Of a stretch of DNA of 64,000 nucleotides, positions 1-64,000 are shown in pieces. The notes beneath the pieces were generated by a model. The model was not told the DNA's origin, ran no database searches, and was given only the letters and a program-made list of their open reading frames with translations. Source of the DNA: an uncultured Spirochaetota bacterium. GTDB taxonomy: Bacteria > Spirochaetota > Spirochaetia > SZUA-6 > Fen-1364. How positions within the stretch are numbered: the first letter of the stretch is position 1; every line of letters starts with the position of its first letter. Made by a program: the position numbers and the translations under genes. The stretch spans positions 66,999 through 130,998 of the forward strand of contig CAVWBF010000020.1 of assembly GCA_963753085.1 (NCBI GenBank), given 5' to 3'.

Positions 1-396
1 CAGATCCTCGCCGCCAGCGACGAGCCGCTGGAGATCCGCCAGGAGGAGGTCCGGCTTTCAGGGTACGCCATGGAATGCCGCATCAACGCGCGCTCCGCCG
101 GCAAGGTCACCCGGTTCCACGTCCCCGGCGGCTTCGGGGTCCGCATGGACACGTTTCTCTACACCGGCTACACGGTTCCTCCGTGGTACGACCACCTGGT
201 TGCCAAGCTCATCGTGTCCGCCCGCTCGCGCCTGGAAGGGATCCGGCGGATGGAGAGCGCTCTGGCGGAGCTTGTCATCGAGGGGATCGCGACGAACATC
301 GAATCGCAGAAGAAAATCGTTTCCCACCCGACCTTCCGCAAGGGCGACTACGGAACAGGATTTCTCGGCGAGATCCAGAAGGAGGGCATCCTGTGA
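1..396 (+). CDS. accC: Biotin carboxylase (acetyl-CoA carboxylase), C-terminal fragment; 5' end lies outside the window
   Basis: Frame +1 is open from nt 1 to TGA 394-396. The translation (GYAMECRINA, VPPWYDHLVAKLIV, IATNIESQKKIVSHPTFRKGDYGTGFL) matches the conserved C-terminal biotin-carboxylase domain. It is followed directly by accD and accA. Confidence 0.85.
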   Translation, partial: QILAASDEPLEIRQEEVRLSGYAMECRINARSAGKVTRFHVPGGFGVRMDTFLYTGYTVPPWYDHLVAKLIVSARSRLEGIRRMESALAELVIEGIATNIESQKKIVSHPTFRKGDYGTGFLGEIQKEGIL

Positions 397-1265
397 TCAG
401 GTTCAACAGGATCGAAGGGTGGATCCGTGGGCTCACGGAGCACCCCGTGCAGGGAAAGCGCGATGAGCGTCTGTTCATCGACACGAAGAACTCGTGTCCC
501 TCCTGCCAGAGGCCGCTCAACGCCGCCGAGCTGGAGGCGAGCCTCTACGTGTGTCCCCACTGCGGTCACCATTTCCGTCTCACCGCCTGGGAGAGGATCC
601 GCCACACCGCGGATGAAGGGGTCTTCCAGGAGTTCTCCGCGGACCTCGAGTCCACCAACCCCCTGGAGTTCCCTGACTACGAGGAGAAGCTTGCCGCCGC
701 CGCGCGCAAGACGGGGGTGAAGGAAGCCGTGGTCACCGGGCTGTGCAAGGTGGCCGGCCGCGAGGTGGTGCTTGCCGTCATGGATTTCCGCTTCATCGGC
801 GGCAGCATGGGGTCCGTCGTGGGAGAAAAGATCATGCGGGCCATGCTCGTGGGGGCAGAGAAGAAGATTCCGGTCATCGTCTTCACCGCTTCGGGGGGCG
901 CGCGCATGCAGGAGGGGATCCTCTCCCTGATGCAGATGGCCAAGACCGCGGTCGCGACACAGGCGCTGGAGAAGAGCCGCTGCCCCTATTTCGTCGTGCT
1001 CACGGACCCCACCACGGCGGGCGTGCTCGCTTCATTCGCCATGCTGGGGGACGTGATCCTGGCCGAGCCGGGCGCCCTTATGCGGTTTGCAGGCGCGCGG
1101 GTCGTGGCGGGAACCATCCGGGAGAAAGTCCCCGACAACTTCCCGCATTCCCAGTATCACTTCGAAAGAGGGTTCATTGACCGCATCGTGCCCCGCGGAG
1201 AGCTGCGGAAGATCCTCGGCTTCCTTCTTTCGACGCACGCTGTGCCCCAGGGAGGAAAGGGATGA
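393..1265 (+). CDS. accD: Acetyl-CoA carboxylase carboxyltransferase subunit beta
   Basis: GTG 393 overlaps the accC stop (GTGA). N-terminal Zn ribbon CPSC-x15-CPHC, then the carboxyltransferase core (FRFIGGSMGSVVGEK, FTASGGARMQEG). The 396-aa track ORF starting at 75 runs through accC in another frame and is not used. Confidence 0.9.
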   Translation: MIRFNRIEGWIRGLTEHPVQGKRDERLFIDTKNSCPSCQRPLNAAELEASLYVCPHCGHHFRLTAWERIRHTADEGVFQEFSADLESTNPLEFPDYEEKLAAAARKTGVKEAVVTGLCKVAGREVVLAVMDFRFIGGSMGSVVGEKIMRAMLVGAEKKIPVIVFTASGGARMQEGILSLMQMAKTAVATQALEKSRCPYFVVLTDPTTAGVLASFAMLGDVILAEPGALMRFAGARVVAGTIREKVPDNFPHSQYHFERGFIDRIVPRGELRKILGFLLSTHAVPQGGKG

Positions 1266-2236
1266 GCGACAACCCGTTCCGCGAGAAGCTTGCGGAGCTC
1301 AAAGTCCTTGCCGACAAGGCGAACATGGACATCTCGCGGGAGCTGAATGCGCTCGAGGCCAGGCTCCGGCCCGCGGCACCCCCGCCTGTTTCCAGCGACG
1401 CCTGGAAGCGCGTGGAGCTTGCCCGTCATCCTGAAAGGCCGACAACCCTCCAGTACGCGGAAAAGATATTCGATGATTTCCTGGAGCTGCACGGAGACCG
1501 CACGTTCGGAGATGACCCTGCCATGGTGGGCGGCATCGGGCTCCTGAGCGGACGGCCGGTGACGTTCTTCGGCCACCAGAAGGGCCGCAACATGAAGGAC
1601 AACATCAAGAGGAACTTCGGAATGGCTCACCCCGAGGGGTACCGCAAGGCCCTCCGCCTGGCAAAGCAGGCAGTGAAGTTCGACCGCCCCATCCTCACGT
1701 TCATCGATACCCCGGGCGCCTACCCCGGTGTGTCCGGAGAAGACAGGGGAATCAGCCAGGCAATCGCGACCAACATGAAGGAGTTTGCCGAGCTTCCCGT
1801 TCCCATCATTGCCACGGTCCTGGGAGAGGGAGGATCCGGCGGAGCCATTGGGATCGGGCTTGCTGATATCATCCTCATGATGGAGAACGCGTACTATTCC
1901 GTCATCACCCCCGAGGGCTGCGCCTCCATCCTGCTTCGGGATTCGAGCAAGGCGCCGCTTTCCGCCCAGCTCCTGCGCCTGACGCCGAAAGACCTCCTGG
2001 ACTTTCGGGTGATAGACCGGATCGTGAAGGAGCCGCCGGGCGGCGCGCACAAGGACGTCGACTCGGCCGCCGCCACGCTCAAGTCCGACATCCTCAAGGC
2101 CCTTGGAGTCGTGCAGCGCCGCAGCGTGGAGTCGATGCTCTCCCAGCGCCACGAGAGGTTCCTGAGCCTGGGCGTTTTCCAGGAACAGGAGCCCGCCCGC
2201 AAGGGGTTTCTCCAGCGCCTGCGGGAGTTCTTTTAG
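1262..2236 (+). CDS. accA: Acetyl-CoA carboxylase carboxyltransferase subunit alpha
   Basis: ATG 1262 overlaps the accD stop (ATGA). 324 aa with HPERPTTLQY, FIDTPGAYPG and GEGGSGGA motifs typical of AccA. Confidence 0.92.
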   Translation: MSDNPFREKLAELKVLADKANMDISRELNALEARLRPAAPPPVSSDAWKRVELARHPERPTTLQYAEKIFDDFLELHGDRTFGDDPAMVGGIGLLSGRPVTFFGHQKGRNMKDNIKRNFGMAHPEGYRKALRLAKQAVKFDRPILTFIDTPGAYPGVSGEDRGISQAIATNMKEFAELPVPIIATVLGEGGSGGAIGIGLADIILMMENAYYSVITPEGCASILLRDSSKAPLSAQLLRLTPKDLLDFRVIDRIVKEPPGGAHKDVDSAAATLKSDILKALGVVQRRSVESMLSQRHERFLSLGVFQEQEPARKGFLQRLREFF

Positions 2237-2237
2237 G

Positions 2238-3437
2238 TTACTGGATTATTCCGAGCTTCTTTGCGGCCTTTCCCGCCACATCCAGGATCTGGTCCAGCTC
2301 CTCGTCCGTGTGGATTGCCATGTACGAGGTGCGGATGAGCGTGCTGTCAGGCGGAACGGCCGGGCTGAGAATAGGATTCGTGAACACGCCGCCATCGAAG
2401 AGCGCGCGCCAGAAGAGCAGCGTCTTCTCGAAATCACGGACCAGGAGCGGAACGATGGGGGTCTCCGCGGTCCCCACGTCGAAGCCCAGGGACTTGAAGC
2501 CGGCAAGCATCTTGCGTCCGATCTTCTGGAGGCGCTGAACGCGCTCGGGCTCTTTTTCGATGATGTCCAGGCAGGCGCTCACCGACGCGATTGTCGCGGG
2601 AGGCATGCTTGCCGCAAAGAGCAGCGGCCGGGCAAAATGCTTGATGTAATCGATCACCTCGTCTTCCCCGGCAATGAACCCGCCCAGAGACCCGAATGAT
2701 TTCGAGAACGTGCACATCACGACGTCGGTCTTGTCCTTGACCCCGTAGTGCTCCTCCGTGCCCCGTCCGTTTGATCCCAGCACGCCGATGGCGTGGGCCT
2801 CGTCCAGGTACAGCCGGGCGCCGTACTTCTTGCACAGGTCGTGCATCTGAGGGAGCTTCACGATGTCCCCTTCCATGCTGAAGACGCCGTCGGTGACCAC
2901 CAGCTTGGGAGCGTCGTGAGGCTCCTTGGAGAGGAACTTTTCCAGGCTCCCCATGTCGTTGTGCTGGTAGCGGTGGACCTTCACCTTGCCGCGCATGCCG
3001 GTGGCCAGGAAAATCCCGTCCATGATGGAAGCGTGGTTGAGCTTGTCCGAGAAGACATGTTCATCCTTGCCCAGGAGCGCCGAGATTGCCCCGAGGTTGG
3101 TCTGGTAGCCGGTGGTGAAGCACAGCGCCCTCTGCTTCCCCACGAACCGCGCAAGATGGTCTTCCAGCTCCTCGTGAAGCGCCAGGGTCCCGTTGAGAAA
3201 GCGCGAGCCGGAGCAGCTCGTTCCCCACTTTTTTGTGGCGGCAATCGCGGCTTCCTTCACGCGGGGATCCCATGAGAGGCCAAGGTAGTTGTTGGAACCC
3301 GCCATGATGAGCTCCTTGCCCTCCATGATCACGCGGGTTCCTCGACTCTCCTGGATCGGTTTGAAGTATGGATAGATGCCTTTTTCCTGGGCCTCCCGGG
3401 CGTCACCCCAAGAATAGCATTTCTCGAATATGTCCAA
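2238..3437 (-). CDS. PLP-dependent alpha-oxoamine synthase, serine palmitoyltransferase-like (BioF/Kbl family not excluded)
   Basis: 399 aa; TTG start with GGGAGG 5 nt upstream. Motifs GSRFLNGT, DGVFSMEGD, DEAH and TFSKSFG (PLP lysine). The N-terminus GIYPYFKPI and the GSRFLNGT motif resemble bacterial SPT as I remember it, more than BioF or Kbl. Confidence 0.65.
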   Translation of the reverse strand: MDIFEKCYSWGDAREAQEKGIYPYFKPIQESRGTRVIMEGKELIMAGSNNYLGLSWDPRVKEAAIAATKKWGTSCSGSRFLNGTLALHEELEDHLARFVGKQRALCFTTGYQTNLGAISALLGKDEHVFSDKLNHASIMDGIFLATGMRGKVKVHRYQHNDMGSLEKFLSKEPHDAPKLVVTDGVFSMEGDIVKLPQMHDLCKKYGARLYLDEAHAIGVLGSNGRGTEEHYGVKDKTDVVMCTFSKSFGSLGGFIAGEDEVIDYIKHFARPLLFAASMPPATIASVSACLDIIEKEPERVQRLQKIGRKMLAGFKSLGFDVGTAETPIVPLLVRDFEKTLLFWRALFDGGVFTNPILSPAVPPDSTLIRTSYMAIHTDEELDQILDVAGKAAKKLGIIQ

Positions 3438-3529
3438 GTCGGCCTCCCTCTGGGCGGATTTTGGCTACAGTGATACAACGCGGGAGCCCGGCGTGTAAAG
3501 GCGTGGAGGAGGATACGTTTCGCTGAGAA

Positions 3530-4150
3530 TTACATGCTCAGAATTTTGTCGAAAAGGTCCATCCGCGAGCTGCTGGTCCAGTCCGTGCCGTCGAACCCGA
3601 CGATACGAGCTATCACTCTTCCCGAACGGTCCAGCAGATAATTGGTCGGGATGCTGCTCGCTCCCCAGGCGGAGCCGACTGAGGCATTCCCGTCCAGCAG
3701 GATCGGAAAAGTCAATTTGTTCTCCTTGACGAACTGCGTCACTTTTCCTTTTTCTTCTGCCAGGTCTACAGCCAGCACGACGAGTCCCCGGCTGGAGAGC
3801 TTCTGGTAGAGAGCCTCGATGGACGGCAGTTCCTGCTTGCAGGGGCCGCACCATGTGGCCCAGAAACTGAGGAAAACAACCTTGCCCTTGAATGAGCTGA
3901 GGCTTGCCTTGGACCCGTCAAGGTTTGCGAGTGTAAAGTCGTCCGCGGCAAAAGGCTTGGCCGGAACGGCGAACCCTGATTTCCTCAATTGGTCCACGAG
4001 GGACCCCGGCAGTGTGGCGGGTGGAGGCGCGGACTGGGCCGCGGCAGGCGCTGCCGAGCTCTCTTTGTGAGAACAGGACGCAAGCATCACAACCGCCGCA
4101 AGCCCCAGCGCGAAACCCGCAAAGGACCGAGATCTGATTCTTTGCCTCAT
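3530..4150 (-). CDS. TlpA/ResA-family thiol-disulfide oxidoreductase lipoprotein
   Basis: 206 aa. Signal peptide with lipobox LASC, thioredoxin motif WATWCGPCK. ATG overlaps the stop of the upstream CPBP gene (ATGA at 4147-4150). Confidence 0.85.
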   Translation of the reverse strand: MRQRIRSRSFAGFALGLAAVVMLASCSHKESSAAPAAAQSAPPPATLPGSLVDQLRKSGFAVPAKPFAADDFTLANLDGSKASLSSFKGKVVFLSFWATWCGPCKQELPSIEALYQKLSSRGLVVLAVDLAEEKGKVTQFVKENKLTFPILLDGNASVGSAWGASSIPTNYLLDRSGRVIARIVGFDGTDWTSSSRMDLFDKILSM

Positions 4151-4872
4151 CTCTGAAGAAACTTACCGATTTCGGTCGCGTTCGACAACGGAGAAGAATG
4201 CAGAAGACTCAAGGAAAGCACGGTAGCGTTGTACAAGCCATGAGCGATGGCAATGACGTGCAGGCTCCGCCGCCTCAGGTACACGGCGGCAAAGAGCACG
4301 CCGAGTGCCGCGGCGGTTGCGAGCCCCAGGGGACCCTCGTAGGCGTGTCCCGCGCAGAACAGGAGCGTGGAGACAGCCACGGACAGCACAACGGGGAACC
4401 CGAGCTGATCCAGCCGTTTCAGCAAGTACGACCGGAAAAAAAACTCTTCGCGATAGCCCGCAACGAGCCCGAAGAAAACCGCCAGGGGGATCTGGGACGG
4501 GCTCGCGAGCCGCCATCGAAATCCTCCCGCGAGGTACTTTGTCACGTTTGAAGGGAGAGTCAGGATGAGAAACGCAAACGGAGCAAAAATGGCGAAACAT
4601 GCCAGCAGCAGAAGTACGACGCGCAGGATGTCGGCGGCGTTGAACGGAACAAAACCCCACGGGGCCATCGCCCCGTCACCGGAAAGGCTCGCGATATAAG
4701 CCAGGAGAAGAAATTGAGGGACCCCCACGATGATCGATTGAAGCATCACCGACGAGCCGATTGCTCCGCGGGCGGAAATGCCGCCCTGGGAAAGGTATCC
4801 GGGGAGGAAGAAAGCGAGAAAGCAAAGAACCATTTCCAGAAGGATTCGCGCCGGCCTCATGGTGTGCAGCAT
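4147..4872 (-). CDS. CPBP-family intramembrane glutamic endopeptidase (CAAX protease-like)
   Basis: Multi-TM protein with REEFFFRS (EExxxR), FCAGH (FxxxH) and HGLYN (HxxxN) motifs. The 387-aa track ORF is over-extended across the divergent region. ATG at 4872 or 4860 is the likely start (ambiguous, no clear SD). Confidence 0.75.
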   Translation of the reverse strand: MLHTMRPARILLEMVLCFLAFFLPGYLSQGGISARGAIGSSVMLQSIIVGVPQFLLLAYIASLSGDGAMAPWGFVPFNAADILRVVLLLLACFAIFAPFAFLILTLPSNVTKYLAGGFRWRLASPSQIPLAVFFGLVAGYREEFFFRSYLLKRLDQLGFPVVLSVAVSTLLFCAGHAYEGPLGLATAAALGVLFAAVYLRRRSLHVIAIAHGLYNATVLSLSLLHSSPLSNATEIGKFLQR

Positions 4873-4891
4873 ACGAAATTGGTGGAAATAT

Positions 4892-5032
4892 ATGCTCTTT
4901 TTCGCGATAATAATAGCTGAAATTATGGTATTTGCGATTGTTATCCTCGCCATTGCATTTTTTGTCATATTCACTCTCATCATCCTGCGCCGGGCCGGGG
5001 CGGAAGATTCCCCTGGCTGCAGTTCTACCTGA
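4892..5032 (+). CDS. Short ORF encoding one transmembrane helix; probably the displaced 5' end of the PilZ gene (frameshift)
   Basis: ATG 4892 is preceded by GGTGGA at 4881-4886. It encodes MLFFAIIIAEIMVFAIVILAIAFFVIFTLIILRRAG.. and stops at 5030-5032. The PilZ reading frame is already open from 4921 and reads protein-like upstream of its first start codon. Confidence 0.35.
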   Translation: MLFFAIIIAEIMVFAIVILAIAFFVIFTLIILRRAGAEDSPGCSST

Positions 5033-5073
5033 AGGGCCGGGAATCCGGCTTCGAGTTCCACGAGATCAATCTG

Positions 5074-6036
5074 TTGCGGCGGGTGGCTGTCGAGTCGAAG
5101 CTGGAGAATCCAACCTCGCTGTTCTGGTCCATGAAGCAGCTGGACCGCTCCATCAAGGGTATCATCGTCCGATATCGCGCGCGTTCCCTGGAGCAGGATC
5201 CCGAATACAATCGGCTCCTGCAGAAGCTCTTCGAGCTTCGAAAGAAGATGGAGTTCGAGCAGCCCAAGTACAAGGTCGGGATCAAGAGCACGCGCAAGCT
5301 CCTGCCGCATCAGTCGCTGAGGATCATGCTGCCGGGGCTCGGCCCTTTCAGCTCCATGATCCTCGAGAACCTGGGCCGCTACCTTGCCATCCAGTATCCG
5401 CAGGGGCCCAAGCTTCCCGACGGCTTCTCATGGAAAAACCAGAAGATCAGCGTCACTTTCTGGCGTGCGGAAGATGCCGGCTATTTTTTCCAGACAAAGG
5501 TGCTCCAGGATTTCCTGGACCAGCAGCACCCCATCCTCCACGTCCTGCATTCCGACAACCTCGTGCGGACACAGAAGCGCAACTCGGTCCGGGTGGAGAC
5601 GGACCTGAGCGCAGAGCTTTTCCCCATGAAGTCCATCGAGATGGCCAGCGAGAACCCCGAGCAGGGGAGGGGGCTGCGCTGCAAGCTCATGGACATCTCG
5701 GAGGGCGGCTGCGGGGTGCTCATCGGCGGCAAGGCGAAAGTCGGCCTCCCGCTGAAGCTGCAATTCTCCATCGGAGAGCAGACCATCGTCATGAGCGGGG
5801 TCGTGAAGGGGATCAATTACGATGAGAAGAAGAGCCGTTCCATCCTCCACGTGCAGGCCGTGCCGCCCAGCGCGGCAATGAGAAACAAGCTTCTGACGTA
5901 CGTGTACAATCTTTTCGGAGAGCGGGAGACCGTCGGCCCTCCGCGGAAAGTGGATGCAACCAGCCGGGAAAGCAAGCCCGAGGGCATCATGCTCAAGGCG
6001 ACGCCTCCCAAGCCCAACCAGGCTTCCAGGAACTGA
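5074..6036 (+). CDS. PilZ-domain c-di-GMP receptor (YcgR-like two-barrel architecture)
   Basis: 320 aa from TTG 5074. Motifs QKRNSVR (RxxxR) and DISEGGCG (DxSxxG). The upstream in-frame sequence (FPWLQFYLKGRESGFEFHEINLL) lacks ATG/GTG, so the true N-terminus is probably the 4892 ORF joined by a 1-nt frame change near 4990-5010. Confidence 0.8.
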   Translation: MRRVAVESKLENPTSLFWSMKQLDRSIKGIIVRYRARSLEQDPEYNRLLQKLFELRKKMEFEQPKYKVGIKSTRKLLPHQSLRIMLPGLGPFSSMILENLGRYLAIQYPQGPKLPDGFSWKNQKISVTFWRAEDAGYFFQTKVLQDFLDQQHPILHVLHSDNLVRTQKRNSVRVETDLSAELFPMKSIEMASENPEQGRGLRCKLMDISEGGCGVLIGGKAKVGLPLKLQFSIGEQTIVMSGVVKGINYDEKKSRSILHVQAVPPSAAMRNKLLTYVYNLFGERETVGPPRKVDATSRESKPEGIMLKATPPKPNQASRN

Positions 6037-6104
6037 AACGCCCGACTCGATTGCCATTTGGATCGAGTCCCGATAGTATCAAGCAATCCCGGAGGAAGAT
6101 GGAA

Positions 6105-7292
6105 ATGAAACGTGCATTCTGGATCCTGGTTGCCCTTGTCCTTCCGCTCATGTCCGCACAGGCGCAGGAAGCAAGCAGGATACTGGATACCTTCAAGCGC
6201 AATTTCGCCATCGCCAGCCTGGACGTGAAGATCCAGATACTCCAGGACGCGGCAGGCGGCAAGAATGCGGCCGACATGGGACCCTTATACGAACAGGCCC
6301 TGGAGTTCGTGACCGACAACGGCTCCCTCGTGGCAAGTGATCCCCGCTTCAACCAGCTGGCAGCCATCGCGGCGGAGCAGGTGGGCATCGTCAAGTACGT
6401 GCCGGCAAAGGACTCTCTCTGGAAGCTCTTCCAGATCAACGCGGACAGCCAGACCCTGCAGAAAGCGGCAGGCGCACTGGGGGTGGTCGGCGCCGGAGAT
6501 GCGGATATCATCGCCAACCTCAACCACTACGTGGACACCCAGAACAACATTTTTGCCGCCGGCTCGCAGACCGATATGGTCGTGGTGGCCGCCTCCATCG
6601 CGGCGCTGGGAAAGCTGGGGGACCCGTCTTCCTTCCCCATCCTTTTCACGGCGATGAACCTCGGATACACGGACAGGGTCAGCGTGATTGCAAAAGATGC
6701 GCTGCTTTCCGTCAAGGGTGATTTCCAGAGCCTCCTGACCGGCGTGATCAAGGACCGTCCGCTTTCAGAAAAGAAGCTGGCGCTGCAGATGGCGCTGGAC
6801 ACCGACAAGCTGGGAAGCGATCAGAAGGCCCAGGTGGCCCAGTTTGCCCTCGATGTCAGCCTCCACACGAGCACCGCTGACGTGGCAACCAGGAACGGCT
6901 TTCGGGACATGAGGTTCGTCGCGGCGCGGGCCCTGGGAGACAGGAAGTGGGCTCCGGCAGCGTCCCTTCTTATCGAGCACCTGGACACGACGATCGGCGA
7001 GTTCGACAAGGGGCTCGTGGACACGAACCACCTCCTGGACGCAATCGATGAGGTGGGAGCAACCGGGACGCACGATGCGGCGGTGAGGCTGACCCAGTAC
7101 CTGGTGCTCATCAACTCGTACACGGAGAAGGGCAAGGCGTACGATGAGAAAGTGGTCACCACCATCCTCAACTCCCTCGGGGTGCTCGGGGACAAGGTGG
7201 CATTTGACGACCTGATGTACACGCAATATCTCAATTACTCCACGGCCGTGAAAAAGGCCGCGCGCGCGGCGCTCGACAAGCTGAAGTGGTAA
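6105..7292 (+). CDS. Secreted HEAT-like (PBS-lyase type) repeat protein
   Basis: GGAGGA at 6091-6096 lies 8 nt before ATG 6105 (ATG 6099 is an alternative). Signal peptide MKRAFWILVALVLPLMSAQAQ. Recurrent LGxLGDxxxxxxL motifs (LGKLGDPSSFPILF, ALGDRKWAPAASLL, LGVLGDKVAFDDL). Confidence 0.7.
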   Translation: MKRAFWILVALVLPLMSAQAQEASRILDTFKRNFAIASLDVKIQILQDAAGGKNAADMGPLYEQALEFVTDNGSLVASDPRFNQLAAIAAEQVGIVKYVPAKDSLWKLFQINADSQTLQKAAGALGVVGAGDADIIANLNHYVDTQNNIFAAGSQTDMVVVAASIAALGKLGDPSSFPILFTAMNLGYTDRVSVIAKDALLSVKGDFQSLLTGVIKDRPLSEKKLALQMALDTDKLGSDQKAQVAQFALDVSLHTSTADVATRNGFRDMRFVAARALGDRKWAPAASLLIEHLDTTIGEFDKGLVDTNHLLDAIDEVGATGTHDAAVRLTQYLVLINSYTEKGKAYDEKVVTTILNSLGVLGDKVAFDDLMYTQYLNYSTAVKKAARAALDKLKW

Positions 7293-7310
7293 GGGCCGGC
7301 GCGGCTTCTC

Positions 7311-8786
7311 ATGCTGCGCAGGCACTTCACCCCCGCCGTCGTCGCCTTCCTCTCCCTGCTGGCCTGCTGCCTGCTCTCCCGTCACCTTGCTGGCCGTGAG
7401 GGAATCCTCATCGCAGCCTTCGCAGCGTGCAGCGCCGCGGGGATTGTCGTGGTGGCATCAGCTCCACGCAGCGCCCGACGTTCGGGCTGCCTCATTCTTG
7501 CGGCGGGCATCGGCTGCGTCCTGGGTCTCTGGTCACTGCAGCGGATGGCCGGTGAGCACAGCGCCTCGTACCTTCCCTTCCAGGAAAAAGAGATTTCGGG
7601 CTTCTCGGGGTTCCTGACCCAGGACAGCGTTCTGTCCTCCCGGGGAGATACCATCCTGCGTCTTTCCCTGAGGGATGCAACCTCGCGGATCCGCGGCGTC
7701 ACCTCCAGCGCCCGCGGACGAGTGCTGGTCCGCGTGAGCGGAGATTATCGATTCTCGACCGGGCAGGAGGTCTCGTTTTCAGGGGGGCTTGCGAGACGGG
7801 AGCTGGAAACCGGGGAAAGCTTCACTGCCTTTGTGGAGAGAAAAGACCTGGAGCGTCGGAGTTACTCCTCTGTCCTCTGGGCTGCCAGGGCGGGCGTTCG
7901 GGACTGGGTGCACGGGGCGCTATCGGGGGCTGGCTACCCGGCATCCGCCCTCATGGAGGCGCTCCTCGTCGGTGCCAGGGAGGATGTCCCAGACGATCTC
8001 CACGAGGGATTTCGCAGGACGGGCAGCCTTCACATCCTGGCGCTCTCGGGTCTGCACGTCGGTGTCCTGTACGCGCTTCTCCTGGCGCTCCTGGGGTTCC
8101 TCCGCGGAAGGGCGCTCAAGCTTGTGATTGTCACGCTTGTCCTGGCATTCTACCAGTTGCTCGCCGGGTTCATGCCTTCGCTGATGCGAGCAACTGTCAT
8201 GATCGTCATCGGGGGCGCAGGAATGCTTCTTGACCGCGATGCCGAGCCCATCAACCTGCTCGCTGTCGCCGGCATCGCAGAGCTGCTTGCAAGCCCCTTC
8301 GACGCGTTCTCACTGTCGTTCCAGCTGTCCTACCTTGCTCTTGGCGGGATCCTCGTGGTCGGCCCGGTAGTCCAAAGGGCGCTTCAGAGTCACGTGCCGC
8401 GATTCGTTCTTCTGCCGCTTGCAATGTCGGTGGGCGCGCAGGTAGCCACGTTTCCCCTGGTGGCCGTGCGGTTTGGCATCTACTACCCTTCGGGGCTCCT
8501 TGCAGGGCTGGTTCTCGTTCCTCTCACGACCGTCGTGCTTTGGGGGGCCCTTGCCTGGCTTGTCGTGTTTGCCGTTCCCTCGCCATTTCTGCACGACCTC
8601 GGCGCCCAGGGCTTTTCCATCCTGTATCGCGTGATCGCGGAATCGGCCGCTGCCTTTGGACGGCTGCCGGGGGTGCCAATGGCCCCCACGGACCTCCCGT
8701 GGGTAATCATCGGTTGGGCCGCTTTCGCGACATGCCTCGCATTCCTGCTGCCTTTCCGCCGCCGCGCGGCAGCGAGCGTGCTTTGA
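7311..8786 (+). CDS. comEC: ComEC/Rec2-family DNA internalisation channel protein (no beta-lactamase-fold domain seen)
   Basis: 491-aa polytopic membrane protein with the family motif HILALSGLHVGVL. Confidence 0.8.
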   Translation: MLRRHFTPAVVAFLSLLACCLLSRHLAGREGILIAAFAACSAAGIVVVASAPRSARRSGCLILAAGIGCVLGLWSLQRMAGEHSASYLPFQEKEISGFSGFLTQDSVLSSRGDTILRLSLRDATSRIRGVTSSARGRVLVRVSGDYRFSTGQEVSFSGGLARRELETGESFTAFVERKDLERRSYSSVLWAARAGVRDWVHGALSGAGYPASALMEALLVGAREDVPDDLHEGFRRTGSLHILALSGLHVGVLYALLLALLGFLRGRALKLVIVTLVLAFYQLLAGFMPSLMRATVMIVIGGAGMLLDRDAEPINLLAVAGIAELLASPFDAFSLSFQLSYLALGGILVVGPVVQRALQSHVPRFVLLPLAMSVGAQVATFPLVAVRFGIYYPSGLLAGLVLVPLTTVVLWGALAWLVVFAVPSPFLHDLGAQGFSILYRVIAESAAAFGRLPGVPMAPTDLPWVIIGWAAFATCLAFLLPFRRRAAASVL

Positions 8787-9682
8787 ACAACGATTCACCC
8801 GCGGAGATACGGGCGGAGCTCGAGCGGCGCGGCCTGGCGCTGAAAAAGCGATGGGGCCAGAACTTCCTTATTAATCGCGGGGCCAGGGAGACGCTGGTCT
8901 CACTTCTCGACCCCCGGCAGGGCGAGCTGGCATGGGAGATCGGCCCCGGCCTGGGCGCCATGACCGCGCTCATCCTTGCCAGGGGAGCGGCCTGTGTCGC
9001 CTTCGAGATCGACAGGGGCTTGTGCAGGTATCTCGAGGAGACATTCGGACGAGGAAGCGGCTTCACCCTGGTGCCAGGCGATTTCGTAAAGACATGGCGT
9101 GATGCCTTGCTCTCCCATGGCGCTCCGGGGGCCCTTCTAGGAAACCTCCCCTACCGCTCGGCCTCGCTCATGATCGCGAACCTGGTAGAAGGAGGCCTCC
9201 GCCCGAGGCGGGCTGTCTTCACCGTGCAGCGCGAGGCAGCGGAGCGGATGTGCTCGCTGCCCGGGCTGAAGTCCTACTCGTCCTTCTCCGTTCTCTGTCA
9301 GGCAGTATTTCAGGTGAAAAACCGGGGAGACCTTTCTCCCGGAAGCTTCTACCCGGCCCCCGAGGTGATCTCATCCATTGTCGAGCTGACTCCCCGCGAA
9401 AATGCCCCCTCGGGTCTTGGGCTGGAGATTCTCAGCGCACTCACGCGCAACCTGTTCGCCTCGCGGAGAAAGACAATCCGCAACAACCTGGCGGCGGCGC
9501 GGCTGCCGGCCGGCCTGTCCAGGGAGACTGCAATGGAAGCGCTTGAGAAAGAGGGGGCAGAGCCGGGCATGCGCGCAGAGGAGCTCTCACCGGCCGTCTT
9601 CGTGCGAGCTGCAAGATCGCTTGCCCTTCGAATGAGCCCGGACGCCCTGGGCTCTAACCCTACAGAGCCTTCAGCTCCTTGA
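8732..9682 (+). CDS. rsmA: 16S rRNA (adenine1518/1519-N6)-dimethyltransferase
   Basis: RWGQNFLI and EIGPGLGAMT (SAM-binding) motifs. Start is ambiguous: ATG 8732 (inside comEC) or TTG 8783, which overlaps the comEC stop. The 3' end overlaps the convergent dapA by 23 nt. Confidence 0.85.
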   Translation: MPRIPAAFPPPRGSERALNNDSPAEIRAELERRGLALKKRWGQNFLINRGARETLVSLLDPRQGELAWEIGPGLGAMTALILARGAACVAFEIDRGLCRYLEETFGRGSGFTLVPGDFVKTWRDALLSHGAPGALLGNLPYRSASLMIANLVEGGLRPRRAVFTVQREAAERMCSLPGLKSYSSFSVLCQAVFQVKNRGDLSPGSFYPAPEVISSIVELTPRENAPSGLGLEILSALTRNLFASRRKTIRNNLAAARLPAGLSRETAMEALEKEGAEPGMRAEELSPAVFVRAARSLALRMSPDALGSNPTEPSAP

Positions 9683-10538
9683 GCGTGGCTGCCAGGACTT
9701 CCCGGTTCTTCGGGGCCATCCTGCACATCGGGAGCCGGTAGACCTCGGACATCATTCCCTTCATTGCCAGGGCGGCCTTGATGGGGATCGGATTGGTCTC
9801 GATGAACATGGCCTTGAAGAGGGGCAGAAGCTCGTAGTGCATCCTGCGCGCCCCGTCCCAGTCCCCCTTCAGCGCAGCTCCCACGAACTTCGCCATCCGC
9901 TCGGGGACCAGGTTGCTGGCCACCGAGATCACCCCCTTGCCGCCCAGCGCCATCAAGGGAAAGACAAGGTTGTCGTCCCCGGAGAGGACGGTGAAATCGG
10001 CCGGCTTTCGGGAGATGAGGTCCATCATCTGGACGATATCGCCGCTTGCTTCCTTCACGGCAACGATGTTGCGATGCTTTGCAAGCTCGAGCATGGTCGG
10101 AGTGTCGATGTTCCTGGCTGTGCGGCCTGCGATGTTGTACACCACGAGCGGAAGATCCACCGCGTCCGCGACTGCCCTGAAGTGAGCCAGGATCCCGTCG
10201 CTGGTCGGCTTGTTGTAGTACGGGGTCACCTGGAGTGTGGCGTCAGCCCCCGCCTCCCTTGCCTCCGTGGCGTAGTGGATTGCTTCTTTCGTGTTGTTCG
10301 AGCCGGCCCCGCCGATCACGGGGACCCGTCCCCGCGCCTGCTCAACGACAATCCGTATGACGCGCTTGCACTCCTCACCGTCGAGCGTCGGGCTTTCTCC
10401 CGTTGTTCCCACCGGGACAAGGCCCTGGACGCCGCCTTCGATCTGGAAGTCCACGAGCCTGCGCAGCGACTTCTCATCGATTTTCCCGTCCTCGGTCATG
10501 GGCGTGACCAGCGCCGTGTAGACTCCTTCCAGCTTCAT
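9660..10538 (-). CDS. dapA: 4-hydroxy-tetrahydrodipicolinate synthase
   Basis: Starts MKLEGVYTALVTPM; motifs GTTGESPTL, VTPYYNKP and AVKEASG. ATG 10538 overlaps the dapB stop (ATGA). The track ORF is extended 24 codons upstream. Confidence 0.92.
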   Translation of the reverse strand: MKLEGVYTALVTPMTEDGKIDEKSLRRLVDFQIEGGVQGLVPVGTTGESPTLDGEECKRVIRIVVEQARGRVPVIGGAGSNNTKEAIHYATEAREAGADATLQVTPYYNKPTSDGILAHFRAVADAVDLPLVVYNIAGRTARNIDTPTMLELAKHRNIVAVKEASGDIVQMMDLISRKPADFTVLSGDDNLVFPLMALGGKGVISVASNLVPERMAKFVGAALKGDWDGARRMHYELLPLFKAMFIETNPIPIKAALAMKGMMSEVYRLPMCRMAPKNREVLAATLKELKAL

Positions 10539-11293
10539 GCCTGTTTCCTCCCGAGGATGTCCTGGATGAAATCGCTTACCTCGAAAACGCCCTTTTTGCC
10601 CTGGAGCCACTCCGCGGCGCGCACCGCGCCGACGGCAAGCCCGCCCCGGCTGCGCGCCGAATGGGTGAGCTCGATGGTGTCGAAGATGGAATCGAGAAGA
10701 ACCGTGTGGATGCCCGGCACCTCCCCGCCGCGCACGGAAGCGAAGTGAAGCTCGTCAGGAGCGGGGGCTCGGTCGAGCCTTTCCGTGACCACCTTCTTCT
10801 TTCGCGGGTGCTGGGAGGTGATGATCTTTGCGAGACTGAGAGCCGTTCCCGACGGGGAATCTTTCTTTCTCTTGTGATGGACTTCCCATCCCAGGATGTC
10901 GTATTCGGGGAAGGGGCTGGAAAGCTCCGCGGCAGCCGCCACGAGCGCAAAGAAAAGGTGGGCACCAATGGAGAAATTGCTTCCATAGAGGAAGCCGATT
11001 TTCGCGCCCTTCAGCACGGTCTTCAGCTCTTCGAGCTTCCCGTACCATCCCGTGGTGCCCACGACGGCGCTGAGGCCGAGCCGCGCGTAGGTGCGAGCGT
11101 TCTCCAGCACGGCGTCGGCGTGTGAAAACTCGATTGCCGCATCCACGCCGCGCGCCAACTCCTGCGTCAGTGCAGGGGCGTCAGCACCGGGCTGCTGGGG
11201 GTCGATGCGTCCCGCGACCTCGTGACCTCGGGCGCGCAGGACCCGCTCCACCTCCTGACCCATGCTCCCGTATCCGATGATCGCGACTTTCAT
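10535..11293 (-). CDS. dapB: 4-hydroxy-tetrahydrodipicolinate reductase
   Basis: 252 aa; MKVAIIGYGSMG Rossmann start and HHKRKKDSPSGTA signature. Confidence 0.92.
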   Translation of the reverse strand: MKVAIIGYGSMGQEVERVLRARGHEVAGRIDPQQPGADAPALTQELARGVDAAIEFSHADAVLENARTYARLGLSAVVGTTGWYGKLEELKTVLKGAKIGFLYGSNFSIGAHLFFALVAAAAELSSPFPEYDILGWEVHHKRKKDSPSGTALSLAKIITSQHPRKKKVVTERLDRAPAPDELHFASVRGGEVPGIHTVLLDSIFDTIELTHSARSRGGLAVGAVRAAEWLQGKKGVFEVSDFIQDILGRKQA

Positions 11294-11377
11294 GGTCCGT
11301 GCATCATAGGATGGCGGACGCGGAAAAACAAGAGTTGGGCGGGCGCCGGGATGGGTCGAAGAGGCCGCCGCGGGGCT

Positions 11378-12382
11378 CTATGCCTTCTGGGACTGGACCA
11401 GCGTCACCACGGACGTGTTGACCACATCTTCCACGGAGCATCCACGGGAAAGGTCGCTCACCGGCTTGGCGAATCCCTGGAGGAACGGCCCGTACGCCTC
11501 GGCGCCGGCAAAGCGCTGCACGAGCTTGTACCCGATGTTGGCGCTCTGCAGATCGGGGAAGATCAGCGTGTTCGCCTTCCCCGCGACGGGAGATCCGGGC
11601 GCCTTTTTTGCGGCCACGGAGGGAATGAGGGCGGCGTCCGCCTGCATCTCGCCGTCCACCATGAGCTTCGGGTCCTTCTGCCGGATGATCGATATCGCCG
11701 AGGTGACCTTGTCCACGAGGGGATGGGAAGCGCTGCCCTTGGTGGAGAAGGAGAGCATTGCCACCATGGGCTCTGCCTTGAGGAAGGTTCGAAAGGACAG
11801 CGCGGAAGAGAGTGCAATATCGGCCAGCTGCTCCGAGGTCGGATCAGGAATCACGGCGCAGTCAGCGAAGACCATGTGGCCGTCGATGCCCCATTTCTTG
11901 TCGGGCAAAACCATCACGAAGCAGGAGGAGGCGGTCTTTATGCCGGGGCTCGTCTTGACGATAGTGAGGGCCGCCCGCAGGACCTTCGCGGTCTCGCTGT
12001 CGGCGCCGGACACCATGGCATCCGCCCGGCCCTTTCTCATCATCATGGCTCCCCAGTGCTGGGTGTCGCCCATGAAGACCTTCTCCGCTTCCTCGCGGCT
12101 GATCCCCTTGCTCTTACGAAGCTCGAAGTACTCATCGATGTATTCGCGCCGCAGCGACGATGCTGCCGGCTCTTCCACGATGAGACCGGACAGGCTCACC
12201 CCCTGCTTCTTTGCCTCCGCCTCGATCTCTTTCACGGTCCCGAGGAGCGTGACCTCTTTCGCGAATCCTCCGTCGAGTATGGCCCGGGCCGCTTTCAGCG
12301 TGCGCGGCTCATAGCCTTCGGGCAGCACGAGCTTGCGCGGGTCGGATTTCGCCTTTTTGCGCATTTCTTCAATGAAGTTCAT
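11378..12382 (-). CDS. pta: Phosphate acetyltransferase (short form)
   Basis: ATG 12382 is preceded by AAGGAGGAG. 334 aa starting [23 protein letters not shown], typical of Pta/PTA_PTB family proteins. Confidence 0.88.
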
Positions 12383-12452
12383 GGTGGGCTCCTCCTTTTT
12401 TCCGTGTGCCGACAGTATAACTTTTTCCCCGAAAACTGCAATAATCGCGACC

Positions 12453-13202
12453 ATGGCGATCGGAGTCTATGGATTGGGAAGGTTCGGATATTTCTGGGCG
12501 GAGCTGCTGGGACGACATGAGCCGGTCTTCGCATACTCGCGAGACCCGGCGCGCCCCGTGCCTCCCGGTGTGAAGCGGGTGGGGGAGGACGAGCTTGCAT
12601 CGCTTCCCGTGATATTCCTCTGCGTGGCAATCTCCGCCCTGGATGAGGTCCTGCAGAGGATGCGCGGCCGCCTTTCTCCCGGCTCGCTGATCATGGACAC
12701 CTGCTCCGTGAAGTCCTACCCGGTTGCCCTCATGAGGAAGCTCCTTCCCGACTCGGTTTCCATTCTCGGTACCCACCCGATGTTCGGACCCGATTCCGCC
12801 AGAAACGGAGTGCGCGGCCTGCCGCTGATCCTCTGCCCCGCGCGGGTTGCCGACCGGGACGCCCAGCGGTGGCGGGAGTTCTTCAGCTCCCTGGGCCTTG
12901 CCGTGTCGGTAATGTCCCCGGATGATCACGACAGGGAAGCCGCCTTCACGCAGGGGGTCGCGCACTACATCGGGCGAGTTCTCTCGGATTTCGGAGTCCA
13001 GCGGTCCGCCATCGGGACAGTGGGCTTCAACAAGCTCCTGGAAATCGTGGAGCAGACCTGCAACGATCCGTGGCAGCTCTTCCTGGACCTCCAGCGTTAT
13101 AACCCGTACACCAGGGAAATGCGCTCGAGGCTCTCCCGGTCCCTCGCGTCCATCATGGCGGCTATCGACAAGTCCCTGGAAGGTGAGGAGGCCCTGCCCT
13201 GA
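12453..13202 (+). CDS. tyrA: Prephenate dehydrogenase
   Basis: [12 protein letters not shown] Rossmann start and GTHPMFGP motif. The track ORF start (12333) overlaps the pta promoter region; ATG 12453 is chosen. Confidence 0.8.
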
Positions 13203-13256
13203 TAACGTGATTGCCTTGACAGGGCGCAGGACGGCAGATAGGCTTGGAATCGACGA

Positions 13257-13967
13257 ATGGAGACACCCATGGCCGAAGTCAGGATCAAGGACATCGACGA
13301 GCACGAGATTGACACCGTCCTTGCCGAGGACATCGATTTCGAGGGACATCTCACGTTCAAGAAGCCCCTCATGATCAAGGGAAAGTTCAAGGGCGAGATC
13401 AAGTCCACCAGCGCCCTGTACATCGGGGAGAAGGCCTACGTGGAAGCCAGGACGGAAGCTGACGTGGTCTCCGCCAAGGGCAGGCACAAGGGCGATATCC
13501 TGGGACATTCGCGCGTGGAGCTCTTTTCCACGGCGCGGGTGGACGGCGATATAACCACCCCCGACTTCGTTGCCGAGAGCGGTTGCAAGTTCAACGGCGT
13601 GTGCAACATGGGCGGGGAAGCTTCAGGGAAAGAGGCCGCCTCAGGCCAGGGTCCCGCGGCGGCAGGCGCCGGCGCGGCGCCGGGGACAACGCCCGTGGGA
13701 GCCGCTCCGTTGGGAGGCAGCGGCGCCGCGCCGGGCGGGCAGCCGGCGCAGCAGCATGGTCAGCAACAGCACAGTCCGCAGCCAAACGCGCCGCAACAGC
13801 GGGGCCCACAGCAGCATGGGCAGCAGCCAAACGCACCGCAGACGAAGCTCCCGTTTCAGCAGGGAGGCGCAGGCGATCCGTCGAGAGGAAGCGGCGAGCC
13901 GCCCAGAGGAAGCGCCGAGCCGCCCAGAGGAAGCGCCGAGCCGCCCAGAGGAGGCGGGTCGAGATGA
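13257..13967 (+). CDS. Bactofilin-family cytoskeletal protein with a Pro/Gln/Gly-rich repeat tail
   Basis: The N-terminal ~120 aa have the bactofilin pattern (TVLAEDIDFEGHLTFKKPLMIKGKFKGEIKS..YIGEKAYVEA..VELFSTARVDGDI). The C-terminal half is low complexity. ATG 13269 (GGAGA 5 nt upstream) is an alternative start. Confidence 0.8.
   Translation: METPMAEVRIKDIDEHEIDTVLAEDIDFEGHLTFKKPLMIKGKFKGEIKSTSALYIGEKAYVEARTEADVVSAKGRHKGDILGHSRVELFSTARVDGDITTPDFVAESGCKFNGVCNMGGEASGKEAASGQGPAAAGAGAAPGTTPVGAAPLGGSGAAPGGQPAQQHGQQQHSPQPNAPQQRGPQQHGQQPNAPQTKLPFQQGGAGDPSRGSGEPPRGSAEPPRGSAEPPRGGGSR
13887..13949 (+). repeat. 21-bp tandem repeat x3 inside the bactofilin tail (encodes GS[G/A]EPPR x3)
   Basis: Units 13887-13907, 13908-13928 and 13929-13949 read ggaagcgScgagccgcccaga. 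Units 2 and 3 are identical; unit 1 differs by one base. Confidence 0.95.
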
Positions 13968-14617
13968 TCCTGCGTCCCGCGTACGCTCCCCGGGCGGCGG
14001 CCGCTTTTCTCCTTGCGGGCCTTCTTCTCGGCGCACCCGCCGCATTCGCCCAGGACAAGCCCGATGCCCTGGAGCTCTACAGGGCCAACAGGTATGAAGA
14101 GGCAATCAAGGTCTGCCAGCAGGAGCTTGCCGAGTCACCCAAGAGCATCGATTCGCACGTTGTGATGGGCTGGTCGTACCTTCGGCTCAGGAGATACCAG
14201 GATGCTCTGGACATCGGCCAGAAAGCGGTCCAGATCAACCCGAACGATCCGCGGGTCATCGAGATCCTGGGAGAGGCGGATGTTTTCCTGGGCAAGACGG
14301 ATGATGCCTTGAAGAACCTCGAGGAATACGTGGCCTTGCGGCCCGACGGTGACCGCATATCGCGCGTGTACTGGCTGATGGGAGAGGTCTATATCAGCCT
14401 GAAGGAATACCAGAACGCCGACATCGCCATTTCCACCGCGCTGTACTACGAGCAGAACAACAGCCAGTGGTGGTCGCGCCTTGGCTGGGCCCGCGAGCTT
14501 GCCACGGACTGGAAGTGGGCATCAGACGCCTACGCCCACGCCCTCAAGCTGGATCCCAGCCTTGCGGACGCCCAGAGGGGCAAGGACAGGGTCGACGCCA
14601 AGCTCAAGGGCGGATGA
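13964..14617 (+). CDS. Secreted tetratricopeptide-repeat protein
   Basis: ATG 13964 overlaps the bactofilin stop (ATGA). Signal peptide ends AAFAQD. TPR-like helices (YRANRYEEAIKVCQQ, GWSYLRLRRYQDALDIGQKAVQINPND). Confidence 0.8.
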   Translation: MILRPAYAPRAAAAFLLAGLLLGAPAAFAQDKPDALELYRANRYEEAIKVCQQELAESPKSIDSHVVMGWSYLRLRRYQDALDIGQKAVQINPNDPRVIEILGEADVFLGKTDDALKNLEEYVALRPDGDRISRVYWLMGEVYISLKEYQNADIAISTALYYEQNNSQWWSRLGWARELATDWKWASDAYAHALKLDPSLADAQRGKDRVDAKLKGG

Positions 14618-15948
14618 GGATCGGCTTCCACACCCTCGGGTGCAAGCTTAACCAGTATGAGACGGAGGCCCTCGCCTGGTCCTTCCGTGCGCAGGGCCAC
14701 TCTGTAGTCGCCGCTTCCGAGGAAGCGGAAGCATACATCATCAACACGTGCACCGTGACCGGCCGGGCGGACCACAAGTCCCGGGCCATCGTTCGCGGTC
14801 TTTCCAGGAAACATCCGCAGTCTCTGCTCATTGTCACGGGGTGCTCGGCCCAGCTGGAAGCTGAGGCGCTTTCCTCCCTGGGAGACAACGTGCTCGTCGT
14901 CCCGCAATCAGCCAAGGGCGACCTGTTGTCCCTCGCGGAGAGGATCAGCCGCTCGGCAGACATACGGGCCGGCCTCGCGCAGCTTCGGAGGGAGTCGTCC
15001 CCGGCCGCCGCGGACCCTTTTGCATTCCGGGTGAATCAGCTCAGCTTTCACACCCGGGCATTCCTCAAGGTCCAGGACGGCTGCGACGCGATGTGCGCCT
15101 ATTGCCGCGTCCCGCAGGCCCGGGGACCGTCGGTCAGCCTGGATGCGGAGGAAGTCATCCGTCGCGCTGTCGCCCTGGAGTCGCAGGGCCATCGGGAGGT
15201 CGTGATCACCGGCGTCAACATTTCCTCCTACCGCTCAGGCGACATTCTTCTCCCGCGGCTCGTTCGGGAGCTGGTCTCTGCCACGCGGACGGTGCGTTTC
15301 CGCATGTCCTCCCTGGAGCCCGAGTCTCTCACGGAGGAGCTTTCGGCGAGCCTTTCCCACAACCGTGTCTGCGCGCACTTCCACCTGCCCGTCCAGTCAG
15401 GCTCCGACGGAGTGCTGGGGCGCATGCGCCGACGCTATCGTGCCGAGGGAGTGGCTGAAGGGGCGCGGCTCCTCCGCGGGGCGAAGGCTGATCCGTTTCT
15501 CGCGGCCGATGTTATCGTCGGATTCCCGGGGGAAACGGCGGAGGAACACACGGAGACTGTCCGCCTTATAGAGACCGTCGGCTTTTCGGCCCTGCATGTG
15601 TTTCCCTATTCCGCCCGGCCGGGAACAACGGCTGCTTCGCTTCGGCCCCGGATTCCTCAGCGGGTGCGGGACGAAAGAGCACGCGAGCTGGGGGACATCT
15701 CGCGCCGGCTCCAGGAGACGTACTGGCGCTCGTGGACCGGGAAGGAAGTCGAGGTACTCCTGGAAACCGTCGGAAAAGAACAGTCATCAGATCCGCGGAC
15801 GTTTGCGGCGCGAGGGCGTTCGGGGAACTATCTGAAAGTGATCGTTGAGGGGCTGCCGCGGGAAGAAAACCTGCGGGGACGGCTCGCGCTGGCGCGCCTG
15901 AGCGTGCCAGGGGAAGTCTGCAGGGCCTCCTTCCTCTGCTTTGCCTGA
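14614..15948 (+). CDS. mtaB: tRNA t6A37 methylthiotransferase (MiaB-like radical SAM)
   Basis: ATG 14614 overlaps the TPR stop (ATGA). MRIGFHTLGCKLNQYE (UPF0004 domain), radical-SAM CDAMCAYC, C-terminal TRAM-like region. Confidence 0.85.
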   Translation: MRIGFHTLGCKLNQYETEALAWSFRAQGHSVVAASEEAEAYIINTCTVTGRADHKSRAIVRGLSRKHPQSLLIVTGCSAQLEAEALSSLGDNVLVVPQSAKGDLLSLAERISRSADIRAGLAQLRRESSPAAADPFAFRVNQLSFHTRAFLKVQDGCDAMCAYCRVPQARGPSVSLDAEEVIRRAVALESQGHREVVITGVNISSYRSGDILLPRLVRELVSATRTVRFRMSSLEPESLTEELSASLSHNRVCAHFHLPVQSGSDGVLGRMRRRYRAEGVAEGARLLRGAKADPFLAADVIVGFPGETAEEHTETVRLIETVGFSALHVFPYSARPGTTAASLRPRIPQRVRDERARELGDISRRLQETYWRSWTGKEVEVLLETVGKEQSSDPRTFAARGRSGNYLKVIVEGLPREENLRGRLALARLSVPGEVCRASFLCFA

Positions 15949-15954
15949 CAATTT

Positions 15955-15984
15955 CTGGCATTTCGATCCGGGCTGAGCTATAAT
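15955..15984 (+). promoter_or_regulatory. Putative sigma70-type promoter for the lipoprotein/barrel gene pair
   Basis: CTGGCA (15955-15960), 18-nt spacer, perfect TATAAT (15979-15984). It lies about 60 nt upstream of ATG 16047. Confidence 0.4.
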
Positions 15985-16046
15985 CAAAGACGAACAATCA
16001 GCCAGCGCGCCGATAGTGTATGTGAAAGCGGTGGAGGAGGTCGTTG

Positions 16047-16835
16047 ATGGCGTTGAGGAAGGTGAAGGCATGCGTACTCGCTCCCTTCCTGCTCCTGGCA
16101 GGCTGCTCCGCCTTTTTCGGGTTCAACGCGCTGAAGGGGCTGGACAAGGTTGCCGCACCGAACCCCAGTCAGTATGACTATTACACGAGCGGCCCGGCGG
16201 GCCTGAACAAGCTCGGTTCAGATCTTGGTTCTGCGGCAATAATCGCAGCCTTGACAGCGGATCCCACCGCGACTGCCACGATTGAGAGCAACCTGCAGAC
16301 CACCTATACCGACCCGTCTGTTCCCCTGGCTGATCAGCAGCAGGCAGCTGCTCTGTACAGCGACCTGAACCTCAAGACGACCTCGGGCGACCAGTTCGTC
16401 AACAACGTGGTCAACATCGTGGTCAGCGGAACGGGGAGCGGGCAGACAATCCAGCAGATCCTCCAGGGAATCGTGCCCGCAAATGTCGCCTCGGACCCGG
16501 TTGCATTCGCGGCCATGGTGACGGGTCTCGTCAACGCCGCGGCGGCATACCAGGTTCTCGGCGCCACGGTGCCGCCTGCCCCTGCTGGCGTCAACATGGG
16601 AGACGTTGCCCAGAAGGCAGCCGTTGCGTACATGATGCAGTCTGTCATCTATGAGATCGGGGGAGGCACGGCCAACGCGACCACCCAGATGTTCAACCTG
16701 CTTAACAATCAGCCGAACACCGTCCCGTCCAGCCCCATTGATCCTTTCTCGACGCCCATCGCCCCCTACAATGGGACCAACCTGACAAACATCCAGAATA
16801 TCTTCACCGCCGCCGGCGCGACCATGCCCTCCTGA
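16047..16835 (+). CDS. Lipoprotein of unknown function
   Basis: GGAGGAGG lies 6 nt before ATG 16047. Lipobox LLLAGC. No family recognised. Confidence 0.7.
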   Translation: MALRKVKACVLAPFLLLAGCSAFFGFNALKGLDKVAAPNPSQYDYYTSGPAGLNKLGSDLGSAAIIAALTADPTATATIESNLQTTYTDPSVPLADQQQAAALYSDLNLKTTSGDQFVNNVVNIVVSGTGSGQTIQQILQGIVPANVASDPVAFAAMVTGLVNAAAAYQVLGATVPPAPAGVNMGDVAQKAAVAYMMQSVIYEIGGGTANATTQMFNLLNNQPNTVPSSPIDPFSTPIAPYNGTNLTNIQNIFTAAGATMPS

Positions 16836-16842
16836 TCACATC

Positions 16843-18021
16843 ATGGGGAGAATGTTCTATCCTGGGGTGCTGATCCTCCTCCTGTGCTCGACAACGGCAT
16901 TTGCGGCGCAGATCAACGAGGAGCCTTTCCTCCCCCTGAGTCCGGCAATCATGGGCCGGGGAGGCTCGTACATTGCCGACGCCCAGGGGTACAATGCCTT
17001 CTTCTACAATCCCGCCGGGTTCTCTCGCGGGAGCGGGGCATTTACCCTGGCTTCCAGCAGCACATGGATCTATGCGCGGCCGGACATGCTCATTACACAG
17101 ATTGTCCAGGCGGCAACCGGGTCCCAAAGCCAGTCTTCGCTTGTCAACTTCATCAATACGCAGGTCACCACCGGAGGACTGGGGGTGGGGTCTTCCCTCG
17201 GCATCGGGTACGTGGGAGGCGGGTTCGGCCTGGGGGCCGTGTTCATCGTGGATTCGATGCTCTACGGTCAGACGCTCCTCGGCGTGACAGGAGACCTGAC
17301 GGCGACACTCGGCTTCATTGGAGGGCTCTCCATTCCTTTTGACCTGGGAGGAGTGAAGGTCCACGTTGGGGCAGACCTGCGCCCGATGATCCGCATTCAT
17401 GTTCCCGTCCCGAACAGCACTGCCCTGACCATCGTCACGGACCTGGCAACCGGGGGAGACGTTGTGAGCGCCCTCAACTCCGCCCAGGCCCTCTATGGCT
17501 CGGGCATCGGGCTGGACCTCGGGGCCATCGCGGACCTTGGCTGGCTTTCCTTTGGCGTGTCCATCAGGGACCTTGGAGGCACGCAGTTCAACTACACATC
17601 GAACACGTTCGGCGCTGTCACCAGCTCCCTCGGCTCCCAGGGGAGCTTCCCGTCCGGGACCCCCACGTCCGACACGTATGTGATCCCCATGGATGTGGGC
17701 GCCGGGATTGCCATTCACCCGGTCCTGGGGAGGAGCAGCTTGTTCTTCGATCCGAGGATCAGCTTCGACATGAGAAACATCGTCGGGGCAATCGACGGCA
17801 GCGCCGATGTCTGGACTCTTCTCCACGCAGGCGCTGAGGTCGGGCTCCTGAACACTTTCACCGTCCGGGCAGGCCTTAACCAGGGGTACCTCACCGTGGG
17901 CGGCGGCATGAAGCTGCTTTTCCTGGACTTGAACATGGCCATCTTCTCGCAGGAGCTCGGCGCGCACATCGGAGACCGGCCTGCCGCCGGCATGACTTTC
18001 AACGTCGACATTCGAATCTGA
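16843..18021 (+). CDS. Putative outer-membrane beta-barrel protein (PorP/SprF-, FadL- or UPF0164-like)
   Basis: Signal peptide ends AFAAQ. N-terminal GRGGSYIADAQGYNAFFYNPAGF motif, alternating Gly/aromatic-rich strands, C-terminal MTFNVDIRI. Confidence 0.6.
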   Translation: MGRMFYPGVLILLLCSTTAFAAQINEEPFLPLSPAIMGRGGSYIADAQGYNAFFYNPAGFSRGSGAFTLASSSTWIYARPDMLITQIVQAATGSQSQSSLVNFINTQVTTGGLGVGSSLGIGYVGGGFGLGAVFIVDSMLYGQTLLGVTGDLTATLGFIGGLSIPFDLGGVKVHVGADLRPMIRIHVPVPNSTALTIVTDLATGGDVVSALNSAQALYGSGIGLDLGAIADLGWLSFGVSIRDLGGTQFNYTSNTFGAVTSSLGSQGSFPSGTPTSDTYVIPMDVGAGIAIHPVLGRSSLFFDPRISFDMRNIVGAIDGSADVWTLLHAGAEVGLLNTFTVRAGLNQGYLTVGGGMKLLFLDLNMAIFSQELGAHIGDRPAAGMTFNVDIRI

Positions 18022-18064
18022 ATTGACACGCCTGGCATCCCCGTTTATATTGCAACCGCCCCGA

Positions 18065-18137
18065 GGGCCGCTAGCTCAGCTGGTAGAGCAACAGCCTTTT
18101 AAGCTGTGGGTCGCCAGTTCGACTCTGGCGCGGCTCA
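18065..18137 (+). tRNA. tRNA-Lys (anticodon TTT)
   Basis: Cloverleaf folded by hand. Acceptor GGGCCGC/GCGGCTC, D stem GCTC/GAGC, anticodon stem ACAGC/GCTGT with loop CTTTTAA, T stem GCCAG/CTGGC with loop TTCGACT. 73 nt; CCA not encoded. Confidence 0.93.
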
Positions 18138-18209
18138 ATACAATCGCCTTGAATGTTTCCATCGGACACTTCGGAGCACGCGGATCCATCCTCACCGTGC
18201 TGCGATGCA

Positions 18210-18242
18210 GGAGCCAGAATCCTGAGGATAGTCCCTGGCTCC
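18210..18242. terminator. Stem-loop between tRNA-Lys and the convergent PNPOx-like gene; possible bidirectional terminator
   Basis: GGAGCCAG (18210-18217) pairs with CTGGCTCC (18235-18242). No clear U-tract on either strand. Confidence 0.25.
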
Positions 18243-18340
18243 TATACGTGCAGCCTCAGCCGTGGCGGCCCAACACGGACAAGCAACCGATCAACGACTC
18301 CAGCTCTGTTTCATAACCATTCAGCTGCTGATTCCGTCTT

Positions 18341-18787
18341 CTACCTCAAAGCCTTGAGCTGTTCAGAATCAAGCTCGACGACTTCCTCCGGATCTTTATT
18401 GTAGTCGCTGTATCGGATCCAGGCAGGACGAGCCCTCATGTAGGTTATTCCGGACCAGCCCAGTCTCTTCTGCCCGTCCGGGAAAGTCGCGAAATAAAGC
18501 GACTTCAGGCGCTCGAGCTCCGAACCCTGGGGCCAGTCGACCTCGCCCTCGTATTGCACCGTTCTTTCGTCCCCTGGTGTCCAGCCTCCCATGACGAACG
18601 CAATCCTGGAGTTGACCGACAGGTTCTTCACCTTTCGTGTCGTGTCGACGCTGTCAAAGATAATTTCGAAAGAGTCCGTCACGGCAATCCCGACCACCGC
18701 GGCCTGCGGAGACCTCTCAGGCGATACCGAGGTTTGCACGGCGTACGTGTAGGCCCGCATGAAAAGCAGGAGCTCCGTCCGGCTCAT
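18341..18787 (-). CDS. Pyridoxamine 5'-phosphate oxidase-family (FMN-binding split-barrel) protein
   Basis: 148 aa with a pattern typical of PNPOx-like proteins (AAVVGIAVTDSFEIIFDSVDTTRKVKNLSVNSRIAFVMGGW). Confidence 0.55.
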   Translation of the reverse strand: MSRTELLLFMRAYTYAVQTSVSPERSPQAAVVGIAVTDSFEIIFDSVDTTRKVKNLSVNSRIAFVMGGWTPGDERTVQYEGEVDWPQGSELERLKSLYFATFPDGQKRLGWSGITYMRARPAWIRYSDYNKDPEEVVELDSEQLKALR

Positions 18788-18815
18788 AACCGGCCAGGTG
18801 AGCTCCCCGTCTCAA

Positions 18816-21086
<2,271 letters not shown>

Positions 21087-21120
21087 CTATGCATTGAGGG
21101 TGGCGGCGTTTTTCGTCCAC

Positions 21121-21129
21121 TGGTATAAT
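21121..21129 (+). promoter_or_regulatory. Extended -10 element (TGgTATAAT)
   Basis: tggtataat at 21121-21129 matches TGnTATAAT exactly. It overlaps the first ATG (21128) of the downstream ORF, which argues for a later start (21140 or 21155). Confidence 0.35.
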
Positions 21130-21790
21130 GTCCCGCCCCATGAATAGTCGCATCATGAGAACAACGTTTGCGGTTCTGGCTCTGGCGCTGGCCGCAGCAA
21201 TAACCGCAAGAGCCGAGATCAACGTGGGCGCCGGGGTCGGCCTGGAGGCTGGAAGCGTCACGGGGTCCGTGACGACGAACGCAGGCAACACCCCGATCGC
21301 TCTGCTTATGCCTGAGGTTTTCGTTGAAGCGATCTACCGCCATGGTCCCGAAGAGGGTGGCTTTGGAATTGACCTGGTAATCTCAGCCGCGGCCTCCGAG
21401 GCACAGTCGTTTGTCCAGGCCTATCAGCCGTTCCAATACTTCTACTCCAATTTCGCAAACCCCAACGGAGACCCTGGAATCTCCCTCTTCGACCCCGAGA
21501 TCATCACCAACATCGATTTCTCCTACCATTTCCCCCGGCTGGGTCCCGTGGATTTCGCTGTCCTGGTAGGCGGGATCGGATGGGAGGATGTCAACAATTC
21601 CAGCAAGGTTGAGGGAGTCGCGGTGCAGACAGGCGCCGCAGTGACGCTTCATTACGGCACCGCCTTCATCCAGGGGAGAGGCTCCTACAGGGTCGCCTGG
21701 CGACGATCCATTGCCGGGGGCCTGGCAGGGTATCCGGCTCCTCTGGGCACGGCGGGCTTCATGCTCCTTGCAGGTTTCTCCGTGCGCTGA
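21128..21790 (+). CDS. Small secreted / outer-membrane beta-barrel-like protein, unknown family
   Basis: Signal peptide MRTTFAVLALALAAAITARA, Gly/aromatic-rich body, C-terminal LLAGFSVR. The real start is probably ATG 21140 or 21155. Confidence 0.6.
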   Translation: MSRPMNSRIMRTTFAVLALALAAAITARAEINVGAGVGLEAGSVTGSVTTNAGNTPIALLMPEVFVEAIYRHGPEEGGFGIDLVISAAASEAQSFVQAYQPFQYFYSNFANPNGDPGISLFDPEIITNIDFSYHFPRLGPVDFAVLVGGIGWEDVNNSSKVEGVAVQTGAAVTLHYGTAFIQGRGSYRVAWRRSIAGGLAGYPAPLGTAGFMLLAGFSVR

Positions 21791-21909
21791 GATCGTTGAC
21801 AGACTTTTGAAACATTCTGCGATGCCCTGCGTACATCGTAATGATTGATGGCAAGGGGCGTACGCGTCGAGCGAACCGCCATCCTTTCAGACCGGCACGG
21901 GAAGACAGT

Positions 21910-22188
21910 ATGACGAACACAAAGATAGTGCTGAAGAGCAGGGACCTCACCGACCTCGGCCTCCCGAGGAAACTCGCTGTCTACCGCCTGGGAGACCCCC
22001 GGCAGATCGGGCCGTACTTCAACGTGCCCGTGCACGTCCTGGACGAAAGCGAGCTGCATATTCCCCGGCCGCCGGTCCAGCTGGCGGCACAGACGGCAAA
22101 AGCGGCATGCGAGCTCGCCATCCTTCATTACAGGGGTCTTGCCGAGCACCTGAGACTCGAAATCCTGATCTCTGATCTTCCCGAATGA
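21910..22188 (+). CDS. Hypothetical small protein
   Basis: 92 codons from ATG 21910. It reads more protein-like than the overlapping antisense ORF (21685..22149). No motif recognised. Confidence 0.35.
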   Translation: MTNTKIVLKSRDLTDLGLPRKLAVYRLGDPRQIGPYFNVPVHVLDESELHIPRPPVQLAAQTAKAACELAILHYRGLAEHLRLEILISDLPE

Positions 22189-22212
22189 ACCGGGGATTCG
22201 CGTACAGTTTCG

Positions 22213-23142
22213 CTAGTTTACAGAGGGCCTGGGCAGGAGGCCCGCCGCTTCCACGATTTCCGGCACGCGGTGCTCCCATTCGATGGGCATGATATGCACG
22301 CCGGCCACACCTTCGATGTCCCTGACCTGACGGATGATCTCGCAGCAGATGCGGATGCCTTCCGCGCCGGCCTTTTCCTTCGGCGCCCCTTCCATACGCT
22401 TGAGGATGGCATCGGGGACGACGACCCCCGGCACCGACTCCGCCATGAAGCGGGCCATGCGGAATGACTTCAGGGGAATCACGCCGGCCAGGATGCGGCA
22501 CTTCGTGTGCGTCCCCTGCTCCCTGACCTTTTCCATCCAATCGGCAAACATGGCCACGTCGAACACGCACTGGGTCTGCGCGAAGTCCGCTCCCGCGGCC
22601 ACCTTCTTTGCCAGGAGGAGCGCGCGCAGCTCATGCGGAATCGCAAAGGGGTTTGCCGCGGTCCCGATGAACAGGGGGATGTCCCCGCGGATCTCCTCCT
22701 CGTTGCCGAGGATCCGACGCTCGTCGCGAAGCCTTTTGACCGTGGCAACGAGCTGCGTGGAGTCGATATCGTAGACTCTCTTTGCGCCGGGCTGGTCGCC
22801 CAGGCTGTGGTGATCCCCCGAGATGCAGAGGATGTTCTTCACGCCGAGAGCAGACGCCCCCAGGATGTCGCTCTGGATCGCAATGCGGTTCCTGTCGCGG
22901 CACGTCATCTGCATGACCGGCTCCACGCCCTGCCGCACCAGGAGGGCGGAGCAGGCGATGCTCGACATGTGGACCATCGCGCTCTGGTTGTCCGTGACGT
23001 TCACCGCGTCCACTGCCCCCCGCAACTGGCCCGCTTTCTTTTCCACGATCTCGGTATCCGTCCCCCTCGGCGGACCCAGCTCCGCCGTGACCGCAAAGTG
23101 GCCGGCGCAAAGTATTTTCTGGAGGTTGCTTCCCGAGCTCAT
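22213..23142 (-). CDS. metF: Methylenetetrahydrofolate reductase, MetF (acetogen/anaerobe type)
   Basis: 309 aa from ATG 23142, which overlaps the metV stop (ATGA). Reads FAVTAELGPPRG, VNVTDNQSAMVHMSS and MTCRDRNRIAIQSDILGA, typical of MTHFR TIM barrels. The track ORF is extended by 98 codons. Confidence 0.88.
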   Translation of the reverse strand: MSSGSNLQKILCAGHFAVTAELGPPRGTDTEIVEKKAGQLRGAVDAVNVTDNQSAMVHMSSIACSALLVRQGVEPVMQMTCRDRNRIAIQSDILGASALGVKNILCISGDHHSLGDQPGAKRVYDIDSTQLVATVKRLRDERRILGNEEEIRGDIPLFIGTAANPFAIPHELRALLLAKKVAAGADFAQTQCVFDVAMFADWMEKVREQGTHTKCRILAGVIPLKSFRMARFMAESVPGVVVPDAILKRMEGAPKEKAGAEGIRICCEIIRQVRDIEGVAGVHIMPIEWEHRVPEIVEAAGLLPRPSVN

Positions 23143-23864
23143 GCCTTGTCCGCCTTTTCCTTCTTCACCCCGTAGCGCGCTTCGAATCCCCTCTGGACGA
23201 GCACCCCCTGGCCGCGTTCGAGCCATTCCATGGGAGGCCGGATCTCGAGCATGCTTTCCGCCCGTCCCTGTTCTTTCAGCCGCTCGTAGATGGCATTCCA
23301 GGCGCAGGTCAGTCCGCCGCCCAGCTCGCAGGTCCCGTCCGCGCGGGTTCCACCGCAGGGGCCGTTCAGAACGCCTTTTGAGCAACGCGTGAGCGGACAG
23401 ATGCCGCCCGTCAGCCCCAGCATGCATTTCTTGCACGTGCGGCAGCGCTCCTCGTACAGTCCCGTGTCGATATCCACGCCGAGGAACATCGTGTCCAGCG
23501 CGGGGAAGACCGGCTTGTCAGGGTACCTGTCTCCCAGGTGCTGCACCCCGGCACCGCAGGCGGTTGACAAGAGGCAGTGGCAGTTTTCCGCCATGTCGGC
23601 CACCTCGTCCAGGAACTGCGAATTGCACTGCCGCTCCACGGTGACGCAGGAGAACCGCAGGGGCACATGCTCCCGGCGGGCCATCTCCTCAAGCTCGTCG
23701 TTCAGCACGAGGGCTTCACGCTGACCGCCCGCCAGGCAGACGGAGGTGCACCCTCCGCAGCCGACGGTGAGCACGTTGAGGAAATCCCGGGGGTGGACCG
23801 CCTCCTTGAACGTCCGGATCAGCCCGAATATTTCTTCCAGAGGCTTTCGCGTCGCCTTTACCAT
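23139..23864 (-). CDS. metV: MetV, Cys-rich MTHFR-associated subunit (MTHFR C-terminal-like domain)
   Basis: 241 aa with many Cys clusters (GCGGCTSVC, CHCLLSTACGAG, CRTCKKC, GICPLTRCSKGVLNGPCGG). Translationally coupled to metF. Confidence 0.8.
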   Translation of the reverse strand: MVKATRKPLEEIFGLIRTFKEAVHPRDFLNVLTVGCGGCTSVCLAGGQREALVLNDELEEMARREHVPLRFSCVTVERQCNSQFLDEVADMAENCHCLLSTACGAGVQHLGDRYPDKPVFPALDTMFLGVDIDTGLYEERCRTCKKCMLGLTGGICPLTRCSKGVLNGPCGGTRADGTCELGGGLTCAWNAIYERLKEQGRAESMLEIRPPMEWLERGQGVLVQRGFEARYGVKKEKADKA

Positions 23865-23886
23865 TCCCGGCTCCTTCCTGGCGCTG

Positions 23887-24279
23887 TCATGCGTTGCGTT
23901 CTCCGTCGTATGTGCGGAAAATGCCGCGCTCCCTGCAGACGTTCCGCGCGCTTGCTATCAGGGAGGGGATGCTGACCCCCACGGGGCAGTAGCATCGCAT
24001 GCACAGCACGCACCTGTTCCACACGAGGTCGCTGATGGTCCGGTATTCAGACTCGGACAGCTTTCCCTTTTTCCGAAAGATCCTGCCGATGGAGTTGATT
24101 GCCTTGTACGACGGGGAATAGCGCGGATCCCCTCCGCTCCCCTGGAACTTGAAGCAGCTCTCCGCGCAGAGCGCGCAGTGGGCGCACGCCTGCAGGGACA
24201 GCTTGATCATATCCCTGTTGCGGTCCAGAACCCGGGTGATGCGGTGCATCACCATGGCCCCCGCGGTGTCATCCTTCAT
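23887..24279 (-). CDS. Small 2x[4Fe-4S] ferredoxin-type protein (HdrC / DsrK-N-terminal-like)
   Basis: 130 aa with CAHCALCAESC and CVLCMRCYCP cluster motifs. No CCG domain. ATG 24279 overlaps the stop of the upstream cytochrome b gene (ATGA). Confidence 0.7.
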   Translation of the reverse strand: MKDDTAGAMVMHRITRVLDRNRDMIKLSLQACAHCALCAESCFKFQGSGGDPRYSPSYKAINSIGRIFRKKGKLSESEYRTISDLVWNRCVLCMRCYCPVGVSIPSLIASARNVCRERGIFRTYDGERNA

Positions 24280-25208
24280 TTCGCCCTCCCCCAGGCCCGC
24301 GCGGCAGGCCGCAGCGCGTATTCGCCCGACACGAAGAATCGGGCGAAGAGAAGGAAGGGCATGTGGCCGAGCTTCGTGAACGGGATGGCGACGAACAAGG
24401 CGTCCGCGGAAATCACGTGGACCACCATCAGCCAGTGGGAGGTCGTCACATGGTGGTACGCCATGAGGCCCGTCACAAACGGGGCCAGAACGAGCAGAAG
24501 GACACCGTAGTCGTACACGGTGGAAAGCACCCTGACGCGCGGAAAAAACATGCGGCGCAGGAGAAAGAATCCTCCGGCTGCGATCAGGACGATGGTGAGC
24601 CAGTCAGCGAGCGGGCCCGGGATGGCGGGCAGACTCGCGTGGAATCTCCTGGCCAGGAGGATGTTGTGGGCCGGCAAAAGGAGCGGAACAAGGAAAAGGA
24701 GAATGTGGAAAACAAGGCTCACCGTCCTCATGACGGGGTGAGTCCCGCTTTTCGGTCGGGCCGGCCCGGGGAACAGGGACGCCAGGACGGGCCTGTTCTC
24801 AGGCTGGAGACCCAGGACAGCTTCCGGGCGATACTTTCCGCGTCCGGGGGCCATTCGGGTAAACCTCCTGAACTGACGGAAGCGGTAGAGGAGACCCAGC
24901 AGGGCCAGGAGAAGGGAAATGCGAAGCGCAGGTCCCTGCGCTATGTCGTAGACGGTTGTCGACAGGTTCGCTCGGGCCCCCGGCGTTCGGGAAGCGGAGC
25001 TTGTGGCAGCCGCGGTGGAGCGGGATGCGGAGGTGGCGGCGTCAGCCGAGGGCTTCGAAACTGACGGGGTGGCGGCCCCGGAGGTGCGGGAGGCTGAGCT
25101 CGTTGCGTCAGTCTCCTGCGACCACGCGTGCCCGGCGATCATGAGAATGACAATGACCATTCCGGCAAGGACCCGGAAGCCGCCCCTCGAGAATCCGAAC
25201 ACTCCCAT
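24276..25208 (-). CDS. NarI/DsrM/HdrE-type dihaem cytochrome b membrane protein with an N-terminal Ser/Thr/Ala-rich extension
   Basis: ATG 25208 with GGAAGGTGA upstream. Five predicted TM helices after the extension. His pairs FHILLF..PAHN and HVISADALFVAIPFTKLGH (18-residue spacing), plus the PFTKLxH motif shared with NarI. Confidence 0.7.
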   Translation of the reverse strand: MGVFGFSRGGFRVLAGMVIVILMIAGHAWSQETDATSSASRTSGAATPSVSKPSADAATSASRSTAAATSSASRTPGARANLSTTVYDIAQGPALRISLLLALLGLLYRFRQFRRFTRMAPGRGKYRPEAVLGLQPENRPVLASLFPGPARPKSGTHPVMRTVSLVFHILLFLVPLLLPAHNILLARRFHASLPAIPGPLADWLTIVLIAAGGFFLLRRMFFPRVRVLSTVYDYGVLLLVLAPFVTGLMAYHHVTTSHWLMVVHVISADALFVAIPFTKLGHMPFLLFARFFVSGEYALRPAARAWGRAK

Positions 25209-25215
25209 CAGCGGC

Positions 25216-25854
25216 TCACCTTCCTGCGATTGCCTTGAGCTTTTCAGCCGCCGTTGCGGCATCCGGCGCGTACCCGTCCGCCCCGATCTCACGCGCGTAC
25301 TGGTCGGTGAGCGGCGCTCCTCCCACCATGAACTGGACCTTGTTCCGCAGCCCCTCTTTCTGGAAACGATCGATGACGTCCTTCATCCCTGTCATCGTGG
25401 TCGTCAGGAGGGCGGACATCCCGACCGCCTTGGCGTCAGGATTGTCCTTGAGGCCCTGGAGGAACTTGTCCGCGGAGACGTCGATGCCCAGGTCGACGAC
25501 CTCCAGACCTGCTCCCTGCGCCATCATCTTCACGAGGTTCTTGCCGATGTCGTGAAGGTCTCCCTTGACCGTGCCCAGGAGCATCTTGCCGATGGGCTTG
25601 ACCCCTGCCTTCACCAGCTCGGGACGCAGGATTTCCATGCTCTGGTTCATGGCGCGCGCGGCAATCAGGACCTCCGGAATGTAGACCTCGTTCGCCTTGA
25701 ACCGCTTGCCGATCTTCTCCATGCCGTCCAGGAGGCCCTTGTTGAGAATATCGCCGGCGCGCTTCTTCTCAGCCAGGAGCGAGGAGGTCAGCTCCTTCGC
25801 CCTGTTCGCGTTGCCCTTCTGGATGGACTCGGAAAGCTCCTCGAAAGTTGCCAT
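25216..25854 (-). CDS. Corrinoid (cobalamin-binding) protein of methyltransferase systems
   Basis: 212 aa. N-terminal helical cap plus Rossmann B12 domain with GDLHDIGKN (DxHxxG), SALLTTT (SxL) and GGA. SD CAGGAGGAA upstream. Confidence 0.88.
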   Translation of the reverse strand: MATFEELSESIQKGNANRAKELTSSLLAEKKRAGDILNKGLLDGMEKIGKRFKANEVYIPEVLIAARAMNQSMEILRPELVKAGVKPIGKMLLGTVKGDLHDIGKNLVKMMAQGAGLEVVDLGIDVSADKFLQGLKDNPDAKAVGMSALLTTTMTGMKDVIDRFQKEGLRNKVQFMVGGAPLTDQYAREIGADGYAPDAATAAEKLKAIAGR

Positions 25855-25900
25855 TGCATTCCTCCTGGACAGGAAGCATGCGCTGAAACAACTCCGCCGT

Positions 25901-25928
25901 ATTGTACGATTGCAGCCCTTTTTGTAAA
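25901..25928 (-). promoter_or_regulatory. Putative sigma70-type promoter of the corrinoid-cytb-FeS-metVF operon
   Basis: Minus strand reads TTTACA (25928-25923), 16-nt spacer, TACAAT (25906-25901). It lies about 45 nt upstream of ATG 25854. Confidence 0.5.
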
Positions 25929-25962
25929 ATTATGCTACATCCCGACGGGCAGTCGATATGAG

Positions 25963-25989
25963 AAGGGCCTCTCCGGTGGAGAGGCCCTT
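25963..25989 (-). terminator. 12-bp perfect GC-rich hairpin just downstream of the 26003-26770 gene
   Basis: AAGGGCCTCTCC (25963-25974) pairs with GGAGAGGCCCTT (25978-25989). It begins 13 nt after the stop codon. The U-tract is poor (CUUCUCAUAU). Confidence 0.45.
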
Positions 25990-26002
25990 TCCCGCAACCT
26001 GG

Positions 26003-26770
26003 TCAGCGCTTTCGAGCCTTTGCCGCCGCCTTCTTTTTGGCCGCCGGCCTGGCAGTCCTCCTGCGGGCAGTGCCGTTGACGCGCTTGGCTCCCGCTCGCC
26101 GGGGCTTCAGCGCCGTTCGCACTGGCTGGACCTTCTTCAGTTTCTTCTCCAGGGACGCCGAGTAGTCCTCGAGGTGCAAGAGGAGGTTGAATACGTCCTC
26201 CTGCGCCTTCTCATAAAGCTCACGGGCTTTGGCTGGGTTGGTTCGGTTCAGCTCCTGGACGTCATGAACGGCGATCACCGTGCCGTCTTCACCGGCAACG
26301 ACATCCACGGGCCTGCTCTTCTGGTGAAACACGGCGGCGGAGGCGAATACGCTCCCGGGCCGATACTTCATGCCGGGGTGCCCGTCGTTGTGCGCAGAGC
26401 CGCGGATGACCTCACAGGCAAGCCCCTCCGCTTCGCGCTTGCGCAGGACAACATCACCTCGTTGGAATGTCTCCGCGGGACCAGCCGCTTGCGCTGCAGG
26501 AGCAAAAACGGAGCTTGCCGTTAATCCGCCGATGCGCTCGTACGAGCTTCCGATCTTGAAGATCTCGGGATTCGCGAGCTGGTGCTTCCTTCCGTAAATC
26601 GCGTCATGCTTAATCTGGGCGAGATTTTTCGCGATTTTTATCGACTCCGAGTCGATGTCCGCCTCGGTCACCCCCATGAGGTTTTCCTTGACGACGAACT
26701 CCGATAAGAAGGGACAGCCGGGCTCCCGGCATCTGATCTTGTAGACAGCTTCCTTGAGCTTGAACGACAT
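26003..26770 (-). CDS. Hypothetical protein with a cNMP-binding-like beta-barrel core and a Lys/Arg/Ala-rich histone-H1-like tail
   Basis: SD AGGAGGAA upstream of ATG 26770. The central FQRGDVVLRKREAEGLACEVIRGSA...VVAGEDGTVIAVHDV resembles a cNMP-binding fold. The tail reads RRRTARPAAKKKAAAKARKR. Confidence 0.55.
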   Translation of the reverse strand: MSFKLKEAVYKIRCREPGCPFLSEFVVKENLMGVTEADIDSESIKIAKNLAQIKHDAIYGRKHQLANPEIFKIGSSYERIGGLTASSVFAPAAQAAGPAETFQRGDVVLRKREAEGLACEVIRGSAHNDGHPGMKYRPGSVFASAAVFHQKSRPVDVVAGEDGTVIAVHDVQELNRTNPAKARELYEKAQEDVFNLLLHLEDYSASLEKKLKKVQPVRTALKPRRAGAKRVNGTARRRTARPAAKKKAAAKARKR

Positions 26771-27045
26771 GACATTCCTCCTGTCGGTTCGACAACCGTA
26801 ATTCTATATTCCCAACGCCCCATTTTCCACCCGAAATCGCGAAAAAGCAAGGTAACCGCGGTGTTACCCGTTCCGAAAGCTCGATTGCTTCCAGGGCAAC
26901 GCGTTCGCGCCGGGCAGGTATACTCACGTGCACGGTGGCCGCGTCGATGGCCCGGGAAGGGCGGGGGAGACTGTTCCCGGCGCGCTCCCGGGAGCCGACC
27001 CGTCCGCTTCAGAATGAAGACATACGCAGGGAGAGGGAGCAACCG

Positions 27046-27846
27046 GTGGACGCAGTCACCATCAGCAGCATTGCGCTCGGGATCGTTTCCATTTTCATCA
27101 GCGGGTTCGCCATCTGGCTGAGCCTGCAGTTCAACGACCGCTCGGCAAGGGCCCTGGAATCCATCTCCCATCTCGCCACCGAGATCCGCTCCATGACGGA
27201 CATCAGCCTGGCGCACCAGAAGGATTTTTCCACCAAGATGCTGGACTCCCTGATCGAGATGAACGCGTATGGCCGCCCTTTCACCTATCCCGAGTCTCAC
27301 ACCGCCAAATCGAGCAGGCGTCTGGAGGAGCAGGCGCAGTCCCTGGCGGACACGGTGGAGCAGGCGGTGAAGAAGATTGCCGGCACGCATGCGGCGCCGC
27401 CCGTCGATGTCTCCCTCGAGGTCCAGGCGGTGAAGGAAGCGATGCGAAAGCTCGTGGAGCCGTCGAACGACGGGGGCTCCGCGTCGGTGCTGCCGGAGGA
27501 GCAGCGCAACGCGTTGAAATCATTCATGACCCATCCGGCCCACTACGTGCTCCTCACCGCAATTCTCCTGTCAGAGGCTCACTCGATTGACGACCTGAAC
27601 AGGATGGCGGACCGCTATCACGTCCCGGCAGGCTACCAGGGAGGCATCCTCCACCTGCTGGACAAGGGACTGCTCAAGGGATCACCGCAGAGCTTTTCCA
27701 TCTCCCCGGAGCTGATTGCCCCGCTCACCTCCTGGGTGGAGAAGAATATTTCCACGCTGACGAACCTGATGAGCTATTACGCTGATTCGCGGCGGTCTTT
27801 CCGCCAGTCGCCCGAGATGGAAAGAGCGAACGAGCTTCTCTTCTAG
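27046..27846 (+). CDS. Membrane-anchored hypothetical protein with a possible C-terminal winged-helix-like region
   Basis: GTG 27046 lies 6 nt after AGGGAG, followed immediately by a TM helix (ISSIALGIVSIFISGFAIWLSL). The track start at 26935 is an alternative. The C-terminus (YVLLTAILLSEAHSIDDLNRMADRY..LLDKGLLKG) looks wHTH-like. Confidence 0.5.
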   Translation: MDAVTISSIALGIVSIFISGFAIWLSLQFNDRSARALESISHLATEIRSMTDISLAHQKDFSTKMLDSLIEMNAYGRPFTYPESHTAKSSRRLEEQAQSLADTVEQAVKKIAGTHAAPPVDVSLEVQAVKEAMRKLVEPSNDGGSASVLPEEQRNALKSFMTHPAHYVLLTAILLSEAHSIDDLNRMADRYHVPAGYQGGILHLLDKGLLKGSPQSFSISPELIAPLTSWVEKNISTLTNLMSYYADSRRSFRQSPEMERANELLF

Positions 27847-27850
27847 CTTC

Positions 27851-28849
27851 TTACTGGGCGCGGATCATGTAGGGAATCATGCCGTGGATGGGCCGTGCGG
27901 ATGGGTCCGCGTTGAACCTCCAGAGCCGCACGGCTGCACTCACCGCCGCGTCCACCTCGTTGTATCCCGAAGAGCCCTCCACGTTGACATCCGAAAGGAA
28001 GCCATCGGGAGTCAGGGTAAAGGTGACCAGGACGGTGAGGGTAAGTCCTTCCTTGCTCACCCACGCCGGAATGCGAGGCTGCGGGGAGGAAAGGAGCTTC
28101 CGTGCCCTTCCAGCCTCCGGCTGGTCCCAACGAAAACGAAAATCACCCTGTCCTCCGCCAACGGCTCCGCCCCTTCCTTCCTGTCCACCACCGCCTTGCA
28201 GGGCGGTTCCTCCTTGCCCTCCGGCCAGCCTGCCCTGGGCCAGTGACTTGTCGAGCGACCCCAGGTCCAGGGAGCCCTTTGCGGGAGCCTGTCCACCGCC
28301 TTGCACGTAGACGCCGGCCGCGCGCGACGGGGCCGTTCCGCCTCCTCCTCCCTGGCTGGCGGAACCGGTGCTCGCCTGCGACTGGGTGCGTGAGGGCTTG
28401 AAGACCGGCTCCTGCACGGGCGTGGTTGCCGACTGCGTGAAGTTGGGTTGTCCACCCGTGGGTGATCCCGACGTCCTGAAGCTCGGCCCTGTCGGCCGCG
28501 ATTCGCTTTCCGTCTGTCCCTGGCGGGGCGTCGGGATGGTGAAGCTCTCTCCGGTGGATGCGTTCGGTGCCGCCGCGCGTGTCTGCGCCGGAAGCTGGGA
28601 CTGGGGCTGCCCCCGCAGGGCCGGGCCCGCCTGGGCCGGCTCGGCCGTCAGGGCCATGCCGCCAAGGGTCCCAGGCGCGAGATCCACGCTCAGGGTGGTC
28701 AGCTGGAGTGGGGGCTGCGCAAGGCGGATGATCGCAAGAGCGGCGAAGAAGCAGACGTGGAGGAGCACGGCCGCCAGGAGCGCAATCAGCAATCGCCGCG
28801 AATCGCTGTCGCTCTGCCCGCCATTCATCGTCTGCACTGCTGCACTCAT
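27851..28849 (-). CDS. tonB: TonB/TolA-like energy transducer
   Basis: N-terminal TM anchor (LLIALLAAVLLHVCFFAALAII), long Pro/Gln/Gly-rich spacer, and a C-terminal TonB_C-like domain (TVLVTFTLTPDGFLSDVNVEGSSGYNEVDAAVSAAVRLWRF). Confidence 0.8.
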   Translation of the reverse strand: MSAAVQTMNGGQSDSDSRRLLIALLAAVLLHVCFFAALAIIRLAQPPLQLTTLSVDLAPGTLGGMALTAEPAQAGPALRGQPQSQLPAQTRAAAPNASTGESFTIPTPRQGQTESESRPTGPSFRTSGSPTGGQPNFTQSATTPVQEPVFKPSRTQSQASTGSASQGGGGGTAPSRAAGVYVQGGGQAPAKGSLDLGSLDKSLAQGRLAGGQGGTALQGGGGQEGRGGAVGGGQGDFRFRWDQPEAGRARKLLSSPQPRIPAWVSKEGLTLTVLVTFTLTPDGFLSDVNVEGSSGYNEVDAAVSAAVRLWRFNADPSARPIHGMIPYMIRAQ

Positions 28850-28859
28850 GGGAGTCCCC

Positions 28860-30491
28860 CTAAAAGCTCAACCGGACGCTCGCCACGACGCGGAAGCCCG
28901 GCTCCACGTACGGATACAGGCTGGGACCGTATCGATGAAGCCCGCTCGACAACGGCCACAGGAGGTCGTAGAGATCGAGGTGAAGCTGGGCCGGCTCGGA
29001 AAGCCGAACGAACCCGCCGATATCCAGCTCAGGAAGCTGTACCGTCGGAGGCAGGCCCGTGAGCTGGGTTGCGCTGACCTGGCCGCCGTAGGCTCCGGTA
29101 GGCTCCATGGCCAGTGCCTCCACGGTTATCTCATCAGCAGGGGCAAAGGTCGACCTGTCGATGAACTCCCTCTTCCAGCCTGCATCCAGCGTCACTCCCG
29201 GCGTAATGGTCCATCGCAGGCCGGCGTCTCCTGTCAGCCGGGTAGCCGATGCCTGGGAGACGGTGTAGAGCCCCTGGTAATCCGGCGAAGGCGAGCCCCC
29301 GGTGAAAAAAGTCGATGTCGGCATTGCCGCGCTGCTCATGAAAGAAGCCTTCACGCGGACGCTCAAGTCTCCCGTAAGGGCAAGCTGAAAAGCTCCATCC
29401 GCAAACCACCCCCGGTCATCTACCAGGCCCACAGGTACAAGGTACGGATTGAGCGCCAGGATGTCACCCTGGTCGTAAGGGACAACCCGGTAGCCAAAGG
29501 ATGCATCGAGGGTGAGGGCTGAAAAAGGAGAACCGGTGGCGTGGATGGAAAAGGGGAGCAGGCTTCCCAGCTGGGAGCTCCAGAACCATGCCGCCGAGCC
29601 TTCCAGCAGGAGCGATCCCGGAAAGCTCAGGCTCAACGAGACTCCCGTGCGCAGGCGCTGCACCTGGTCGTCCCCTATGACGAGCATATGCGCCAGGCGG
29701 TAATCGTAGTCCCCGGAGACTCCGACGGTCAGTATCCCCGTGCGCGCCTCCGCGCCGAGGTGCGTCGTGCCCTTGTACTCGGCCGCCTGGCCGGGGGTGC
29801 TTGAGGCCAGTGTCAACGAATCCGTGACGCCGCGAACGGAGCCGTCCACCGTGAGCCAGTCGAGCGGCTGGACCCGCAGCGTGCCAGTTCCGTCGAGGTC
29901 TCGTCCGAGTCGATAAATGTACGGCGCCTGCTGCTGCAGGCCGTTCTCCTTTTCCGAGTAGCTTCCCTGGAAACCGCCATCGAAGGGCCCGAGCTTGCCC
30001 GAGATGTTGCCGGCAATCGTATCATCACGGGTGTCGTACCCGGAGCCCTGCGTCTGCCCCGAGATGCCGTCAGCGGTGTCATGGGAGAAGGAAAGGCCGG
30101 AGGTGGAATTGCCGCCGATAGTGGTCACGTTCAGGTTCCCCACGACCCTGTTCTGCGACCCGGCGCCCAGCGTGGCCTGCGTGGCAAGCGGGCGCTGGGG
30201 CGTTGCGGTCCCGCCAAGGGGATCAGACCCTTCCACCCCTAGCGTCCGCGCGGGCGCCTGGACAGCAAGCTCGGGTGAGGCAGGGAGGAGGACCGCGGCC
30301 CCCGCGAGGTTCACCGGGGGTGTGGGGGGGAGCATGGCCTGGATGTTTTCCACGCTGAGGTCCTGGATGTCCAGGGTCACCTGCGGCAGCACGAGCTCGG
30401 GCTGGGCGGGCTGGGCCGGCTGGTCTGCAGCCTCCAGGGCGGCAGGCGCCAGGAGGATCAGGAAAAGGGAGAGAAAGCGCAGCTTGCTCAT
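28860..30491 (-). CDS. Outer-membrane beta-barrel protein, unknown family
   Basis: Signal peptide ends ALEAAD. Alternating beta-strand pattern; C-terminal VVASVRLSF (terminal Phe). ATG 30491 overlaps the TPR gene stop (ATGA). I recognise no plug domain or TonB box. Confidence 0.65.
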   Translation of the reverse strand: MSKLRFLSLFLILLAPAALEAADQPAQPAQPELVLPQVTLDIQDLSVENIQAMLPPTPPVNLAGAAVLLPASPELAVQAPARTLGVEGSDPLGGTATPQRPLATQATLGAGSQNRVVGNLNVTTIGGNSTSGLSFSHDTADGISGQTQGSGYDTRDDTIAGNISGKLGPFDGGFQGSYSEKENGLQQQAPYIYRLGRDLDGTGTLRVQPLDWLTVDGSVRGVTDSLTLASSTPGQAAEYKGTTHLGAEARTGILTVGVSGDYDYRLAHMLVIGDDQVQRLRTGVSLSLSFPGSLLLEGSAAWFWSSQLGSLLPFSIHATGSPFSALTLDASFGYRVVPYDQGDILALNPYLVPVGLVDDRGWFADGAFQLALTGDLSVRVKASFMSSAAMPTSTFFTGGSPSPDYQGLYTVSQASATRLTGDAGLRWTITPGVTLDAGWKREFIDRSTFAPADEITVEALAMEPTGAYGGQVSATQLTGLPPTVQLPELDIGGFVRLSEPAQLHLDLYDLLWPLSSGLHRYGPSLYPYVEPGFRVVASVRLSF

Positions 30492-33379
30492 TTCCCTGCC
30501 TCCTGCAGCTTGCGCGCCCTGGCTGTCCAGGGCGACGATGGGAAGTTGTCCGACATCTTTTTCACAATGACCTGGACCTGGTCCGGGCGCTGGCCGAGCT
30601 TCATCATCTCCGCGGCCCGGAAGAGGGCGGACGCGGAAAAGTCCGCATCCGAGGCCCCAGCCTCCGCCGCCGCAACAAACCGCTTCGCCGCTTCCAGGAG
30701 GTCGCTCTTTCTATAGAAATATTCCCCTTCCAGGTACACGGCCCGGGCGCTCGTCATGCCGCTTCCCTGGCTCGCAACCTGCTGGAGCATCTGGTAACCC
30801 TGGTCGACCTTTTTCTCCCCGCTGTAGATATACAGCTTCGCAAGGTCGGTGGTCGCTTCCAGCTTTGCGGTGCCGCTTGAATGCGAGATGCGCGTCGTGA
30901 GGTCAGCTTCAGTGGAATCCAGTCCCTGGATCTGGTAGCGGAGTTTTTCAGCAGTAATGTCCGCTTTTGCAAGCCGCGCCTCGTCGGGATAGTCGGATAT
31001 GAACCGCGAGTACAGGTCGAGCGCGCGCCTGAGGTCGTTGGCGGCCTGGTAGACCTCCGCGGCCTTTCGCAGGGACGCGGCGCGGAACGAGCTGGACTTG
31101 TAGGTGGTTGCCAGCTGCTCCCAGAGAAGCGCCGCATCGAAGCGCGCGCCGGTTGCGTAGGAAGACTCTCCTCCCCAGTAGAGGGCCGCGTCGTACAGCC
31201 TCCCGGCGGGATATTTCCTCCTGTAATCGGTGAACGCTGACGCTGCGGCCACGTAGTTTCCCTGGTTGTAGAAGGTCTCAGCCACCTGGTAGCTTGCAGA
31301 TTCGGCCAGCGCGCTGTTCGGGAACTGGGTCATGAGGTTCCGGTAGGCATCGATTGCCCCGGAAGGCGACCCGGAAAGAGCCTGTACGCCGGCGTAGTCG
31401 AACAGGGCGTCGTCGGCAAAGGGAGACTGGGGTGACGAGCTGATGATGTGCTGGAGCGCCGTTGAGGCATCCGCCAGCTTCTTCGCGCCGATCAGGCTCT
31501 TGGCGTAGAGGTAGAAGTCCTTCTCCGAGGAGCTGCGGTCTCCTTCGGCCTCCGCGGCCTGGTAGAAGTCCGCCGATGCCTTGTCGAAGTCCCCAAGATT
31601 GAAGTGGCTCCATCCCGCGAGGAACAGGATCTTGGGGGCAAGAACGTGGCCGGGATAGGCAGTGATGAGACCGTCGAGGATCTGTGCGCTGCGCTTGAAG
31701 TCGTCCGTCTTCGAATACGCCCACCCCAGGTAGTAGCCGGAATAGGGCAGGATGACTCCGAGATCCCTCGCCTTGGCCGTCGAGGCATCTATTTTTTCCA
31801 GTGTTGCCGCGCCCGCGGCGTAGTCCTTCATGGCGATCAGGCTGAGCCCGCGGAGGTAGATTGCCGCTGTCCCGACCTGGGGATTCTTCGAGACGAGGTC
31901 AGGGCTCGAAGCCATGAGGGAAGCAGTTCCCTCCTCGACCGATTTGTAGTCCTTTGTCAGAAACTCCATCTCCAGCAGGTCGAGGTTCGCTTCTACGTCG
32001 AGGGGAAGGATTCCGATGTATTCCTTGAGCGCCGCAGCCGCTCCTGCGAAGTCCCCGCGCTTCTTCAGGATCTGCCCCTGAAGGCGAAGGAAATCCGCGC
32101 GGGCCCCCGGCGTGTCTGTGCTCTTCTGAAAGCGCGCCACTGTGGCAGCCGCCTGGTCTGTCTTGCCCTGGCGAAGCTGCACGTCTGCCAGGAGCGCAGC
32201 GGCCTGAGGCGCACGGGTGGAGGCGGGGTATGTTTCCAGGAACCGCGAGAAGATGCTTTCCGCAAGGGCCAGCTCCCCCGAGTCACGGGCAAGCCCCGCA
32301 AGGGCGAGCATTCCCGACTCGGAGGACGCGCCCGGCTGGCTGGTGTAGTCCTGCAGCAACGCCCGGGCACCGGCAGCGTCCTTCTGATCCTGGAGGATCT
32401 TTGCCAGGTAAATGGGGACCGTGCTGTCCACGGGGAAGGACTTCCTGAGGGCCCACGCCCTCTGGAGGTACAGCGATGCCGCGTCCAGGTTTCCTTTCTT
32501 GTAGTTTTCCACTCCCAGCCCGGCCCAGACATCCATCATGACCTGGGGAGTCGCCGAGAAATGGCTCTCCATCTCTCTGGCGATGGCTTCCATGCGGGGG
32601 AGGTCGGCCTGGGTCTCCGCGGCGCTAAACAGCCTGCGATACGAGGCAAGGGAGATGTCCGGCCGCGCGTCGCGGAGGTTCGTGTACGCGGTGATTGCGT
32701 CCCCCTGGCGCCCGCTTTCCCAGAGGCCTTCCGCCCTGTTGAAAAGGAACTCCTGTCGAAGGTCACCAGGCAGGGAGGCAGGGTCCGTCTCTGAAGACAG
32801 CTGCTCCAGGGCATCCCAGGATTTTTCCTTCAAGAGCAGGGAGGAGAGAAGGACGAGGGAAGGAGCGCGCAGGTCCGAGCCGGGCCATGCCCGCACGATC
32901 TGGCGCGCCGCGTCCACGGCTTCAGGCAGTTTCTGGAGGGCTTCGAGGTCGAGAGACTTGCACAGAAGCGCCCGGGGAACCAGCTCGGGATCCTTTCCGG
33001 TGGACAGGTACTCGTTGAGGGAGACGAGGCTGGGGGTGAACCTCGACAGCTTGTAGAGAGAGAGCCCCTGCCACAAGGGCACCGCCTCGATGTAGCGTGT
33101 CCAGCGGTAGCGCAAGGCGACGTCGGAGAGAATGGAGGACGCCTGCTGGTAATTGCCCAGCTGGTACAGGCACACGGCGCGACGGTACTGGACATCGGCG
33201 GCAAGGTCCGAGGAAGGGTATAATTGAAGGAACTCGTCGTACCCCACCAGGGCGGCAGTGTAGTTCTTGTCGAGGAACCTGCTCTCCGCCTCCGTGAAAA
33301 GCTCGCCGGAGGCCGGTGCAGCCCAGAGGGACACCGAGCCTGCCAGCAGGACCAGAACGGCAAGTGAGCGCATCCTCAT
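30488..33379 (-). CDS. Large secreted TPR-repeat protein (963 aa; CpoB/YbgF-like repeats)
   Basis: Start taken at ATG 33379 (MRMRSLAVLVLLAGSVSLWA signal peptide); 33373 and 33394 are alternatives. The 1295-aa track ORF runs into the divergent gene and is rejected. TPR-like helix pairs run throughout (e.g. YQLGNYQQASS, YNQGNYVAAASAFTDYRRKYP). Confidence 0.8.
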   Translation of the reverse strand: MRMRSLAVLVLLAGSVSLWAAPASGELFTEAESRFLDKNYTAALVGYDEFLQLYPSSDLAADVQYRRAVCLYQLGNYQQASSILSDVALRYRWTRYIEAVPLWQGLSLYKLSRFTPSLVSLNEYLSTGKDPELVPRALLCKSLDLEALQKLPEAVDAARQIVRAWPGSDLRAPSLVLLSSLLLKEKSWDALEQLSSETDPASLPGDLRQEFLFNRAEGLWESGRQGDAITAYTNLRDARPDISLASYRRLFSAAETQADLPRMEAIAREMESHFSATPQVMMDVWAGLGVENYKKGNLDAASLYLQRAWALRKSFPVDSTVPIYLAKILQDQKDAAGARALLQDYTSQPGASSESGMLALAGLARDSGELALAESIFSRFLETYPASTRAPQAAALLADVQLRQGKTDQAAATVARFQKSTDTPGARADFLRLQGQILKKRGDFAGAAAALKEYIGILPLDVEANLDLLEMEFLTKDYKSVEEGTASLMASSPDLVSKNPQVGTAAIYLRGLSLIAMKDYAAGAATLEKIDASTAKARDLGVILPYSGYYLGWAYSKTDDFKRSAQILDGLITAYPGHVLAPKILFLAGWSHFNLGDFDKASADFYQAAEAEGDRSSSEKDFYLYAKSLIGAKKLADASTALQHIISSSPQSPFADDALFDYAGVQALSGSPSGAIDAYRNLMTQFPNSALAESASYQVAETFYNQGNYVAAASAFTDYRRKYPAGRLYDAALYWGGESSYATGARFDAALLWEQLATTYKSSSFRAASLRKAAEVYQAANDLRRALDLYSRFISDYPDEARLAKADITAEKLRYQIQGLDSTEADLTTRISHSSGTAKLEATTDLAKLYIYSGEKKVDQGYQMLQQVASQGSGMTSARAVYLEGEYFYRKSDLLEAAKRFVAAAEAGASDADFSASALFRAAEMMKLGQRPDQVQVIVKKMSDNFPSSPWTARARKLQEAGK

Positions 33380-33745
33380 GGAAACGTATCGCATACCATG
33401 GAGTTCCTCAAGAGCCGAGCGTCCCGGGGAAGGCGACGAAGCTGTCACGTTTTTTGCCATACGGTGCAAGAGTACTACGAATGCCCGTGCGGTGGAGTCA
33501 TATGCGCGAGGAAAATGGGGTCGAATTTCCATGACACATTCCTTTTCCGCGCCCGCGCGGGTCGTGCGGCACCCGGGCGTGTCGTTGAGATTCGACACGA
33601 GAATCATCTTTCGGATTACTGACCCGGATTGTCGCTGATTCGTAGAGTAGCACTGGAGCAGTATTGTGGGAGTAGCAGGTCGAAACGCCGGCGTTGTTGA
33701 AAATGCCGCGCCATCGTTATACAGTATTCTCGACGGGAGGGCCCC

Positions 33746-36700
33746 ATGAAAAACCAGGTTCGCCGTTTCATCGTCGTCGCATTGTTTGCACTTGCCGCCG
33801 GGGCCGTCCATGGAGAGAGCGGCTTTCTGGATTTCTACTCCCCGCAGTTCCTCGGAGGGATGGGCGGGACGGCCAACCTGAACTCGCCGCAGGGGACGGT
33901 CCTCAACCCCGCCGTTGCCGGAGGCAAGCAGAGGGTGACCCTGGACCTCAGTTACCTGGCCCTGACCGGGGTGAGCCAGAACCCGGTTGCCCTGGACGGG
34001 AACTTCTTCAACCTCGGCGTGACCATTCCGACAAACGTCGGCGTGTTTTCCACCACCGGGCGTTTCACCAATGCGACCTTCTCCGGGGTTCCGCCGGCGC
34101 CCAACTGGGGGGCAATGGGCGGGCTGACCTTCGCATTCTCCAAGGATGTGTTCCCTGACTTGTACGTGGGCGCCGGCCTGGGAGGGGAGTTCGGCAGCGA
34201 CTGGGGCCTGGGCCTCGACCTCGGGTTCCTCCACATCCCCGGCGACCTCGGTCTCCTGAAAGACTTCCGCTGGGGCGCGGCAATCCGCAACATAACGTTC
34301 AAAGGCTACACTTCCTCCAACGCGCCCGGCTCTCTCGCGAACCCGCCCGTGTTCACCCCGGCAGTCGGGGCGCACTTCTCCCTTATCAGGACGGCTCCCT
34401 TCGTGCTCTCCCTGGACCCCGACATCAGCTTCCCGTCGTTCCAGGACCTGCAGGCCACAATCGGCGCGGACATGGTGATTGCCAATTTCCTGATCCTCAG
34501 CGGCTCCTACATATACGACCTGCGCCAGGCGGCGGGGATCGAGCCGTCGCGCTCCCTTCCGTTCACGTTCGGGGTTTCTTTCAAGATCACGACGAACATA
34601 CAGCAGAACATCGGCTCCCTGAACGCCACCGAGCAGGGTTGGAACAGGAGCGAGGTGACCAGCACGGCTGTCGCAGCGCCGCTTGAGAACGGCGTCTGGG
34701 CGTTCGGCCTCGGGGCAAACGTGCCCCTTGGCGCAATAGAGAAGAATCCTCCCGCCATCGGCCTTGATACGAACGGTGAGAAGTACGTCTCCCCGACTCT
34801 TGTAGGCGGAAAGGTGGACCTCGTCCTTCCTCTCTCAATCACCTCCAAGAGGTATATCAAGGGATACAAGCTCGTGATCCAGGATTCCTCGGGAACACCC
34901 GTGCGGACCATCCAGAACAAGGAGGACCGGCCCGAGAACAGGGACCTCGGCAACCTCGTGAAGCGTCTGTTCTACGTGAAGTCGGGGATCCCTATTCCTT
35001 CCAGCATCAGGTGGGACGGGACCTCTGACAAGGGGACCGTCGTTCCTGACGGCACCTACCGGTACTTCGTGGAAGCCTGGGACGACAACGGCAACGTCGG
35101 CAGGACCCCGCTGGGGACCACCATAGTCAAGACGGTGCCTCCGCAGATATCCGTGTCCGCCCAGTACCTGATCTTCTCTCCCACGGGGGAAGGGACCAAG
35201 GCGGCGCTTCCCGTGCACCAGACCGGCTCCAAGGAAGACCTGTGGAGCGGTGTGATCAAGGACGCTGCCGGAGGGACAGTGCGGACGTTCACCTGGAAGG
35301 ATTCTGCGCCGCCTGACTTCGAATGGGACGGGAAGAACGACAAGGGCGTCCTGGCCCCTGACGGCGTGTACAGCTACCACGTGGCCGCCACGGACAGGGC
35401 TCAGAACTCCAACGCTGCGGAACTGGACAACATCATCATCAACACCCAGGCCACCCCCGTCCAGCTCTCCATCGATTACGCGTATTTCTCCCCGGGGACA
35501 GAAAGTCCGAAGAAGGCAGTCACTTTCGCGCTCGGAGTGCCCGTCAAGACGGGTATCGAGAATTGGAGCCTCGACGTCTCGGACGCAAGCGGGGCCGTAC
35601 AGAGGACTTTCTCCGGGAAGATGAGCATCCCCGCGAGCGTCGAATGGGACGGAAAGGATGACAAGGGGAAGGTGCTGCCGGACGGCGGCTACAAGGCGAA
35701 GCTCGCCATCATGTACGTGAACGGACACAACCCGACCGCTGATTCACCTCTTATCACCATCAAGACGACCCCGCCCACCGCCGCGGTCTCCGCTGAATAC
35801 GAGGTTTTCTCCCCGACCGGAGACAGTGAAAGGAACACGGTCACGATCCACCAGGACACCTCTGAGGAGCTGTTCTGGACAGGGACCTTCAAGGACGACA
35901 CGGGCAAGGACGTCAGGACCGTGGTGTGGCGCGGGACCGCGGACCGCGCGTTCCAGTGGGACGGCCGCACGGACGACGGCGCGCTCCTCCCTGACGGCGC
36001 TTACACCTACGAGCTTTCCTCCACGGACCGGGCAGGCAACACCGGCTCCTCGAAGCTCATCACGCTGCGGATCGACACCCAGAAGAAGCCTGTCCGCCTC
36101 TCCACGGATCTTGCCTATTTCTCACCCTTCGGCGGCGGATCCAAGACGAAGCTCAAGATCATCCCGGCGCTCGCCGTGACCACGGGCGTGGAGTCGTTCG
36201 TCGTGCGCGTGAAGAACGCCAAGGGGGACGTCATCCGGACCTTCAAGGGAAGCAACCGGCCTCCCGAGGAGCTGTCTTGGGCGGGAATCGATGACGCGGG
36301 CAACAGGGCGCCGGACGGGCAGTACTCGGCGGAGCTTCAGGTTACCTACTCCAACGGCACGCACCCCACGGCGCAGAGCAATCCGTTCTTCATCGACAAT
36401 CATTTCCCGCAGGTCGACGTAAGCGCGGATGTGACGCTGTTCTCTCCGGACGGCACGAGCCGCCAGCAGTCCGTCCTCATCAAGCAGTCATCAAGCGATG
36501 AGGACCTCTGGGAAGGGGAGCTGCACAACGCCAAGAACGAGCGCGTCCGCGCATGGTTCTGGAAGGGCAAGGCGGTGGACTTCTCCTGGGACGGCAAGGA
36601 TGACAACGGCAACGTCGTTCCGGACGGCAGCTATACGTACGTCGTGAAGTCACAGACGAAAGCCGGCAACCAGACGGTCAAGGAGCTGCGGGGAATTGTC

Positions 36701-37777
36701 GTGGACACGAGGGCCACGCCCGTCTTCCTGACTGCGTCGGCAACGGGATTCTCTCCCACTCCGACCGGCGTGCCGAACACGATCGGTTTCAGCCCGATCG
36801 TGGGCCTGAAGGACGGGATCAGGTCGTGGAAGCTGTCCATGGTGAGCGCAGGCGGTACGTCCGTGAAGGACTTCAGCGGGCAGGCTCCCGTGCCGTCGTC
36901 CCTCACGTGGGACGGCAAGGACGAAGCAGGGGCAACCGCGCCGGACGGCCTGTACACGGCCGATCTCCAGGTGGACTACTTCAAGGGGAATCTCGCTGAG
37001 ACAAAGACGCCGGAGTTCGCTGTGAACGCAACCGGGCCAAAGGTCGATATCGCGCTCGGCGGCGTCCCGTTCTCCCCGGACAACGACGGCTACAACGATG
37101 AGCTCACCATCGGCCTGAAGGTGACGGATCCCAGCCCCATCGACAGCTGGAACATCCAGATCATGGACCCGGAGAACCACCCGTTTGCATCGTTCTCAGG
37201 GAAGGGCACTCCATCGGACAAGATCATCTGGAACGGCCTGTCAGATACCGGCGAGCTGGTGCAGTCCGCGGAGGACTACCCGCTGACGTTCACGATCAAG
37301 GACACGCTGGGAAATACAGCCACGTACAACAAGACCATCCCCGTCGACATCCTCGTTGTAAAGGACGGCAATAATCTCAAGATCAGGATCCCGAGCATCA
37401 CGTTCCAGGCCAACACCGCGGATTTCACGCACGTGGATCCGGATAAGGCTGCGAAGAACATCGCCACCATCGCCCGGCTATCGGAGATCTTCAAGAAGTA
37501 CAACCAGTACAAGATCACGATCCAGGGCCATGCGAACCTCGTGAACTTCGACAACCCGGTCGCGGCGAAGAAGGAGCAGGAGCAGGAGTTGATCCCCCTG
37601 TCGAAAGCGCGGGCTGAGGCCATCAAGCAGGCGCTCGTAGCCCAGGGAATCGATACAGCGCGCATTTCCACCGTTGGAATCGGAGGCGCGGAGCCGGTGG
37701 TGCCGTTCTCCGACCTCGACAACCGCTGGAAGAACCGCCGTGTGGAGTTTATCCTTGTCCGCAACGAAGGCAGCTGA
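33746..37777 (+). CDS. Giant OmpA-family envelope protein: N-terminal beta-barrel, 8 FlgD-Ig-like domains, C-terminal OmpA peptidoglycan-binding domain
   Basis: GGGAGG lies 5 nt before ATG 33746, with a signal peptide. aa 24-340 are barrel-like with GGMGGTANL..VLNPAVAG (PorP/SprF-like motif). Eight repeats carry W[DNA]G.xDxGxxxPDGxY. The C-terminus reads ITFQANTADF..LSKARAEAIKQAL..NRWKNRRVEFILV (OmpA_C). Confidence 0.85.
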   Translation: MKNQVRRFIVVALFALAAGAVHGESGFLDFYSPQFLGGMGGTANLNSPQGTVLNPAVAGGKQRVTLDLSYLALTGVSQNPVALDGNFFNLGVTIPTNVGVFSTTGRFTNATFSGVPPAPNWGAMGGLTFAFSKDVFPDLYVGAGLGGEFGSDWGLGLDLGFLHIPGDLGLLKDFRWGAAIRNITFKGYTSSNAPGSLANPPVFTPAVGAHFSLIRTAPFVLSLDPDISFPSFQDLQATIGADMVIANFLILSGSYIYDLRQAAGIEPSRSLPFTFGVSFKITTNIQQNIGSLNATEQGWNRSEVTSTAVAAPLENGVWAFGLGANVPLGAIEKNPPAIGLDTNGEKYVSPTLVGGKVDLVLPLSITSKRYIKGYKLVIQDSSGTPVRTIQNKEDRPENRDLGNLVKRLFYVKSGIPIPSSIRWDGTSDKGTVVPDGTYRYFVEAWDDNGNVGRTPLGTTIVKTVPPQISVSAQYLIFSPTGEGTKAALPVHQTGSKEDLWSGVIKDAAGGTVRTFTWKDSAPPDFEWDGKNDKGVLAPDGVYSYHVAATDRAQNSNAAELDNIIINTQATPVQLSIDYAYFSPGTESPKKAVTFALGVPVKTGIENWSLDVSDASGAVQRTFSGKMSIPASVEWDGKDDKGKVLPDGGYKAKLAIMYVNGHNPTADSPLITIKTTPPTAAVSAEYEVFSPTGDSERNTVTIHQDTSEELFWTGTFKDDTGKDVRTVVWRGTADRAFQWDGRTDDGALLPDGAYTYELSSTDRAGNTGSSKLITLRIDTQKKPVRLSTDLAYFSPFGGGSKTKLKIIPALAVTTGVESFVVRVKNAKGDVIRTFKGSNRPPEELSWAGIDDAGNRAPDGQYSAELQVTYSNGTHPTAQSNPFFIDNHFPQVDVSADVTLFSPDGTSRQQSVLIKQSSSDEDLWEGELHNAKNERVRAWFWKGKAVDFSWDGKDDNGNVVPDGSYTYVVKSQTKAGNQTVKELRGIVVDTRATPVFLTASATGFSPTPTGVPNTIGFSPIVGLKDGIRSWKLSMVSAGGTSVKDFSGQAPVPSSLTWDGKDEAGATAPDGLYTADLQVDYFKGNLAETKTPEFAVNATGPKVDIALGGVPFSPDNDGYNDELTIGLKVTDPSPIDSWNIQIMDPENHPFASFSGKGTPSDKIIWNGLSDTGELVQSAEDYPLTFTIKDTLGNTATYNKTIPVDILVVKDGNNLKIRIPSITFQANTADFTHVDPDKAAKNIATIARLSEIFKKYNQYKITIQGHANLVNFDNPVAAKKEQEQELIPLSKARAEAIKQALVAQGIDTARISTVGIGGAEPVVPFSDLDNRWKNRRVEFILVRNEGS
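35144..37042 (+). repeat. Three tandem ~633-nt (~211-codon) units, each encoding an A-type plus a B-type Ig-like domain
   Basis: Landmarks recur with a 210-211-aa period. VSAxY is at aa 470/681/892, WDG(A) at 527/738/948 and W[DA]G(B) at 634/845/1055. The units are diverged at DNA level (protein-level repeat only). Confidence 0.8.
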
Positions 37778-37803
37778 GTAAGGTCCCGAGGGAGGGGTAG
37801 ACA

Positions 37804-38424
37804 ATGTTTGCTGGAAAAACACTGTGGCAGATCTTTGCATCCGGCGGCGCAACGATGTACGTGCTCCTGTTCTGCTCCCTGCTTTCGCTTGCCGTCATCA
37901 TAGACCGGCTCTGGACGTACTGGAGCATGATGCGGGTGAACCGGGCGGCGTTCATGCGCCGGATCCAGGGGATGCTGGAACGCAAGGACAGGGAAGGGGC
38001 GGTGGAGGTTTGCCGTGAGACGCGGGCCCCGTTTGCGCGCGTGGCGCTGGCGGGCCTGGAGCTCAGGTCACGGGACGAAAAGCTCCTGGCGAGCACGCTG
38101 GAGCGCGCCGTCACTTTCCAGGCCTCGCGCCTGGAGAGGCTCACGAGCATCGTCGGCACTATTGGAAACACGGCGGTGTACATCGGTCTCTTCGGGACCG
38201 TCCTCGGGATCATCCGGGCCTTTCGCGACATTTCCGCCATGGGAACCGGCGGGATGGCAGTAGTCATTGGAGGAGTGGCCGAGGCGCTCATCACGACCGC
38301 CACGGGACTGGCCGTGGCGGTCCCGTCGGTCATCGCGTACAACTACTTCGTGAGGCGCATCGACGAGTTCGTGAATGACATGGAGCTGTGCGCTTCCGAG
38401 ATGACGGACCTCCTGACCAGGTAA
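37804..38424 (+). CDS. exbB: MotA/TolQ/ExbB-family proton channel
   Basis: 206 aa, 3 TM helices, with the family pattern GTIGNTAVYIGLFGTVLGIIRAF..ALITTATGLAVAVP. Confidence 0.88.
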   Translation: MFAGKTLWQIFASGGATMYVLLFCSLLSLAVIIDRLWTYWSMMRVNRAAFMRRIQGMLERKDREGAVEVCRETRAPFARVALAGLELRSRDEKLLASTLERAVTFQASRLERLTSIVGTIGNTAVYIGLFGTVLGIIRAFRDISAMGTGGMAVVIGGVAEALITTATGLAVAVPSVIAYNYFVRRIDEFVNDMELCASEMTDLLTR

Positions 38425-38425
38425 G

Positions 38426-38845
38426 ATGCGCACACGAAACTCGCGGCACAACGGGCTGATGGCGGGGATCAACATCACTCCGTTCACGGACGTGGTGCTC
38501 GTCCTGCTGGTCATTTTCATGATCGCCACGCCCCTGATCATCCAGTCAGGGATGCGGGTGAACCTTCCTGCCACCAGCACGGCGGAGGCTCAACCGGAAA
38601 AGAGCATCGTGATCACCATCGACTCTTCGGGCGCGCTCTACCTGGGCAAGGAGCGCGTCATGCTGGATGAGCTTCGTCAGAAGCTCACCGGCATGCTCGC
38701 GCGGGCGCCTGGTTCCCCCGTCGTCGTGATGGGAGACCGGGGGATCCGCTACGACGTTGTCATCCGCGTGCTGGACATCGCGAAGTCAAGCGGCGCGCGA
38801 AGGATGTCTCTGGGAGTCGAGGTGCGGCGGGACCTCAACCAGTAG
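38426..38845 (+). CDS. exbD: ExbD/TolR-family protein
   Basis: 139 aa. GINITPFTDVVLVLLVIFMI TM segment with the conserved Asp, followed by a periplasmic domain. Confidence 0.88.
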   Translation: MRTRNSRHNGLMAGINITPFTDVVLVLLVIFMIATPLIIQSGMRVNLPATSTAEAQPEKSIVITIDSSGALYLGKERVMLDELRQKLTGMLARAPGSPVVVMGDRGIRYDVVIRVLDIAKSSGARRMSLGVEVRRDLNQ

Positions 38846-38862
38846 GTCCTGCGCTTTCTCAC

Positions 38863-40176
38863 TTACTTTTCGGGAATCGTGTCGGACGGCACTCGCAGCT
38901 CGTGGGGATCGAGCCCGATCTGGTTTTTTCTGGGCGCGGCCGGTTCGGGAGCCGGCGCCTTCCTGCGGCCGGTGGCGTTTTCTTTCAGCTCCTGGCTTCC
39001 CAGGTGGTCACGAGTGCGGAAATACCTGGCCCTCGACTCCAGCTGGCTGGGGTTCTCGATCGTCAACTGGCGGAACTGGAAACTGAGGTTTGCGTCATCC
39101 GTGAGGAGCTCGGCGAGCTTCTGCTGCTGGTCCGCGGGAACCCTCGCCATGCCCAGGATCTCTCCAATGCCCAGCGGGAGCGTCACGGGCTTCGTGCTGG
39201 AAAGGGATATCCTCTCCTCCAGAAGCTTGTTCTCCAGCAGGACGTACGAGCGCGTCATGGGGTTCGTGTAGAAGCTTGACTGCAGCCGTATGAAGGTGAA
39301 CCACAGCCGCTGGCTGATGGCAGTCAGGATCCTGGCAATCGTCACCGGGGATTTTTCAAACAGGGCAGGAAGGGATTCGCGGGCAACGGGGAGCAGCGCC
39401 GTCTCACCGATTGCCACGGCGGTGGCGTTGCGCGGCTTGCTGGAGACGATGGAAAGCTCGCCGAATATGTCGCCTTCCCTGAGGATTGACAGGAGCATCT
39501 CTTCCGGCGGAGTGATCTTGAGGATCTCCACCTTGCCGGACTTCACGATGTACAGCTCTTTTCCCGGCTCGTTCTCGCAGAACACCATCTGAGCGTCGCT
39601 GTACAGGCGGGCCAGACCGCGCTGCGTCGGTGTCTGGGTCTTCATCCCTTTTGCCCGCAGGTCGGTCACGATCTTCTGCGCGGCCCGCGAATTGGGCACC
39701 GAAGGGTAGAGCTCAAGGTGCATTTTCAGCGCATACAACGCGTGGGCCTCACGACCCACCTTCATGAAATACATCCCCAGCTCGAAGAGCCGCTGCTCGT
39801 CCGTCTGCTCCGCCTTGTCCGACGGCACGGCCACCATGTCGTCATACGCGCGAAGCTCGTCGGCGAAGTAGGAGATGACCCGGGTGGCGAGCTCGGGATT
39901 CGACTGCACGGACTCCAGGAACCGGTCGCGTCCCAGCACGGCGCAGATGCAATCCGTGCGGGCCACGACGGTCTCCATGCGAGGGCGCCGGCAGAGACAC
40001 GAGGTGAAGCCGAAGATGTCCCCGGGGCCGAGGGTCGTGCGGAATCTCTTCAGCTCGGGGAAACCCTCGAGCTCGACCTCTCCCTTTTCGATGACGAAGA
40101 CGTCCCCGCTCTCCTCCTCGGACTCGAGGTAGATGCGCGCGCCCTTCTTGTAGCTCTTCTTCGTCGATTCGCTCAC
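38863..40176 (-). CDS. Protein with two cyclic-nucleotide-binding domains
   Basis: GTG start at 40176. Domain 1 reads GDVFVIEKGEVELE..GPGDIFGF. Domain 2 reads GKELYIVKSGKVEI..EGDIFGELSIVSSKPRNATAVA (FGE...RxA phosphate-binding cassette). Confidence 0.8.
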   Translation of the reverse strand: MSESTKKSYKKGARIYLESEEESGDVFVIEKGEVELEGFPELKRFRTTLGPGDIFGFTSCLCRRPRMETVVARTDCICAVLGRDRFLESVQSNPELATRVISYFADELRAYDDMVAVPSDKAEQTDEQRLFELGMYFMKVGREAHALYALKMHLELYPSVPNSRAAQKIVTDLRAKGMKTQTPTQRGLARLYSDAQMVFCENEPGKELYIVKSGKVEILKITPPEEMLLSILREGDIFGELSIVSSKPRNATAVAIGETALLPVARESLPALFEKSPVTIARILTAISQRLWFTFIRLQSSFYTNPMTRSYVLLENKLLEERISLSSTKPVTLPLGIGEILGMARVPADQQQKLAELLTDDANLSFQFRQLTIENPSQLESRARYFRTRDHLGSQELKENATGRRKAPAPEPAAPRKNQIGLDPHELRVPSDTIPEK

Positions 40177-40185
40177 GGGGGTGGG

Positions 40186-40281
40186 CTACTTCTTCTTGCG
40201 CAGCCTGTTCTTTCCCTTCTTTCCGCGGCTCTTCTTGCGCATCTTCTCGCTCCACGTCCTGTTCCAACTGACTTTCGCCAT
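40186..40281 (-). CDS. 31-aa polybasic small protein (not in the ORF track)
   Basis: GAGGAGG lies 9 nt before ATG 40281. Encodes MAKVSWNRTWSEKMRKKSRGKKGKNRLRKKK, with TAG at 40188-40186. It ends 9 nt upstream of the cNMP-protein start codon. Confidence 0.5.
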   Translation of the reverse strand: MAKVSWNRTWSEKMRKKSRGKKGKNRLRKKK

Positions 40282-40314
40282 GCGTGCAGTCCTCCTCTTT
40301 TCAGTTCCTCCCAT

Positions 40315-40342
40315 ACTATACTGCGCTCGGCGTGCTGTGCAA
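40315..40342 (-). promoter_or_regulatory. Putative promoter for the small polybasic ORF / cNMP-protein transcript
   Basis: Minus strand reads TTGCAC (40342-40337), 16-nt spacer, TATAGT (40320-40315). Confidence 0.4.
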
Positions 40343-40345
40343 CTC

Positions 40346-40375
40346 TTGACAAAGCCCGGGCATCAAGGCTATAGG
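40346..40375 (+). promoter_or_regulatory. Putative promoter for tRNA-Glu (and possibly murC)
   Basis: Perfect TTGACA (40346-40351), 18-nt spacer, TATAGG (40370-40375). It lies about 45 nt upstream of the tRNA 5' end. Confidence 0.45.
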
Positions 40376-40419
40376 TGACCCGGCCGGAGCGCAGGGTCGA
40401 ACGGCGCGCCGGCAATCAG

Positions 40420-40491
<72 letters not shown>

Positions 40492-40585
40492 ACGGGCTGG
40501 GAACACGGCACACACTCTTGTGTTTCCAGCCCTGTTTTTAACCGGCCCCTGCATCCGCGTGCAAAGGCCGCCTGAGGAGGCACGA

Positions 40586-42031
40586 TTGGCCGAGCAGCTG
40601 CTTCTCCCTCGTTCCCTTGCCGGCTTCCGCGTTCACCTGGTCGGCATCAAGGGAACGGGGATGGCCGCTTTGGCTGAAATCCTCCAGGCCCGCGGCGCCC
40701 GCGTGACGGGCTCCGATACTCCGGAGACCTTCTACACGGACGCCGTCCTCCGCAGCCTTTCCATTCCCTTCACCGAGGGCTTTTCCCCGGACAACCTTCC
40801 CGAGGACACGCAGCTTCTCATCCACTCTGCCGCCTACCGGAGGGAAGACAACCCCGAAATGGCCGTCGCCGCTGAGCGAGCAATCCCCATGATTGCCTAC
40901 CCAGAGGCGCTCGGACAGCTTTCCTGCCTGTCCGACTCCAGCGGTGTCAGCGGCGTTCACGGGAAATCCACCACCACGGCGATGTGCGGCGTCATCCTCA
41001 AGGCCTGGGGGTTGCCGGCCACGGTCCTGGTGGGAGCGGAGGTGCCTGCGTTCGGGAACAGGTCCACCCTCCTGCAGGGGGATCGATACTTCGTCGCTGA
41101 GACCTGCGAATACCGCCGGCACTTCCTCAACTTTCATCCCGCGCGCATCCTCATTACGAGCGTGGAGCCGGACCACCTGGACTACTTCACCGGCCTGGAC
41201 GACCTTCAAAGCGCGTTCGAGGAATACGGCGCGCTTTTGCCGCACGGCGGGCAGCTTGTCTCCTGCGCGGATGAGCCGGGGGCCGCCTCCGTGACGGAGC
41301 GCATCCTCGCGCGACGGGACGACCTGCAGGGCGTCCCCTATGGCCGCAGCGCGCGCGGGGATTTTCGCGTCGTAGATGAGAGCCTGACGGAGGGCTGCAG
41401 CGGGTTTGCCCTTGCCGGCTGGCGGCAGAGCTTCAGCCTGAGGATCCCGGGGGCGCACACTGTCCTCAATGCGGCCGGTGCCCTGGCCTTGTGCAGCCTG
41501 CTCTGGAAAAAGGAACGTCCGAACGCGGATGTGGACATGGCAGCGGCGGCGGTCGCGCTGGCGGCCTTCAGCGGCAGCACGAGACGGAGTGAGATCGTCG
41601 GGGAGGCCGGGGGCATCCTCTTCATGGACGACTACGGGCATCACCCGACTGCCGTCCGGTCCACGCTGGAAGGGATCAAGCGCTTTCACCCCGGGCGCCG
41701 GCTCATTGTCGACTTCATGTCCCACACCTACTCGCGCACGCGGAGCCTGCTCCACGAGTTCGGGACCTGTTTCTCTTCCGCCGACATTGTGATCCTGCAC
41801 AGGATCTATGCCTCCGCGCGGGAGCCCAACGAGGGGGGGATATCGGGACGCGATTTGTTTTCAGAGGTGGCGCGCCATCACGGCAATGTCCGTTACTTCG
41901 AGGATCCGCACGAGGCCGCCCCCTTCCTGATGTCGGAGCTGAGGCCGGGCGACCTTTTCGTGACCATGGGCGCCGGGGACAACTGGAAGCTGGGACGGGA
42001 GATCCTGCGCTTCTTCGGGGCAAGACCGTGA
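40586..42031 (+). CDS. murC: UDP-N-acetylmuramate--L-alanine ligase
   Basis: TTG 40586 lies 5 nt after GAGGAGG (the track start GTG 40520 is an alternative). Motifs VHLVGIKGTGMAALAEIL and GVHGKSTTTAM. Confidence 0.88.
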   Translation: MAEQLLLPRSLAGFRVHLVGIKGTGMAALAEILQARGARVTGSDTPETFYTDAVLRSLSIPFTEGFSPDNLPEDTQLLIHSAAYRREDNPEMAVAAERAIPMIAYPEALGQLSCLSDSSGVSGVHGKSTTTAMCGVILKAWGLPATVLVGAEVPAFGNRSTLLQGDRYFVAETCEYRRHFLNFHPARILITSVEPDHLDYFTGLDDLQSAFEEYGALLPHGGQLVSCADEPGAASVTERILARRDDLQGVPYGRSARGDFRVVDESLTEGCSGFALAGWRQSFSLRIPGAHTVLNAAGALALCSLLWKKERPNADVDMAAAAVALAAFSGSTRRSEIVGEAGGILFMDDYGHHPTAVRSTLEGIKRFHPGRRLIVDFMSHTYSRTRSLLHEFGTCFSSADIVILHRIYASAREPNEGGISGRDLFSEVARHHGNVRYFEDPHEAAPFLMSELRPGDLFVTMGAGDNWKLGREILRFFGARP

Positions 42032-42047
42032 CACGCAGGAGCCCCCG

Positions 42048-42914
42048 ATGATCAGCATGACCGGATTCGGTCATGGCGAATCGCGTGACCCGAAGCTCCA
42101 GATGGTGCTGGAGATACGATCCTACAACAACAGGTTCCTGGAGCTTTCCTTAAATCTCCCGTACAGCCTCAAGCAGCTGGAGCCCCGGATCAGGGAGTTC
42201 CTCTCCGCCCGAATCCAGCGCGGGAAGGTGGAGCTCTACCTCTCTTCCATCGAGCTCGAGGAGGGGACCGAAGTCCTGGTGGACAACGGGCGCGTGCGCA
42301 GCTACATGGCGGCGCTCGAGCAGCTGCGCCGGACCATGGGCACCCGCGAGAAGCCTGGCCTCGCTCACCTGATCGGCCTTGACGGGGTCTTGAAGACAGT
42401 CAGCCGCAGGGACCCCGAATCTTCGTGGGCCGCGCTTCTGCCGCTGCTGGAAAAGGTCTTTGCGGGTTTCGACGCGTCTCGCGCCGCAGAGGGCGCGAAA
42501 ACTGAAGCAGACATTCGAAGGCTGGCCTCGGATATCAGGACGCAGCTTTCCATTATCGAAGGGAAGGTTCCCGAAATCGAGAAAAAGATCCGGGAAAGCC
42601 TGCGGGAGCGTTTCCGCGAGCTCCTGGACGAGGGGATCGACGAGTCGCGGATCCTCGCGGAAACGGCGGTGCTCCTGGTCCGGTTCGACATCAATGAAGA
42701 AGTCCAGCGGATGAAGGCTCACCTGGAGAGCCTTGCGGACGCGCTCGGCCAGAAGGGGCCCCAGGGCAAGAGGCTGGATTTCGTCTGCCAGGAGCTGGGG
42801 AGGGAGATCAACACGATCGGATCCAAGAGCGTCACCCTGGAGATCGACCAGGCCGTCATTGCCGTGAAGGACAGCCTGGAAAAAGTTCGGGAGCAGCTGC
42901 GAAATGTCGAGTGA
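42048..42914 (+). CDS. yicC: YicC-family stress-induced protein / endoribonuclease
   Basis: 288 aa. MISMTGFG start, YicC N-terminal region and DUF1732-like C-terminus (EINTIGSK). Confidence 0.85.
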   Translation: MISMTGFGHGESRDPKLQMVLEIRSYNNRFLELSLNLPYSLKQLEPRIREFLSARIQRGKVELYLSSIELEEGTEVLVDNGRVRSYMAALEQLRRTMGTREKPGLAHLIGLDGVLKTVSRRDPESSWAALLPLLEKVFAGFDASRAAEGAKTEADIRRLASDIRTQLSIIEGKVPEIEKKIRESLRERFRELLDEGIDESRILAETAVLLVRFDINEEVQRMKAHLESLADALGQKGPQGKRLDFVCQELGREINTIGSKSVTLEIDQAVIAVKDSLEKVREQLRNVE

Positions 42915-43464
42915 GGCACCGGCGGGACCCGACCCTGACCGCAGGATCGCCATCTCGGGCAAGAGCGGCTGCGGGAACACGACGGTTTCCCGGCTTGTCG
43001 CGGACAAGCTTGGCCTGCGCGTCATCAACTATACCTTCAAGAACCTCGCCCGTGACAGCGGCATGAGCTTCGAGGAGCTTGCCCTCCGGGCGGAGACCGA
43101 TCCCCAGTACGACCACACGATCGACCGCATGCAGGTGGATCTTGCGCGCCCGGGTGGGTGCGTCCTCGGATCGAGGCTGGCCATCTGGCTGCTTCGCGAC
43201 ACGGCGTTTACCGTCTACCTGACTGCAAGCCCCGAGACCCGCTCCGCGCGCATAGCCCACCGAGAGGGCGGGGATTACGCCGCGGTGCTTGCGCGCACGG
43301 CCGTTCGGGACAAGCGGGACCATGACCGCTACAAGCGCCTCTACGGGTATGACGTGGACCGCTATGACTTCGCGGCTCTCGTCGTGGATACAGAGAAGCT
43401 CAACGAGGACGAGGTGGCCCAGCGCATCGTTGATTTTGCGCGGCGCGAGAGGGGATTCCCTTGA
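42904..43464 (+). CDS. cmk: Archaeal-type cytidylate kinase-family P-loop kinase
   Basis: 186 aa. ISGKSGCGNTTV P-loop. Overall pattern matches (d)CMP kinase type 2 (EELALRAETDPQYDHTIDRMQ, VLGSRLA, RDHDRYKRLYGYD). The stop codon lies inside the first unit of the 25-bp repeat. Confidence 0.75.
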   Translation: MSSEAPAGPDPDRRIAISGKSGCGNTTVSRLVADKLGLRVINYTFKNLARDSGMSFEELALRAETDPQYDHTIDRMQVDLARPGGCVLGSRLAIWLLRDTAFTVYLTASPETRSARIAHREGGDYAAVLARTAVRDKRDHDRYKRLYGYDVDRYDFAALVVDTEKLNEDEVAQRIVDFARRERGFP

Positions 43465-43589
43465 CGCCACAACGTGGCGCTTCCCTTGACGCCACAACGT
43501 GGCGCTTCCCTTGACGCCACAACGTGGCGCTTCCCTTGACGCCACAACGTGGCGCTTCCCTTGACGCCACAACGTGGCGCTTCCCTTGA
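43456..43589. repeat. Perfect 25-bp head-to-tail tandem repeat, 5 full units plus a 9-nt partial unit
   Basis: The unit is ttcccttgacgccacaacgtggcgc, at 43456, 43481, 43506, 43531 and 43556, with partial ttcccttga at 43581-43589. Each unit contains CGCCAC-AAC-GTGGCG (6-bp arms) and a TTGAC motif. There are no spacers. Confidence 0.97.
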
Positions 43590-43622
43590 TCAAGATGCCG
43601 GGAAACTATATGCTGCGCCCAT

Positions 43623-43817
43623 ATGGTGTTACCGTTGGATCTCCTGGAGAGCTTCCAGGGCAATATCTACGAAATGACCTGCGCGGCAATGAAACGCAGT
43701 GTCCAGATCAACCTCGCCGGCGATGATGAGCTGGACGCGAACAAGGGCAAGATCGTTTCAACCGCCCTGAAGCAGATCCTCATGGAAAAAGTCCGCTACC
43801 GCCACCCGGATAGTTAG
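43623..43817 (+). CDS. rpoZ: DNA-directed RNA polymerase subunit omega
   Basis: 64 aa. NIYEMTCAAMKRSVQI corresponds to the conserved NRYxLvxxaakRArql helix of omega. It sits downstream of yicC and a nucleotide kinase. No SD precedes ATG 43623. Confidence 0.65.
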   Translation: MVLPLDLLESFQGNIYEMTCAAMKRSVQINLAGDDELDANKGKIVSTALKQILMEKVRYRHPDS

Positions 43818-43870
43818 AACCGCCCAGCCCGAACCAGCCCCTTTCATCGCCTGCATTCGCTTCCAGATCC

Positions 43871-44443
43871 CTAGAAAGAAATCCGTCCAACAGCCGTCGC
43901 GACAACCTTGATTCCAAGAAGGACTTCCGTCCTGTCGCTCGCCTGCGCGGCATTCATGATCACGCGTGACGAAACGGCAATGTCCCCCGAAGCCCCGCGC
44001 CTCGCGGCTTCCTCTCGCGCCGCTGCTTCTGCTTCGCGAATCGCGATCTCGATGGATTCCTCTTTCCGTATGACGTGACTGTTGCGGGTGTTTCCAAAGA
44101 CGATGTACCCGTTGATTCCCTGAAGGGAGTATTGGGGCTTGATGACAACTTCACAGGTTGCCGTTATGTTCCCGAGGATGGCGCCCAGCGCATTGGCAAC
44201 ACCGGCGTTTTCCGGGATTACATATTTCGTGCCAAGGGCCCGCGCGACATCAGGAAGGAAGATGTGGATTGGCGCGCCAATGCCGACAAGAACGGCAGGC
44301 GTGTGGAAACCGAAGCGCAGGAAATCCTTCGTTGCCCCGTTACCGTTCTTCGCAATTTCCCAACTGTCCGAGATGAGTGTTTCCAGCCGGCTGATCCGGG
44401 TCAATCTCCGCGGAGTGAAGATATTTATCTCCCAGAAGGACAC
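43871..44443 (-). CDS. Hydantoinase/oxoprolinase-family protein, C-terminal part (separate frame; probable frameshift)
   Basis: Contains AVLVGIGAPIHIFLPDVARALGTKYVIPENAGVANALGAI, the usual C-terminal ASKHA segment of hydantoinase-A-like proteins. Its frame overlaps the upstream ORF by about 100 nt. Confidence 0.55.
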   Translation of the reverse strand: MSFWEINIFTPRRLTRISRLETLISDSWEIAKNGNGATKDFLRFGFHTPAVLVGIGAPIHIFLPDVARALGTKYVIPENAGVANALGAILGNITATCEVVIKPQYSLQGINGYIVFGNTRNSHVIRKEESIEIAIREAEAAAREEAARRGASGDIAVSSRVIMNAAQASDRTEVLLGIKVVATAVGRISF

Positions 44444-45890
44444 GGACGATGTTTGTATACAGTGTTTTCTTCACGGAATCGTAGACCATGTCCCCCAGGG
44501 CATCCGGAGACACATCGATGCAATGGGCAACGAAATCGGCACCCAGTCTTGCCGCCTCGACGTTGAACCGGACGAAGTCCCCCTTGATGTGCATGATGTC
44601 CGTCGGGGTAAGCCCGCAGCGCATCACCACCCCTTCCTCTTCCAGGCGATGCACATTCAGATTGTAGGCATCCGTTCCGGCTGCTTTCGCTGCCTCGATG
44701 AGACCGAGGGGCGCGCTTTTCAGTGCTTTGCTGAATGCAATTTCCTTCTTGCTGTAGCCGGGATTGTCCGAGATGTCCCTGACCAGGCAGAAGAACTCGT
44801 GCAGGAGCAGGGGATGCTTCTTTCCCGTGGCGACAAGTCGCTGCAGTTGCCCGACAAGAGACGGCCATTTCTCGGCGGCCACTGACAACGGAATCAAGCG
44901 GGTGGGCTGGAGCGACATCCTCCCGTTTCCATCGAACCTGACCGCGCTGTCGCCGCCCAGCCCGAAAGTATCCACGGCAAGCCCTCTGACAAACGTGCTC
45001 CATTTGCCGACCCTGATGCCGTCTCTTGCCTTCCGCGGCACCCCGTCCTGTATGATTGCGACGTCCGTCGTTGTGCCGCCCATATCGACGACAAGGCAAT
45101 CCCTTTCTTTCGCCAGCGCCAGGCCGCCCATGGCGCTGGCGGCAGGACCGCACAACAACGTTTCAACCGGTCGGTGAGTGGCGAACTTTTCCGACATCAT
45201 GCTCCCGTCGCTCCTGACAATGACAACGGGAGCGGCAATAGCTCTCTCCGTGAGGGCCTTCTTCGTGGCGTGCAGGAAGTCGGTGATCAGGGGAACGAGC
45301 CGCGCGTTGAGCAGAATGCTTGCGCCCCTCTTTATCGAGTTGAGATCGGAAAAAAGCTCGTGGCCGCAGATGACGGGTATGCCGTATTTCTCTGCTATCA
45401 AATCCCGGGCCCTGTTTTCCATCACCGCGCTGTTATCCATTGCGTCGAGGTCAACCACTCCAACGGCGCAGGCGTCTCGTATCCAGCCTTCACTTTTTGC
45501 AAGGAAAGAGCTCCACTCGGGTTCCCGGACAACTTCACCCTGGGAATCGCTCTTGCCCTCCAGGAAGAAGATCTCTTCCACGCTCGGCAGCCCGTAGTCG
45601 CGGCCGACCCATTCGACCACCCGCCTGTCGACGCCGATGAAGAGAAGCCTGGCTCGTCCGCCCTTGTTCTCCACGCATGCATTTGTCGCGAGCGTGGTCG
45701 AAAGGGCTATCAGCTCGGTCTTCTTGAGAAGGTCCGAAGGGAGCCCGTCAAGGGCATTTCCAATCCCCACTGACAGGTCGTCTTTCGTGGTCAGCGCCTT
45801 TGCGGAGGAGAGTATCCGGTGTGCGTCAAAATCATACATGACCGCATCGGTGTATGTTCCACCGGTGTCAATTCCAATTCCCGTTCTCAT
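44340..45890 (-). CDS. Hydantoinase/oxoprolinase-family (ASKHA fold) protein, N-terminal part
   Basis: MRTGIGIDTGGTYTDAVMYD (Hydant_A_N) and VVDMGGTTTDVAII. The last ~30 codons read like out-of-frame sequence, consistent with a frameshift between 44340 and 44473. Confidence 0.7.
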   Translation of the reverse strand: MRTGIGIDTGGTYTDAVMYDFDAHRILSSAKALTTKDDLSVGIGNALDGLPSDLLKKTELIALSTTLATNACVENKGGRARLLFIGVDRRVVEWVGRDYGLPSVEEIFFLEGKSDSQGEVVREPEWSSFLAKSEGWIRDACAVGVVDLDAMDNSAVMENRARDLIAEKYGIPVICGHELFSDLNSIKRGASILLNARLVPLITDFLHATKKALTERAIAAPVVIVRSDGSMMSEKFATHRPVETLLCGPAASAMGGLALAKERDCLVVDMGGTTTDVAIIQDGVPRKARDGIRVGKWSTFVRGLAVDTFGLGGDSAVRFDGNGRMSLQPTRLIPLSVAAEKWPSLVGQLQRLVATGKKHPLLLHEFFCLVRDISDNPGYSKKEIAFSKALKSAPLGLIEAAKAAGTDAYNLNVHRLEEEGVVMRCGLTPTDIMHIKGDFVRFNVEAARLGADFVAHCIDVSPDALGDMVYDSVKKTLYTNIVRVLLGDKYLHSAEIDPDQPAGNTHLGQLGNCEER

Positions 45891-45914
45891 GAGTCCCTGG
45901 CCCTGGAGGCGCTG

Positions 45915-46997
45915 TCAGCCCTTTCTTCCGTTTGCGTGATCCCGCGCGGCCTCCGCGAACGCAAGGACGTTCTGCCACGGCGTCTCCGGCTGGATGCGGT
46001 TTGACGGGCAGACGATGGCACGCCGGTCGGAAGCCAGCGCATCCATGACTCGCGCGGTTTCCCGCCGGACCTCCTGCGGAGTGGAGCGGGAAAGCGTGCC
46101 CTGGGCGCCGAGGGTGGCGCACAGGGTGATCCTGTCCCCCCACGCGCGCTTGAGGCCCGCTGCGTCCATGCACTCCGGCTGCACGGGATGAAGTATGTGG
46201 AAGCCGAGCTCGACGACATCCGGCACTATTTCCGCAATGTTCCCGCAGCTGTGGAGGAAAAAGACGGCGGAGGGACGGCGGAGTCGCACCGAGTCGAGGA
46301 TTCGCTTCCAGGCGGGCTTGATGAAGGCTCTCCAGACCTGCGGTGATATCTGCAGGCCGGACTGGCTACCCGCGTCGTCGTAGAAGGCAAGGACGTCCAC
46401 ACCGGCAGCCGCCGTTGCCATGGCAAGCTTCAGGGTAAAATCAGAGACCTTGCGGACGATGGCACGGGCAACCTCCTCCTCCGCCAGGAGGTCCATCATG
46501 AACTGCTCCATCCCGCGAAGCCACCATGACCATTCGTAGACGCTCCCCGTGTAGCCGACGACCGGGTACCCGCGGGAGTGAAAGAGGCGGACCTTTTCCG
46601 CCGAATCGCCAGCCTCGATAACCGGCTCGGGCCATGCGCGGATGTCTTCCACGCTTTTCGATCCGGCCAGGGGAGCAAACATCTGCTCGTACGTGTCCTC
46701 GGCTCCTCCCGCCCAGTGACCGATGCCCCATTCGTCGAAGACGGTATCCGCCGGCGCCTGCGGATTCCCGCGTCGCGGATCCGTGCCGCCGAATCTCCGG
46801 GCCAGCGACACGATTCGCAGGTCGTAGTCAAAGTATTCTGCCGGGTCCCGGGAGCCGGTTGCCGCTTCGAACTGCCTCTGGATGGACGACGTGAACCCTT
46901 CCGAGGCGCCGACGTCGAGAGTGAAGGGGACCCATTGCGGCGTCTCCCCTCTGACGAGCGCCAGGAAGTTCTCACGAGGGGTCATGCGGGAGCTCAC
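45915..46997 (-). CDS. Uroporphyrinogen-decarboxylase (URO-D) family protein, MtaA/CmuA-like methyltransferase type
   Basis: GTG 46997 lies 7 nt after AGGAGG (ATG 46985 is an alternative). TIM-barrel pattern (FYDDAGSQSGLQISPQVWRAFIKPAWKRILD..FFLHSCGN). Confidence 0.7.
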   Translation of the reverse strand: MSSRMTPRENFLALVRGETPQWVPFTLDVGASEGFTSSIQRQFEAATGSRDPAEYFDYDLRIVSLARRFGGTDPRRGNPQAPADTVFDEWGIGHWAGGAEDTYEQMFAPLAGSKSVEDIRAWPEPVIEAGDSAEKVRLFHSRGYPVVGYTGSVYEWSWWLRGMEQFMMDLLAEEEVARAIVRKVSDFTLKLAMATAAAGVDVLAFYDDAGSQSGLQISPQVWRAFIKPAWKRILDSVRLRRPSAVFFLHSCGNIAEIVPDVVELGFHILHPVQPECMDAAGLKRAWGDRITLCATLGAQGTLSRSTPQEVRRETARVMDALASDRRAIVCPSNRIQPETPWQNVLAFAEAARDHANGRKG

Positions 46998-47044
46998 GGG
47001 CAAACCTCCTGACCGATGGCGTTGGATCGCATGGGCGTCCTGCT

Positions 47045-48271
47045 TCAGGCCGCCGGATGGACACGTCGTCCCCTGACGAACGTGAGCTTCACGCTGCACT
47101 CATCGTCCATGATGGCGATGTCGGCAAGCTTCCCGACCTTGATGCTGCCCGTTTCATGCTCGATACCCAGCGTTGCTGCCGGGTTCAGGCTCACCCAGCG
47201 GACTGCTTCTTCCATCGGCAGGCCAGTGTACTCCTTCAGCCTGCGAAGGCCAACGTTCAGCGTGACGGCGCTCCCGGTGAGGTTCCCGTTGATCTTCGGG
47301 TCGTCATCGATCATGCGAAGCACGCCCTTTTCAACGTAGACCCTGTGCCCGTCCTTGTACGTCAGGACGGAGCCTTCGGGCATGCCCGTGCCCACCAGGG
47401 AATCGGTGACGATCACCTTCTTCCCCCGGGGCTTTACCTTGTCGATGAACCTGAAGAATGGCTTCGGCACGTGCACCGGACAGCCGATAAGCTCGATGCT
47501 CACATCGTCGTCGTGGAGCACGGCGGTCTCCATGCCCGGCATCATGACAAGCGCTTCCTCGGGATTCTCCTTGTAGCTCATGGTGGCGTCGTACATGTGC
47601 GTCACGTGCCGGGCGCCGGCAAGGATGGCCGCGCGCGCCTCCTCGTAGCTGGCCTCCGTGTGGCCCAGCACGGGCACGATCCCCCGCCACGCCAGCTGCT
47701 CCGTGAGCCAGACGGAGCCGGGCAGCTCAGGGGCATAGGTGACAGTCCTGATGACGTCTCCGACTTCGCCGAGGATGCGCTGGACGTCCGCTTTCTCGGG
47801 CGCGCGGAGGTAGCGCAGGTCGTGGCCCCCGCGGCAGCGCGGCGCCAGCCACGGGCCTTCCATGTGCGCGCCGTGGAGCATGGCTCCGTACCAGCGGTTT
47901 TCCATGACCGCGCGCATCCGGGCAATCTGGGAAATGATCACGTCGTAGGGGTTTGCGAGAGTCGAAGCGACGACACGGGTGACCCCGTAGGCGGCGTACT
48001 GCGCCAGCCCACGCACCATGGTGGGAACGTCGCTGTCCATGAACGATACGTCCATGATCCCGTGGGTGTGCATGTCGATGAGGCCGGGGCACACGAGGAG
48101 ACCCTGCGCATCGACTCTTTCCTCGGCCGTAACGGCGCTCCAGTCGGCGCCGATGGATGCGATCCTTCCATCACGCACCAGAACGTAGCCGGTGGGAAGC
48201 ATGGCGGTTTCCGAAAGGATCCTTCCGTTGAAGATGAGAAGCGTTCCGCGCGCTCCTTTGCTCTCAGGCAT
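47045..48271 (-). CDS. nagA: N-acetylglucosamine-6-phosphate deacetylase-like amidohydrolase
   Basis: 408 aa. PGLIDMHTHG metal-binding motif, GHTEASYEE and HVTHMYDATM, in NagA-like order. Confidence 0.7.
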   Translation of the reverse strand: MPESKGARGTLLIFNGRILSETAMLPTGYVLVRDGRIASIGADWSAVTAEERVDAQGLLVCPGLIDMHTHGIMDVSFMDSDVPTMVRGLAQYAAYGVTRVVASTLANPYDVIISQIARMRAVMENRWYGAMLHGAHMEGPWLAPRCRGGHDLRYLRAPEKADVQRILGEVGDVIRTVTYAPELPGSVWLTEQLAWRGIVPVLGHTEASYEEARAAILAGARHVTHMYDATMSYKENPEEALVMMPGMETAVLHDDDVSIELIGCPVHVPKPFFRFIDKVKPRGKKVIVTDSLVGTGMPEGSVLTYKDGHRVYVEKGVLRMIDDDPKINGNLTGSAVTLNVGLRRLKEYTGLPMEEAVRWVSLNPAATLGIEHETGSIKVGKLADIAIMDDECSVKLTFVRGRRVHPAA

Positions 48272-48282
48272 TCAGGCGCCTC

Positions 48283-49245
48283 TCAGTTGACTTCCGGCTC
48301 CAGCGGTCCCGCCAGGGGCTTGACGAAGAAAAGCTTGCCCGGCAACTGGGGCATGACGGATGAGGGGATCCACATTGTGGGGCCGTACTTGATGGTGACC
48401 CAGAGGGTCATTCCCTGGTAGATCATGTTTCGAACGGGCAGGAACCCGTCCACGCCTCCGATGGTGTAGTCAGCCTTCAGGAAGATGCCCGGGCCGATGG
48501 TGTTGGCGCGGGCGGGAACGAGTGTGATCCTGCTCTTGAAGCTGGTGATGGAGTTCTGGACGATCGTGAGGGGATGGAGCTTCGCGGCCACGCGGTGAGT
48601 AGCGGCGGACCATTCCTCCATGCTCTGGTAGTCTTCCGCGAAATGCGGCTCCCAGAAGGCCACGTGGAAGCACCAGCCTATTCCGTAGATCAGCACGAAC
48701 CTGGCTCCTTTGGCCCTCAGCTCTCCGATCCTCTGGGCGTATGTGGGAAGCTCGTCCTTCGTGGCGAAATGCCGCTGCTTCTGCGGCGCGGTGAGATTCC
48801 CCAGGGGACCGTAGAAGGTGCTCTCCATTGCGTTTCGAAACGCCCCGGGGTTCGATGCGGGAAGCGTGTTTCCGTCCTCGTCGCACCACTCGTCCATGTT
48901 GAACCCGTGAAGATGCCTGCAATCCACGTTCCACTGCTTGAGAAACTCCACGGCCCAGCGATACATGCCCATGGGCCCGACGGAGAAGATGAGCACCAGC
49001 TCGCGGCCTTCCTCTTTTGCAAGCCTGATCTGCTGCGCGATCTCGTGCCCCATGAGAGTGTTGAAATCCTCCAGGGTGTCGCCCGAGACCGGCGTGAAGT
49101 CCTTGTGCCACCACTTCTCCCGCGTGTAAACCTCCTCGGGCTTCCTGCTGCAGCACCAGTCGATGCGCGCGAGGTCCCATGCAGACGGGAAGAAGCCTTC
49201 GAAGCGGGAGCCTTTGACTGTGTTCAGAAGATCGATGCGTTCCAT
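48283..49245 (-). CDS. Glucosamine-6-phosphate deaminase/isomerase-like protein
   Basis: 320 aa. [21 protein letters not shown] corresponds to the NagB GxxTGxTP...FNMDEY region; longer than classical NagB. Confidence 0.55.
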
Positions 49246-49258
49246 GGAAAAGCTCCTT

Positions 49259-50266
49259 CTATGTTCTCTGCTGTCCGGAAAGCTCGCTCACCGTGACGGC
49301 CGCGACAATGATGAGGCCGATCACGACGTCCCGTACGTATGGATTGACGTTCATGATGATGAGCGCGTTGCTGATGAGCCCGATGAGAAGCACGCCCAGG
49401 AAGACGCTGAGCGCGCTTCCCCTGCCTCCCGAAAGTGCCACGCCGCCCACGATAACGGCCGCCAGGGAGTCCAGGGCAAAAGAGTCCCCGGTTGTGGACA
49501 GGGCCGAACCGACCCGGGAGATCAGGATCAGCGCCGCCAGTGCGTTGCACGCGCCCACCACCAGGTACGCTATGAGAGTGACGCGGGTGGTGTTGATTCC
49601 CGAGACAAAAGCGGCCTTCTTGTTGCCGCCGATGGCGTAGAGGAACCTGCCGTAGCGGAAGTAGCGAAGCACAACGAAAGTGATGCCCACCATGCCCAGG
49701 AAGAAAAGGATGGATATGGGTACGATGTCGAGCACGCGTCCGCGGCCCAGGAGCTCGAACCTTCCGAACAGCATGTAGGAGGCCCCGCCGCTCAGGAGGA
49801 GAGCCGCCCCGTGGTAAGCCGTGCTGAAGCCGAGGGTGATGATGAAGGAGGCAGCGCGCGAATAGATGACGGTGAGGCCGTTGATCAGCCCCATGGCCAG
49901 CCCGACTGCAAAGGTGACGACAATGGCCATGGGGAACGCCAGCGCGGACTGCCACCCCGGTACGCCGCCGTCCGGCAGCCCCATCATCTTCTGGATGATC
50001 ATGGCGAGCATCACGCCCAGGAAGGAGATCTGGGTCCCGACGGAAATGTCTATCTGGCCGGCAACCAGGAGCATGCCGATGCCGCACGCCACGATTCCCA
50101 GGATGGAGATCTGCTGGAAGATGTTGATGAGGTTCTGCACGCGGAGGAACCGCGGGTTGACGATGGCCGTCACCACGCAGATGGCGAGAATCAGAGCGAC
50201 GAGGACGATGGACTGGTTCAGGGGCCTCGCCCGGCGGCTTTCCACTGCCACGGTCTTTGTTTCCAT
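49259..50266 (-). CDS. Sugar ABC transporter permease (RbsC/AraH-type, CUT2)
   Basis: 335 aa, about 10 TM helices. [34 protein letters not shown] is typical of the family. Confidence 0.85.
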
Positions 50267-50273
50267 TTCCTGC

Positions 50274-51791
50274 TTATTCCTTTTCGTCGACGCCCATCGA
50301 ATAGCGGAGAATGTTCTCCTCCGTGATCTCGGCGCCCTCGAGCAGGCTCACGAGCCTGCCGTTTCGCATCACGGCCACCCGGTCGCACACGGAGATGAGC
50401 TCAGGGTTGTCGGAGGAGATCATGATGATGGTCTTGTTCTGGGCCGCGAGCATCTCCATCATGTGGTAGATCTCCGCCTTTGCCCCGACATCCACGCCGA
50501 CGGTCGGCTCGTCGAAGATCAGCACCTCGGCGCCGGCGTACAGCCACTTGGCAAGGACCACTTTCTGCTGGTTGCCGCCGCTCAGGTTGACCACGAGCTG
50601 GGTGATGGACGGCGTCTTGATGTCCAGCTGCCGGGAGAGGTCACCCGTGTCCCCTCTTTCCCGGGCAAGGTTCATGAGGAAGGACTTTCCCTTGGCGAAA
50701 CGCACGAGGCTCACGTTCTCGAAGATGGGCCGCCCCAGGATGAGGCCGTCTCCCTTGCGGTCCTCCGTGAGGTAGCCGATGCCCTTGCGGATTGCATCAT
50801 CAGGGCTGCGGGGAGTGACATCCCTCCCGTCGTACATGAGCTTGCCGGAGTCGCGGGGATCCAGGCCGAAGATCATGCGCGCCAGCTCCGTGCGCCCGGC
50901 GCCCACCAGCCCTCCGATTCCGAAGATCTCACCGCTTCGCACGTTGAAGGACACGTGATCCACCACTCCCGCGCGGGAGTAGTCGATGACCCGGAGCTCT
51001 CGGCCCGCAGAGGCACGTGCCGCGGGACCCGCGGCGCGGGTCCTCGTGTACAGGGAGGTTCCCGCGCGCCCGATCATCTGGCGGATGACGTCGTTCATCT
51101 CGCTTTCCTTCACGGGCCTCGTTGAGACTTTCTTCCCGTCCTTGAAGACGGTCACGCGGTCGCAGACCTCGAAGATCTCTCCGAGGTTGTGGGAGATATA
51201 GATCACGCTGAGGCCTTTTGCCGTGTTCTTTCGGATGATGTCGAAAAGGATGTTCTTGCCCGCCTCATCCAGGGACGCGGTGGGCTCGTCGAGAATGAGG
51301 ATCCGGGCCTGGCGGGAAAAAGCCTTGGCGATGCTCACGAGCTTGCGCTCGATGAAGGTCAGGCTTGCGAGCTTCCTCCGGGGTGAAACGTTTATCCCAA
51401 GGCCTTCCAGCAACTGATCCGACCTGCGAAAGCAGTCGGCGTAATCCAGCAGGCCCGCGGCGCTTCGGGGAAGGTTGTAGAGATAGATGTTTTCAGCCAC
51501 CGACATCTCGTCGACCAGGAGATTCTCCTGGTGCACGGTCTGGATACCGAGCTGGATGGATGTCCAGGGATCCAGGAAGGAGAAGGAGCGGCCATCCAGC
51601 TCTATGCTGCCGGAATCGGGTCGCAGGGAGCCTGCCACGATCTCCACAAATGTGGACTTGCCCGCCCCGTTCTGGCCGACGAGTGCCTGGACCTCGCCTT
51701 TGCGCAGATCGAAATCCACCGTATCCAGCGCAACCACCCCTGGATACGTCTTGGTGACCTCATGGGCCTCGAGGATGTTCGTATCTGTCAC
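50274..51791 (-). CDS. Sugar ABC transporter ATP-binding protein (duplicated ABC domains)
   Basis: GTG 51791 lies 7 nt after GGAGG. Walker A motifs GQNGAGKST and GLVGAGRTE; signature LSGGNQQK. The track start at 51890 would place two strong hairpins inside the coding sequence. Confidence 0.88.
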   Translation of the reverse strand: MTDTNILEAHEVTKTYPGVVALDTVDFDLRKGEVQALVGQNGAGKSTFVEIVAGSLRPDSGSIELDGRSFSFLDPWTSIQLGIQTVHQENLLVDEMSVAENIYLYNLPRSAAGLLDYADCFRRSDQLLEGLGINVSPRRKLASLTFIERKLVSIAKAFSRQARILILDEPTASLDEAGKNILFDIIRKNTAKGLSVIYISHNLGEIFEVCDRVTVFKDGKKVSTRPVKESEMNDVIRQMIGRAGTSLYTRTRAAGPAARASAGRELRVIDYSRAGVVDHVSFNVRSGEIFGIGGLVGAGRTELARMIFGLDPRDSGKLMYDGRDVTPRSPDDAIRKGIGYLTEDRKGDGLILGRPIFENVSLVRFAKGKSFLMNLARERGDTGDLSRQLDIKTPSITQLVVNLSGGNQQKVVLAKWLYAGAEVLIFDEPTVGVDVGAKAEIYHMMEMLAAQNKTIIMISSDNPELISVCDRVAVMRNGRLVSLLEGAEITEENILRYSMGVDEKE

Positions 51792-51829
51792 CCGATCCCC
51801 TCCAACGGACGCATGCGAGAATGCCTTCT

Positions 51830-51867
51830 GAAAAGGAGGGGTCCCGGAGAATCCTTGCCGGGACCCC
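51830..51867 (-). terminator. Intra-operon intrinsic terminator/attenuator-like hairpin after the binding-protein gene
   Basis: Minus-strand RNA reads GGGGUCCCGG-CAAGGAUUCU-CCGGGACCCC followed by UCCUUUUC. Stem arms are at 51838-51847 and 51858-51867. Confidence 0.5.
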
Positions 51868-51872
51868 CAAAC

Positions 51873-51894
51873 CGCGGTGCCGTTGGGCACCGCG
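51873..51894 (-). other. Second 9-bp GC hairpin immediately downstream of the binding-protein gene stop
   Basis: CGCGGTGCC (51873-51881) pairs with GGCACCGCG (51886-51894), with a 4-nt loop. Confidence 0.5.
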
Positions 51895-51912
51895 AGAGAG
51901 CTGACGGGGTTT

Positions 51913-52920
51913 CTACTTCAGAAGATCGGGGTTGTACTTGCCGGTCTTCACGAAATCGTACACCAGCGGGAGCCAGCTTTCGTCAACGCTCCAGGAGATG
52001 TACTTCGAGCGCCAGTCTTTCTTGCTCACCCACACAACGGGGGTGTACGTGTGGGTCTGGTACGGCTTCTTGTCGAGGTACGCCATCAGGTTGGCGGCGT
52101 TGATCATGCCGTGCAGACCAGGCGACTGGCTCAGAGCGAAATCGAGGTTGCCGTTGAGGAAGTTATTGATGTCCATGGGCCCGCCGTTGACGGTGACCAC
52201 CGTGACGGCGCTGCGGGGCACGTTCTCTTCCTTGAGGGCCTGGATGATGCCGTCCGTGATCTCCTGGCATCCGCCAATGGCCACGTTGAACTTGAGGCCG
52301 CTCTCCACGAGGGTCTTGGTGATGGCCAGGGAAGGCGCCGTGGCGTACTGGCCGTCCTGCGGGGCGGTAGCCAGCTTGATGCCGTTCAGCTTCGCGATCT
52401 CATCCTTGAAGCCCTGGTCCCCCTCCATGACAGGCGGGGTGCCGGCGAATCCCTGGATCCAGATGACGTTCAGGTTGCCCTTGACGTCCTTGCGGATGCC
52501 GTCGGCGACGATCTTGTAGACGTCCGCCCAGTTGAAGTCGATGTTGGCAATCGGCTTGCCCTTGCCCGAAGCCACGCCGCTCTCCGTGATCTGAATCGGG
52601 ATCCCGGCCTCGTTGGCGAGCTGGCAGGAGTACTGGGCGCTTTCGGGAGTCACCGCCGTCAGGTTGATGGCGTCCACACCCTGAGCGATCAGGTTCTGCA
52701 CCGCAGTGGTCTCCTGGTCAGCCTTGTAGTTATGATAGGCGAACACGAGCTTGTCGCCCTGGGCGTCAGCCACGATCTGGTAGCCCCGGTGATACGCCGC
52801 GAACCAGCCGATCTCGTACGGGATGACCACACCGATGGTGTGACCTTTTGCGAACACCGGCGCGGCGATCATGGGCAGAAGCATAAGGATCGCCAGGCCG
52901 AGGAGAATTTTCTTCTTCAT
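51913..52920 (-). CDS. Sugar ABC transporter periplasmic substrate-binding protein (RbsB-like, PBP type 1)
   Basis: ATG 52920 lies 8 nt after GGGAGG. Signal peptide MKKKILLGLAILMLLPMIAAPVFA, then a two-lobe PBP pattern. Confidence 0.85.
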   Translation of the reverse strand: MKKKILLGLAILMLLPMIAAPVFAKGHTIGVVIPYEIGWFAAYHRGYQIVADAQGDKLVFAYHNYKADQETTAVQNLIAQGVDAINLTAVTPESAQYSCQLANEAGIPIQITESGVASGKGKPIANIDFNWADVYKIVADGIRKDVKGNLNVIWIQGFAGTPPVMEGDQGFKDEIAKLNGIKLATAPQDGQYATAPSLAITKTLVESGLKFNVAIGGCQEITDGIIQALKEENVPRSAVTVVTVNGGPMDINNFLNGNLDFALSQSPGLHGMINAANLMAYLDKKPYQTHTYTPVVWVSKKDWRSKYISWSVDESWLPLVYDFVKTGKYNPDLLK

Positions 52921-52990
52921 GAGTAAAACCTCCCTTTGCGTTGTGAGCCTGTCCGAAAGGACGAGCTGTATTCCGCCACGCGGACAAGGC

Positions 52991-53020
52991 ATTTTACAGT
53001 ACGCAATGATATTCTGTCAA
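52991..53020 (-). promoter_or_regulatory. Putative promoter of the ABC transporter / amino-sugar operon
   Basis: Minus strand reads a perfect TTGACA (53020-53015), 18-nt spacer, TAAAAT (52996-52991). Confidence 0.55.
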
Positions 53021-53040
53021 TTAAAACCATGAATGTGATG

Positions 53041-53065
53041 GAATGATCATTTTTCTTGATCATTC
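53041..53065. promoter_or_regulatory. Palindromic operator candidate (9-bp arms, 7-nt spacer)
   Basis: GAATGATCA (53041-53049) and TGATCATTC (53057-53065) are perfect inverted repeats. The right arm overlaps the -35 of the + strand promoter. A DeoR-family regulator is encoded at 57567. Confidence 0.5.
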
Positions 53066-53084
53066 GGCCAGGACCGTTTATAAT
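53056..53084 (+). promoter_or_regulatory. Putative promoter of the oxidoreductase operon
   Basis: TTGATC (53056-53061), 17-nt spacer, perfect TATAAT (53079-53084). It lies about 40 nt upstream of ATG 53125. Confidence 0.55.
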
Positions 53085-53124
53085 TCGGATTCGATCAAGC
53101 CCACGCCGAGGAGGACATCACGAT

Positions 53125-55269
53125 ATGGCTGCGTTTACACACATGTTCGAGCCGATCAGGATCGGCCGAGTCGAGATTCCAAACCGCATCTGCCATGTCC
53201 CCACCGACATAAGCTCGTCTCATGTCGACGGCTCCGTCAGCAGCAGGGACATTGCCCACCATGAGTCGATTGCCAGGGGCGGAACCGGGTTCATTGTCGT
53301 GGGAGCCACCTCTCCCAATCACCTGACAAACCGCTCCACGGTGACCAACCTTGTGGCGGACGATGACACGTACATCCCCGGCCTTGCGCGGCTTGCCGCG
53401 GCCATGCACCGCTACGGCGCAAAGTGCGCAGCCCAGCTCCAGCACGCCGGCCGCCAGGCGTCCCTTCCGCGCGACGGCAAGCAGGCCTCCAACGACGTTG
53501 CCGTGAGCCTTCCGTGGTCGCAGAGCCATGCCATCGTCTACGCCAACGCGGATGAGAAGGTGAAGACCGTCCACGTCCTGACAACCGACGAGGTGATCGG
53601 GATCGTGGAGGAGTTCTCCGAGGCCGCATGGCGCGTGATGCAGGCGGGTTTCGACGCCGTGGAGCTGCACGCGGCGCACGGGTACCTGATCTCGCAATTC
53701 ATGAGCCCCTACCTCAATCACAGGATCGATCGCTTTGGCGGGAGCTTCGAGAACCGCCTGCGCTTCCCGCTGGCAATCGTTGCATCCATCCAGAAGAAAT
53801 GCGGAATGGATTTCCCCGTCATCGTCCGCTACTCCTCGGACGAATGGGTGCCCGGTGGGCGCGAGCTTCCCGAGTCGGTGGAGGTTGCAAAGGCCTTCGA
53901 GACGGCCGGGGTTGCCGCCGTTGACATCAGCCAGTGCGTGCAGGAGAGCCCGGGCGCAGGGTTCGATCCCATGCAGTATCCCGAGGGGTGGACGGTATTC
54001 GCGTCCGAGGCAATCAAGAAGGCAGTGAAGATACCCGTCATCATCAGCCATTCCCTGAGGAACCCCGAGTACTGCGAGAAGATCCTGGCCGAAGGGAAGA
54101 CCGACATGGTGGGTCTCTCCCGCCAGCTCCTTGCGGACCCGTACTGGCCCCTCAAGGCAAAGAACGGGAAGGTGAGGGCCATCCGGCGCTGCATCTCCTG
54201 CCTCACCGGGTGCTGGCAGGAATCGATGATGGCCAAGAAGGAGATTGCCTGCGCCATCAATCCTGCCTGCGGCAACGACGCGTTCGCGCGGATGCAGAAA
54301 ACGGAGAAGCCTCTGAAGGTGGCGGTGGTCGGCGGCGGCCCTGCGGGCATGGAGGCCGCGCGCGTTGCCTCGGAGCGCGGCCACACGGTCACGCTCTTCG
54401 AGAAGACGGCGGAGCTCGGCGGGGCAATCCTCGGGTGTTGCATGGCCCCCGGCAAGGACGAGAAAATGAAGTGGTACGCGGACTGGGTGCGCTGGCAGAT
54501 CGAAGATCTGAAAGTGGACACACGCCTGTGCGCCTCTCCGACCATCCAGGACCTCAAAGGGTACGACGTGGTTGTCAACGCAACGGGTGCCGGCTCATAC
54601 GTGCCGGATGCGCACGGCCTGAGGGAAAAGGTGGTTCCCTTCGAGGAGGCAATTGCCTGTCCGCGGGTCACCTGCGAGTTCCATCCCAATCATTCCGCAA
54701 AGACACACCGGCAGGAGAGAAAGCCGCGGAAGCTGGAGGGCACGAAGGTCATCGTCTGGGGAGATCACTACGCCGCGGTGGACACCGCCACGTACCTGGC
54801 TTCTATCGGCAAGGAAGTCATCATCGTCACCGATCAGAAGGAGTTCGCTTCCCAGGTGGAGGTGATCCACATGTACGTGACCTGGAAGCGCTTCCGACAG
54901 GAGGAAGCGGAAGCGCTTTCCTCCAAGCCGTACAAGTATCCTGTCACAGTGCACCAGGGCTCCATGATCGACGAGATCCGGGAGAAGGAAGTGGTCCTGG
55001 TGGACCGGGATTTCCGCAGGACTGTTCTCTCGTATGATTCAATCGTCAGCTGCTGGACGCGTCCCAATGTCGGCCTGCTCCATGAGCTGGAGGCAGCCGG
55101 CGTTCCGGTCGTGAACGTGGGAGATTCGGTGAGCCCGCGCAATCTCCACGCCGCGGTACGGGAAGGGGCGACAGCGGGGCTGACACTGGAAGAGCAGGTG
55201 CTGTTCAACCCGAACGGCGCCCTGATCGACCAGCTCCCCATCGATGTGCGGGCGCAGCTGAGGAGGTAA
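53125..55269 (+). CDS. OYE-like FMN TIM barrel + [4Fe-4S] + FAD/NAD(P)-binding oxidoreductase (2,4-dienoyl-CoA reductase / enoate reductase / amine dehydrogenase family)
   Basis: 714 aa from ATG 53125 (GAGGAGGA 9 nt upstream). FEPIRIGRVEIPNRICHVP OYE start, Cys cluster RRCISCLTGC..ACAINPACG, then VAVVGGGPAGMEAA dinucleotide fold. Confidence 0.85.
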   Translation: MAAFTHMFEPIRIGRVEIPNRICHVPTDISSSHVDGSVSSRDIAHHESIARGGTGFIVVGATSPNHLTNRSTVTNLVADDDTYIPGLARLAAAMHRYGAKCAAQLQHAGRQASLPRDGKQASNDVAVSLPWSQSHAIVYANADEKVKTVHVLTTDEVIGIVEEFSEAAWRVMQAGFDAVELHAAHGYLISQFMSPYLNHRIDRFGGSFENRLRFPLAIVASIQKKCGMDFPVIVRYSSDEWVPGGRELPESVEVAKAFETAGVAAVDISQCVQESPGAGFDPMQYPEGWTVFASEAIKKAVKIPVIISHSLRNPEYCEKILAEGKTDMVGLSRQLLADPYWPLKAKNGKVRAIRRCISCLTGCWQESMMAKKEIACAINPACGNDAFARMQKTEKPLKVAVVGGGPAGMEAARVASERGHTVTLFEKTAELGGAILGCCMAPGKDEKMKWYADWVRWQIEDLKVDTRLCASPTIQDLKGYDVVVNATGAGSYVPDAHGLREKVVPFEEAIACPRVTCEFHPNHSAKTHRQERKPRKLEGTKVIVWGDHYAAVDTATYLASIGKEVIIVTDQKEFASQVEVIHMYVTWKRFRQEEAEALSSKPYKYPVTVHQGSMIDEIREKEVVLVDRDFRRTVLSYDSIVSCWTRPNVGLLHELEAAGVPVVNVGDSVSPRNLHAAVREGATAGLTLEEQVLFNPNGALIDQLPIDVRAQLRR

Positions 55270-55271
55270 GC

Positions 55272-56348
55272 ATGAATCCGGTGTTCAAGGTGCTGGTGGC
55301 TGGTGTCGGAGGAATGGGAGCGTCTCACGCCCTGGGGTATTCGCGGCTCCCCGGGTTTACAGTGGCCGGCTTTGTCGTCTCGAAGAACGTGGACCGGGCA
55401 AAGAAGCTTGCCTCCGACCTGAAGCTCTCCATTCCCGTCTACACGGATTACTACAAGGCCATGGAAGAGGTGAAGCCCGACGTGGTCTCCATCAATACGC
55501 TCGTGGACACCCACGCGGACTATTCCATCCACGCGATGCGCCAGGGTTGCCACGTGTTCATGGAAAAACCCATCGCAAAGACGGTTGCGGAGGCGGAGCA
55601 CGTGGCCCGGGTGGCGCGGGAGACGAAGCGCAAGCTGGTGATCGGCTACATCCTGCGCGTTCACCCGGCCTGGAAGAAGTTCATCGAGCTTGCCCAGACT
55701 CTCGGCAAACCCCTTATCATGCGCATGAACCTCAACCAGCAGAGCTTCGGGCACGAGTGGGAGGTGCACAAGTCCTTCATCGCCAACATGCCTCCTCTGG
55801 TGGACTGCGGCGTTCACTACGTGGACGTGATGTGCCAGATGACACGCTCCGTGCCGAAGCTGGTCCAGGGGATCGCGGCCCGGGTATCCAACGAGGTGGA
55901 CGCGGACAAGCACAACTACGGCGCGCTGCAGGTCGTGTTCGAGGACTCGTCCGTGGGCTGGTACGAGGTCGGGTGGGGCCCCATGATGAGCAAGTCCGCC
56001 TTTTTCGTGAAGGACGTCATCGGCCCCCGGGGAAGCGTGAGCATCGACAAGGACACAAGCTCCGTGGACCCCTCCGATGTCTCGAAGCACACGGCGGTGG
56101 ATTCCATCATCGTTCATTCCAGCTCCACCGACCCCCGAGGGATGCCTGCGCGAAAGGACGAGGTGGTGCGGATCACCGATGAGCCGGACCACAACGAGCT
56201 GTGCAAGCGGGAGCAGGAATACCTGTATCGGGCAATAACGGAAAACATCGACCTCACCGACCACGTGGCGGACGCCGTGAACAGCTTGAAGATCTGCTTT
56301 GCCGCGGTGGAGTCCTACACCAGGGAGAAGGTCATCCACCTGGATTGA
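55272..56348 (+). CDS. Gfo/Idh/MocA-family NAD(P)-dependent oxidoreductase
   Basis: 358 aa. KVLVAGVGGMGASH Rossmann start and the family EKP motif (HVFMEKPIA). Confidence 0.85.
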   Translation: MNPVFKVLVAGVGGMGASHALGYSRLPGFTVAGFVVSKNVDRAKKLASDLKLSIPVYTDYYKAMEEVKPDVVSINTLVDTHADYSIHAMRQGCHVFMEKPIAKTVAEAEHVARVARETKRKLVIGYILRVHPAWKKFIELAQTLGKPLIMRMNLNQQSFGHEWEVHKSFIANMPPLVDCGVHYVDVMCQMTRSVPKLVQGIAARVSNEVDADKHNYGALQVVFEDSSVGWYEVGWGPMMSKSAFFVKDVIGPRGSVSIDKDTSSVDPSDVSKHTAVDSIIVHSSSTDPRGMPARKDEVVRITDEPDHNELCKREQEYLYRAITENIDLTDHVADAVNSLKICFAAVESYTREKVIHLD

Positions 56349-57541
56349 GGGATGGACCGAAGGCTGGATTACACGTCGTGACACGCAGGGAGGCTTTTCT
56401 CGCGGCGGCAAAGGGGAGGAGGGACGGGCGCGCGCCGTTCTTCCCCGACATCACTTCCTGGTACGTGTTGACGCGCATCCCCCTGGGGGACGAGCAGCCG
56501 TACTTCCCGGGCCAGTACATCCCCGACGACAGCCCGATCCATGAGCTGCCCAGCAGGCTTTCCGGGCCCATCGCCAGGCTCACCTTTGTCGACTTCTATC
56601 GCACGTACGGCTGGGGACTGCCCGTGCACGCGTACGACTGGTGCGATGAGACCCTGGCTAACGGCGTGGAGAAAGTGACGCGCACCGAGGGACGCCATCG
56701 TACCGTGACGTTCCACACGCCGCGGGGAGACCTCGCGCGCACGTACAAGCTGGACGCCGAGGGCACCTGGAGCGAGTACGGGCACATGGCGCAGTCCATT
56801 GCGGACCTGGCGAAGGTCCGATGCATCGTGGAGTCGACCCGGTTCGTTCCCCATCCCGAGCGCGTGGAGAGGTTCCTCCGGGAGACGGCGGGCTTCGGCG
56901 TGGCGGATCTCGTCATCTACCGCTCACCGTTCGGAAAGCTGATCCACGAGTATATGGGCTTCGAGCAGGTGGCCTATTCCCTCCACGATGATGAGCAGCC
57001 CATCGTCGAGTTCCTGCAATTCCAGGAGGAAAAGGACCTGGAGCTCATCCGCCTGGCGGCGCGGGCTCCCGGCTCCATCGTGATCATCTCCGACCACGCG
57101 GATGAGAACCTCATTTCCCCTGCCTGGTACAGGACATACTGCATCCCCTTCTATCGGAAAGCGTGCGGGATCCTGCACGCTGCCGGCAAGCTTGTGTCCA
57201 CGCACCTCGATGGAAACTTCCACGGGTATCTCCCGTTCATCTCGGAAACAGGATTCGACCTGCTGGACGGCTGCACCCCGGCGCCCATGTTCAACTACGA
57301 GCCGGAGGAGCTGGCGGCCGCTGTTTCAGGAAGGAATGGAAAGCGGCGCATGAGCTGCTACTGCGGCGTTCCGGCCAGCCTGTTCACCACGGGCAGGGCG
57401 CCGGGAGAGCTTGCCGATTTTGCGGAGCGCATAGAACGGGCGTTCGACGGGAACGTCATCGTGAACGTGGGCGACATCCTGCCGCCCAACGGATCCATTG
57501 AAGCCGTCATCGAGGTCGGCAGAAGGCTGGCCGCGCCGTGA
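56345..57541 (+). CDS. Second URO-D-family protein (divergent)
   Basis: IISDHADENLISPAWYRTYCIPFYRKACGILHAAGKLVSTHLDGNF matches the URO-D C-terminal half. The start is uncertain: TTG 56345 (overlaps the upstream stop) or GTG 56378. Confidence 0.6.
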   Translation: MRDGPKAGLHVVTRREAFLAAAKGRRDGRAPFFPDITSWYVLTRIPLGDEQPYFPGQYIPDDSPIHELPSRLSGPIARLTFVDFYRTYGWGLPVHAYDWCDETLANGVEKVTRTEGRHRTVTFHTPRGDLARTYKLDAEGTWSEYGHMAQSIADLAKVRCIVESTRFVPHPERVERFLRETAGFGVADLVIYRSPFGKLIHEYMGFEQVAYSLHDDEQPIVEFLQFQEEKDLELIRLAARAPGSIVIISDHADENLISPAWYRTYCIPFYRKACGILHAAGKLVSTHLDGNFHGYLPFISETGFDLLDGCTPAPMFNYEPEELAAAVSGRNGKRRMSCYCGVPASLFTTGRAPGELADFAERIERAFDGNVIVNVGDILPPNGSIEAVIEVGRRLAAP

Positions 57542-57566
57542 CGGAAAGAAAAGTCTGGAGACACTG

Positions 57567-58352
57567 ATGTCGTATGCAAACAGAATGCGAAGGGACAAGA
57601 TCCGCGAGTTCCTCCTCAGCCATCGAAGCGCCGGGGTGAAGGACCTGGGACGGCAGCTCAACGCCAGTGAAGCCACCATCCGCCGCGACCTGCGGGAGCT
57701 GGCGCGCGAGGACGGGTACCTCCGCACACGCGGAGGGATTGCGCTGGACGAGAGCCGGGCCGAGCTTTCGGTCCAGCAGAGAGCGCATGTCCAGGGCTGG
57801 CAGAAGCGCTCCATCGGGAGGAAGGCCGCCCAGCTCATCTCCGACGGAGAGGTGATCTTCCTGGGAAGCGGCTCCACGGCCATCGAGGTTGCGAGGAACC
57901 TCGACCGCCACCGCGACCTGACGGTGATCACCAATTCCCTCCCCATCATCACGATGCTGACGGACAACCCCCGGGTGAGCCTCATCGTGGCCGGCGGGGC
58001 GCTGCGGCGCTCCGAGCTGTCCTTCATCGGCCACATCGTGGAGAAGACTCTCATGGAGCTGAGGGCGGACAAGGTCATCATGGGAATCCATGGCATCCAT
58101 CCCGAGCATGGTCTTACCAACGAGTACATGCCGGAGGCCATCGTCGACAGGTTCCTCCTTCGCTACGCCCCGAAGCTGATCATCGTGGCGGACAGCTCGA
58201 AGGTGGGAAAAACGAAAGCCTCATTCGTGGGAGGAATCGAGGACATCGACGTCCTGGTCACGGACCAGGGGATAGGCCTCGAGATGAAGATGGCGCTGGA
58301 GATGCGCGGCGTGAAAGTCGTGATCGCGGAACAGGCGGAGATGGAGACGTGA
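57567..58352 (+). CDS. DeoR/GlpR-family transcriptional regulator
   Basis: ATG 57567 with GGAGA upstream. HTH region VKDLGRQLNASEATIRRDLRELA plus a DeoR C-terminal sugar-phosphate sensor domain. Confidence 0.88.
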   Translation: MSYANRMRRDKIREFLLSHRSAGVKDLGRQLNASEATIRRDLRELAREDGYLRTRGGIALDESRAELSVQQRAHVQGWQKRSIGRKAAQLISDGEVIFLGSGSTAIEVARNLDRHRDLTVITNSLPIITMLTDNPRVSLIVAGGALRRSELSFIGHIVEKTLMELRADKVIMGIHGIHPEHGLTNEYMPEAIVDRFLLRYAPKLIIVADSSKVGKTKASFVGGIEDIDVLVTDQGIGLEMKMALEMRGVKVVIAEQAEMET

Positions 58353-59305
58353 GCCTCCCCGAGGCCCCCCGGAGCCCCGGGCGCGCGCCTCCCCTGGTGG
58401 TCCTTTTCGGACCCACGGCCGTGGGCAAGTCGGCCATCCTTGCATCCCTCGTCGATGATCGTTTCGAGGTGATCAATGCGGATTCCATGCAGGTCTACCG
58501 CTCCATGGACATCGGCACGGCAAAGCCCGCTCCAGAGCTGCTGCGACGGCTTCCCCATCATCTCATCGACGTCGCGGAACCCTCGCACCAGTTCAATGTC
58601 GGGGAGTTCGTCAAAGCCTCGGAGGTCCTTGCCGCCCAGATCAGGCAACGGGGAAGGGTGCCGCTTGTCTGCGGGGGCACGGCCTTCTACATCACGAGCT
58701 TCCTCTACGGCCTTCCGGAGTCGCCGCCAGGAGACCCGGCCGCGCGGGCGAGGCTCCGGGAGCTGGCCCGCGTGGAAGGCTCCGATGCGCTGGCGCGGCT
58801 GCTCCGTGAAAAAGACCCCGTGGCGGCGGAGCGCATTCCTGCCGGTGATACCTACCGGATCACCCGAGCCCTTGAGGTGCTCGAGTCCACCGGGGAATCC
58901 GTGTATTCCTTTCGATGGCCCCGGACGCTGCGGGATGATTTCCAATTCCTCATCCTGGGGCTGCAGCGCGACCGGGAGGAGCTGTACCGGCGGATCGAGG
59001 AGAGGGTGGAGCGGATGTTCTCCGAAGGGCTCCTGGGGGAGGTCAAAAAGCTCCTGACAATGGGGTACGGAGCTTCCGACCCCGGGATGCGGGGCATCGG
59101 GTACCGGGAAATCCTTTCCATGAGAAGCGGATGCGAGACGCTGGCCAGCGTACGAGAGCTCATCAAGCGCAACTCCCGCAGGTACGCAAAGCGACAGCTC
59201 ACGTTCTTCCGATCCGTTCACGGAGTGCGCTGGTTTCATCCCGCTGATGCGCCGCTGATGCGGGCGACCATCGAGAGTTTCCTCGCGCAAAGCCCCGGCC
59301 CTTGA
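58349..59305 (+). CDS. miaA: tRNA dimethylallyltransferase
   Basis: GTG 58349 overlaps the DeoR stop (GTGA). P-loop GPTAVGKS, DSMQVYRSMDIGTAKP and RRYAKRQLTFF. Confidence 0.9.
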   Translation: MSLPEAPRSPGRAPPLVVLFGPTAVGKSAILASLVDDRFEVINADSMQVYRSMDIGTAKPAPELLRRLPHHLIDVAEPSHQFNVGEFVKASEVLAAQIRQRGRVPLVCGGTAFYITSFLYGLPESPPGDPAARARLRELARVEGSDALARLLREKDPVAAERIPAGDTYRITRALEVLESTGESVYSFRWPRTLRDDFQFLILGLQRDREELYRRIEERVERMFSEGLLGEVKKLLTMGYGASDPGMRGIGYREILSMRSGCETLASVRELIKRNSRRYAKRQLTFFRSVHGVRWFHPADAPLMRATIESFLAQSPGP

Positions 59306-59394
59306 CCACGGCTCGCCAAATCCGCATAGTGTTCCGACAATGAAAGCAAGCGGCTCCCACCCGGGCGGCTGCGGAGTCGAAAGGAGTAGGCCCT

Positions 59395-59490
59395 GTGCCC
59401 TGCGGTAGGAAAAGAAAGCGACACAAAATTGCCACGCACAAGAGGAAGAAAAAGCTGAGGGCCAACCGGCACAAGAAGAAGCTGCGCTAG
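59395..59490 (+). CDS. 31-aa polybasic protein resembling ribosomal protein bS22 / mS38 (AURKAIP1/COX24 family); not in the ORF track
   Basis: AAGGAG (59381-59386) lies 8 nt before GTG 59395. Encodes (M)PCGRKRKRHKIATHKRKKKLRANRHKKKLR, with TAG at 59488-59490. The KRKRHK..THKRKK..R.NRHKK pattern is as I recall for bS22-like peptides. Confidence 0.6.
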   Translation: MPCGRKRKRHKIATHKRKKKLRANRHKKKLR

Positions 59491-59542
59491 TCTCGGGGCG
59501 CTGAGCCCCGCGACGGTAAGCTTTTTCCGGGAAGGAGCGTCG

Positions 59543-60301
59543 GTGAAAGGCGTACGGTTCGTTTGCCTGCTTCTCCTGCTGGCCGTGACAGCGGGGGCGG
59601 GAGCTGAGAGCCTGTGGTCGCCCGGTTTCAAGGGCTACCTTTCGGGAAGTCGTGGCCCGGCTGTCGGCGACGTCCTCGTGGTCCAGATCGATGCTTCTTC
59701 CTCTCTTTCCTTCACCTCGTCCAGCAACGACTCGAAGAACCTCACCCTGGAGTTCTCCGGCGGAGAGTCGGGGAACCTGTTCTCGTTTCTCCCGCAGGTG
59801 CGGACCTCGGGCACGCGCAGCACCACGGGCCGGGACGTCCTCAGCCTGAAGACGCAGATCCCGGTTGTCGTGACAGCGCTGAACCCGGACGGGACGGCGC
59901 AGGTGCAGGGCAGCCGGACCGTCTCCGTGGAGGGAAAGGATGAATCGGTCACCGTGACCGGCGCGGTGTCACCTGGCCTGATCGACCAGAAGGGCTCCGT
60001 CTCATTTTCCCGGCTCGCCAATTCACGCCTGGTCTACAGGACATTCCTGACCTCCGCCCGTGACGTGCTTTCCCCCGCGGACCTGCGCCAGCTCCTGGCG
60101 CCGGCCGCAGGCGCGCCCGCGGCAGCCCCCGGAGCAGCGCCTGCAGGCGCGCCGGGTGCGCCCACCCCCGCCGCCGGGCAGGCGGCCGCTCCTGCCGCGG
60201 CTCCGTCAGCCGTCCCAGGGCTTGCCATCACGGACGCCAGGAAGAGACAGCTCCTCCTTCTTTACCTGAACCGCCTCATCGATGTGATCTTTCCGCAATA
60301 A
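59543..60301 (+). CDS. FlgH (flagellar L-ring)-family protein with an Ala/Pro-rich linker and C-terminal helix
   Basis: GGAAGGAG lies 5 nt before GTG 59543, with a signal peptide. SLWSPG..AVGDVLVVQIDASSS and VTVTGAVSPGLIDQKGSVSFSRLANSRLVY match FlgH core motifs. No other flagellar genes are nearby. Confidence 0.65.
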   Translation: MKGVRFVCLLLLLAVTAGAGAESLWSPGFKGYLSGSRGPAVGDVLVVQIDASSSLSFTSSSNDSKNLTLEFSGGESGNLFSFLPQVRTSGTRSTTGRDVLSLKTQIPVVVTALNPDGTAQVQGSRTVSVEGKDESVTVTGAVSPGLIDQKGSVSFSRLANSRLVYRTFLTSARDVLSPADLRQLLAPAAGAPAAAPGAAPAGAPGAPTPAAGQAAAPAAAPSAVPGLAITDARKRQLLLLYLNRLIDVIFPQ

Positions 60302-60356
60302 CGGGCTTCCGCGGCGGATTCCCGCCGCAGGGGACGCGGCCAGCCACTGCTCGATC

Positions 60357-60386
60357 TTGACCCTGCTCGAAGCAGGCTGCTAAAAT
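60357..60386 (+). promoter_or_regulatory. Putative promoter of the folP-cdaA-cdaR-acpS operon
   Basis: TTGACC (60357-60362), 18-nt spacer, TAAAAT (60381-60386). The predicted TSS falls at about 60392-60394, on the first possible folP start codon. Confidence 0.45.
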
Positions 60387-60392
60387 CCCCTC

Positions 60393-61616
60393 GTGGCGTC
60401 GACCTACCCCCGCCCCTCTGAGACAAACGCGCACCCTGTCACCGTGGGCACGGCGAACGACCTCAAGCGTCACCTGAGTGAAATCGCCGTCAGCGACGAT
60501 GAGATCGAGAAGATCTCCGACATGTTCCTCTATTGCACGGTGAAGCTGGAAGGGGTGGACACCCGCGCGGCCAACCTCATGAAGACGAGCATTGAAAGCC
60601 TCGGTGGGGCCATCGCCATGCGCAAGGAGGCCCGCGAGTTCACCGTCCGTGAGACGGACGTCATCATTTCAGGCAGCCGGCACACTCTCGGCGTCCTTGC
60701 AACGCGCCTGAAGGGGGAGCCCTTCGGCCTGGACGGAATTGCCGCGGAGATTTCCGCCTGCATTTCCACCGGCGCGCGCATCATGTCCTGGGGAAGCAGG
60801 ACACTGGATTTCACGCGCAAGACGTACGTGATGGGGATCCTCAACTGCACCCCGGATTCCTTCTACCCGGCGAGCCGAGCGAACACGATCAAGGATGCCC
60901 TCAGGGCCAGCAGGGAGATGATCGAGGCCGGCGTGGACATCATTGACGTGGGCGGGGAGTCCACCCGTCCCGGCTCGGATCCCGTTCCATTGGAGGAGGA
61001 GGTGCGCCGGGTCCTGCCCGTTGTCCAGGCGCTTCGCGCGGAGTCCGCCGTGATGATCTCCGTGGACACCCGCAGGAAGGACGTGGCGGAGAGGGCCCTG
61101 GACGCGGGCGCGGATATCATCAACGACATCTCGGGCCTGCGGCACAACGAGGATCTTGCACGCCTGGTGGCCCGCAGGAAGGTGCCGGTGGTCCTGATGC
61201 ACATTCGCGGCACGCCGAAGACCATGCAGCGTGAAGCGTTCTACAAGAACACCATCAGCGAGGTGCTCCGCGAGCTCCAGCCGTCCATTGCCGCGGCCAT
61301 AGGAGCGGGGATCGATCCCGGGATGCTCATCGTGGACCCTGGCATTGGCTTCGGCAAGCGGATCCAGGACAACCTTCGCATCATCAAAGAGCTGTCGTCC
61401 CTCAAGTCCCTCAACTTTCCCATTCTCATCGGCCTGTCCCGCAAGAGCTTCATCGGCGAGATCCTCGACAAGCCGGTGGAGAAGAGGCTCATCGGGACCA
61501 TCACGGCCAACACGCTTGCCATCATCAACGGCGCCAATATCATCCGCGTCCACGACGTGAGCGACGCCGTGGAGATGGTGAAGATCATCGAGTCCGTGCG
61601 GCGGATCGGGACATAG
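60393..61616 (+). CDS. folP: Dihydropteroate synthase with a ~130-aa N-terminal extra domain
   Basis: YVMGILNCTPDSFY, DVGGESTRPG and DISG motifs in the C-terminal 270 aa. The N-terminal domain reads VKLEGVDTRAANLMKTSIESLGGAIAM..GEPFGL. The start codon is uncertain (GTG 60393 or a downstream GTG/ATG). Confidence 0.85.
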   Translation: MASTYPRPSETNAHPVTVGTANDLKRHLSEIAVSDDEIEKISDMFLYCTVKLEGVDTRAANLMKTSIESLGGAIAMRKEAREFTVRETDVIISGSRHTLGVLATRLKGEPFGLDGIAAEISACISTGARIMSWGSRTLDFTRKTYVMGILNCTPDSFYPASRANTIKDALRASREMIEAGVDIIDVGGESTRPGSDPVPLEEEVRRVLPVVQALRAESAVMISVDTRRKDVAERALDAGADIINDISGLRHNEDLARLVARRKVPVVLMHIRGTPKTMQREAFYKNTISEVLRELQPSIAAAIGAGIDPGMLIVDPGIGFGKRIQDNLRIIKELSSLKSLNFPILIGLSRKSFIGEILDKPVEKRLIGTITANTLAIINGANIIRVHDVSDAVEMVKIIESVRRIGT

Positions 61617-61625
61617 GGAGAGTCG

Positions 61626-62411
61626 GTGGACCAGCTCCTGAACACGTGGGTCGCGCGCGAGGTCGTGCGGCCGGTCCTCGATGTCCTCATGCTCGCCTAC
61701 CTCCTGTACAAGAGCTGGCAGATCCTCGTTCAGACCCGGGCGGTGCAGCTGCTCAAGGGCACCGTCGTGATGGTCCTCATCTACGCGGTGAGCTTTTTCC
61801 TGCGGCTCACCACGCTCCTGTGGATCCTCAACGTGCTCGTGCCGGGCCTCGTCATCGCCATCGCCATTGTCTTCCAGCCCGAGCTGCGGAAGATCTTCAC
61901 GCAGATCGGAAGCCGGGAGTGGTTCCGCCCGGGGGCCCGGGCGGGAACTTTGCGGGTGGAAAGCCTCCTCAACGCCGTGCAGCTTCTCTCCTCGCGCCGC
62001 CGCGGCGCGCTCATCGTCCTCCCGCGGCGCGTGGGGGTGAAGAACATCGTGCAGACGGGGACCGTCATGAACGCGGAGATCTCCACCAACCTGATCATGA
62101 CGATCTTCTACGACGGGACGGCCCTTCATGACGGGGCCATGATCATAGAAGGGGACAGGATCGTGGCCGCCGGATGCTTTCTTCCCCTCTCGCAGCGGGA
62201 CGACGTGGAAAGCACGTTCGGCGCCCGGCATCGCGCCGCCCTGGGACTTGCGGAGGAAAGCGACGCCGTTGTCGTGGTTGTCTCCGAGGAGAACGGCGCC
62301 ATCTCCCTGGCCCACGACGGCAATATCCGCTACAACATCGCTCTTGCCGAGGTGGAATCGGGCATCAGGAGCCTCCTCCCCATGCAGGCGCCCGCGGGGA
62401 AATCCCCGTGA
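61626..62411 (+). CDS. cdaA: Diadenylate cyclase CdaA (DisA_N domain, membrane-anchored)
   Basis: Three N-terminal TM helices, then a DAC domain with ALHDGAMII (DGA) and GARHRAALG (RHR) motifs. Confidence 0.9.
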   Translation: MDQLLNTWVAREVVRPVLDVLMLAYLLYKSWQILVQTRAVQLLKGTVVMVLIYAVSFFLRLTTLLWILNVLVPGLVIAIAIVFQPELRKIFTQIGSREWFRPGARAGTLRVESLLNAVQLLSSRRRGALIVLPRRVGVKNIVQTGTVMNAEISTNLIMTIFYDGTALHDGAMIIEGDRIVAAGCFLPLSQRDDVESTFGARHRAALGLAEESDAVVVVVSEENGAISLAHDGNIRYNIALAEVESGIRSLLPMQAPAGKSP

Positions 62412-63355
62412 ACAGCCGGCGTCTCCTGCGCGGTCTCCTGTCGGACTTGCCGGTGAAGGTGATCTGTCTCACCGCCGCCGTGATCCTTTTCCTCTTCCAC
62501 CGGGTCAACACCATGACGGAGAGGTTCTTCAGCGTGCCGCTGGAGGTGTCGACGCCTCCCGGGCTGGCAATCGCATCCGCATATCCCAAGACGGTCCGCA
62601 TCACCCTTCGCGGGTCGGAGGATGCCATCTATCCCATCCTGGAAGAGGACATCGAGGCGAACGCGAGCCTGGAGAGCCACAAGAGCCAGGGGGTGTTCCG
62701 CGCGCCCGTGAAGATCACCCGCCGCGGCACGGCCGCCAACGTGGAGCCCCTGGAGATCAAGGTGGAGCCGCAGGAGATCGCGTTCACGCTGGAGCCGCTT
62801 TCCGAGCGCAAGGTGAACGTCGTGCCGGACCTGCGCGGGTCTCCGGCCTACGGCTACGAAATGGTGCAGTCCGGCGTGAGCCCGCAGGGGGTGCTGGTCC
62901 GCGGGGCCAGGAGCCGGGTCCAGGCGCTCTCCTCCCTGGCCACTGAGGAGATCGATCTCTCGGGACGCACGGGAAGCTTCACCAACCGGGTGAAGGTCGT
63001 GGTTCCCGGCTCACAGATCCGGATCGTGGGGGATTCGTCCGTGGACTTCCACGCGACCATCCAGGAAGCCGTCGTAGCCCGCACATTCGCGGAAGTGCCT
63101 CTTGTCGGGGCGGACATGTCCCCGCACCTGGCCCTGCGCTCTCCGCTGCCCCTGGGGACGGTGTCGCTCCAGGGAAACCAGCTCTCCCTGGATGCCGTGC
63201 AGGGCGGCCAGGTGAGGTTGATCGTGGACTTTTCATCCCTGCACAAAGCAGGGCAGTATGTTCTTCATCCGCGGCCCGAAGCGCCCTCCGGCTTTTCCAT
63301 CCTCGACTGGACGCCGCGGGAGGTCACGGTGGAGCTCGTCTCTTCGGGACGATAG
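62408..63355 (+). CDS. cdaR: CdaR / YbbR-domain regulator of CdaA
   Basis: GTG 62408 overlaps the cdaA stop (GTGA). TM anchor followed by repeated YbbR-like beta domains. The track ORF starting at 62174 is over-extended. Confidence 0.8.
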   Translation: MNSRRLLRGLLSDLPVKVICLTAAVILFLFHRVNTMTERFFSVPLEVSTPPGLAIASAYPKTVRITLRGSEDAIYPILEEDIEANASLESHKSQGVFRAPVKITRRGTAANVEPLEIKVEPQEIAFTLEPLSERKVNVVPDLRGSPAYGYEMVQSGVSPQGVLVRGARSRVQALSSLATEEIDLSGRTGSFTNRVKVVVPGSQIRIVGDSSVDFHATIQEAVVARTFAEVPLVGADMSPHLALRSPLPLGTVSLQGNQLSLDAVQGGQVRLIVDFSSLHKAGQYVLHPRPEAPSGFSILDWTPREVTVELVSSGR

Positions 63356-63366
63356 GAGGTTCGCAG

Positions 63367-63747
63367 GTGATCCTCGGGCTGGGCATCGACGTCGTGCACG
63401 TGGAACGCATCCGCCGGTGGAGAAGGATCGAGGGCCTGTACGAGCGGTTCTTCCACCCGGAGGAGCTGGCAAGCGCCCTCCCGCGCGGGGAAACGGGGAT
63501 CCTGTCCCTTGCCGCCCGGTTTGCGGCAAAGGAGGCCTTCGGAAAGGCCATCGGCTCAGGGCTCCGCCACTTCGCCCTGCGGGACATCGCCGTCCTCAAC
63601 GATTCCCACGGAAAGCCCTTCATGATGCTCACGGGCGCCGCGGAAGCGGCCTTCAAGGATTTCGGCGGCAGCAGGCTTGTCTGTTCCCTCTCCCATGAGA
63701 AGGAAAACGCGCTTGCCGTGGTTCTCATCGAGGGAGACCCGAGATAA
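63367..63747 (+). CDS. acpS: Holo-[acyl-carrier-protein] synthase
   Basis: 126 aa. ILGLGIDVVHVERI start, FAAKEAFGKA and SLSHEKENALAVV, typical of AcpS. Confidence 0.9.
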   Translation: MILGLGIDVVHVERIRRWRRIEGLYERFFHPEELASALPRGETGILSLAARFAAKEAFGKAIGSGLRHFALRDIAVLNDSHGKPFMMLTGAAEAAFKDFGGSRLVCSLSHEKENALAVVLIEGDPR

Positions 63748-64000
63748 TGGAAGCCCAGAAGCTCACGTTCTTCGAGAAGAAGCAGACCGTGTGCCCGGTC
63801 TGCGACGGAAAGTTCTACCGGGAGGATCTCCTCTCCGGCGGGGGGAGGCTTATCGCGAGCGATCTCACCCCCGAGCTGCGGCGCCTCTACGAGCCCTCCC
63901 GGAAGTTCGGCGAAGTCTCGCCGCTGGTCTATCCGGTGACCGTTTGTCCCACCTGCTATTTCTCCTCATTTGCCGCGGACTTCACGGCCATTCCAGACAA
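63747..64000 (+). CDS. Zinc-ribbon protein (DUF2225-like), 5' fragment; continues past the window end
   Basis: ATG 63747 overlaps the acpS TAA by 1 nt (TAATG). The frame stays open to nt 64000. MEAQKLTFFEKKQTVCPVCDGKFYREDLLSGGGRL...VTVCPTCYFS carries CPxC...CPxC. Confidence 0.5.
   Translation, partial: MEAQKLTFFEKKQTVCPVCDGKFYREDLLSGGGRLIASDLTPELRRLYEPSRKFGEVSPLVYPVTVCPTCYFSSFAADFTAIPD

Follow-up and report, generated by a model that had tools for sequence, protein, structure and literature searches.

An operon predicted to encode a membrane-bound methylene-tetrahydrofolate reductase with MetVF substituting for the CCG domain known from Tmc/Hmc-type complexes

In a 64-kb stretch of DNA from an uncultured spirochaete (hereafter, the window), the genes for MetV and MetF, the two subunits of a methylene-tetrahydrofolate reductase (MTHFR), lie in one operon with genes for a corrinoid protein, a membrane cytochrome b, and a small Fe-S protein, which raises the question of whether the folate enzyme is coupled to the membrane and, if so, to which partner and in which direction. 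Four MTHFR classes of anaerobes are known (MetF, MetVF, RnfC2-MetVF, and HdrCBA-MvhD-MetVF), none of which has a membrane subunit, and the reviewed classes contain no transmembrane helices (PMC9430772; PMC6895022). The literature states explicitly that MTHFR's membrane or quinone partner has yet to be identified (PMC9430772; PMC6436200; PMC6895022; PMC8760232; PMC13040438). The sequence-only reading of the window had named no cytochrome b module among the MetF partners, in agreement with the published accounts (PMC9430772; PMC8760232), and no description of an operon combining MetVF with a Tmc/Hmc-type cytochrome was found in the searchable literature. The window operon shares with the known classes the MetV/MetF core with overlapping genes and an HdrC-like small Fe-S protein, but lacks HdrA, HdrB, MvhD, and RnfC2 and includes an integral membrane cytochrome.

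As shown in Table 1, the five genes are tightly packed in the order corrinoid protein, cytochrome b, Fe-S protein, MetV, and MetF. Reading of the junctions by hand revealed ATGA overlaps at 24279-24276 (cytochrome/Fe-S junction) and 23142-23139 (metV stop/metF start), together with gaps of 7 nt between the corrinoid and cytochrome genes and 22 nt between the Fe-S gene and metV; these junctions and the family assignments bear out the gene content and operon layout initially proposed. The true start of the cytochrome gene was assigned to the ATG at 25208-25206, rather than to the GTG at 25292 of the mechanically called open reading frame. The promoter suggested earlier was recovered at the same position, and two promoter-like sites were found in the region versus 0.4 expected from shuffled sequences. 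Searches revealed no riboswitch and, on the minus strand, no terminator-like site downstream of metF.

Table 1. Positions and assignments of the operon genes and the candidate promoter in the window
Feature	Position	Strand	Basis
Corrinoid (B12-binding) protein, 212 aa, methyltransferase-associated MtgC/MttC/MtbC type	25216..25854	-	PF02607, E = 1e-21; PF02310, E = 1e-25
Membrane dihaem cytochrome b, 310 aa, TmcC/HmcE-like (NarI superfamily)	24276..25208	-	TmcC (NF045723) and HmcE profile matches; invariant His
Small 2x[4Fe-4S] protein, 130 aa	23887..24279	-	Fer4_8/Fer4_17; HdrC-like; counterpart of the ferredoxin domain at the N terminus of TmcB/HmcF/DsrK
MetV, 241 aa, Fe-S/zinc small subunit of MetFV-type methylene-THF reductase	23139..23864	-	PF12225, E = 7e-31
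MetF, 309 aa, flavin-containing catalytic subunit of methylene-THF reductase	22213..23142	-	PF02219, E = 7e-40, whole profile covered
Sigma-70-like promoter candidate	25901..25928	-	TTTACA-16 nt-TACAAT, 10/12 matches, about 45 nt upstream of the corrinoid gene; consensus match only

The cytochrome b comprises a signal peptide, a 50-residue Ala/Ser/Thr-rich periplasmic stretch, and five transmembrane helices. In searches against NCBIfam, it matched TmcC (NF045723, E = 1.5e-43) and HmcE (E = 6e-43), while the values for DsrM, QmoC, and Pfam NarI were only about 1e-3 to 1e-4 (DsrM, 7e-4; PF02665, 7e-4); the protein stayed below the PF02665 gathering score and the TmcC/HmcE equivalog cut-offs (149 vs 240 bits for TmcC). 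The earlier assignment to a NarI/DsrM type thus holds at the level of the NarI superfamily, whereas its DsrM part gives way to a closer relationship with TmcC/HmcE. The haem-ligating His residues, first proposed from a pair spaced by 18 residues and a PFTKLxH motif, were confirmed as H264 and H282, the latter inside PFTKLGH. In a profile search of the PDB, NarI was the sole match, and its H187 and H205 aligned with this pair. Furthermore, H168, H181, H252, H264, and H282, among which are the four axial ligands, were invariant in an alignment of 23 homologs. An AlphaFold2 model of moderate quality (pLDDT 69) gave NarI for all top eight Foldseek matches (TM 0.40-0.45), and both the alignment and the model placed the axial His residues in the correct topology. 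Since the protein has no cysteine, it is predicted to bind no haem c.

The small Fe-S protein carries its ligands as CxxCxxCxxxC (Cys32, 35, 38, and 42) and CxxCxxCxC (Cys90, 93, 96, and 98). It matched residues 52-152 of the 457 in HmcF (E = 1e-21) and residues 24-137 of the 430 in TmcB (E = 3e-21), with a weaker match to HdrC (5odc_C, E = 0.01). A domain search detected no CCG domain in the 130 residues, only Fer4_8/Fer4_17 and the two Cys clusters, as the sequence-only reading had stated. Judged by these matches, the protein represents the ferredoxin domain found at the N terminus of TmcB/HmcF and has no CCG catalytic part. As for the folate enzyme, MetV contains 16 cysteines, and the best NCBIfam match of MetF was the MTHFR half of a bifunctional YitJ-type protein (E = 3e-71).

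The corrinoid protein resembles MtgC, MttC, MtbC, and MtaC in its two B12-binding domains, its size of about 210 residues, and the DxHxxG motif at residue 99. In NCBIfam, it scored highest against MtgC, with 204 bits, and against pyl_corrinoid, with 180 bits; neither score attained the curated cut-off, and no equivalog cut-off was reached. Unlike those proteins, it has no cognate methyltransferase gene adjoining its own in the window, where the sole URO-D gene lies 20 kb away inside an amino-sugar operon; it is also unusual for a methyltransferase-associated corrinoid protein to be encoded by the first gene of an MTHFR operon. The genes adjoining that of a paralog with 87% identity encode a URO-D methyltransferase and a regulator of the PocR/AraC type.

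To place the operon in a wider context, 80 species-level genome loci were surveyed, 4 of which were cut by contig ends. Cytochrome b, the short Fe-S protein, MetV, and MetF occurred together in 60 of the 80 genomes, and a full-length CCG protein occurred with MetVF absent in 16. The length of the Fe-S protein divided the loci perfectly, the short form accompanying MetVF in 42 of 42 and the long form occurring where MetVF was lacking in 11 of 11. The MetVF-linked core, with two gene orders and three accessory sets, spans at least five phyla, namely Spirochaetota, Thermodesulfobacteriota, Planctomycetota, Myxococcota, and Acidobacteriota, and in one natural protein, P0128, cytochrome b and the short Fe-S protein are fused into a single chain. 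Owing to this strong co-conservation, the functional tie between MetFV and the membrane module claimed at the outset is supported. Meanwhile, the role given to the corrinoid protein in the module was not upheld as part of a conserved core, since about 54 of the 60 loci with MetVF lack its gene. It is limited to the window's Spirochaetia clade, where it keeps the same syntenic position in L005-L009, and to one planctomycete locus (L065, 50% identity), in which the five-gene form arises independently. The hosts of the MetVF-linked form are all uncultured; that of the window operon is a soil or peat spirochaete.

In most relatives, a periplasmic tetrahaem cytochrome c3 or HmcABC is encoded beside the module: a TmcA-like tetrahaem c3 gene with a signal peptide lies between the Fe-S gene and metV, or a genuine 16-haem HmcA (400 bits) and HmcB- and HmcC-like genes follow metF, as seen in Planctomycetota, Myxococcota, and some of the Thermodesulfobacteriota. 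Genes for C1 metabolism also adjoin the module: in at least 15 Syntrophales loci the gene directly upstream encodes an AcsE-like methyltransferase, Fhs is a neighbour in L038 and L065, and a pterin-binding methyltransferase is encoded upstream in L055 and L037.

These features are most readily compared with TmcABCD of Desulfovibrio, the TpII-c3 complex, with which the module shares a layout of periplasmic cytochrome, dihaem cytochrome b, and cytoplasmic Fe-S protein, and whose true TmcC/TmcB/TmcA set is found, without MetVF, in a sister arrangement in Desulfacinum. HmcABCDEF of sulfate reducers matches equally well through HmcE and the N-terminal domain of HmcF. In contrast to both, MetV and MetF stand where TmcB and HmcF have their CCG part, and the window operon contains no TmcA, HmcA, HmcB, or HmcC; no TmcD was seen. 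DsrMK(JOP), HdrED, and NarGHI share the five-helix dihaem fold, in which helices 2 and 5 each carry two His (those of helix 5 spaced by 18 residues), and a cytoplasmic Fe-S subunit atop the cytochrome, but their sequence similarity is remote, and the catalytic partner here is a folate enzyme rather than a CCG or molybdenum enzyme. The helix-2 His residues are 13 residues apart in the window cytochrome versus 10 in NarI (H56/H66).

Because the short Fe-S protein accompanies MetVF in 60 genomes and the CCG protein occurs without MetVF in 16, MetVF appears to occupy the position that the CCG domain has in transmembrane complexes of the Tmc/Hmc type. The explanation that we consider probable, with more speculative readings for the window's lineage given below, is that the four proteins form a membrane-bound methylene-THF reductase, a transmembrane electron wire in which MetVF would substitute for the disulfide- or trisulfide-reducing CCG domain. 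The chain of electron carriers would comprise, in this order, the FMN of MetF, the clusters of MetV, both [4Fe-4S] clusters, the haem on the side of the cytoplasm (H168/H282), that on the side of the periplasm (H181/H264), and a partner on the membrane's outer face. In most lineages this partner would be the operon-encoded tetrahaem c3 or HmcABC, with the complex joining pools of periplasmic H2/formate or cytochromes to the methylene-THF/methyl-THF couple (-200 mV); a redox loop would conserve energy when methylene-THF is reduced, and proton-motive force would be consumed when methyl-THF is oxidised. Tmc and Hmc, the closest characterised relatives, have been described as taking electrons from periplasmic cytochromes c3 (PMC2702500). 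The same physiology, a chain from periplasmic H2/formate oxidation through the membrane to methylene-THF operating in either direction, has been proposed for the membrane-associated, quinone-analogue-reactive MTHFR activities of Sporomusa ovata and Thermacetogenium phaeum (PMC9430772; PMC6436200; PMC6895022); there the link was deduced from activity with no membrane subunit identified, whereas here it is a genetic one. The arrangement could supply the connection, long sought, by which the methyl branch of C1 metabolism is tied to respiration at the membrane.

Other accounts of the window operon were weighed against this one. That the cytochrome b and short Fe-S protein are uncoupled from MetVF, being what is left of a shortened Tmc/Hmc or a redox module in its own right that merely lies beside metVF, is very improbable in view of their co-occurrence across phyla, gene orders, and accessory sets, the pairing of the short Fe-S form with MetVF without exception, the start/stop codon overlaps, and the invariance of all cofactor ligands. 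An anabolic function, in which MetFV would supply methyl-THF for methionine, the corrinoid protein would provide a split methionine synthase with its B12 module, and the membrane part would merely deliver electrons, also seems quite unlikely. Many orthologs of the corrinoid protein are annotated by JGI as 5-methyltetrahydrofolate-homocysteine methyltransferase, it matches the B12 region of MetH (E = 3e-37), and housekeeping genes surround the operon in the Spirochaetia loci. However, its MetH score of 128 bits is exceeded by those for MtgC, MtbC, and pyl_corrinoid (176-204 bits), its near-identical paralog is paired with the URO-D methyltransferase and PocR regulator, and the operon has no gene for a homocysteine- or pterin-binding methyltransferase; moreover, a dihaem transmembrane wire would be an odd electron source for biosynthesis, and in other phyla the core lies among catabolic Wood-Ljungdahl genes.

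A stronger competitor, though still rather unlikely, is that the same complex runs reductively as the terminal methylene-THF reductase of acetogenic/Wood-Ljungdahl metabolism, receiving low-potential electrons from periplasmic H2/formate oxidation by way of a cytochrome c, or a different carrier, whose gene lies elsewhere, and conserving energy by a redox loop. Exactly such a chain has been predicted by the field (PMC9430772). It accords with the c3 or HmcABC and the Wood-Ljungdahl neighbours (AcsE, Fhs) of most relatives, with the likeness of the cytochrome core in cytochrome-c-free and c-linked forms, between which no distinguishing sequence signature was found, with the Pta encoded in the window, and with the corrinoid paralogs that lie close to genes for Ech- or Hox-type hydrogenases on related Spirochaetota contigs. 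On the other hand, neither a cytochrome c gene (no CXXCH-rich ORF) nor a Wood-Ljungdahl gene was found in the 64 kb, and the operon is headed by a methyltransferase-type corrinoid protein rather than by AcsE or CFeSP. In addition, quinol alone cannot drive methylene-THF reduction at -200 mV, the potential of menaquinone being about -74 mV.

Returning to the membrane-bound reductase with MetVF in the CCG position, the most likely outer partner in the window's lineage is, tentatively, the membrane quinone pool, while a cytochrome c encoded elsewhere is a somewhat less likely candidate and a partner of another kind is conceivable. Counting against the quinone pool, no men or mqn genes were found in the window, and no residue pattern separates the forms lacking a cytochrome c from the c-linked ones. 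In DsrM, the quinol site is blocked where a periplasmic cytochrome partner is present, and DsrMK-only forms look quinol-reactive (bioRxiv 10.64898/2026.08.25.746951). Since a methyltransferase-type corrinoid gene lies in the same predicted transcript and no Wood-Ljungdahl genes are nearby, we favour, with about even confidence, oxidation of methyl-THF arising from demethylation reactions as the most likely function of the complex in this lineage. Such oxidation by menaquinone at a NarI-like outer site would be exergonic, yet it would dissipate proton-motive force and looks wasteful.

The five co-directional genes run from 25854 down to 22213 on the minus strand and are listed in the table below with the other window features considered here. 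Two of their junctions are ATGA overlaps (24279-24276 and 23142-23139), and the other two are gaps of 7 and 22 nt. The ATG start of the cytochrome gene was preferred to GTG 25292, the start of the mechanically called ORF, because the longer ORF overlaps the corrinoid gene and the orthologs begin 7-10 nt past the corrinoid stop. Neither a B12 riboswitch nor any other Rfam element was detected upstream of the operon. Every checkable detail noted by the sequence-only reading (the five genes, their overlaps and the promoter-like site) was reproduced, and the operon observation is real, far beyond chance. The gene directly upstream, whose synteny is kept in three relatives' loci (L005-L007), encodes a 255-aa protein that may be a regulator.

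Features of the window, with positions along the whole stretch
Feature	Position	Strand	Remarks
Corrinoid protein	25216-25854	-	212 aa; both B12-binding Pfam domains, DxHxxG at residue 99
Membrane cytochrome b	24276-25208	-	310 aa; start at ATG 25208
Cytochrome residues 32-82	24963-25115	-	50-aa Ala/Ser/Thr-rich periplasmic stretch after the signal peptide
Short Fe-S protein	23887-24279	-	130 aa; CxxCxxCxxxC and CxxCxxCxC cysteines
MetV	23139-23864	-	PF12225, E = 7e-31
MetF	22213-23142	-	PF02219, E = 7e-40
Promoter-like site TTTACA-16-TACAAT	25928-25901	-	candidate by sequence
255-aa protein	26003-26770	-	weak cyclic-nucleotide-binding match; Lys/Arg/Ala-rich tail
katG (catalase-peroxidase)	18816-21035	-	1.2 kb downstream of metF
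Surface-protein cluster	27851-38845		TonB, large TPR lipoprotein, 1343-aa FlgD-Ig/OmpA surface protein, ExbB/ExbD
Sugar operon	44340-52992	-	sugar-type ABC transporter, NagB-like protein, NagA
GlmL/hydantoinase-like ASKHA protein	44340-45890		within the sugar operon
URO-D/MtaA-like protein	45915-47099		within the sugar operon
FolP (pterin-binding)	60393-61616		DHPS, 307 bits

In profile searches, the cytochrome scored 19.7 bits against Pfam NarI (PF02665, E = 7e-4), under the gathering cut-off of 22.9, and several of its close homologs have a precomputed match to this family. The NCBIfam models of TmcC (NF045723, E = 1.5e-43, residues 85-299 on profile positions 2-211 of 218) and HmcE (NF045716, E = 6e-43) gave 149 bits for a cut-off of 240 and 147 bits for a cut-off of 275, respectively; these scores lie below the equivalog cut-offs, and the protein is thus a homolog of TmcC and not an equivalog. 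A DsrM/HdrE identity was rejected, since the DsrM and QmoC models matched at E = 7e-4 and about 1e-4 against 1e-43 for TmcC/HmcE, and the cytochrome was therefore filed as TmcC/HmcE-like, TmcC and HmcE being the cytochrome b subunits that sulfate reducers have in their Tmc and Hmc complexes.

Alignment of 23 homologs revealed five invariant histidines (H168, H181, H252, H264 and H282), among which H168 and H181 in helix 2 and H264 and H282, 18 residues apart in helix 5, are the predicted axial haem ligands; the helix-2 spacing is 13, not 10. When all PDB sequences were searched with the profile of this alignment, only NarI was found, and its H187 and H205, which we take to be the helix-5 haem ligands, aligned with H264 and H282. 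A lack of haem ligands had been named beforehand as grounds for abandoning the proposal; the predicted ligands were found to be present and invariant in the 23 homologs. The cytochrome contains no cysteine and hence binds no haem c. In its AF2 model (pLDDT 69), a signal peptide and an unstructured periplasmic stretch are followed by five helices (93-119, 158-189, 198-221, 231-251 and 258-277), with an Arg-rich loop (218-226) on the cytoplasmic side, H168/H282 placed near the cytoplasmic side and H181/H264 near the periplasmic side. The predicted arrangement is the five-helix NarI-like topology with the N-terminus outside, and a Foldseek search of the PDB with this model returned NarI for all of the top 8 matches, the sole meaningful ones, at a probability of 1.0, with TM scores of just 0.40-0.45. 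Neither sequence nor fold searches retrieved a solved structure closer than NarI for the cytochrome or HdrC for the Fe-S protein, and the DsrMKJOP structure of a 2026 preprint was absent among the structure matches. The periplasmic stretch holds three copies of (D/A)A(T/A)(T/S)SASR, and most Spirochaetota homologs, among them the ones that have a tetrahaem c3 domain fused on, conserve DATSSAS directly past the signal peptide.

The short Fe-S protein matched residues 52-152 of HmcF and 24-137 of TmcB at E values of about 1e-21, whereas its matches to DsrK, restricted to the ferredoxin domain, and to HdrC (E = 0.01) were weaker. Judged from these alignments, it is the two-cluster ferredoxin domain of TmcB/HmcF minus the CCG catalytic half; that it has no CCG domain had been read correctly from the sequence. 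Its database names are generic ('Fe-S oxidoreductase', 'ferredoxin' or 'HdrC'), and a short Fe-S protein encoded together with a TmcC-like cytochrome can serve as an annotation marker for the MetVF-linked trait.

Homologs of the cytochrome were found in Spirochaetia MAGs at 55-60% identity, together with numerous remoter sequences, a large share of them bearing an N-terminal tetrahaem c3 domain. The four-gene core of cytochrome, short Fe-S protein, MetV and MetF was seen in metagenome-contig neighbourhoods, and the closest relatives of the window keep all five genes in the same chromosomal context. A genome scan with one genome per species returned 80 loci, all of which were compared with the window's five proteins; as a locus had to match PFT[KA]LGHM exactly to be retrieved, the locus counts are lower bounds. 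MetV and MetF lay within about 2.5 kb of the cytochrome/Fe-S pair in 60 of these loci, neither was present in 16, and 4 were cut by contig ends. The survey of neighbourhoods for metFV beside NarI-superfamily genes, proposed from the sequence, showed that the core recurs across species-level genomes. The hosts are Spirochaetota, Thermodesulfobacteriota (mostly Syntrophales), Planctomycetota, Myxococcota, Acidobacteriota and unclassified MAGs, and two gene orders were observed: cytochrome, Fe-S, (c3), MetV, MetF, and MetF, cytochrome, Fe-S, c3, MetV.

Among the loci from which both proteins could be extracted, the Fe-S protein was short (125-160 aa) in 42 of 42 with MetVF and long (380-446 aa, with CCG motifs) in 11 of 11 without it. 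Desulfacinum infernum, the sole cultured organism in the genome set, has a locus without MetVF; its genes code for a true TmcC, which passes the cut-off at 253 bits, together with a full-length HmcF/TmcB-like protein and a TmcA-like c3. The most economical reading is that a Tmc/Hmc-type transmembrane wire lost the CCG domain that formed its cytoplasmic catalytic head and gained MetV and MetF in its stead, a clean evolutionary picture of a CCG head replaced by a folate enzyme. Direct contact of the cytochrome with the short Fe-S protein is supported by a 375-aa single-chain fusion of a TmcC-like cytochrome b and the short Fe-S domain (P0128, from a library of 1.84 billion proteins). A fragment in the representative library (P0127) is likewise a cytochrome b/short Fe-S fusion. 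A search for cultured carriers via the short Fe-S protein found only MAG and metagenome entries.

The acetogen literature distinguishes MetF, MetVF, RnfC2-MetVF and HdrCBA-MvhD-MetVF classes of MTHFR, holds that all of their subunits lack transmembrane helices, suggests Rnf, Ech or menaquinone as hypothetical points of connection, and states that a 'Q cycle protein remains to be identified' (PMC9430772, PMC6436200, PMC13040438, PMC6895022, PMC8760232). The membrane/quinone partner is still a question mark in recent papers (PMC9430772, PMC13040438, PMC6895022, PMC8760232). The window shares with MetFV-type enzymes an adjacent MetV and MetF with overlapping start and stop codons. It differs from the HdrCBA-MvhD-MetVF class in that HdrA, HdrB (CCG) and MvhD are absent from the operon and its flanks, the HdrC-like domain being the sole likeness, and from the RnfC2-MetVF class in having no gene for an RnfC-like NADH-binding subunit beside metVF. 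The CCG catalytic subunit of DsrMK/HdrED is absent from the operon; unlike TmcC/HmcE systems, in which the partner is a full-length TmcB/HmcF, the window cytochrome is accompanied by only 130 aa of ferredoxin domain, and the cluster has no counterpart of the periplasmic multihaem subunit TmcA/HmcA. No published description of a MetVF-cytochrome b cluster was found in the full-text literature that is open without subscription.

The main point of the sequence-only reading, that a membrane cytochrome b serves MetFV as a redox partner of a type outside the known ones, was upheld by the co-conservation; what had to be amended were the class of the module, which is of the Tmc/Hmc type, the outer partner, for which a periplasmic cytochrome c is the usual one among the relatives, and the place of the corrinoid protein, which is lineage-specific. 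The module is built from known parts and is no new kind of machine.

An operon-level multihaem cytochrome c resembling TmcA or HmcA was present in about 50 of the 60 MetVF-linked loci, which were sorted into three types, apart from a few left untyped because their contigs end at, or just past, the module. In type A (about 37 loci; Syntrophales and many Spirochaetota), a tetrahaem c3 with a signal peptide is encoded between the Fe-S gene and metV, and in some of the Spirochaetota the cytochrome b itself carries a further, fused c3 domain. Type B (12-13 loci; Planctomycetota, Myxococcota and some Thermodesulfobacteriota) has a 16-haem HmcA, scoring 400 bits in the planctomycete locus L065, with downstream HmcB- and HmcC-like genes. 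Type C, found in 7 robust cases and the window (Spirochaetota or unclassified), has no c-type cytochrome gene at the locus. Most lineages encode periplasmic multihaem cytochromes in the same cluster as the MetVF-cytochrome b module. Tmc and Hmc complexes have been described as taking electrons via periplasmic c3 subunits (PMC2702500), and a periplasmic cytochrome c, not a demonstrated quinone, is what the relatives usually have as the outer partner.

For the window's type C module, the quinone pool is the leading, though tentative, candidate for the outer partner; a cytochrome c whose gene lies outside the window is somewhat less likely, and some other partner may fill this role instead. No ORF with at least two CXXCH motifs occurs in the 64-kb window, and no men/mqn (menaquinone) genes were found in it either. 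Type C occupies three separate places in the neighbour-joining tree of the cytochrome, which suggests that it arose by repeated loss of the cytochrome c. A dichotomy of this sort is reported for DsrM in the 2026 DsrMKJOP preprint (bioRxiv 10.64898/2026.08.25.746951): the quinol site is blocked where a periplasmic cytochrome is present, and DsrMK-only forms look quinol-reactive. Comparison of the three types revealed no substitution that type C members share and types A and B lack, the trace that a newly opened quinol site might leave. As to direction, there is a roughly even chance that the window form runs as methyl-THF oxidation; methylene-THF reduction is unlikely, and an anabolic role is improbable. 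Electrons from methyl-THF can pass to menaquinone (about -74 mV), but menaquinol would need an energy input to reduce methylene-THF.

From the domain identities, cofactor ligands, predicted topology and co-inheritance demonstrated here, we infer a single complex in which electrons would leave the FMN of MetF, cross the clusters of MetV and then the two [4Fe-4S] clusters, and reach the outside partner by way of first the inner and then the outer haem. Such a complex would give the methylene-THF/methyl-THF couple (-200 mV; PMC9430772, PMC6436200) a transmembrane connection to either periplasmic cytochromes or the quinone pool; with c3/Hmc partners, the couple would be tied to pools of periplasmic H2, formate or cytochromes. 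If methylene-THF were reduced with electrons from outside and protons from inside, proton-motive force would be built and energy conserved during CO2 reduction; in the reverse direction, it would be spent on pushing methyl-THF electrons to low-potential acceptors in acetate or methyl oxidation, as has been postulated for syntrophic acetate oxidisers (PMC6895022). The cytochrome c-free, corrinoid-linked form of the window would act as a methyl-THF:quinone oxidoreductase, leading methyl groups derived from demethylation into respiration. Taken whole, the proposal of a fifth, so far undescribed MTHFR class, a membrane-integral Tmc/Hmc-MetVF complex including this methyl-THF:quinone variant, is in our judgement evenly balanced.

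The finding bears directly on the long-standing open question of MTHFR coupling, that is, how methylene-THF reduction is coupled to energy and how methyl-THF oxidation is feasible in acetate and methyl oxidisers. A conserved operon joining MetVF to a dihaem transmembrane cytochrome is a concrete, clonable and readily testable candidate for the missing link, and several abundant uncultured groups of soil, peat and sediment may respire with or onto the folate-bound C1 unit.

The corrinoid gene precedes the module solely in the window's Spirochaetia clade, with about 90% identity of the protein in L005-L009, and in the planctomycete locus L065 (50%); on this distribution, the corrinoid protein is a lineage-specific addition outside the conserved core, and it is the predicted co-transcription that links it to MetFV in the window. 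The B12-binding cap and the Rossmann domain with DxHxxG are present, and the scores lie under the curated cut-offs (TIGR02370, 180 against 215; MtgC, 204 against 370). Paralogs at 84-92% identity, far more conserved than the cytochrome (57-60%), are very common in Spirochaetia contigs (L088 7001-8718, L090 7001-7636 and library proteins P0391-P0510), and one of them, in a genome also carrying the locus L001, has genes for a URO-D methyltransferase and a PocR/AraC regulator as its neighbours. This neighbourhood and the closer resemblance of the protein to MtgC, MtbC and pyl_corrinoid than to MetH make a catabolic role in methyl transfer more likely than one in a split methionine synthase. An Ech/Mbh-like hydrogenase cluster also adjoins the URO-D-linked paralog, and another paralog lies near a Hox-type NiFe hydrogenase.

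No cognate methyltransferase gene is adjacent to the corrinoid gene of the window, and neither local methyltransferase-system genes nor Wood-Ljungdahl genes were found in the 64-kb window. Two candidate methyltransferase partners were dismissed: the pterin-binding protein is FolP, and the URO-D gene sits in a NagA/NagB-like sugar operon. This operon, which also holds the ASKHA gene, is an odd setting for methyltransferase-family and B12-enzyme-accessory-like genes. Among the relatives, an AcsE-like methyl-THF:corrinoid methyltransferase is encoded directly upstream of metF in at least 15 Syntrophales loci, Fhs adjoins the module in two planctomycete loci, and in Rectinemataceae loci the cytochrome gene is preceded by genes for a pterin-binding methyltransferase and for a 527-551-aa fusion protein, in which MTHFR is joined to the MetV C-terminal domain (L055 6374-7957 and L037 1920-3575). 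Flanked in this way, the module looks like the pathway's own MTHFR in those organisms. Two Syntrophales loci (L018 10553-11446 and L058 10586-11461) carry a second MTHFR-like paralog after metV, about 37% identical to MetF.

The locus L004 has a MetVF module free of cytochrome c, after which (12144-16687) come genes for a cupin resembling DMSP lyase and for a BetA/BetB-like pair made up of a GMC oxidoreductase and an aldehyde dehydrogenase; the pair hints at choline or glycine betaine metabolism. The katG gene near the window's operon implies that haem b is available to the organism and that exposure to oxygen or peroxide is probable. In L005-L007, too, the operon has the surface-protein cluster as its neighbour, which seems to have no connection with the MetVF module.

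Follow-up and report, generated by a model that had tools for sequence, protein, structure and literature searches.

The window, a 64,000 nt stretch of DNA from an uncultured spirochaete, contained a divergent six-gene locus. Rechecking of the ORF coordinates and scanning of all six proteins against Pfam and NCBIfam profiles confirmed the layout, the 366 bp divergent region and the domains assigned by a first-pass annotation, which had read the locus as a Tol-Pal-like envelope machine built from non-canonical parts. The locus comprised the following features:

27851-28849, minus strand: TonB-type force transducer gene, 332 aa (N-terminal transmembrane helix, motor box, linker, TonB_C)
28860-30491, minus strand: barrel gene, 543 aa (signal peptide, N-terminal tail, 22 predicted beta-strands, C-terminal Phe)
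30324-30410, minus strand: codons of the barrel tail motif (barrel residues ~28-56; family consensus PxEPxIVLPxVxLEIEDLSVExVxAxLP)
30488-33379, minus strand: TPR gene, 963 aa (start codon ATG at 33379; periplasmic, ~six CpoB/YbgF- and BamD-like TPR modules; first gene of the conserved cassette)
33380-33745: divergent intergenic region, 366 bp (promoter and two invariant palindrome-containing blocks)
33746-37777, plus strand: giant barrel-Ig-OmpA gene, 1343 aa (signal peptide; tentatively modelled 14-strand barrel, ~60-330; eight FlgD_ig-like domains, ~345-1190; OmpA_C-like domain, ~1200-1340)
37804-38424, plus strand: ExbB/TolQ-type proton-channel subunit gene, 206 aa (MotA_ExbB, 110 bits)
38426-38845, plus strand: ExbD/TolR-type subunit gene, 139 aa (ExbD domain, 97 bits)

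The TPR stop codon overlaps the barrel ATG in an ATGA at 30488-30491, which suggests that the two genes are translationally coupled, as previously proposed. An alternative TPR start at 33394 gives a protein of 968 aa. The barrel and TonB genes are separated by 10 nt, the giant gene and ExbB by 26 nt, with no terminator-like hairpin found in that gap, and ExbB and ExbD by 1 nt. No TolB, Pal or Plug domain was detected in the six proteins or in the 31 scanned ORFs out of approximately 47 other likely ORFs of the window, in agreement with the earlier statement that TolB, a small Pal and a plug are missing from the locus. In the divergent region, the giant gene is preceded by a conserved sigma-70-like promoter (TTGAAA-17-TACAGT, 33697-33725). 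The two palindrome-containing blocks of this region (33580-33597 and ~33500-33536) were identical in 6/6 loci with the window layout and missing from other loci. RNA structure in this region was unsupported (z = -0.79).

Conserved residues and motifs make the motor and transducer look functional. The transducer matched TonB_C (37 bits) and TIGR01352 (44 bits; cutoff 27) and has a single transmembrane segment (residues 17-46) and a G/Q/P/S/T-rich linker. In its family alignment the transmembrane His is invariant, and conservation was also seen in the beta-strand that immediately follows the helix (the motor box) and in the C-terminal domain, which is alignable to that of E. coli TonB. The ExbB protein carries the transmembrane-helix-3 Glu/Thr pattern and scored 121 bits against the TolQ model versus 93 bits against the ExbB model, both under cutoff. 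Scores against solved TolQ and ExbB proteins ranged from 58 to 70 bits (TolQ 70, ExbB 64.5), whereas ExbBs of the one-operon cassettes described below were closer (92-124 bits). ExbD retains its transmembrane Asp (in PFTDVVLVLL) and scored 97 bits against the TolR model versus 83 bits against the ExbD model.

The TPR protein matched many TPR families in the profile search, including TIGR02795 (CpoB/YbgF) at 182 bits in six stretches (cutoff 90), and its PDB sequence matches were to CpoB/YbgF only; the TPR component called originally was borne out, with CpoB-like modules. A match to TPR_Slam was weak (29 bits, under the cutoff of 35). The signal peptide is type I (non-lipoprotein) with no lipobox, and type I peptides were seen across the family.

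The 543 aa barrel protein ends in VRLSF and matched nothing significantly in Pfam or among PDB sequences. Its AlphaFold2 model (a single model, from 22 sequences) displayed 22 strands over residues 102-542 at a pLDDT of ~85, joined by short extracellular loops of 3-23 residues, with residues 11-98 at a pLDDT below 50. The top 50 barrel matches in a Foldseek search of the PDB were all TonB-dependent transporters (BtuB, E 7.5e-17, TM ~0.6), and the nearest solved folds were BtuB, PfeA and FpvA; this resemblance had been overlooked in the first-pass annotation. Across a 44-sequence barrel alignment there were no matches to the Plug family, and a single sequence matched the TonB_dep_Rec barrel family, at E 0.27. 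Based on the model, on sequence composition and on the missing Plug-family match, the barrel is predicted to have a TonB-dependent-transporter fold without a plug, which upholds the view that it is no ordinary plug-containing transporter. In place of the plug is an acidic, proline-rich N-terminal tail of ~80 residues, predicted by AlphaFold2 to be disordered. Few stretches of the family are as well conserved as the tail motif (2.3-2.5 bits per position versus ~1.5-1.7 for most of the barrel); this motif differs from the canonical TonB box in sequence and is a candidate TonB-box-like or TPR-binding epitope. The family comprises 430 representatives at 50 % identity, and neither the barrel nor the cassette is covered by any Pfam or NCBIfam entry or published description that we found.

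In the giant protein, profile searches detected FlgD_ig in seven stretches as well as OmpA_C, and a WDGxxDxG motif repeated eight times at ~105 aa spacing indicates eight Ig units. The N-terminal 345 aa were modelled with low confidence as a 14-strand barrel (pLDDT 59), with FadL, TodX and PorV as the nearest folds. The combination of FlgD_ig repeats and OmpA_C is shared with Leptospira Lsa66 (NF053608; 343 bits, under the equivalog cutoff of 700). The OmpA_C domain carries GHAN where a GYTD motif is expected, Asn replacing the canonical peptidoglycan-binding Asp, and it aligns to that of T. pallidum Tp0624, which likewise lacks the Asp (GHTA). The giant protein differs from Lsa66 and Tp0624 in its added FadL/PorV-like barrel, its eight Ig units and its position before exbBD.

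We identified 45 related loci, and all named ones belonged to Spirochaetota. The gene immediately preceding the barrel gene was the TPR gene in 39/39 loci with visible upstream DNA. Nineteen loci carried TPR-barrel-ExbB-ExbD-TonB on a single strand with overlapping or near-abutting genes, whilst eight displayed a TPR-barrel-TonB layout. The six-gene order of the window recurred in four independent metagenome-assembled genomes (L002, L004, L006, L007), and in L003 up to the contig end, but only five of the genes were conserved more widely. In a neighbour-joining tree of the barrel, the one-operon layout was found on either side of the midpoint root and the window layout formed one nested clade. 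These gene arrangements point to a conserved unit of five genes (TPR, barrel, ExbB, ExbD and TonB), confined, as far as sampled, to Spirochaetota. The window layout is apparently derived and phylogenetically shallow: exbBD would have moved out of the operon to behind the giant gene, divergent from TPR-barrel-tonB, with the giant gene probably becoming co-transcribed with the motor genes in this clade.

Adjacency of the giant gene was limited to this one shallow clade, with 62-73 % barrel identity. The giant OmpA gene was absent from all 19 one-operon loci as far as the contigs extend, and neither an OmpA nor an ExbBD gene was found within ~10 kb in the six of the eight TPR-barrel-TonB loci that have flanks of about that length in both directions. 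The homologues from L011 and L012 (~50 % identity, N-terminal domain) neighbour mltG-dnaG-rpoD and are not accompanied by motor genes, which argues against the giant protein being a conserved component. Judging from its neighbourhoods, it is a lineage-specific and recent neighbour outside the conserved cassette, and the idea that it supplies the peptidoglycan-binding part of the machine did not survive this distribution. Most likely it is an independent, long outer membrane-to-peptidoglycan tether of the Lsa66 type, although functional recruitment could have occurred in the window's clade, where a conserved control region is common to the six genes.

The cassette resembles the Ton system (ExbB-ExbD-TonB with BtuB/FepA) in its MotA_ExbB/ExbD motor, in a transducer with transmembrane His, motor-box strand and TonB_C, in a 22-strand outer-membrane partner and in a conserved N-terminal periplasmic segment at the TonB-box position. 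In contrast to that system, the barrel has no plug and no sequence match to the receptor-barrel family, its tail motif is not a canonical TonB box, its pairing with a 960 aa TPR protein is obligatory, and barrel and motor are encoded jointly as a dedicated set. Features shared with Tol-Pal (TolQ-TolR-TolA-TolB-Pal-CpoB) are a 5:2-type motor, a TolA/TonB-like transducer, CpoB-like TPR modules, a target with a disordered N-terminal epitope (TolB there, the barrel here) and, in the window's lineage, an OmpA_C-domain protein encoded beside the motor genes. Unlike Tol-Pal, the spirochaete set has no TolB propeller or Pal lipoprotein and a different gene order; its TPR protein is ~four times larger with ~six such modules, its outer-membrane partner is an integral barrel, and its conservation does not extend to the OmpA protein. 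TolQR-like motors, TonB-like proteins, periplasmic TPR proteins and outer-membrane barrels also occur together in the Agl-Glt (and Nfs) machinery of Myxococcus, which has a role other than nutrient uptake. No homology to Agl-Glt was detectable past generic domains (GltC model, 18 bits against a cutoff of 450), and the gene set described here is much smaller, without cytoplasmic or adhesin components. Large periplasmic solenoid/TPR proteins specific to spirochaetes are known from the flagellar collar, where FlcA (931 aa), FlcB, FlcD and FlcE scaffold the MotA/MotB 5:2 motor; these are flagellar-motor parts, unlinked to TonB or an outer-membrane barrel.

The first-pass annotation had united all six proteins in one proton-motive-force-energised Tol-Pal-like machine, with the giant OmpA protein replacing Pal and the TPR protein replacing CpoB. 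The non-canonical barrel and the TPR protein proved to be truly linked to a TonB/ExbB/ExbD motor, but the six-part machine was unsupported and we regard it as improbable. Retention of the layout in relatives, exbBD 26 nt past the OmpA gene, the invariant blocks in the shared intergenic region, CpoB-like TPR modules and slightly better scores of ExbB/ExbD against TolQ/TolR models are all consistent with it, as is a phylum-wide survey reporting OmpA as the sole outer-membrane tether in Spirochaetes, i.e. no Pal. Weighing against it are the loci with no OmpA gene, the homologues beside mltG-dnaG-rpoD, the derived and shallow layout, the Asn in OmpA_C and the lack of TolB. A rather unlikely alternative omits OmpA and takes the five genes as an envelope-stabilizing replacement of Tol-Pal in Spirochaetota, or a relative of its ancestor, in which the TonB/TolA-like protein would tug an immobile barrel for outer-membrane apposition, constriction at division or lipid balance. 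The cassette is widespread in the family and occurs once per locus, its flanking genes are variable housekeeping genes, and uptake genes (ABC transporters, binding proteins, Fur/ECF regulators) do not accompany it. The CpoB-like TPR protein and the reported absence of Pal from the phylum also fit, as does a published proposal that derives TolB from an ancestor linked to an outer-membrane protein, and Tol from a paralogue of Ton. However, a mere anchor does not need a channel-type fold, the cassette has no peptidoglycan-binding domain, no evidence links it to cell division, and the scores favour TolQ/TolR over ExbB/ExbD weakly.

That a 22-strand transporter fold adjoins tonB-exbBD, and that TPR genes are known from some TonB clusters, would also suit an ordinary nutrient-uptake transporter with its plug much reduced or supplied in trans and the TPR protein as an accessory like TtpD (TtpD2) of Vibrio TonB2 clusters. 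We find this quite improbable given the lack of any Plug match and the single receptor-barrel match (E 0.27) in the 44-sequence alignment, the non-globular tail, the short loops, the absence of cognate inner-membrane uptake genes nearby and a strict pairing with a 960 aa TPR protein that has no parallel among described transporters. We consider it highly doubtful that the barrel is a TPR-scaffolded pore for exporting polymers or proteins (compare AlgK-AlgE, BcsC, PgaA and Slam), with Ton genes linked for gating or by chance. TPR-barrel pairing is a hallmark of such exporters, a wide plug-less barrel would fit a large substrate, and the weak TPR_Slam match points the same way, but those exporters have 14-18 strands rather than 22, the barrel gene has no conserved synthase, glycosyltransferase or cargo gene as a neighbour, and Ton-gene linkage is far too consistent for chance.

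The reading we favour, and consider somewhat probable, is that the five genes encode a dedicated Ton/Tol-type force-transduction module in which the barrel and the TPR protein form a complex and TonB pulls on the tail of the barrel. Inner-membrane ExbB-ExbD would convert the proton-motive force into movement of TonB, whose C-terminal domain would grip the conserved, disordered tail through beta-strand addition, the mode in which TonB binds the TonB box and TolA the N-terminus of TolB. Position, conservation and analogy suggest these tail-TonB and barrel-TPR contacts. Pulling on the tail would change the state of the barrel-TPR complex at the outer membrane, and could either open an otherwise occluded wide channel or place tension on the outer membrane. 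The cassette represents a phylum-wide yet undescribed gene set, combining a proton-driven motor with a plugless, transporter-shaped barrel and a giant helical-repeat scaffold.

The first-pass annotation had read six neighbouring genes as a Tol-Pal-like envelope machine in which the giant OmpA protein served as the peptidoglycan anchor. The ORF list and translations confirmed its six-gene divergent layout, along with an ATGA at 30488-30491 where the TPR gene stop codon overlaps the barrel gene ATG, and a spacer of 366 bp (33380-33745) between both arms. The genes are as follows:

27851-28849, minus strand, TonB-type protein, 332 aa
28860-30491, minus strand, barrel protein, 543 aa
30488-33379, minus strand, TPR protein, 963 aa
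33746-37777, plus strand, giant OmpA protein, 1343 aa
37804-38424, plus strand, ExbB, 206 aa
38426-38845, plus strand, ExbD, 139 aa

Pfam and NCBIfam searches of all six proteins returned TonB_C (332 aa; TIGR01352 at 44 bits, cutoff 27), many TPR families (963 aa), FlgD_ig repeats with OmpA_C (1343 aa), MotA_ExbB (206 aa) and ExbD (139 aa), and no family in either database for the 543-aa barrel.

The six window proteins were mapped onto 45 loci carrying the barrel family, drawn from genomes and metagenomes and designated L001, L002 and so on. In 39/39 loci whose upstream DNA was present, the TPR gene directly preceded the barrel gene, and three gene orders were distinguished:

Layout A, TPR-barrel-ExbB-ExbD-TonB on one strand; 19 loci (genes abutting in L010); barrel identity to the window ~27-33 %
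Layout B, TPR-barrel-TonB; 8 loci; barrel identity to the window ~40-44 %
Layout C, ExbD-ExbB-OmpA divergent from TPR-barrel-TonB; the window plus L002, L003, L004, L006 and L007; barrel identity to the window 62-73 %

The L003 contig stops within the OmpA gene and showed layout C to that point. No ExbBD or giant OmpA gene was found within ~10 kb on each side of layout B cassettes in the six loci with such flanks. In a neighbour-joining tree of the barrel, layout A branches lay to either side of the midpoint root, layout B was nested in A and layout C formed one clade inside B, indicating that the one-operon layout is ancestral and the window layout derived. Conservation of the six-gene order was limited to layout C relatives and did not extend to layouts A and B; we refer to the TPR, barrel, ExbB, ExbD and TonB genes as the cassette. 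Among the flanks of the mapped loci no sixth conserved cassette gene was found. Proteins of ~430 aa encoded upstream of the TPR gene were considered for this role and rejected, as those of two clades were unrelated (a PALP enzyme in one, no domain in the other). Separately, several loci carried a gene directly after tonB (L001 12743-15694, L013 4096-6936, and also L008, L009, L019, L023 and L039) for a protein of 946-1866 aa with apolipoprotein-like repeats and a C-terminal DUF6115/DUF2802 domain, which was absent from the window locus.

For the barrel, an AlphaFold2 model built from an alignment of 22 homologues gave a confident 22-strand barrel (residues 102-542) with no plug, and residues 11-98 fell below pLDDT 50. 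The top 50 Foldseek matches in the PDB were TonB-dependent transporters only, led by BtuB (E 7.5e-17, TM ~0.6) and followed by PfeA, FpvA, FrpB and OprC. At the sequence level, none of 44 barrel-family members matched the Plug family (PF07715) at E values up to 1, a single one of the 44 matched the receptor-barrel family PF00593 (E 0.27), and a search of PDB sequences with the barrel-family profile recovered no transporter. The 543-aa protein thus shares the 22-stranded outer-membrane barrel of TonB-dependent transporters but has neither their globular plug nor PF00593 membership, and for these two reasons is outside that family as it is defined. An exhaustive profile search recovered 430 barrel representatives at 50 % identity, nearly all of 520-570 aa. 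Thirty clusters were sampled, and all seven with an organism name were hypothetical proteins of Spirochaetia, Spirochaetales or Spirochaetaceae metagenome-assembled genomes. A word-indexed homologue search with a wide profile returned 22 proteins already known and none new. All barrel-family carriers found were uncultured, and named homologues likewise placed the window's host among uncultured Spirochaetia.

Between the signal peptide and strand 1 the barrel carries an acidic, proline-rich tail of ~80 residues; pLDDT across residues 22-101 was 30-40. Within the tail, the consensus PxEPxIVLPxVxLEIEDLSVExVxAxLP ranks with the most strongly conserved parts of the family, scoring 2.3-2.5 bits per position compared with ~1.5-1.7 for most of the barrel. 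Its conserved segment IVLPxVxLEIEDLSVExVxA differs from the canonical TonB box. A wide barrel without a plug raises a direct structural question, namely what blocks the 22-strand pore. Such a barrel cannot stand open, and would be occluded by the tail, the TPR protein or cargo, or else act as an anchor.

Alignment of 18 cassette TonB proteins revealed an invariant His in the transmembrane helix and, right past the helix, a conserved short strand, GP(I/V)xV(T/E)L. This strand matches the 'motor box' that a survey of periplasmic force transducers describes in TonB and TolA. The C-terminal domain was well conserved and could be aligned with its E. coli TonB equivalent. ExbD retains its transmembrane Asp, within PFTDVV. 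The locus hence encodes the MotA_ExbB, ExbD and TonB_C domains of a Ton motor together with both of its key transmembrane residues, and judging from these intact motifs the motor and transducer appear functional. The TolQ and TolR models slightly outscored those of ExbB and ExbD, but all four were under cutoff (TolQ 121 bits against 221; TolR 97 bits against 127). The window ExbB was closer to the ExbB proteins of layout A cassettes (92-124 bits) than to any solved TolQ or ExbB protein (58-70 bits), as would be expected if the cassette had kept its own motor genes in a new place and not acquired a different set.

The TPR protein contained six repeated modules matching the CpoB/YbgF model TIGR02795 (182 bits against a cutoff of 90), and its only PDB sequence matches were CpoB/YbgF TPR domains, although it has neither the size nor the architecture of CpoB. 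A BamD subfamily model also passed its cutoff, owing to the shared type of TPR module and not to overall architecture. Signal peptides across the family are of type I and a lipobox is not consistently present, which makes this a soluble periplasmic protein.

The giant OmpA protein is less firmly tied to the cassette. Homologues in L011 and L012, with ~50 % identity over the N-terminal domain, adjoin mltG (YceG), dnaG and rpoD and lack motor genes in their vicinity, and the gene is absent within ~10 kb of the six layout B cassettes with flanks of that length; the earlier view of this protein as a part of the machine was not upheld. The protein's signal peptide is of type I, and a lipobox is lacking. 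Its N-terminal 345 residues were modelled with low confidence (pLDDT 59, pTM 0.60) as 14 strands, with FadL, TodX and PorV as the nearest folds. Eight copies of a WDGxxDxG motif at ~105-aa spacing indicate eight Ig units. Both ends of a 14-strand barrel are periplasmic, which would place the Ig units and OmpA_C in the periplasm, where on this model they would form a long tether. The OmpA_C domain (37346-37765) aligned with PA0833, YiaD and Treponema pallidum Tp0624. The GYTD motif is canonical in such domains and its Asp contacts peptidoglycan; here GHAN replaces it, followed by a 17-residue insertion, and Tp0624 departs similarly with GHTA. The substitution suggests that peptidoglycan binding by the giant protein may differ from the textbook mode. 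The closest named family was Leptospira Lsa66, which has the same architecture of FlgD_ig repeats then OmpA_C; with 343 bits on the Lsa66 model NF053608 (cutoff 700), the giant protein is by sequence a relative of Lsa66 and not an equivalog.

In layout C the spacer upstream of the OmpA gene has preserved a sigma-70-like promoter and a ribosome-binding site of that gene (33697-33725 onward), as well as two conserved blocks:

33580-33597, block TGTCGAATCTCAACGACA, identical in 6/6 layout C loci
~33500-33536, block TGTCATGGAAATTCGACCC, identical in 5/6 layout C loci, with one substitution in L003

The blocks were located at 6996-7062 in L002, 3150-3240 in L003, 6923-6990 in L004, 6904-6992 in L006 and 6989-7037 in L007, in loci whose proteins are just 62-82 % identical, and both were missing from all other cassette loci. 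Local palindromes occur within both, and the two are partly complementary across a spacer of variable length. An RNA element in this region was rejected, given that the consensus fold rests on invariant columns, the single-sequence z was -0.79 and there was no Rfam match; across the window, Rfam identified two tRNAs and nothing else. The invariant paired columns and the z value lead us to read the blocks as putative operator-like DNA palindromes. Given the conservation of these elements, the two arms are probably co-regulated in the layout C clade. Such co-regulation would accord with a functional connection to the OmpA protein without proving it.

The genes flanking the locus were unrelated to it, encoding methylene-tetrahydrofolate reductase, B12-binding proteins, cNMP-binding proteins, a Mur ligase and YicC, and twenty further window ORFs were metabolic or without annotation. 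Genes at 22213-25854, 45915-47099 and 56201-57541 encode methylene-tetrahydrofolate reductase with its C-terminal partner domain, a B12-binding corrinoid protein and two URO-D/MtaA-like methyltransferases, hinting at corrinoid-dependent methyl-group (C1) metabolism. Proteins with cNMP-binding domains are encoded just beyond both ends of the locus (38863-40176 and 26003-26770, both minus strand) and are possible regulators; the 437-aa protein with two cNMP domains and the 255-aa protein at the tonB end hold the same positions in L002. A stretch of ~1.1 kb (26771-27850) separates tonB from the next minus-strand gene and contains a plus-strand ORF of 303 aa (26935-27846) whose third-position GC is high; its product has a single hydrophobic segment and matched no Pfam family. 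The equivalent gap in L002 is 117 bp, which suggests a lineage-specific insertion in the window. Adjoining a tRNA-Lys gene (18065-18137), a 739-aa protein with two peroxidase domains (18816-21035, minus strand) is probably a KatG-type catalase-peroxidase, notable in a spirochaete presumed anaerobic.

The cassette was compared with several known systems. For the TolQ/TolR motor pair of Tol-Pal, the motor proteins match the Pfam families MotA_ExbB and ExbD, but their lead over the ExbB and ExbD models is only slight. The TolB of that system comprises an N-terminal domain and a six-bladed beta-propeller, and TolB/PD40 had no match in the six proteins, in 30 other scanned window ORFs or in seven flanking ORFs scanned in addition, of which six belong to related loci and one to the window. 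Pal is a small OmpA_C lipoprotein, but the only OmpA_C domain here is on the 1343-aa protein, where the Pal model reached 34 bits against a cutoff of 125. In line with what the first-pass annotation had noted for the locus, neither TolB, Pal nor a plug-bearing transporter was detected in the six proteins or other window ORFs scanned. The tolQ-tolR-tolA-tolB-pal-cpoB order also differs from TPR-barrel-(exbB-exbD)-tonB in the relatives and from the split, divergent genes of the window. With TolB, Pal and gene order all lacking, the cassette is not a member of Tol-Pal. The exopolysaccharide exporters AlgK/AlgE, BcsC and PgaA pair a TPR partner with a porin of 16-18 strands, beside synthase or glycosyltransferase genes; the barrel here has 22 strands, and no conserved neighbour of that kind was found beside the cassette in related loci. 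Type IX secretion was rejected because matches to PorW/SprE, PorU and CHU_C were far under cutoff and are attributable to generic TPR and Ig repeats, as was Zorya-like MotAB anti-phage defence, for which PADLOC matched nothing beyond a generic OmpA domain. Likenesses to Agl-Glt and to the spirochaete flagellar collar (FlcA) are analogies only.

On evidence that is in silico throughout, the module would work most like a Ton/Tol-type force-transduction system. The TonB C-terminal domain would bind the barrel tail by strand addition, the TPR protein would form a complex with the barrel, as their invariant adjacency and ATGA coupling suggest, and force from ExbB-ExbD would alter the state of that complex. 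What this achieves may be described in two ways, between which we do not choose. A Tol-like, envelope-stabilizing role is consistent with the CpoB-like TPR protein, the variable housekeeping genes on the flanks, the absence of uptake genes beside the cassette and a phylum survey reporting that Spirochaetes have OmpA only and no Pal. A gated channel would fit the transporter fold of the motor's partner. More speculatively, and in our estimation improbably as a whole, Spirochaetota may have in this cassette their equivalent of Tol-Pal, possibly resembling an evolutionary intermediate from Ton to Tol, in which the transducer pulls the disordered tail of a plug-less, transporter-derived barrel on a giant CpoB-like TPR scaffold. 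Its task would be to hold, constrict or balance an outer membrane free of Pal, Lpp and TolB that has to make room for periplasmic flagella, and in the window clade a long OmpA-type tether would have been newly linked to it.

Force is known to be transduced from the inner to the outer membrane by Ton, which opens plugged transporters, by Tol, which moves TolB and Pal, and by Agl-Glt, which drives gliding; candidate vWA force transducers have recently been proposed. New motor-linked families are described in the recent survey of periplasmic force transducers, whose main text mentions neither spirochaetes nor the cassette, and our literature search found no description of the cassette, nor one of a spirochaete barrel that lacks a plug and is linked to TonB. 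If the proposed wiring is correct, a phylum-wide motor hard-wired to a plug-less barrel and a giant TPR protein would represent another form of force transduction. The spirochaete outer membrane is just loosely tethered, and the cassette would then be a concrete candidate for how these bacteria manage it.

Follow-up and report, generated by a model that had tools for sequence, protein, structure and literature searches.

The window, the whole stretch of 64,000 nucleotides analysed here, encodes an uncharacterised spirochaete envelope protein of 1343 aa that is a new relative of the OmpA-type tethers joining outer membrane and cell wall. We consider it fairly probable that this protein itself tethers the outer membrane to the wall and contains its own spacer, the length of which would be set by the number of its modules. 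The product starts with a signal peptide, followed by a predicted 14-stranded barrel that has an N-terminal plug, then eight FlgD-type Ig units and an OmpA-like domain. An earlier note had described this join of barrel, Ig chain and OmpA-type domain, and it was confirmed by Pfam, HMM and AlphaFold2 (AF2) analysis, with coordinates exactly as first noted. The ORF opens with ATG and has a GGGAGG ribosome-binding site on its 5' side. Since it has hundreds of homologues, with identities from 97% down to ~31%, it is a real gene and not a chance ORF. The promoter-like site upstream is weak evidence, as one consensus match was found versus 0.8 expected.

As a tether, the protein would be exported by the Sec system and then inserted by the BAM machinery, with its FadL/PorV-like barrel in the outer membrane and the plug and both chain ends toward the periplasm. 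The tandem Ig domains would exit the barrel on the periplasmic side and, taking roughly 4 nm per domain (our estimate), could reach ~30 nm, and the OmpA-like end would grip the thin peptidoglycan near the inner membrane non-covalently. This peptidoglycan is probably of the ornithine type. Units 1-2 and 7-8 may be specialised junction modules and units 3-6 interchangeable spacer modules, gained or lost as A/B pairs in evolution. In this clade the tether would be expressed with a TolQ/TolR-like motor, beside CpoB-like TPR and TonB/TolA-like proteins, and in view of this company it may also fill Pal's part in Tol-Pal. Such a protein would bridge the wide spirochaete periplasm and so hold outer membrane and cell wall together. 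The sole outer-membrane tether type reported in Spirochaetes combines a barrel with an OmpA domain (bioRxiv 10.1101/2021.05.31.446380), and spirochaete peptidoglycan is thin and far from the outer membrane (PMC5104382). In E. coli the distance from outer membrane to wall is set by tether length (PMC5736177; PMC8824477).

Table 1. Features of the 1343-aa gene and its neighbours, by position in the window.
Feature	Position	Strand	Evidence and remarks
TonB/TolA-like protein, 332 aa	27851..28849	-	Pfam TonB_C E 4e-9; NCBIfam tonB_Cterm E 2e-11, tolA_full E 4e-7
543-aa plug-less ~22-strand beta-barrel protein	28860..30491	-	AF2; Foldseek BtuB
Divergent 969-aa secreted TPR protein, ~six YbgF/CpoB-type modules	30488..33394	-	NCBIfam TIGR02795; Pfam TPR families
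Promoter-like site TTGAAA-17-TACAGT	33697..33725	+	Within 351-nt divergent intergenic region; consensus match
ORF of the 1343-aa protein	33746..37777	+
Signal peptide, aa 1-23 (MKNQVRRFIVVALFALAAGAVHG / ES)	33746..33814	+	SPase I type; cleavage site read by eye
N-terminal plug (hatch), aa 24-60	33815..33925	+	Conserved motif SGF...SP...LNPA; AF2
14-stranded outer-membrane beta-barrel (predicted), aa 61-328	33926..34729	+	FadL/PorV-like fold; AF2 and Foldseek
Ig unit 1, aa 342-467	34769..35146	+	Barrel-proximal type, 21-aa insertion; retained by nearly all homologues
Ig unit 2, aa 468-571, type A	35147..35458	+	Retained by nearly all homologues
Ig units 3-6, aa 572-678, 679-782, 783-889, 890-992	35459..36721	+	Internal; duplicated or deleted in relatives; Pfam FlgD_ig
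Ig unit 7, aa 993-1099, type B	36722..37042	+	Retained by nearly all homologues
Ig unit 8, aa 1100-1206	37043..37363	+	OmpA-proximal type, without PDG motif; retained by nearly all homologues
Divergent OmpA-like domain, aa 1207-1343, and stop codon	37364..37777	+	Pfam OmpA; PDB matches
TolQ/ExbB-like proton-channel subunit, 206 aa	37804..38424	+	Pfam MotA_ExbB E 1e-31; own ribosome-binding site
TolR/ExbD-like subunit, 139 aa, transmembrane Asp (TPFTDVV)	38426..38845	+	Pfam ExbD E 1e-27; NCBIfam tolR E 1e-27
Terminator-like hairpin after tolR	38906..38921	+	Pattern match; regional count not above shuffled expectation

The N-terminal barrel and its plug

In the AF2 model a helix at residues 2-19 covers the signal peptide region, and on inspection of the sequence we found no lipobox cysteine in the signal peptide. 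The N-terminal domain contains the motif GGMGGTANL...VLNPAVAG and gave zero Pfam family matches even at E<=10, so the barrel is shown by structure prediction alone. Run on a 39-sequence alignment, AF2 produced a confident N-terminal model (pLDDT 84.6, pTM 0.80) with a plug at aa 26-60 and 14 strands running from E64-75 to E317-328. When this domain was compared by Foldseek, the best match was the T9SS protein PorV (8gl6_F, 6h3i_F; E 1.7e-8, TM 0.60), followed by TbuX and FadL (E 4e-6 to 1e-5) and TodX (all three within E 4e-6 to 3e-5, TM 0.44-0.51). We therefore predict with confidence a FadL/PorV-like 14-stranded membrane barrel and not a soluble region, which the earlier note had named beforehand as an outcome that would speak against its reading. 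The even strand number would place the C-terminus of the barrel in the periplasm, and 5 of the 6 periplasmic turns in the model are only 2-4 residues long.

The plug is modelled as short helices, with pLDDT 88-95 across aa 31-60. Within the family N54 and P55 are invariant, and conservation reaches at least 90% at S32, P33, P48 and A56. A pure anchor would not need such a FadL-like plug with its NPA kept invariant; the plug suggests that the barrel may act as a channel, and this counts against a tether. It is possible, if unlikely, that the protein is first of all a FadL-type uptake channel, the barrel importing hydrophobic molecules by lateral diffusion like FadL and TodX while the Ig-OmpA tail merely fixes the channel over the wall or acts as a periplasmic hand-over scaffold. 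The structural matches to TbuX, FadL and TodX and the confidently modelled plug with its N54-P55-A56 favour such a channel. Judged by eye and unaligned, the NPA and an N-terminal Gly-Phe are also spaced from the mature N-terminus about like FadL F3 and P34, residues mutated in PDB entries 3pgs and 2r4l. There are precedents as well: periplasmic C-terminal extensions are also carried by 3 of the 5 FadL-like proteins of T. pallidum (PMC8407342), and OmpM is documented as both tether and channel (PMC10628300), so a channel would be compatible with a tether role. However, Pfam Toluene_X gave no sequence match to the barrel, even with cut-offs relaxed to E<=5 or E<=10, and PorV, the top structural match, has no known role as a lipid channel. 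Genes for the catabolism of fatty acids or aromatic compounds were not found nearby in the loci examined, and a channel leaves unexplained a spacer of 4 to 16 units that varies just in its internal units.

The Ig chain and its length in relatives

A family-trained HMM, with which the unit borders were set, found 8 Ig units over aa 342-1206, each with E 1e-26 to 1e-34, in agreement with the eight FlgD-Ig-like domains first described; Pfam FlgD_ig matched 7 stretches (E 6.5e-56). Two unit types alternate, with periods of ~104 and ~107 aa. The motif W[DNA]G..D.G...PDG.Y, which had been ascribed to each domain, occurs in 7 of them. Unit 8 reads WNGLSDTGELVQSAEDY at the motif position, with no PDG, and "each" was thus a slight overstatement.

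The FlgD_ig matches, further matches to FlgD and MotB models of NCBIfam and an automatic JGI annotation as "flagellar hook assembly protein FlgD" could point to a flagellar accessory protein, an FlgD-related or MotB-like part of the periplasmic flagellar apparatus. However, all matches to FlgD equivalog models fall far under the cut-off (for example 145 versus 230 bits), and each spans just the Ig part, repeated seven times. Pfam reported no FlgD N-terminal domain, and the N-terminus is an outer-membrane barrel where MotB has an inner-membrane helix. Neither flagellar genes nor any other link to flagella appeared in the gene contexts examined (window genes and five other loci), and we find a flagellar role scarcely credible.

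The family has ~430 representatives in 1.84 billion proteins, all in Spirochaetota. It is widespread in free-living spirochaetes of soil, peat and sediment without a host, cultured Treponema species are among its carriers, and we found no described function for the barrel-Ig-OmpA family. The survey of homologues suggested in the earlier note showed that Ig number differs between lineages (from 4 to at least 34) and is almost always even. Complete homologues have 4 (7 proteins), 8 (128), 10 (12), 12 (25), 14 (1) or 16 (2) units, a single one has an odd count of 11, and giant relatives have at least 31-34. Assigned with position-specific HMMs, the unit order is 1278 in the 4-unit forms and 1232345678 in the 10-unit forms, and the 12-unit forms contain at least 5 different internal duplications. 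Units 1, 2, 7 and 8 are missing from just a few single sequences by the same models. Only the internal units change in number, and their duplication or deletion took place independently in several lineages.

Gain and loss of internal units between nearly constant ends is the behaviour expected of an adjustable spacer. The family thus lends independent support to the periplasmic spacer proposed earlier, through the near-constant evenness of the count, the nearly constant ends and the varied internal changes. A strict single rigid ruler is too simple a picture, because there are forms with at least 34 units, forms with 4, and one MAG with two unequal paralogues of 8 and 10 units. Relatives with at least 31-34 units would far exceed the width of any periplasm, and they and the mixed-length paralogues also count against a tether.

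The OmpA-like domain, split relatives and Lsa66

What had been called a clear OmpA_C domain stands as a fold (Pfam OmpA, aa 1220-1330, E 3e-11; PDB matches PA0833, YiaD and Tp0624 5jir), but 2 of the 3 canonical peptidoglycan-binding residues are absent. The domain has GHAN(x)17ELIPLSKARA in place of the canonical TD(x)7NxxLSxxRA. Across the family the canonical Asp position is never Asp (N 115, V 59, A 8), and here the Asn is replaced by Leu and 11 residues are inserted, leaving only the ligand-binding Arg1289, invariant in 189 of 189 sequences. T. pallidum Tp0624 has the same residue pattern, with only Arg kept, and its OmpA-like domain does not bind diaminopimelate (PMC5104382). Because the diaminopimelate-binding Asp and Asn are missing, we infer that peptidoglycan binding would be non-canonical. 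The loss of both residues and the lack of binding by Tp0624 count against a tether, as does the reported surface exposure of Lsa66, described below.

In split relatives (L069; L077) the barrel has a gene to itself, and the next gene, which overlaps it at ATGA, codes for a separate signal peptide, 8 Ig units and OmpA. Because the genes are split and the second has its own signal peptide, the Ig-OmpA module would be a Sec-exported periplasmic protein working together with the barrel. Together with the even strand number and the short turns, these relatives suggest that the Ig chain is topologically periplasmic and not surface-exposed; surface exposure was the other outcome that, according to the earlier note, would speak against its reading.

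Tandem Ig-like repeats are common among adhesins, and the C-terminal 500 aa match NCBIfam Lsa66_OmpA (E 3e-102; 343 bits, under the model cut-off of 700). Both would fit a surface adhesin, in which the Ig-like chain is displayed outside the cell and the OmpA-like assignment is irrelevant to wall binding. Leptospira Lsa66 is homologous to the Ig-OmpA part but is itself barrel-less; it was reported to be surface-exposed, being seen on live cells, and to bind laminin, fibronectin and plasminogen (PMC3130794). However, that surface evidence is focal immunofluorescence, at ~75 copies per cell (PMC3130794), and the match to the model is below its cut-off. A 14-stranded barrel with a periplasmic C-terminus leaves no route to the surface, and the split forms bear just a Sec signal peptide. 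With the OmpA-like Arg and fold strictly conserved and the family widespread in host-free spirochaetes, an adhesin appears very improbable.

The Tol/Ton-like neighbourhood

The tolQ-like gene starts 26 nt past the stop codon of the 1343-aa gene with no terminator between, and given this spacing the 1343-aa gene and the tolQ/tolR-like genes are probably co-transcribed; the hairpin after tolR is a possible operon end. The TolQ/ExbB-like subunit scores E 7e-35 with NCBIfam tolQ versus 2e-26 with exbB, both under cut-off. On the divergent side, the TPR protein matches TIGR02795 tol_pal_ybgF in 6 stretches (E 4e-54, 182 bits versus a cut-off of 90); its true start lies near 33394 and not at the mechanical ORF start, 34375. 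In the 543-aa protein a signal peptide and a disordered arm of 80 aa, rich in Pro and Ala, precede a barrel ending in ...VRLSF (AF2 pLDDT 68.5 overall, barrel 80-95; Foldseek BtuB, E 1e-14, TM 0.52), and the protein has no family match in Pfam or NCBIfam. In the TonB/TolA-like protein a His-containing transmembrane helix is joined to a TonB_C domain by a long linker rich in Gly, Gln and Pro.

With such neighbours the 1343-aa protein could serve a Tol/Ton-like machine, driven by the proton motive force, as its partner in the outer membrane, a barrel-anchored Pal equivalent. Its position or its binding to the wall would be controlled by the TonB/TolA-like protein, energised by TolQ/TolR, and further partners would be the CpoB-like TPR protein and the 22-strand barrel without a plug. 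This is consistent with the closely spaced tolQ and tolR homologues, with the divergent operon of TPR protein, TBDT-like barrel and TonB_C protein, and with conservation of the cluster in L001-L004. In L017 and L028, of a 12-Ig clade, we found an independent, translationally coupled order with ATGA overlap, tolQ-tolR-tonB-gene. However, the linkage occurs in just 6 of 72 loci, though in 33 the flanks extend 5 kb or more to each side, and in T. pedis and three other lineages the neighbourhood is absent and the neighbours are unrelated. The scores of TolQ, TolR and TolA are all under NCBIfam equivalog cut-offs, no TolB-like gene was found near the 1343-aa gene, and its product has no lipobox. 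Only 22 homologues of the 543-aa barrel protein were found, which marks the cluster as confined to a single clade, and we regard a part in such a machine as distinctly doubtful. The sparse linkage and the lack of TolB also count against a tether. The Tol/Ton-like neighbourhood, the Lsa66 homology of the Ig-OmpA part and the family members in cultured Treponema species all go beyond the earlier note.

Domain layout of the proposed tether protein

The open reading frame that the earlier note had proposed for the tether gene was confirmed, with an ATG start and a ribosome-binding site (see the table of positions). By the closest relatives of its product, which are 97% identical and labelled 'MAG: Spirochaetia bacterium', the window stems from an uncultured Spirochaetia lineage of soil or peat. 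The signal peptide, MKNQVRRFIVVALFALAAGAVHG, contains no Cys and therefore no lipobox. The G+C content of the window is 58-66%.

We found no Pfam or NCBIfam family for the first 350 residues at permissive thresholds. Toluene_X (PF03349) matched neither the tether protein (E≤10) nor any of 39 family members (E≤5), and a barrel-family profile found nothing among PDB sequences. Since the Pfam and PDB-sequence searches gave nothing, the barrel was assigned by structure prediction only. In a confident AlphaFold2 (AF2) model made from a 39-sequence alignment (pLDDT 84.6, pTM 0.80), the signal helix is followed by a plug built of short helices (aa 26-60) and then by 14 strands. The top Foldseek match was the T9SS protein PorV (8gl6_F and 6h3i_F, E 1.7e-8, TM ~0.60), followed by TbuX (3bry, E 4e-6) and FadL (1t16 and 1t1l, E ~2e-5) with TM 0.45-0.5, and TodX was also matched. 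The N-terminal outer-membrane (OM) barrel suggested earlier is thus upheld as a predicted 14-stranded FadL/PorV-like barrel with a plug. Among the window genes scanned no T9SS components were found, bar a sub-threshold PorW/SprE match of the neighboring TPR protein.

The model shares the 14-stranded barrel and N-terminal hatch of FadL and Toluene_X proteins, and its plug carries an NPA motif, but membership of that family is undetectable at the sequence level. In the strict sense the OmpA family has an 8-stranded N-terminal barrel, whereas the tether protein has 14 strands and a plug and no Pfam barrel match. Three of the five FadL-like proteins of T. pallidum also have periplasmic C-terminal extensions, but these are alpha-helical, while the tether extension consists of Ig domains and an OmpA-like domain (PMC8407342).

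The most conserved residues of the family sit in the plug and include the invariant N54 and P55 of LNPA. Placed by eye, with no alignment, the NPA motif and an N-terminal Gly-Phe would lie about where P34 and F3 sit in FadL. Given its conserved plug, the barrel may also act as a channel, and OmpM is a precedent for such a dual function (PMC10628300). From the model, we suggest that the FadL/PorV-type fold is used as a membrane anchor. A barrel of 14 strands has both of its ends facing one side. In the AF2 model, five of the six turns next to the chain ends have only 2-4 residues, a length that is usual for periplasmic turns.

The barrel is joined to the C-terminal domain by a connector of about 865 aa. 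Pfam FlgD_ig matched seven stretches of the tether protein (E 6.5e-56), and partial CHU_C and Big_13 matches overlie the same units. A family-trained HMM delimited eight Ig units (E 1e-26 to 1e-34 each), in agreement with the eight FlgD-Ig-like domains counted previously. The units are of two alternating types with periods of ~104 and ~107 aa. The sequence motif said to occur in every unit is present in seven of them and lacks its PDG in unit 8. In homologues, regular-expression counts of WxG...PDG.Y were too strict and gave scattered numbers, and were replaced by the HMM.

The FlgD hook-cap protein has an N-terminal domain and a single Ig domain and is encoded in a flagellar operon, whereas the tether protein matches only the Ig part, seven times. 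The best FlgD equivalog score was 145 against a cut-off of 230. We found neither the FlgD N-terminal domain with Pfam nor, among the window genes scanned, any flagellar gene. Identity with FlgD was rejected; the annotation is an artefact that arises because both proteins have the Ig fold. A CHU_C (PF13585) sorting domain was also rejected: the four copies are partial (positions 42-77 of 86), internal and placed over FlgD_ig units, and the C-terminus is OmpA-like.

The earlier note had described a clear OmpA_C domain. This holds for the fold (PF00691, E 3e-11) but not for the binding residues. Assignment with Pfam, as it had advised, recovered FlgD_ig and OmpA and no barrel family for the N-terminal region. 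The canonical peptidoglycan-binding motif is TD(x)7NxxLSxxRA with Asp, Asn and Arg (quoted in PMC5104382). We aligned the domains of 188 family members to that of E. coli Pal and found that the Asp position is N1264 in the tether protein and in the family Asn (115), Val (59) or Ala (8), and never Asp. The Asn position is a Leu, L1282, whereas R1289 is invariant (189/189 sequences). A loop of the domain carries a conserved 11-residue insertion, and the motif of the tether family becomes HA[N/V](x)17ELxPLSxxRA.

The nearest solved relatives of this domain are PA0833, YiaD, T. pallidum Tp0624 (5jir; phmmer E 1.3e-8) and MotB. Tp0624 likewise has a divergent OmpA-like domain of spirochaetal type, in which the Arg is retained and the Asp for diaminopimelate (DAP) binding is missing, and it failed to bind DAP (PMC5104382). 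Its motif is TAD(x)6[E/Q]xxLSxxRA, and it has two unrelated N-terminal domains that are neither a barrel nor Ig repeats, whereas the tether protein has both. Most spirochaetes have ornithine in place of DAP (PMC5104382). Since Asp and Asn are lost here, and Tp0624 with the same Asp loss fails to bind DAP, wall binding by the OmpA-like domain, although plausible, would be non-canonical. The tether family thus presents a second spirochaetal OmpA-like domain without the residues that bind DAP.

Positions of features in the window and, for domains of the tether protein, in its amino acid sequence (Ig units delimited by the family-trained HMM)
Feature	Position	Strand	Remarks
Weak promoter-like site	33697-33725		5' of tether gene
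Tether gene	33746-37777	+	ATG start; 1343 aa; GGGAGG ribosome-binding site upstream
Ig unit 1	aa 342-467		21-residue insertion
Ig unit 2	aa 468-571
Ig unit 3	aa 572-678
Ig unit 4	aa 679-782
Ig unit 5	aa 783-889
Ig unit 6	aa 890-992
Ig unit 7	aa 993-1099
Ig unit 8	aa 1100-1206		PDG motif missing
OmpA-like domain (PF00691)	aa 1220-1330		43.9 bits against cut-off of 27.2
tolQ/exbB-like gene	37804-38424	+	Starts 26 nt past tether stop codon; best NCBIfam model tolQ, 120.7 bits against cut-off of 221
tolR/exbD-like gene	38426-38845	+	Transmembrane Asp; best NCBIfam model tolR, 97.3 against cut-off of 127.3
Secreted TPR protein	30488-33394	-	~970 aa; about six YbgF/CpoB modules; TIGR02795 (tol_pal_ybgF) E 4e-54, 182 bits over 6 stretches, above cut-off
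543-aa protein without family	28860-30491	-	Only 22 homologues
TonB/TolA-like TonB_C protein	27851-28849	-	His in transmembrane helix; ambiguous between TonB and TolA
Cyclic-nucleotide-binding-domain gene	26003-26770	-
Cyclic-nucleotide-binding-domain gene	38863-40176	-
Catalase-peroxidase, KatG-type	18816-21035	-	739 aa
tRNA gene	18065-18137	+
tRNA gene	40420-40491	+

Ig number and split forms in the family

We searched 1.84 billion representative proteins with the barrel profile and found only 432 matches at E≤1e-3. Except for one MAG with the label Deferribacteres and a small number of unclassified bins, all named family records belong to Spirochaetota, among them Spirochaetaceae, Treponemataceae, Rectinemataceae and Treponematales. 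The family has cultured members in Treponema pedis, Treponema sp. OMZ 799 and Teretinema (Treponema) zuelzerae. In T. denticola the orthologue might be TDE0664, an 'OmpA family protein' that carries an SPase I signal and was present in a periplasmic (aqueous-phase) MOSP co-immunoprecipitate (PMC5643300). Databases list the family under generic names ('FlgD immunoglobulin-like domain containing protein', 'OmpA family protein', 'gliding motility-associated C-terminal domain-containing protein'). A literature search found no paper describing the barrel-Ig-OmpA architecture, for which the earlier note knew of no described function.

A survey of Ig number in homologues had been proposed, and when run it gave mostly even counts. 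Complete proteins have 4 (7 proteins), 8 (128), 10 (12), 12 (25), 14 (1) or 16 (2) units, and one protein has 11. On a neighbor-joining tree of the barrels the length classes are interleaved. Using position-specific HMMs we found the unit order 12345678 in 60/60 eight-unit controls, 1278 in the four-unit proteins and 1232345678 in those with ten. Among the 12-unit proteins there are five or more distinct internal duplications, which include 123456745678, 123454545678 and 123456345678. Units 1-2 and 7-8 are retained except in a few single sequences, and the length changes are of pairs of internal units and have several independent origins. Two giant relatives have the same barrel and at least 31 (locus L072, 9713-20897) or at least 34 units (protein P0238, 4065 aa), counted in records that end before the C-terminus; in an extended state these proteins would far exceed a length of 100 nm. 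L046 and L071 are paralogues in MAG UBA1318, of which one has 8 units and the other 10. A second paralogue pair, L011 and L027, is found in MAG MFD01476.bin.2.126.

End units that stay the same while internal pairs vary form a pattern that fits selection on length. At ~4 nm per Ig domain eight units would span ~30 nm, which is of the order of the OM-to-wall gap seen in treponemes by cryo-ET. Our full-text literature search found no published dimensions of the Treponema periplasm. The earlier note had proposed that the chain could act as a spacer or ruler, or as a compliant tether. The fixed ends and varying internal pairs agree with a spacer, but proteins with only four units or with more than 30, and paralogues that co-exist in one MAG, count against a single rigid ruler.

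Stand-alone barrels of ~350-365 aa form one clade with ~28 representatives. In the split form at L069 (4850-9063) the barrel gene overlaps by 4 nt (ATGA) with a complete gene for a signal peptide, eight Ig units and an OmpA-like domain. In that at L077 (1390-2980) a gap of 1 nt separates the barrel gene from a second gene, which encodes a signal peptide and then the Ig chain; the contig ends after the first unit. We found no contig placement for the split-form protein P0397 of Brucepastera. The adjoining split genes in L069 and L077 indicate that the barrel and Ig-OmpA halves belong together functionally. The separate signal peptide indicates that Sec exports the Ig-OmpA half to the periplasm. 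Together with the even strand number, this places the chain in the periplasm, as the earlier note had supposed in preferring a tether to a surface-exposed adhesin.

An adhesin reading could be inherited from Lsa66 (LIC10258), a Leptospira interrogans protein described as a host-matrix adhesin (PMC3130794). Residues 840-1337 of the tether protein match positions 96-579 of 581 in the Lsa66 profile (NCBIfam NF053608, E 3e-102), and Lsa66 has the layout of the split forms, with signal peptide, Ig units and OmpA. The score of 343 bits against a cut-off of 700 shows that the tether protein is homologous, not equivalent. The paper on Lsa66, a protein of ~583 aa, describes no barrel domain (PMC3130794), whereas the tether protein has a predicted one. 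The adhesin reading conflicts with our evidence, as the topology opposes it and the family includes free-living spirochaetes; a host-matrix role cannot apply to those of soil.

The proposed tether family and known links between outer membrane and wall

Every function given here to the family is one that we infer. The best-supported reading is an OM-to-wall tether of the OmpA type, with a FadL/PorV-like barrel as anchor and a modular Ig chain as spacer. E. coli OmpA and OprF have the same order of N-terminal barrel, periplasmic connector and C-terminal OmpA-like domain. However, the classical OmpA connector is a short Pro-rich hinge in place of eight Ig domains, and the classical Asp and Asn are both missing in the tether domain. 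In a survey of OM tethers, barrel plus OmpA was the only type known in Spirochaetes, with Lpp and Pal absent (bioRxiv 10.1101/2021.05.31.446380).

OmpM/SlpA of diderm Terrabacteria and Lpp also combine an OM anchor, an extended spacer and a wall-binding module. These use a coiled-coil spacer and an SLH domain or covalent Lys link, whereas the tether protein uses an Ig chain and an OmpA-like module, and the domain order of OmpM is the reverse. In E. coli, tether length sets envelope spacing (PMC5736177, PMC8824477).

In spirochaetes a fragile OM has to stay attached to a thin wall that lies far from it, beyond the rotating periplasmic flagella (PMC5104382, PMC8407342). The tether family is a concrete and widespread candidate for this attachment. 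All of its parts, and the logic of barrel, connector and OmpA, were known already. What is new is the barrel type, the long Ig spacer whose unit number is nearly always even, the occurrence of both fused and split forms, an OmpA-like domain of non-DAP type and a one-clade operon with a Tol/Ton-like motor. The family also provides a natural series of lengths, with 4, 8, 10, 12, 14 or 16 Ig units or over 30, and since it has members in cultured Treponema the tether idea can be tested by genetics and cryo-ET.

Genes around the proposed tether gene

In the window a predicted OM-anchored OmpA-like protein is encoded beside tolQ/tolR-like, TolA/TonB-like and CpoB/YbgF-type genes, which partly resembles the Tol-Pal system. 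However, Pal is a lipoprotein and the tether protein is not, and the cluster lacks TolB, has another gene order and includes an extra TBDT-like barrel. No TolB or WD40/PD40 match was found among the cluster neighbors, of which only the 543-aa TBDT-like barrel has no assignment. A terminator-like hairpin follows the tolR/exbD-like gene. On the minus strand, the genes for the TPR, 543-aa and TonB_C proteins make up a divergent operon. The TPR protein is far bigger than CpoB; its mechanical reading frame (30488-34375, minus strand) is over-extended by 327 codons into the tether gene, and the true start, with a signal peptide, lies near 33394.

The 543-aa protein was modeled as an 80-aa Pro/Ala-rich N-terminal arm and a plug-less barrel of ~22 strands ending in ...RLSF. 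Its best structural match was BtuB (E 1e-14, TM 0.52), and it was ruled out as the missing TolB on account of this fold. The arm contains a conserved ELVLPxVTLDIxDLSVEN segment that might serve as a TonB box, and the TonB_C gene lies directly downstream. In the TonB/TolA-like protein the transmembrane helix and TonB_C domain are connected by a linker of ~200 aa that is extremely rich in Gly, Gln, Ser and Pro and has GGGG runs.

The same cluster is present in the closest relatives (L001-L004). L017 and L028, which belong to a 12-Ig clade, have an independent arrangement in which tolQ, tolR, tonB and the tether gene follow each other in this order and an ATGA overlap is present. By phmmer of window neighbors against ORFs, linkage to TolQ, TolR or TonB was found at only 6/72 loci. 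The neighbors in four other lineages are unrelated Pfam contexts: MltG/DnaG/RpoD, PAP2, FemAB and, in T. pedis, YmdB/V-ATPase. Family-wide Tol/Ton synteny was therefore rejected. The motor link is real in the clade of the window and does not define the family.

In a more extended reading, which we consider unlikely, the Ig chain would be an evolutionary length dial whose number of internal A/B pairs sets or matches the OM-to-wall spacing that houses the periplasmic flagella. In some clades a TolQR-TonB/TolA-like motor without TolB would manage the tether, making it a new barrel-anchored equivalent of Pal with non-DAP, ornithine-type wall recognition.

At L073 (14012-15037) a YceG/MltG gene lies directly downstream of the tether homologue, and genes for MreBCD and PBP2 follow after a few kb. 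At L075 (8543-9619) FemAB lies directly upstream. These adjoining cell-wall genes hint, weakly, at a wall-related role.

The envelope cluster of the window is flanked by two cyclic-nucleotide-binding-domain genes. Both are found at the same positions in L002-L004, and that at 26003-26770 also in L001. Since their positions are conserved in relatives, their products may regulate the cluster. A 240-aa reading frame at 26668-27390 (minus strand) was rejected as a gene; it is Arg-rich, has no family and no homologues, and is almost certainly a shadow ORF of high-GC DNA. The window also contains two tRNA genes and a catalase-peroxidase, and its other genes are housekeeping (ComEC, a MiaB-like radical SAM enzyme, MTHFR, a Mur ligase, YicC and an old-yellow-enzyme reductase).
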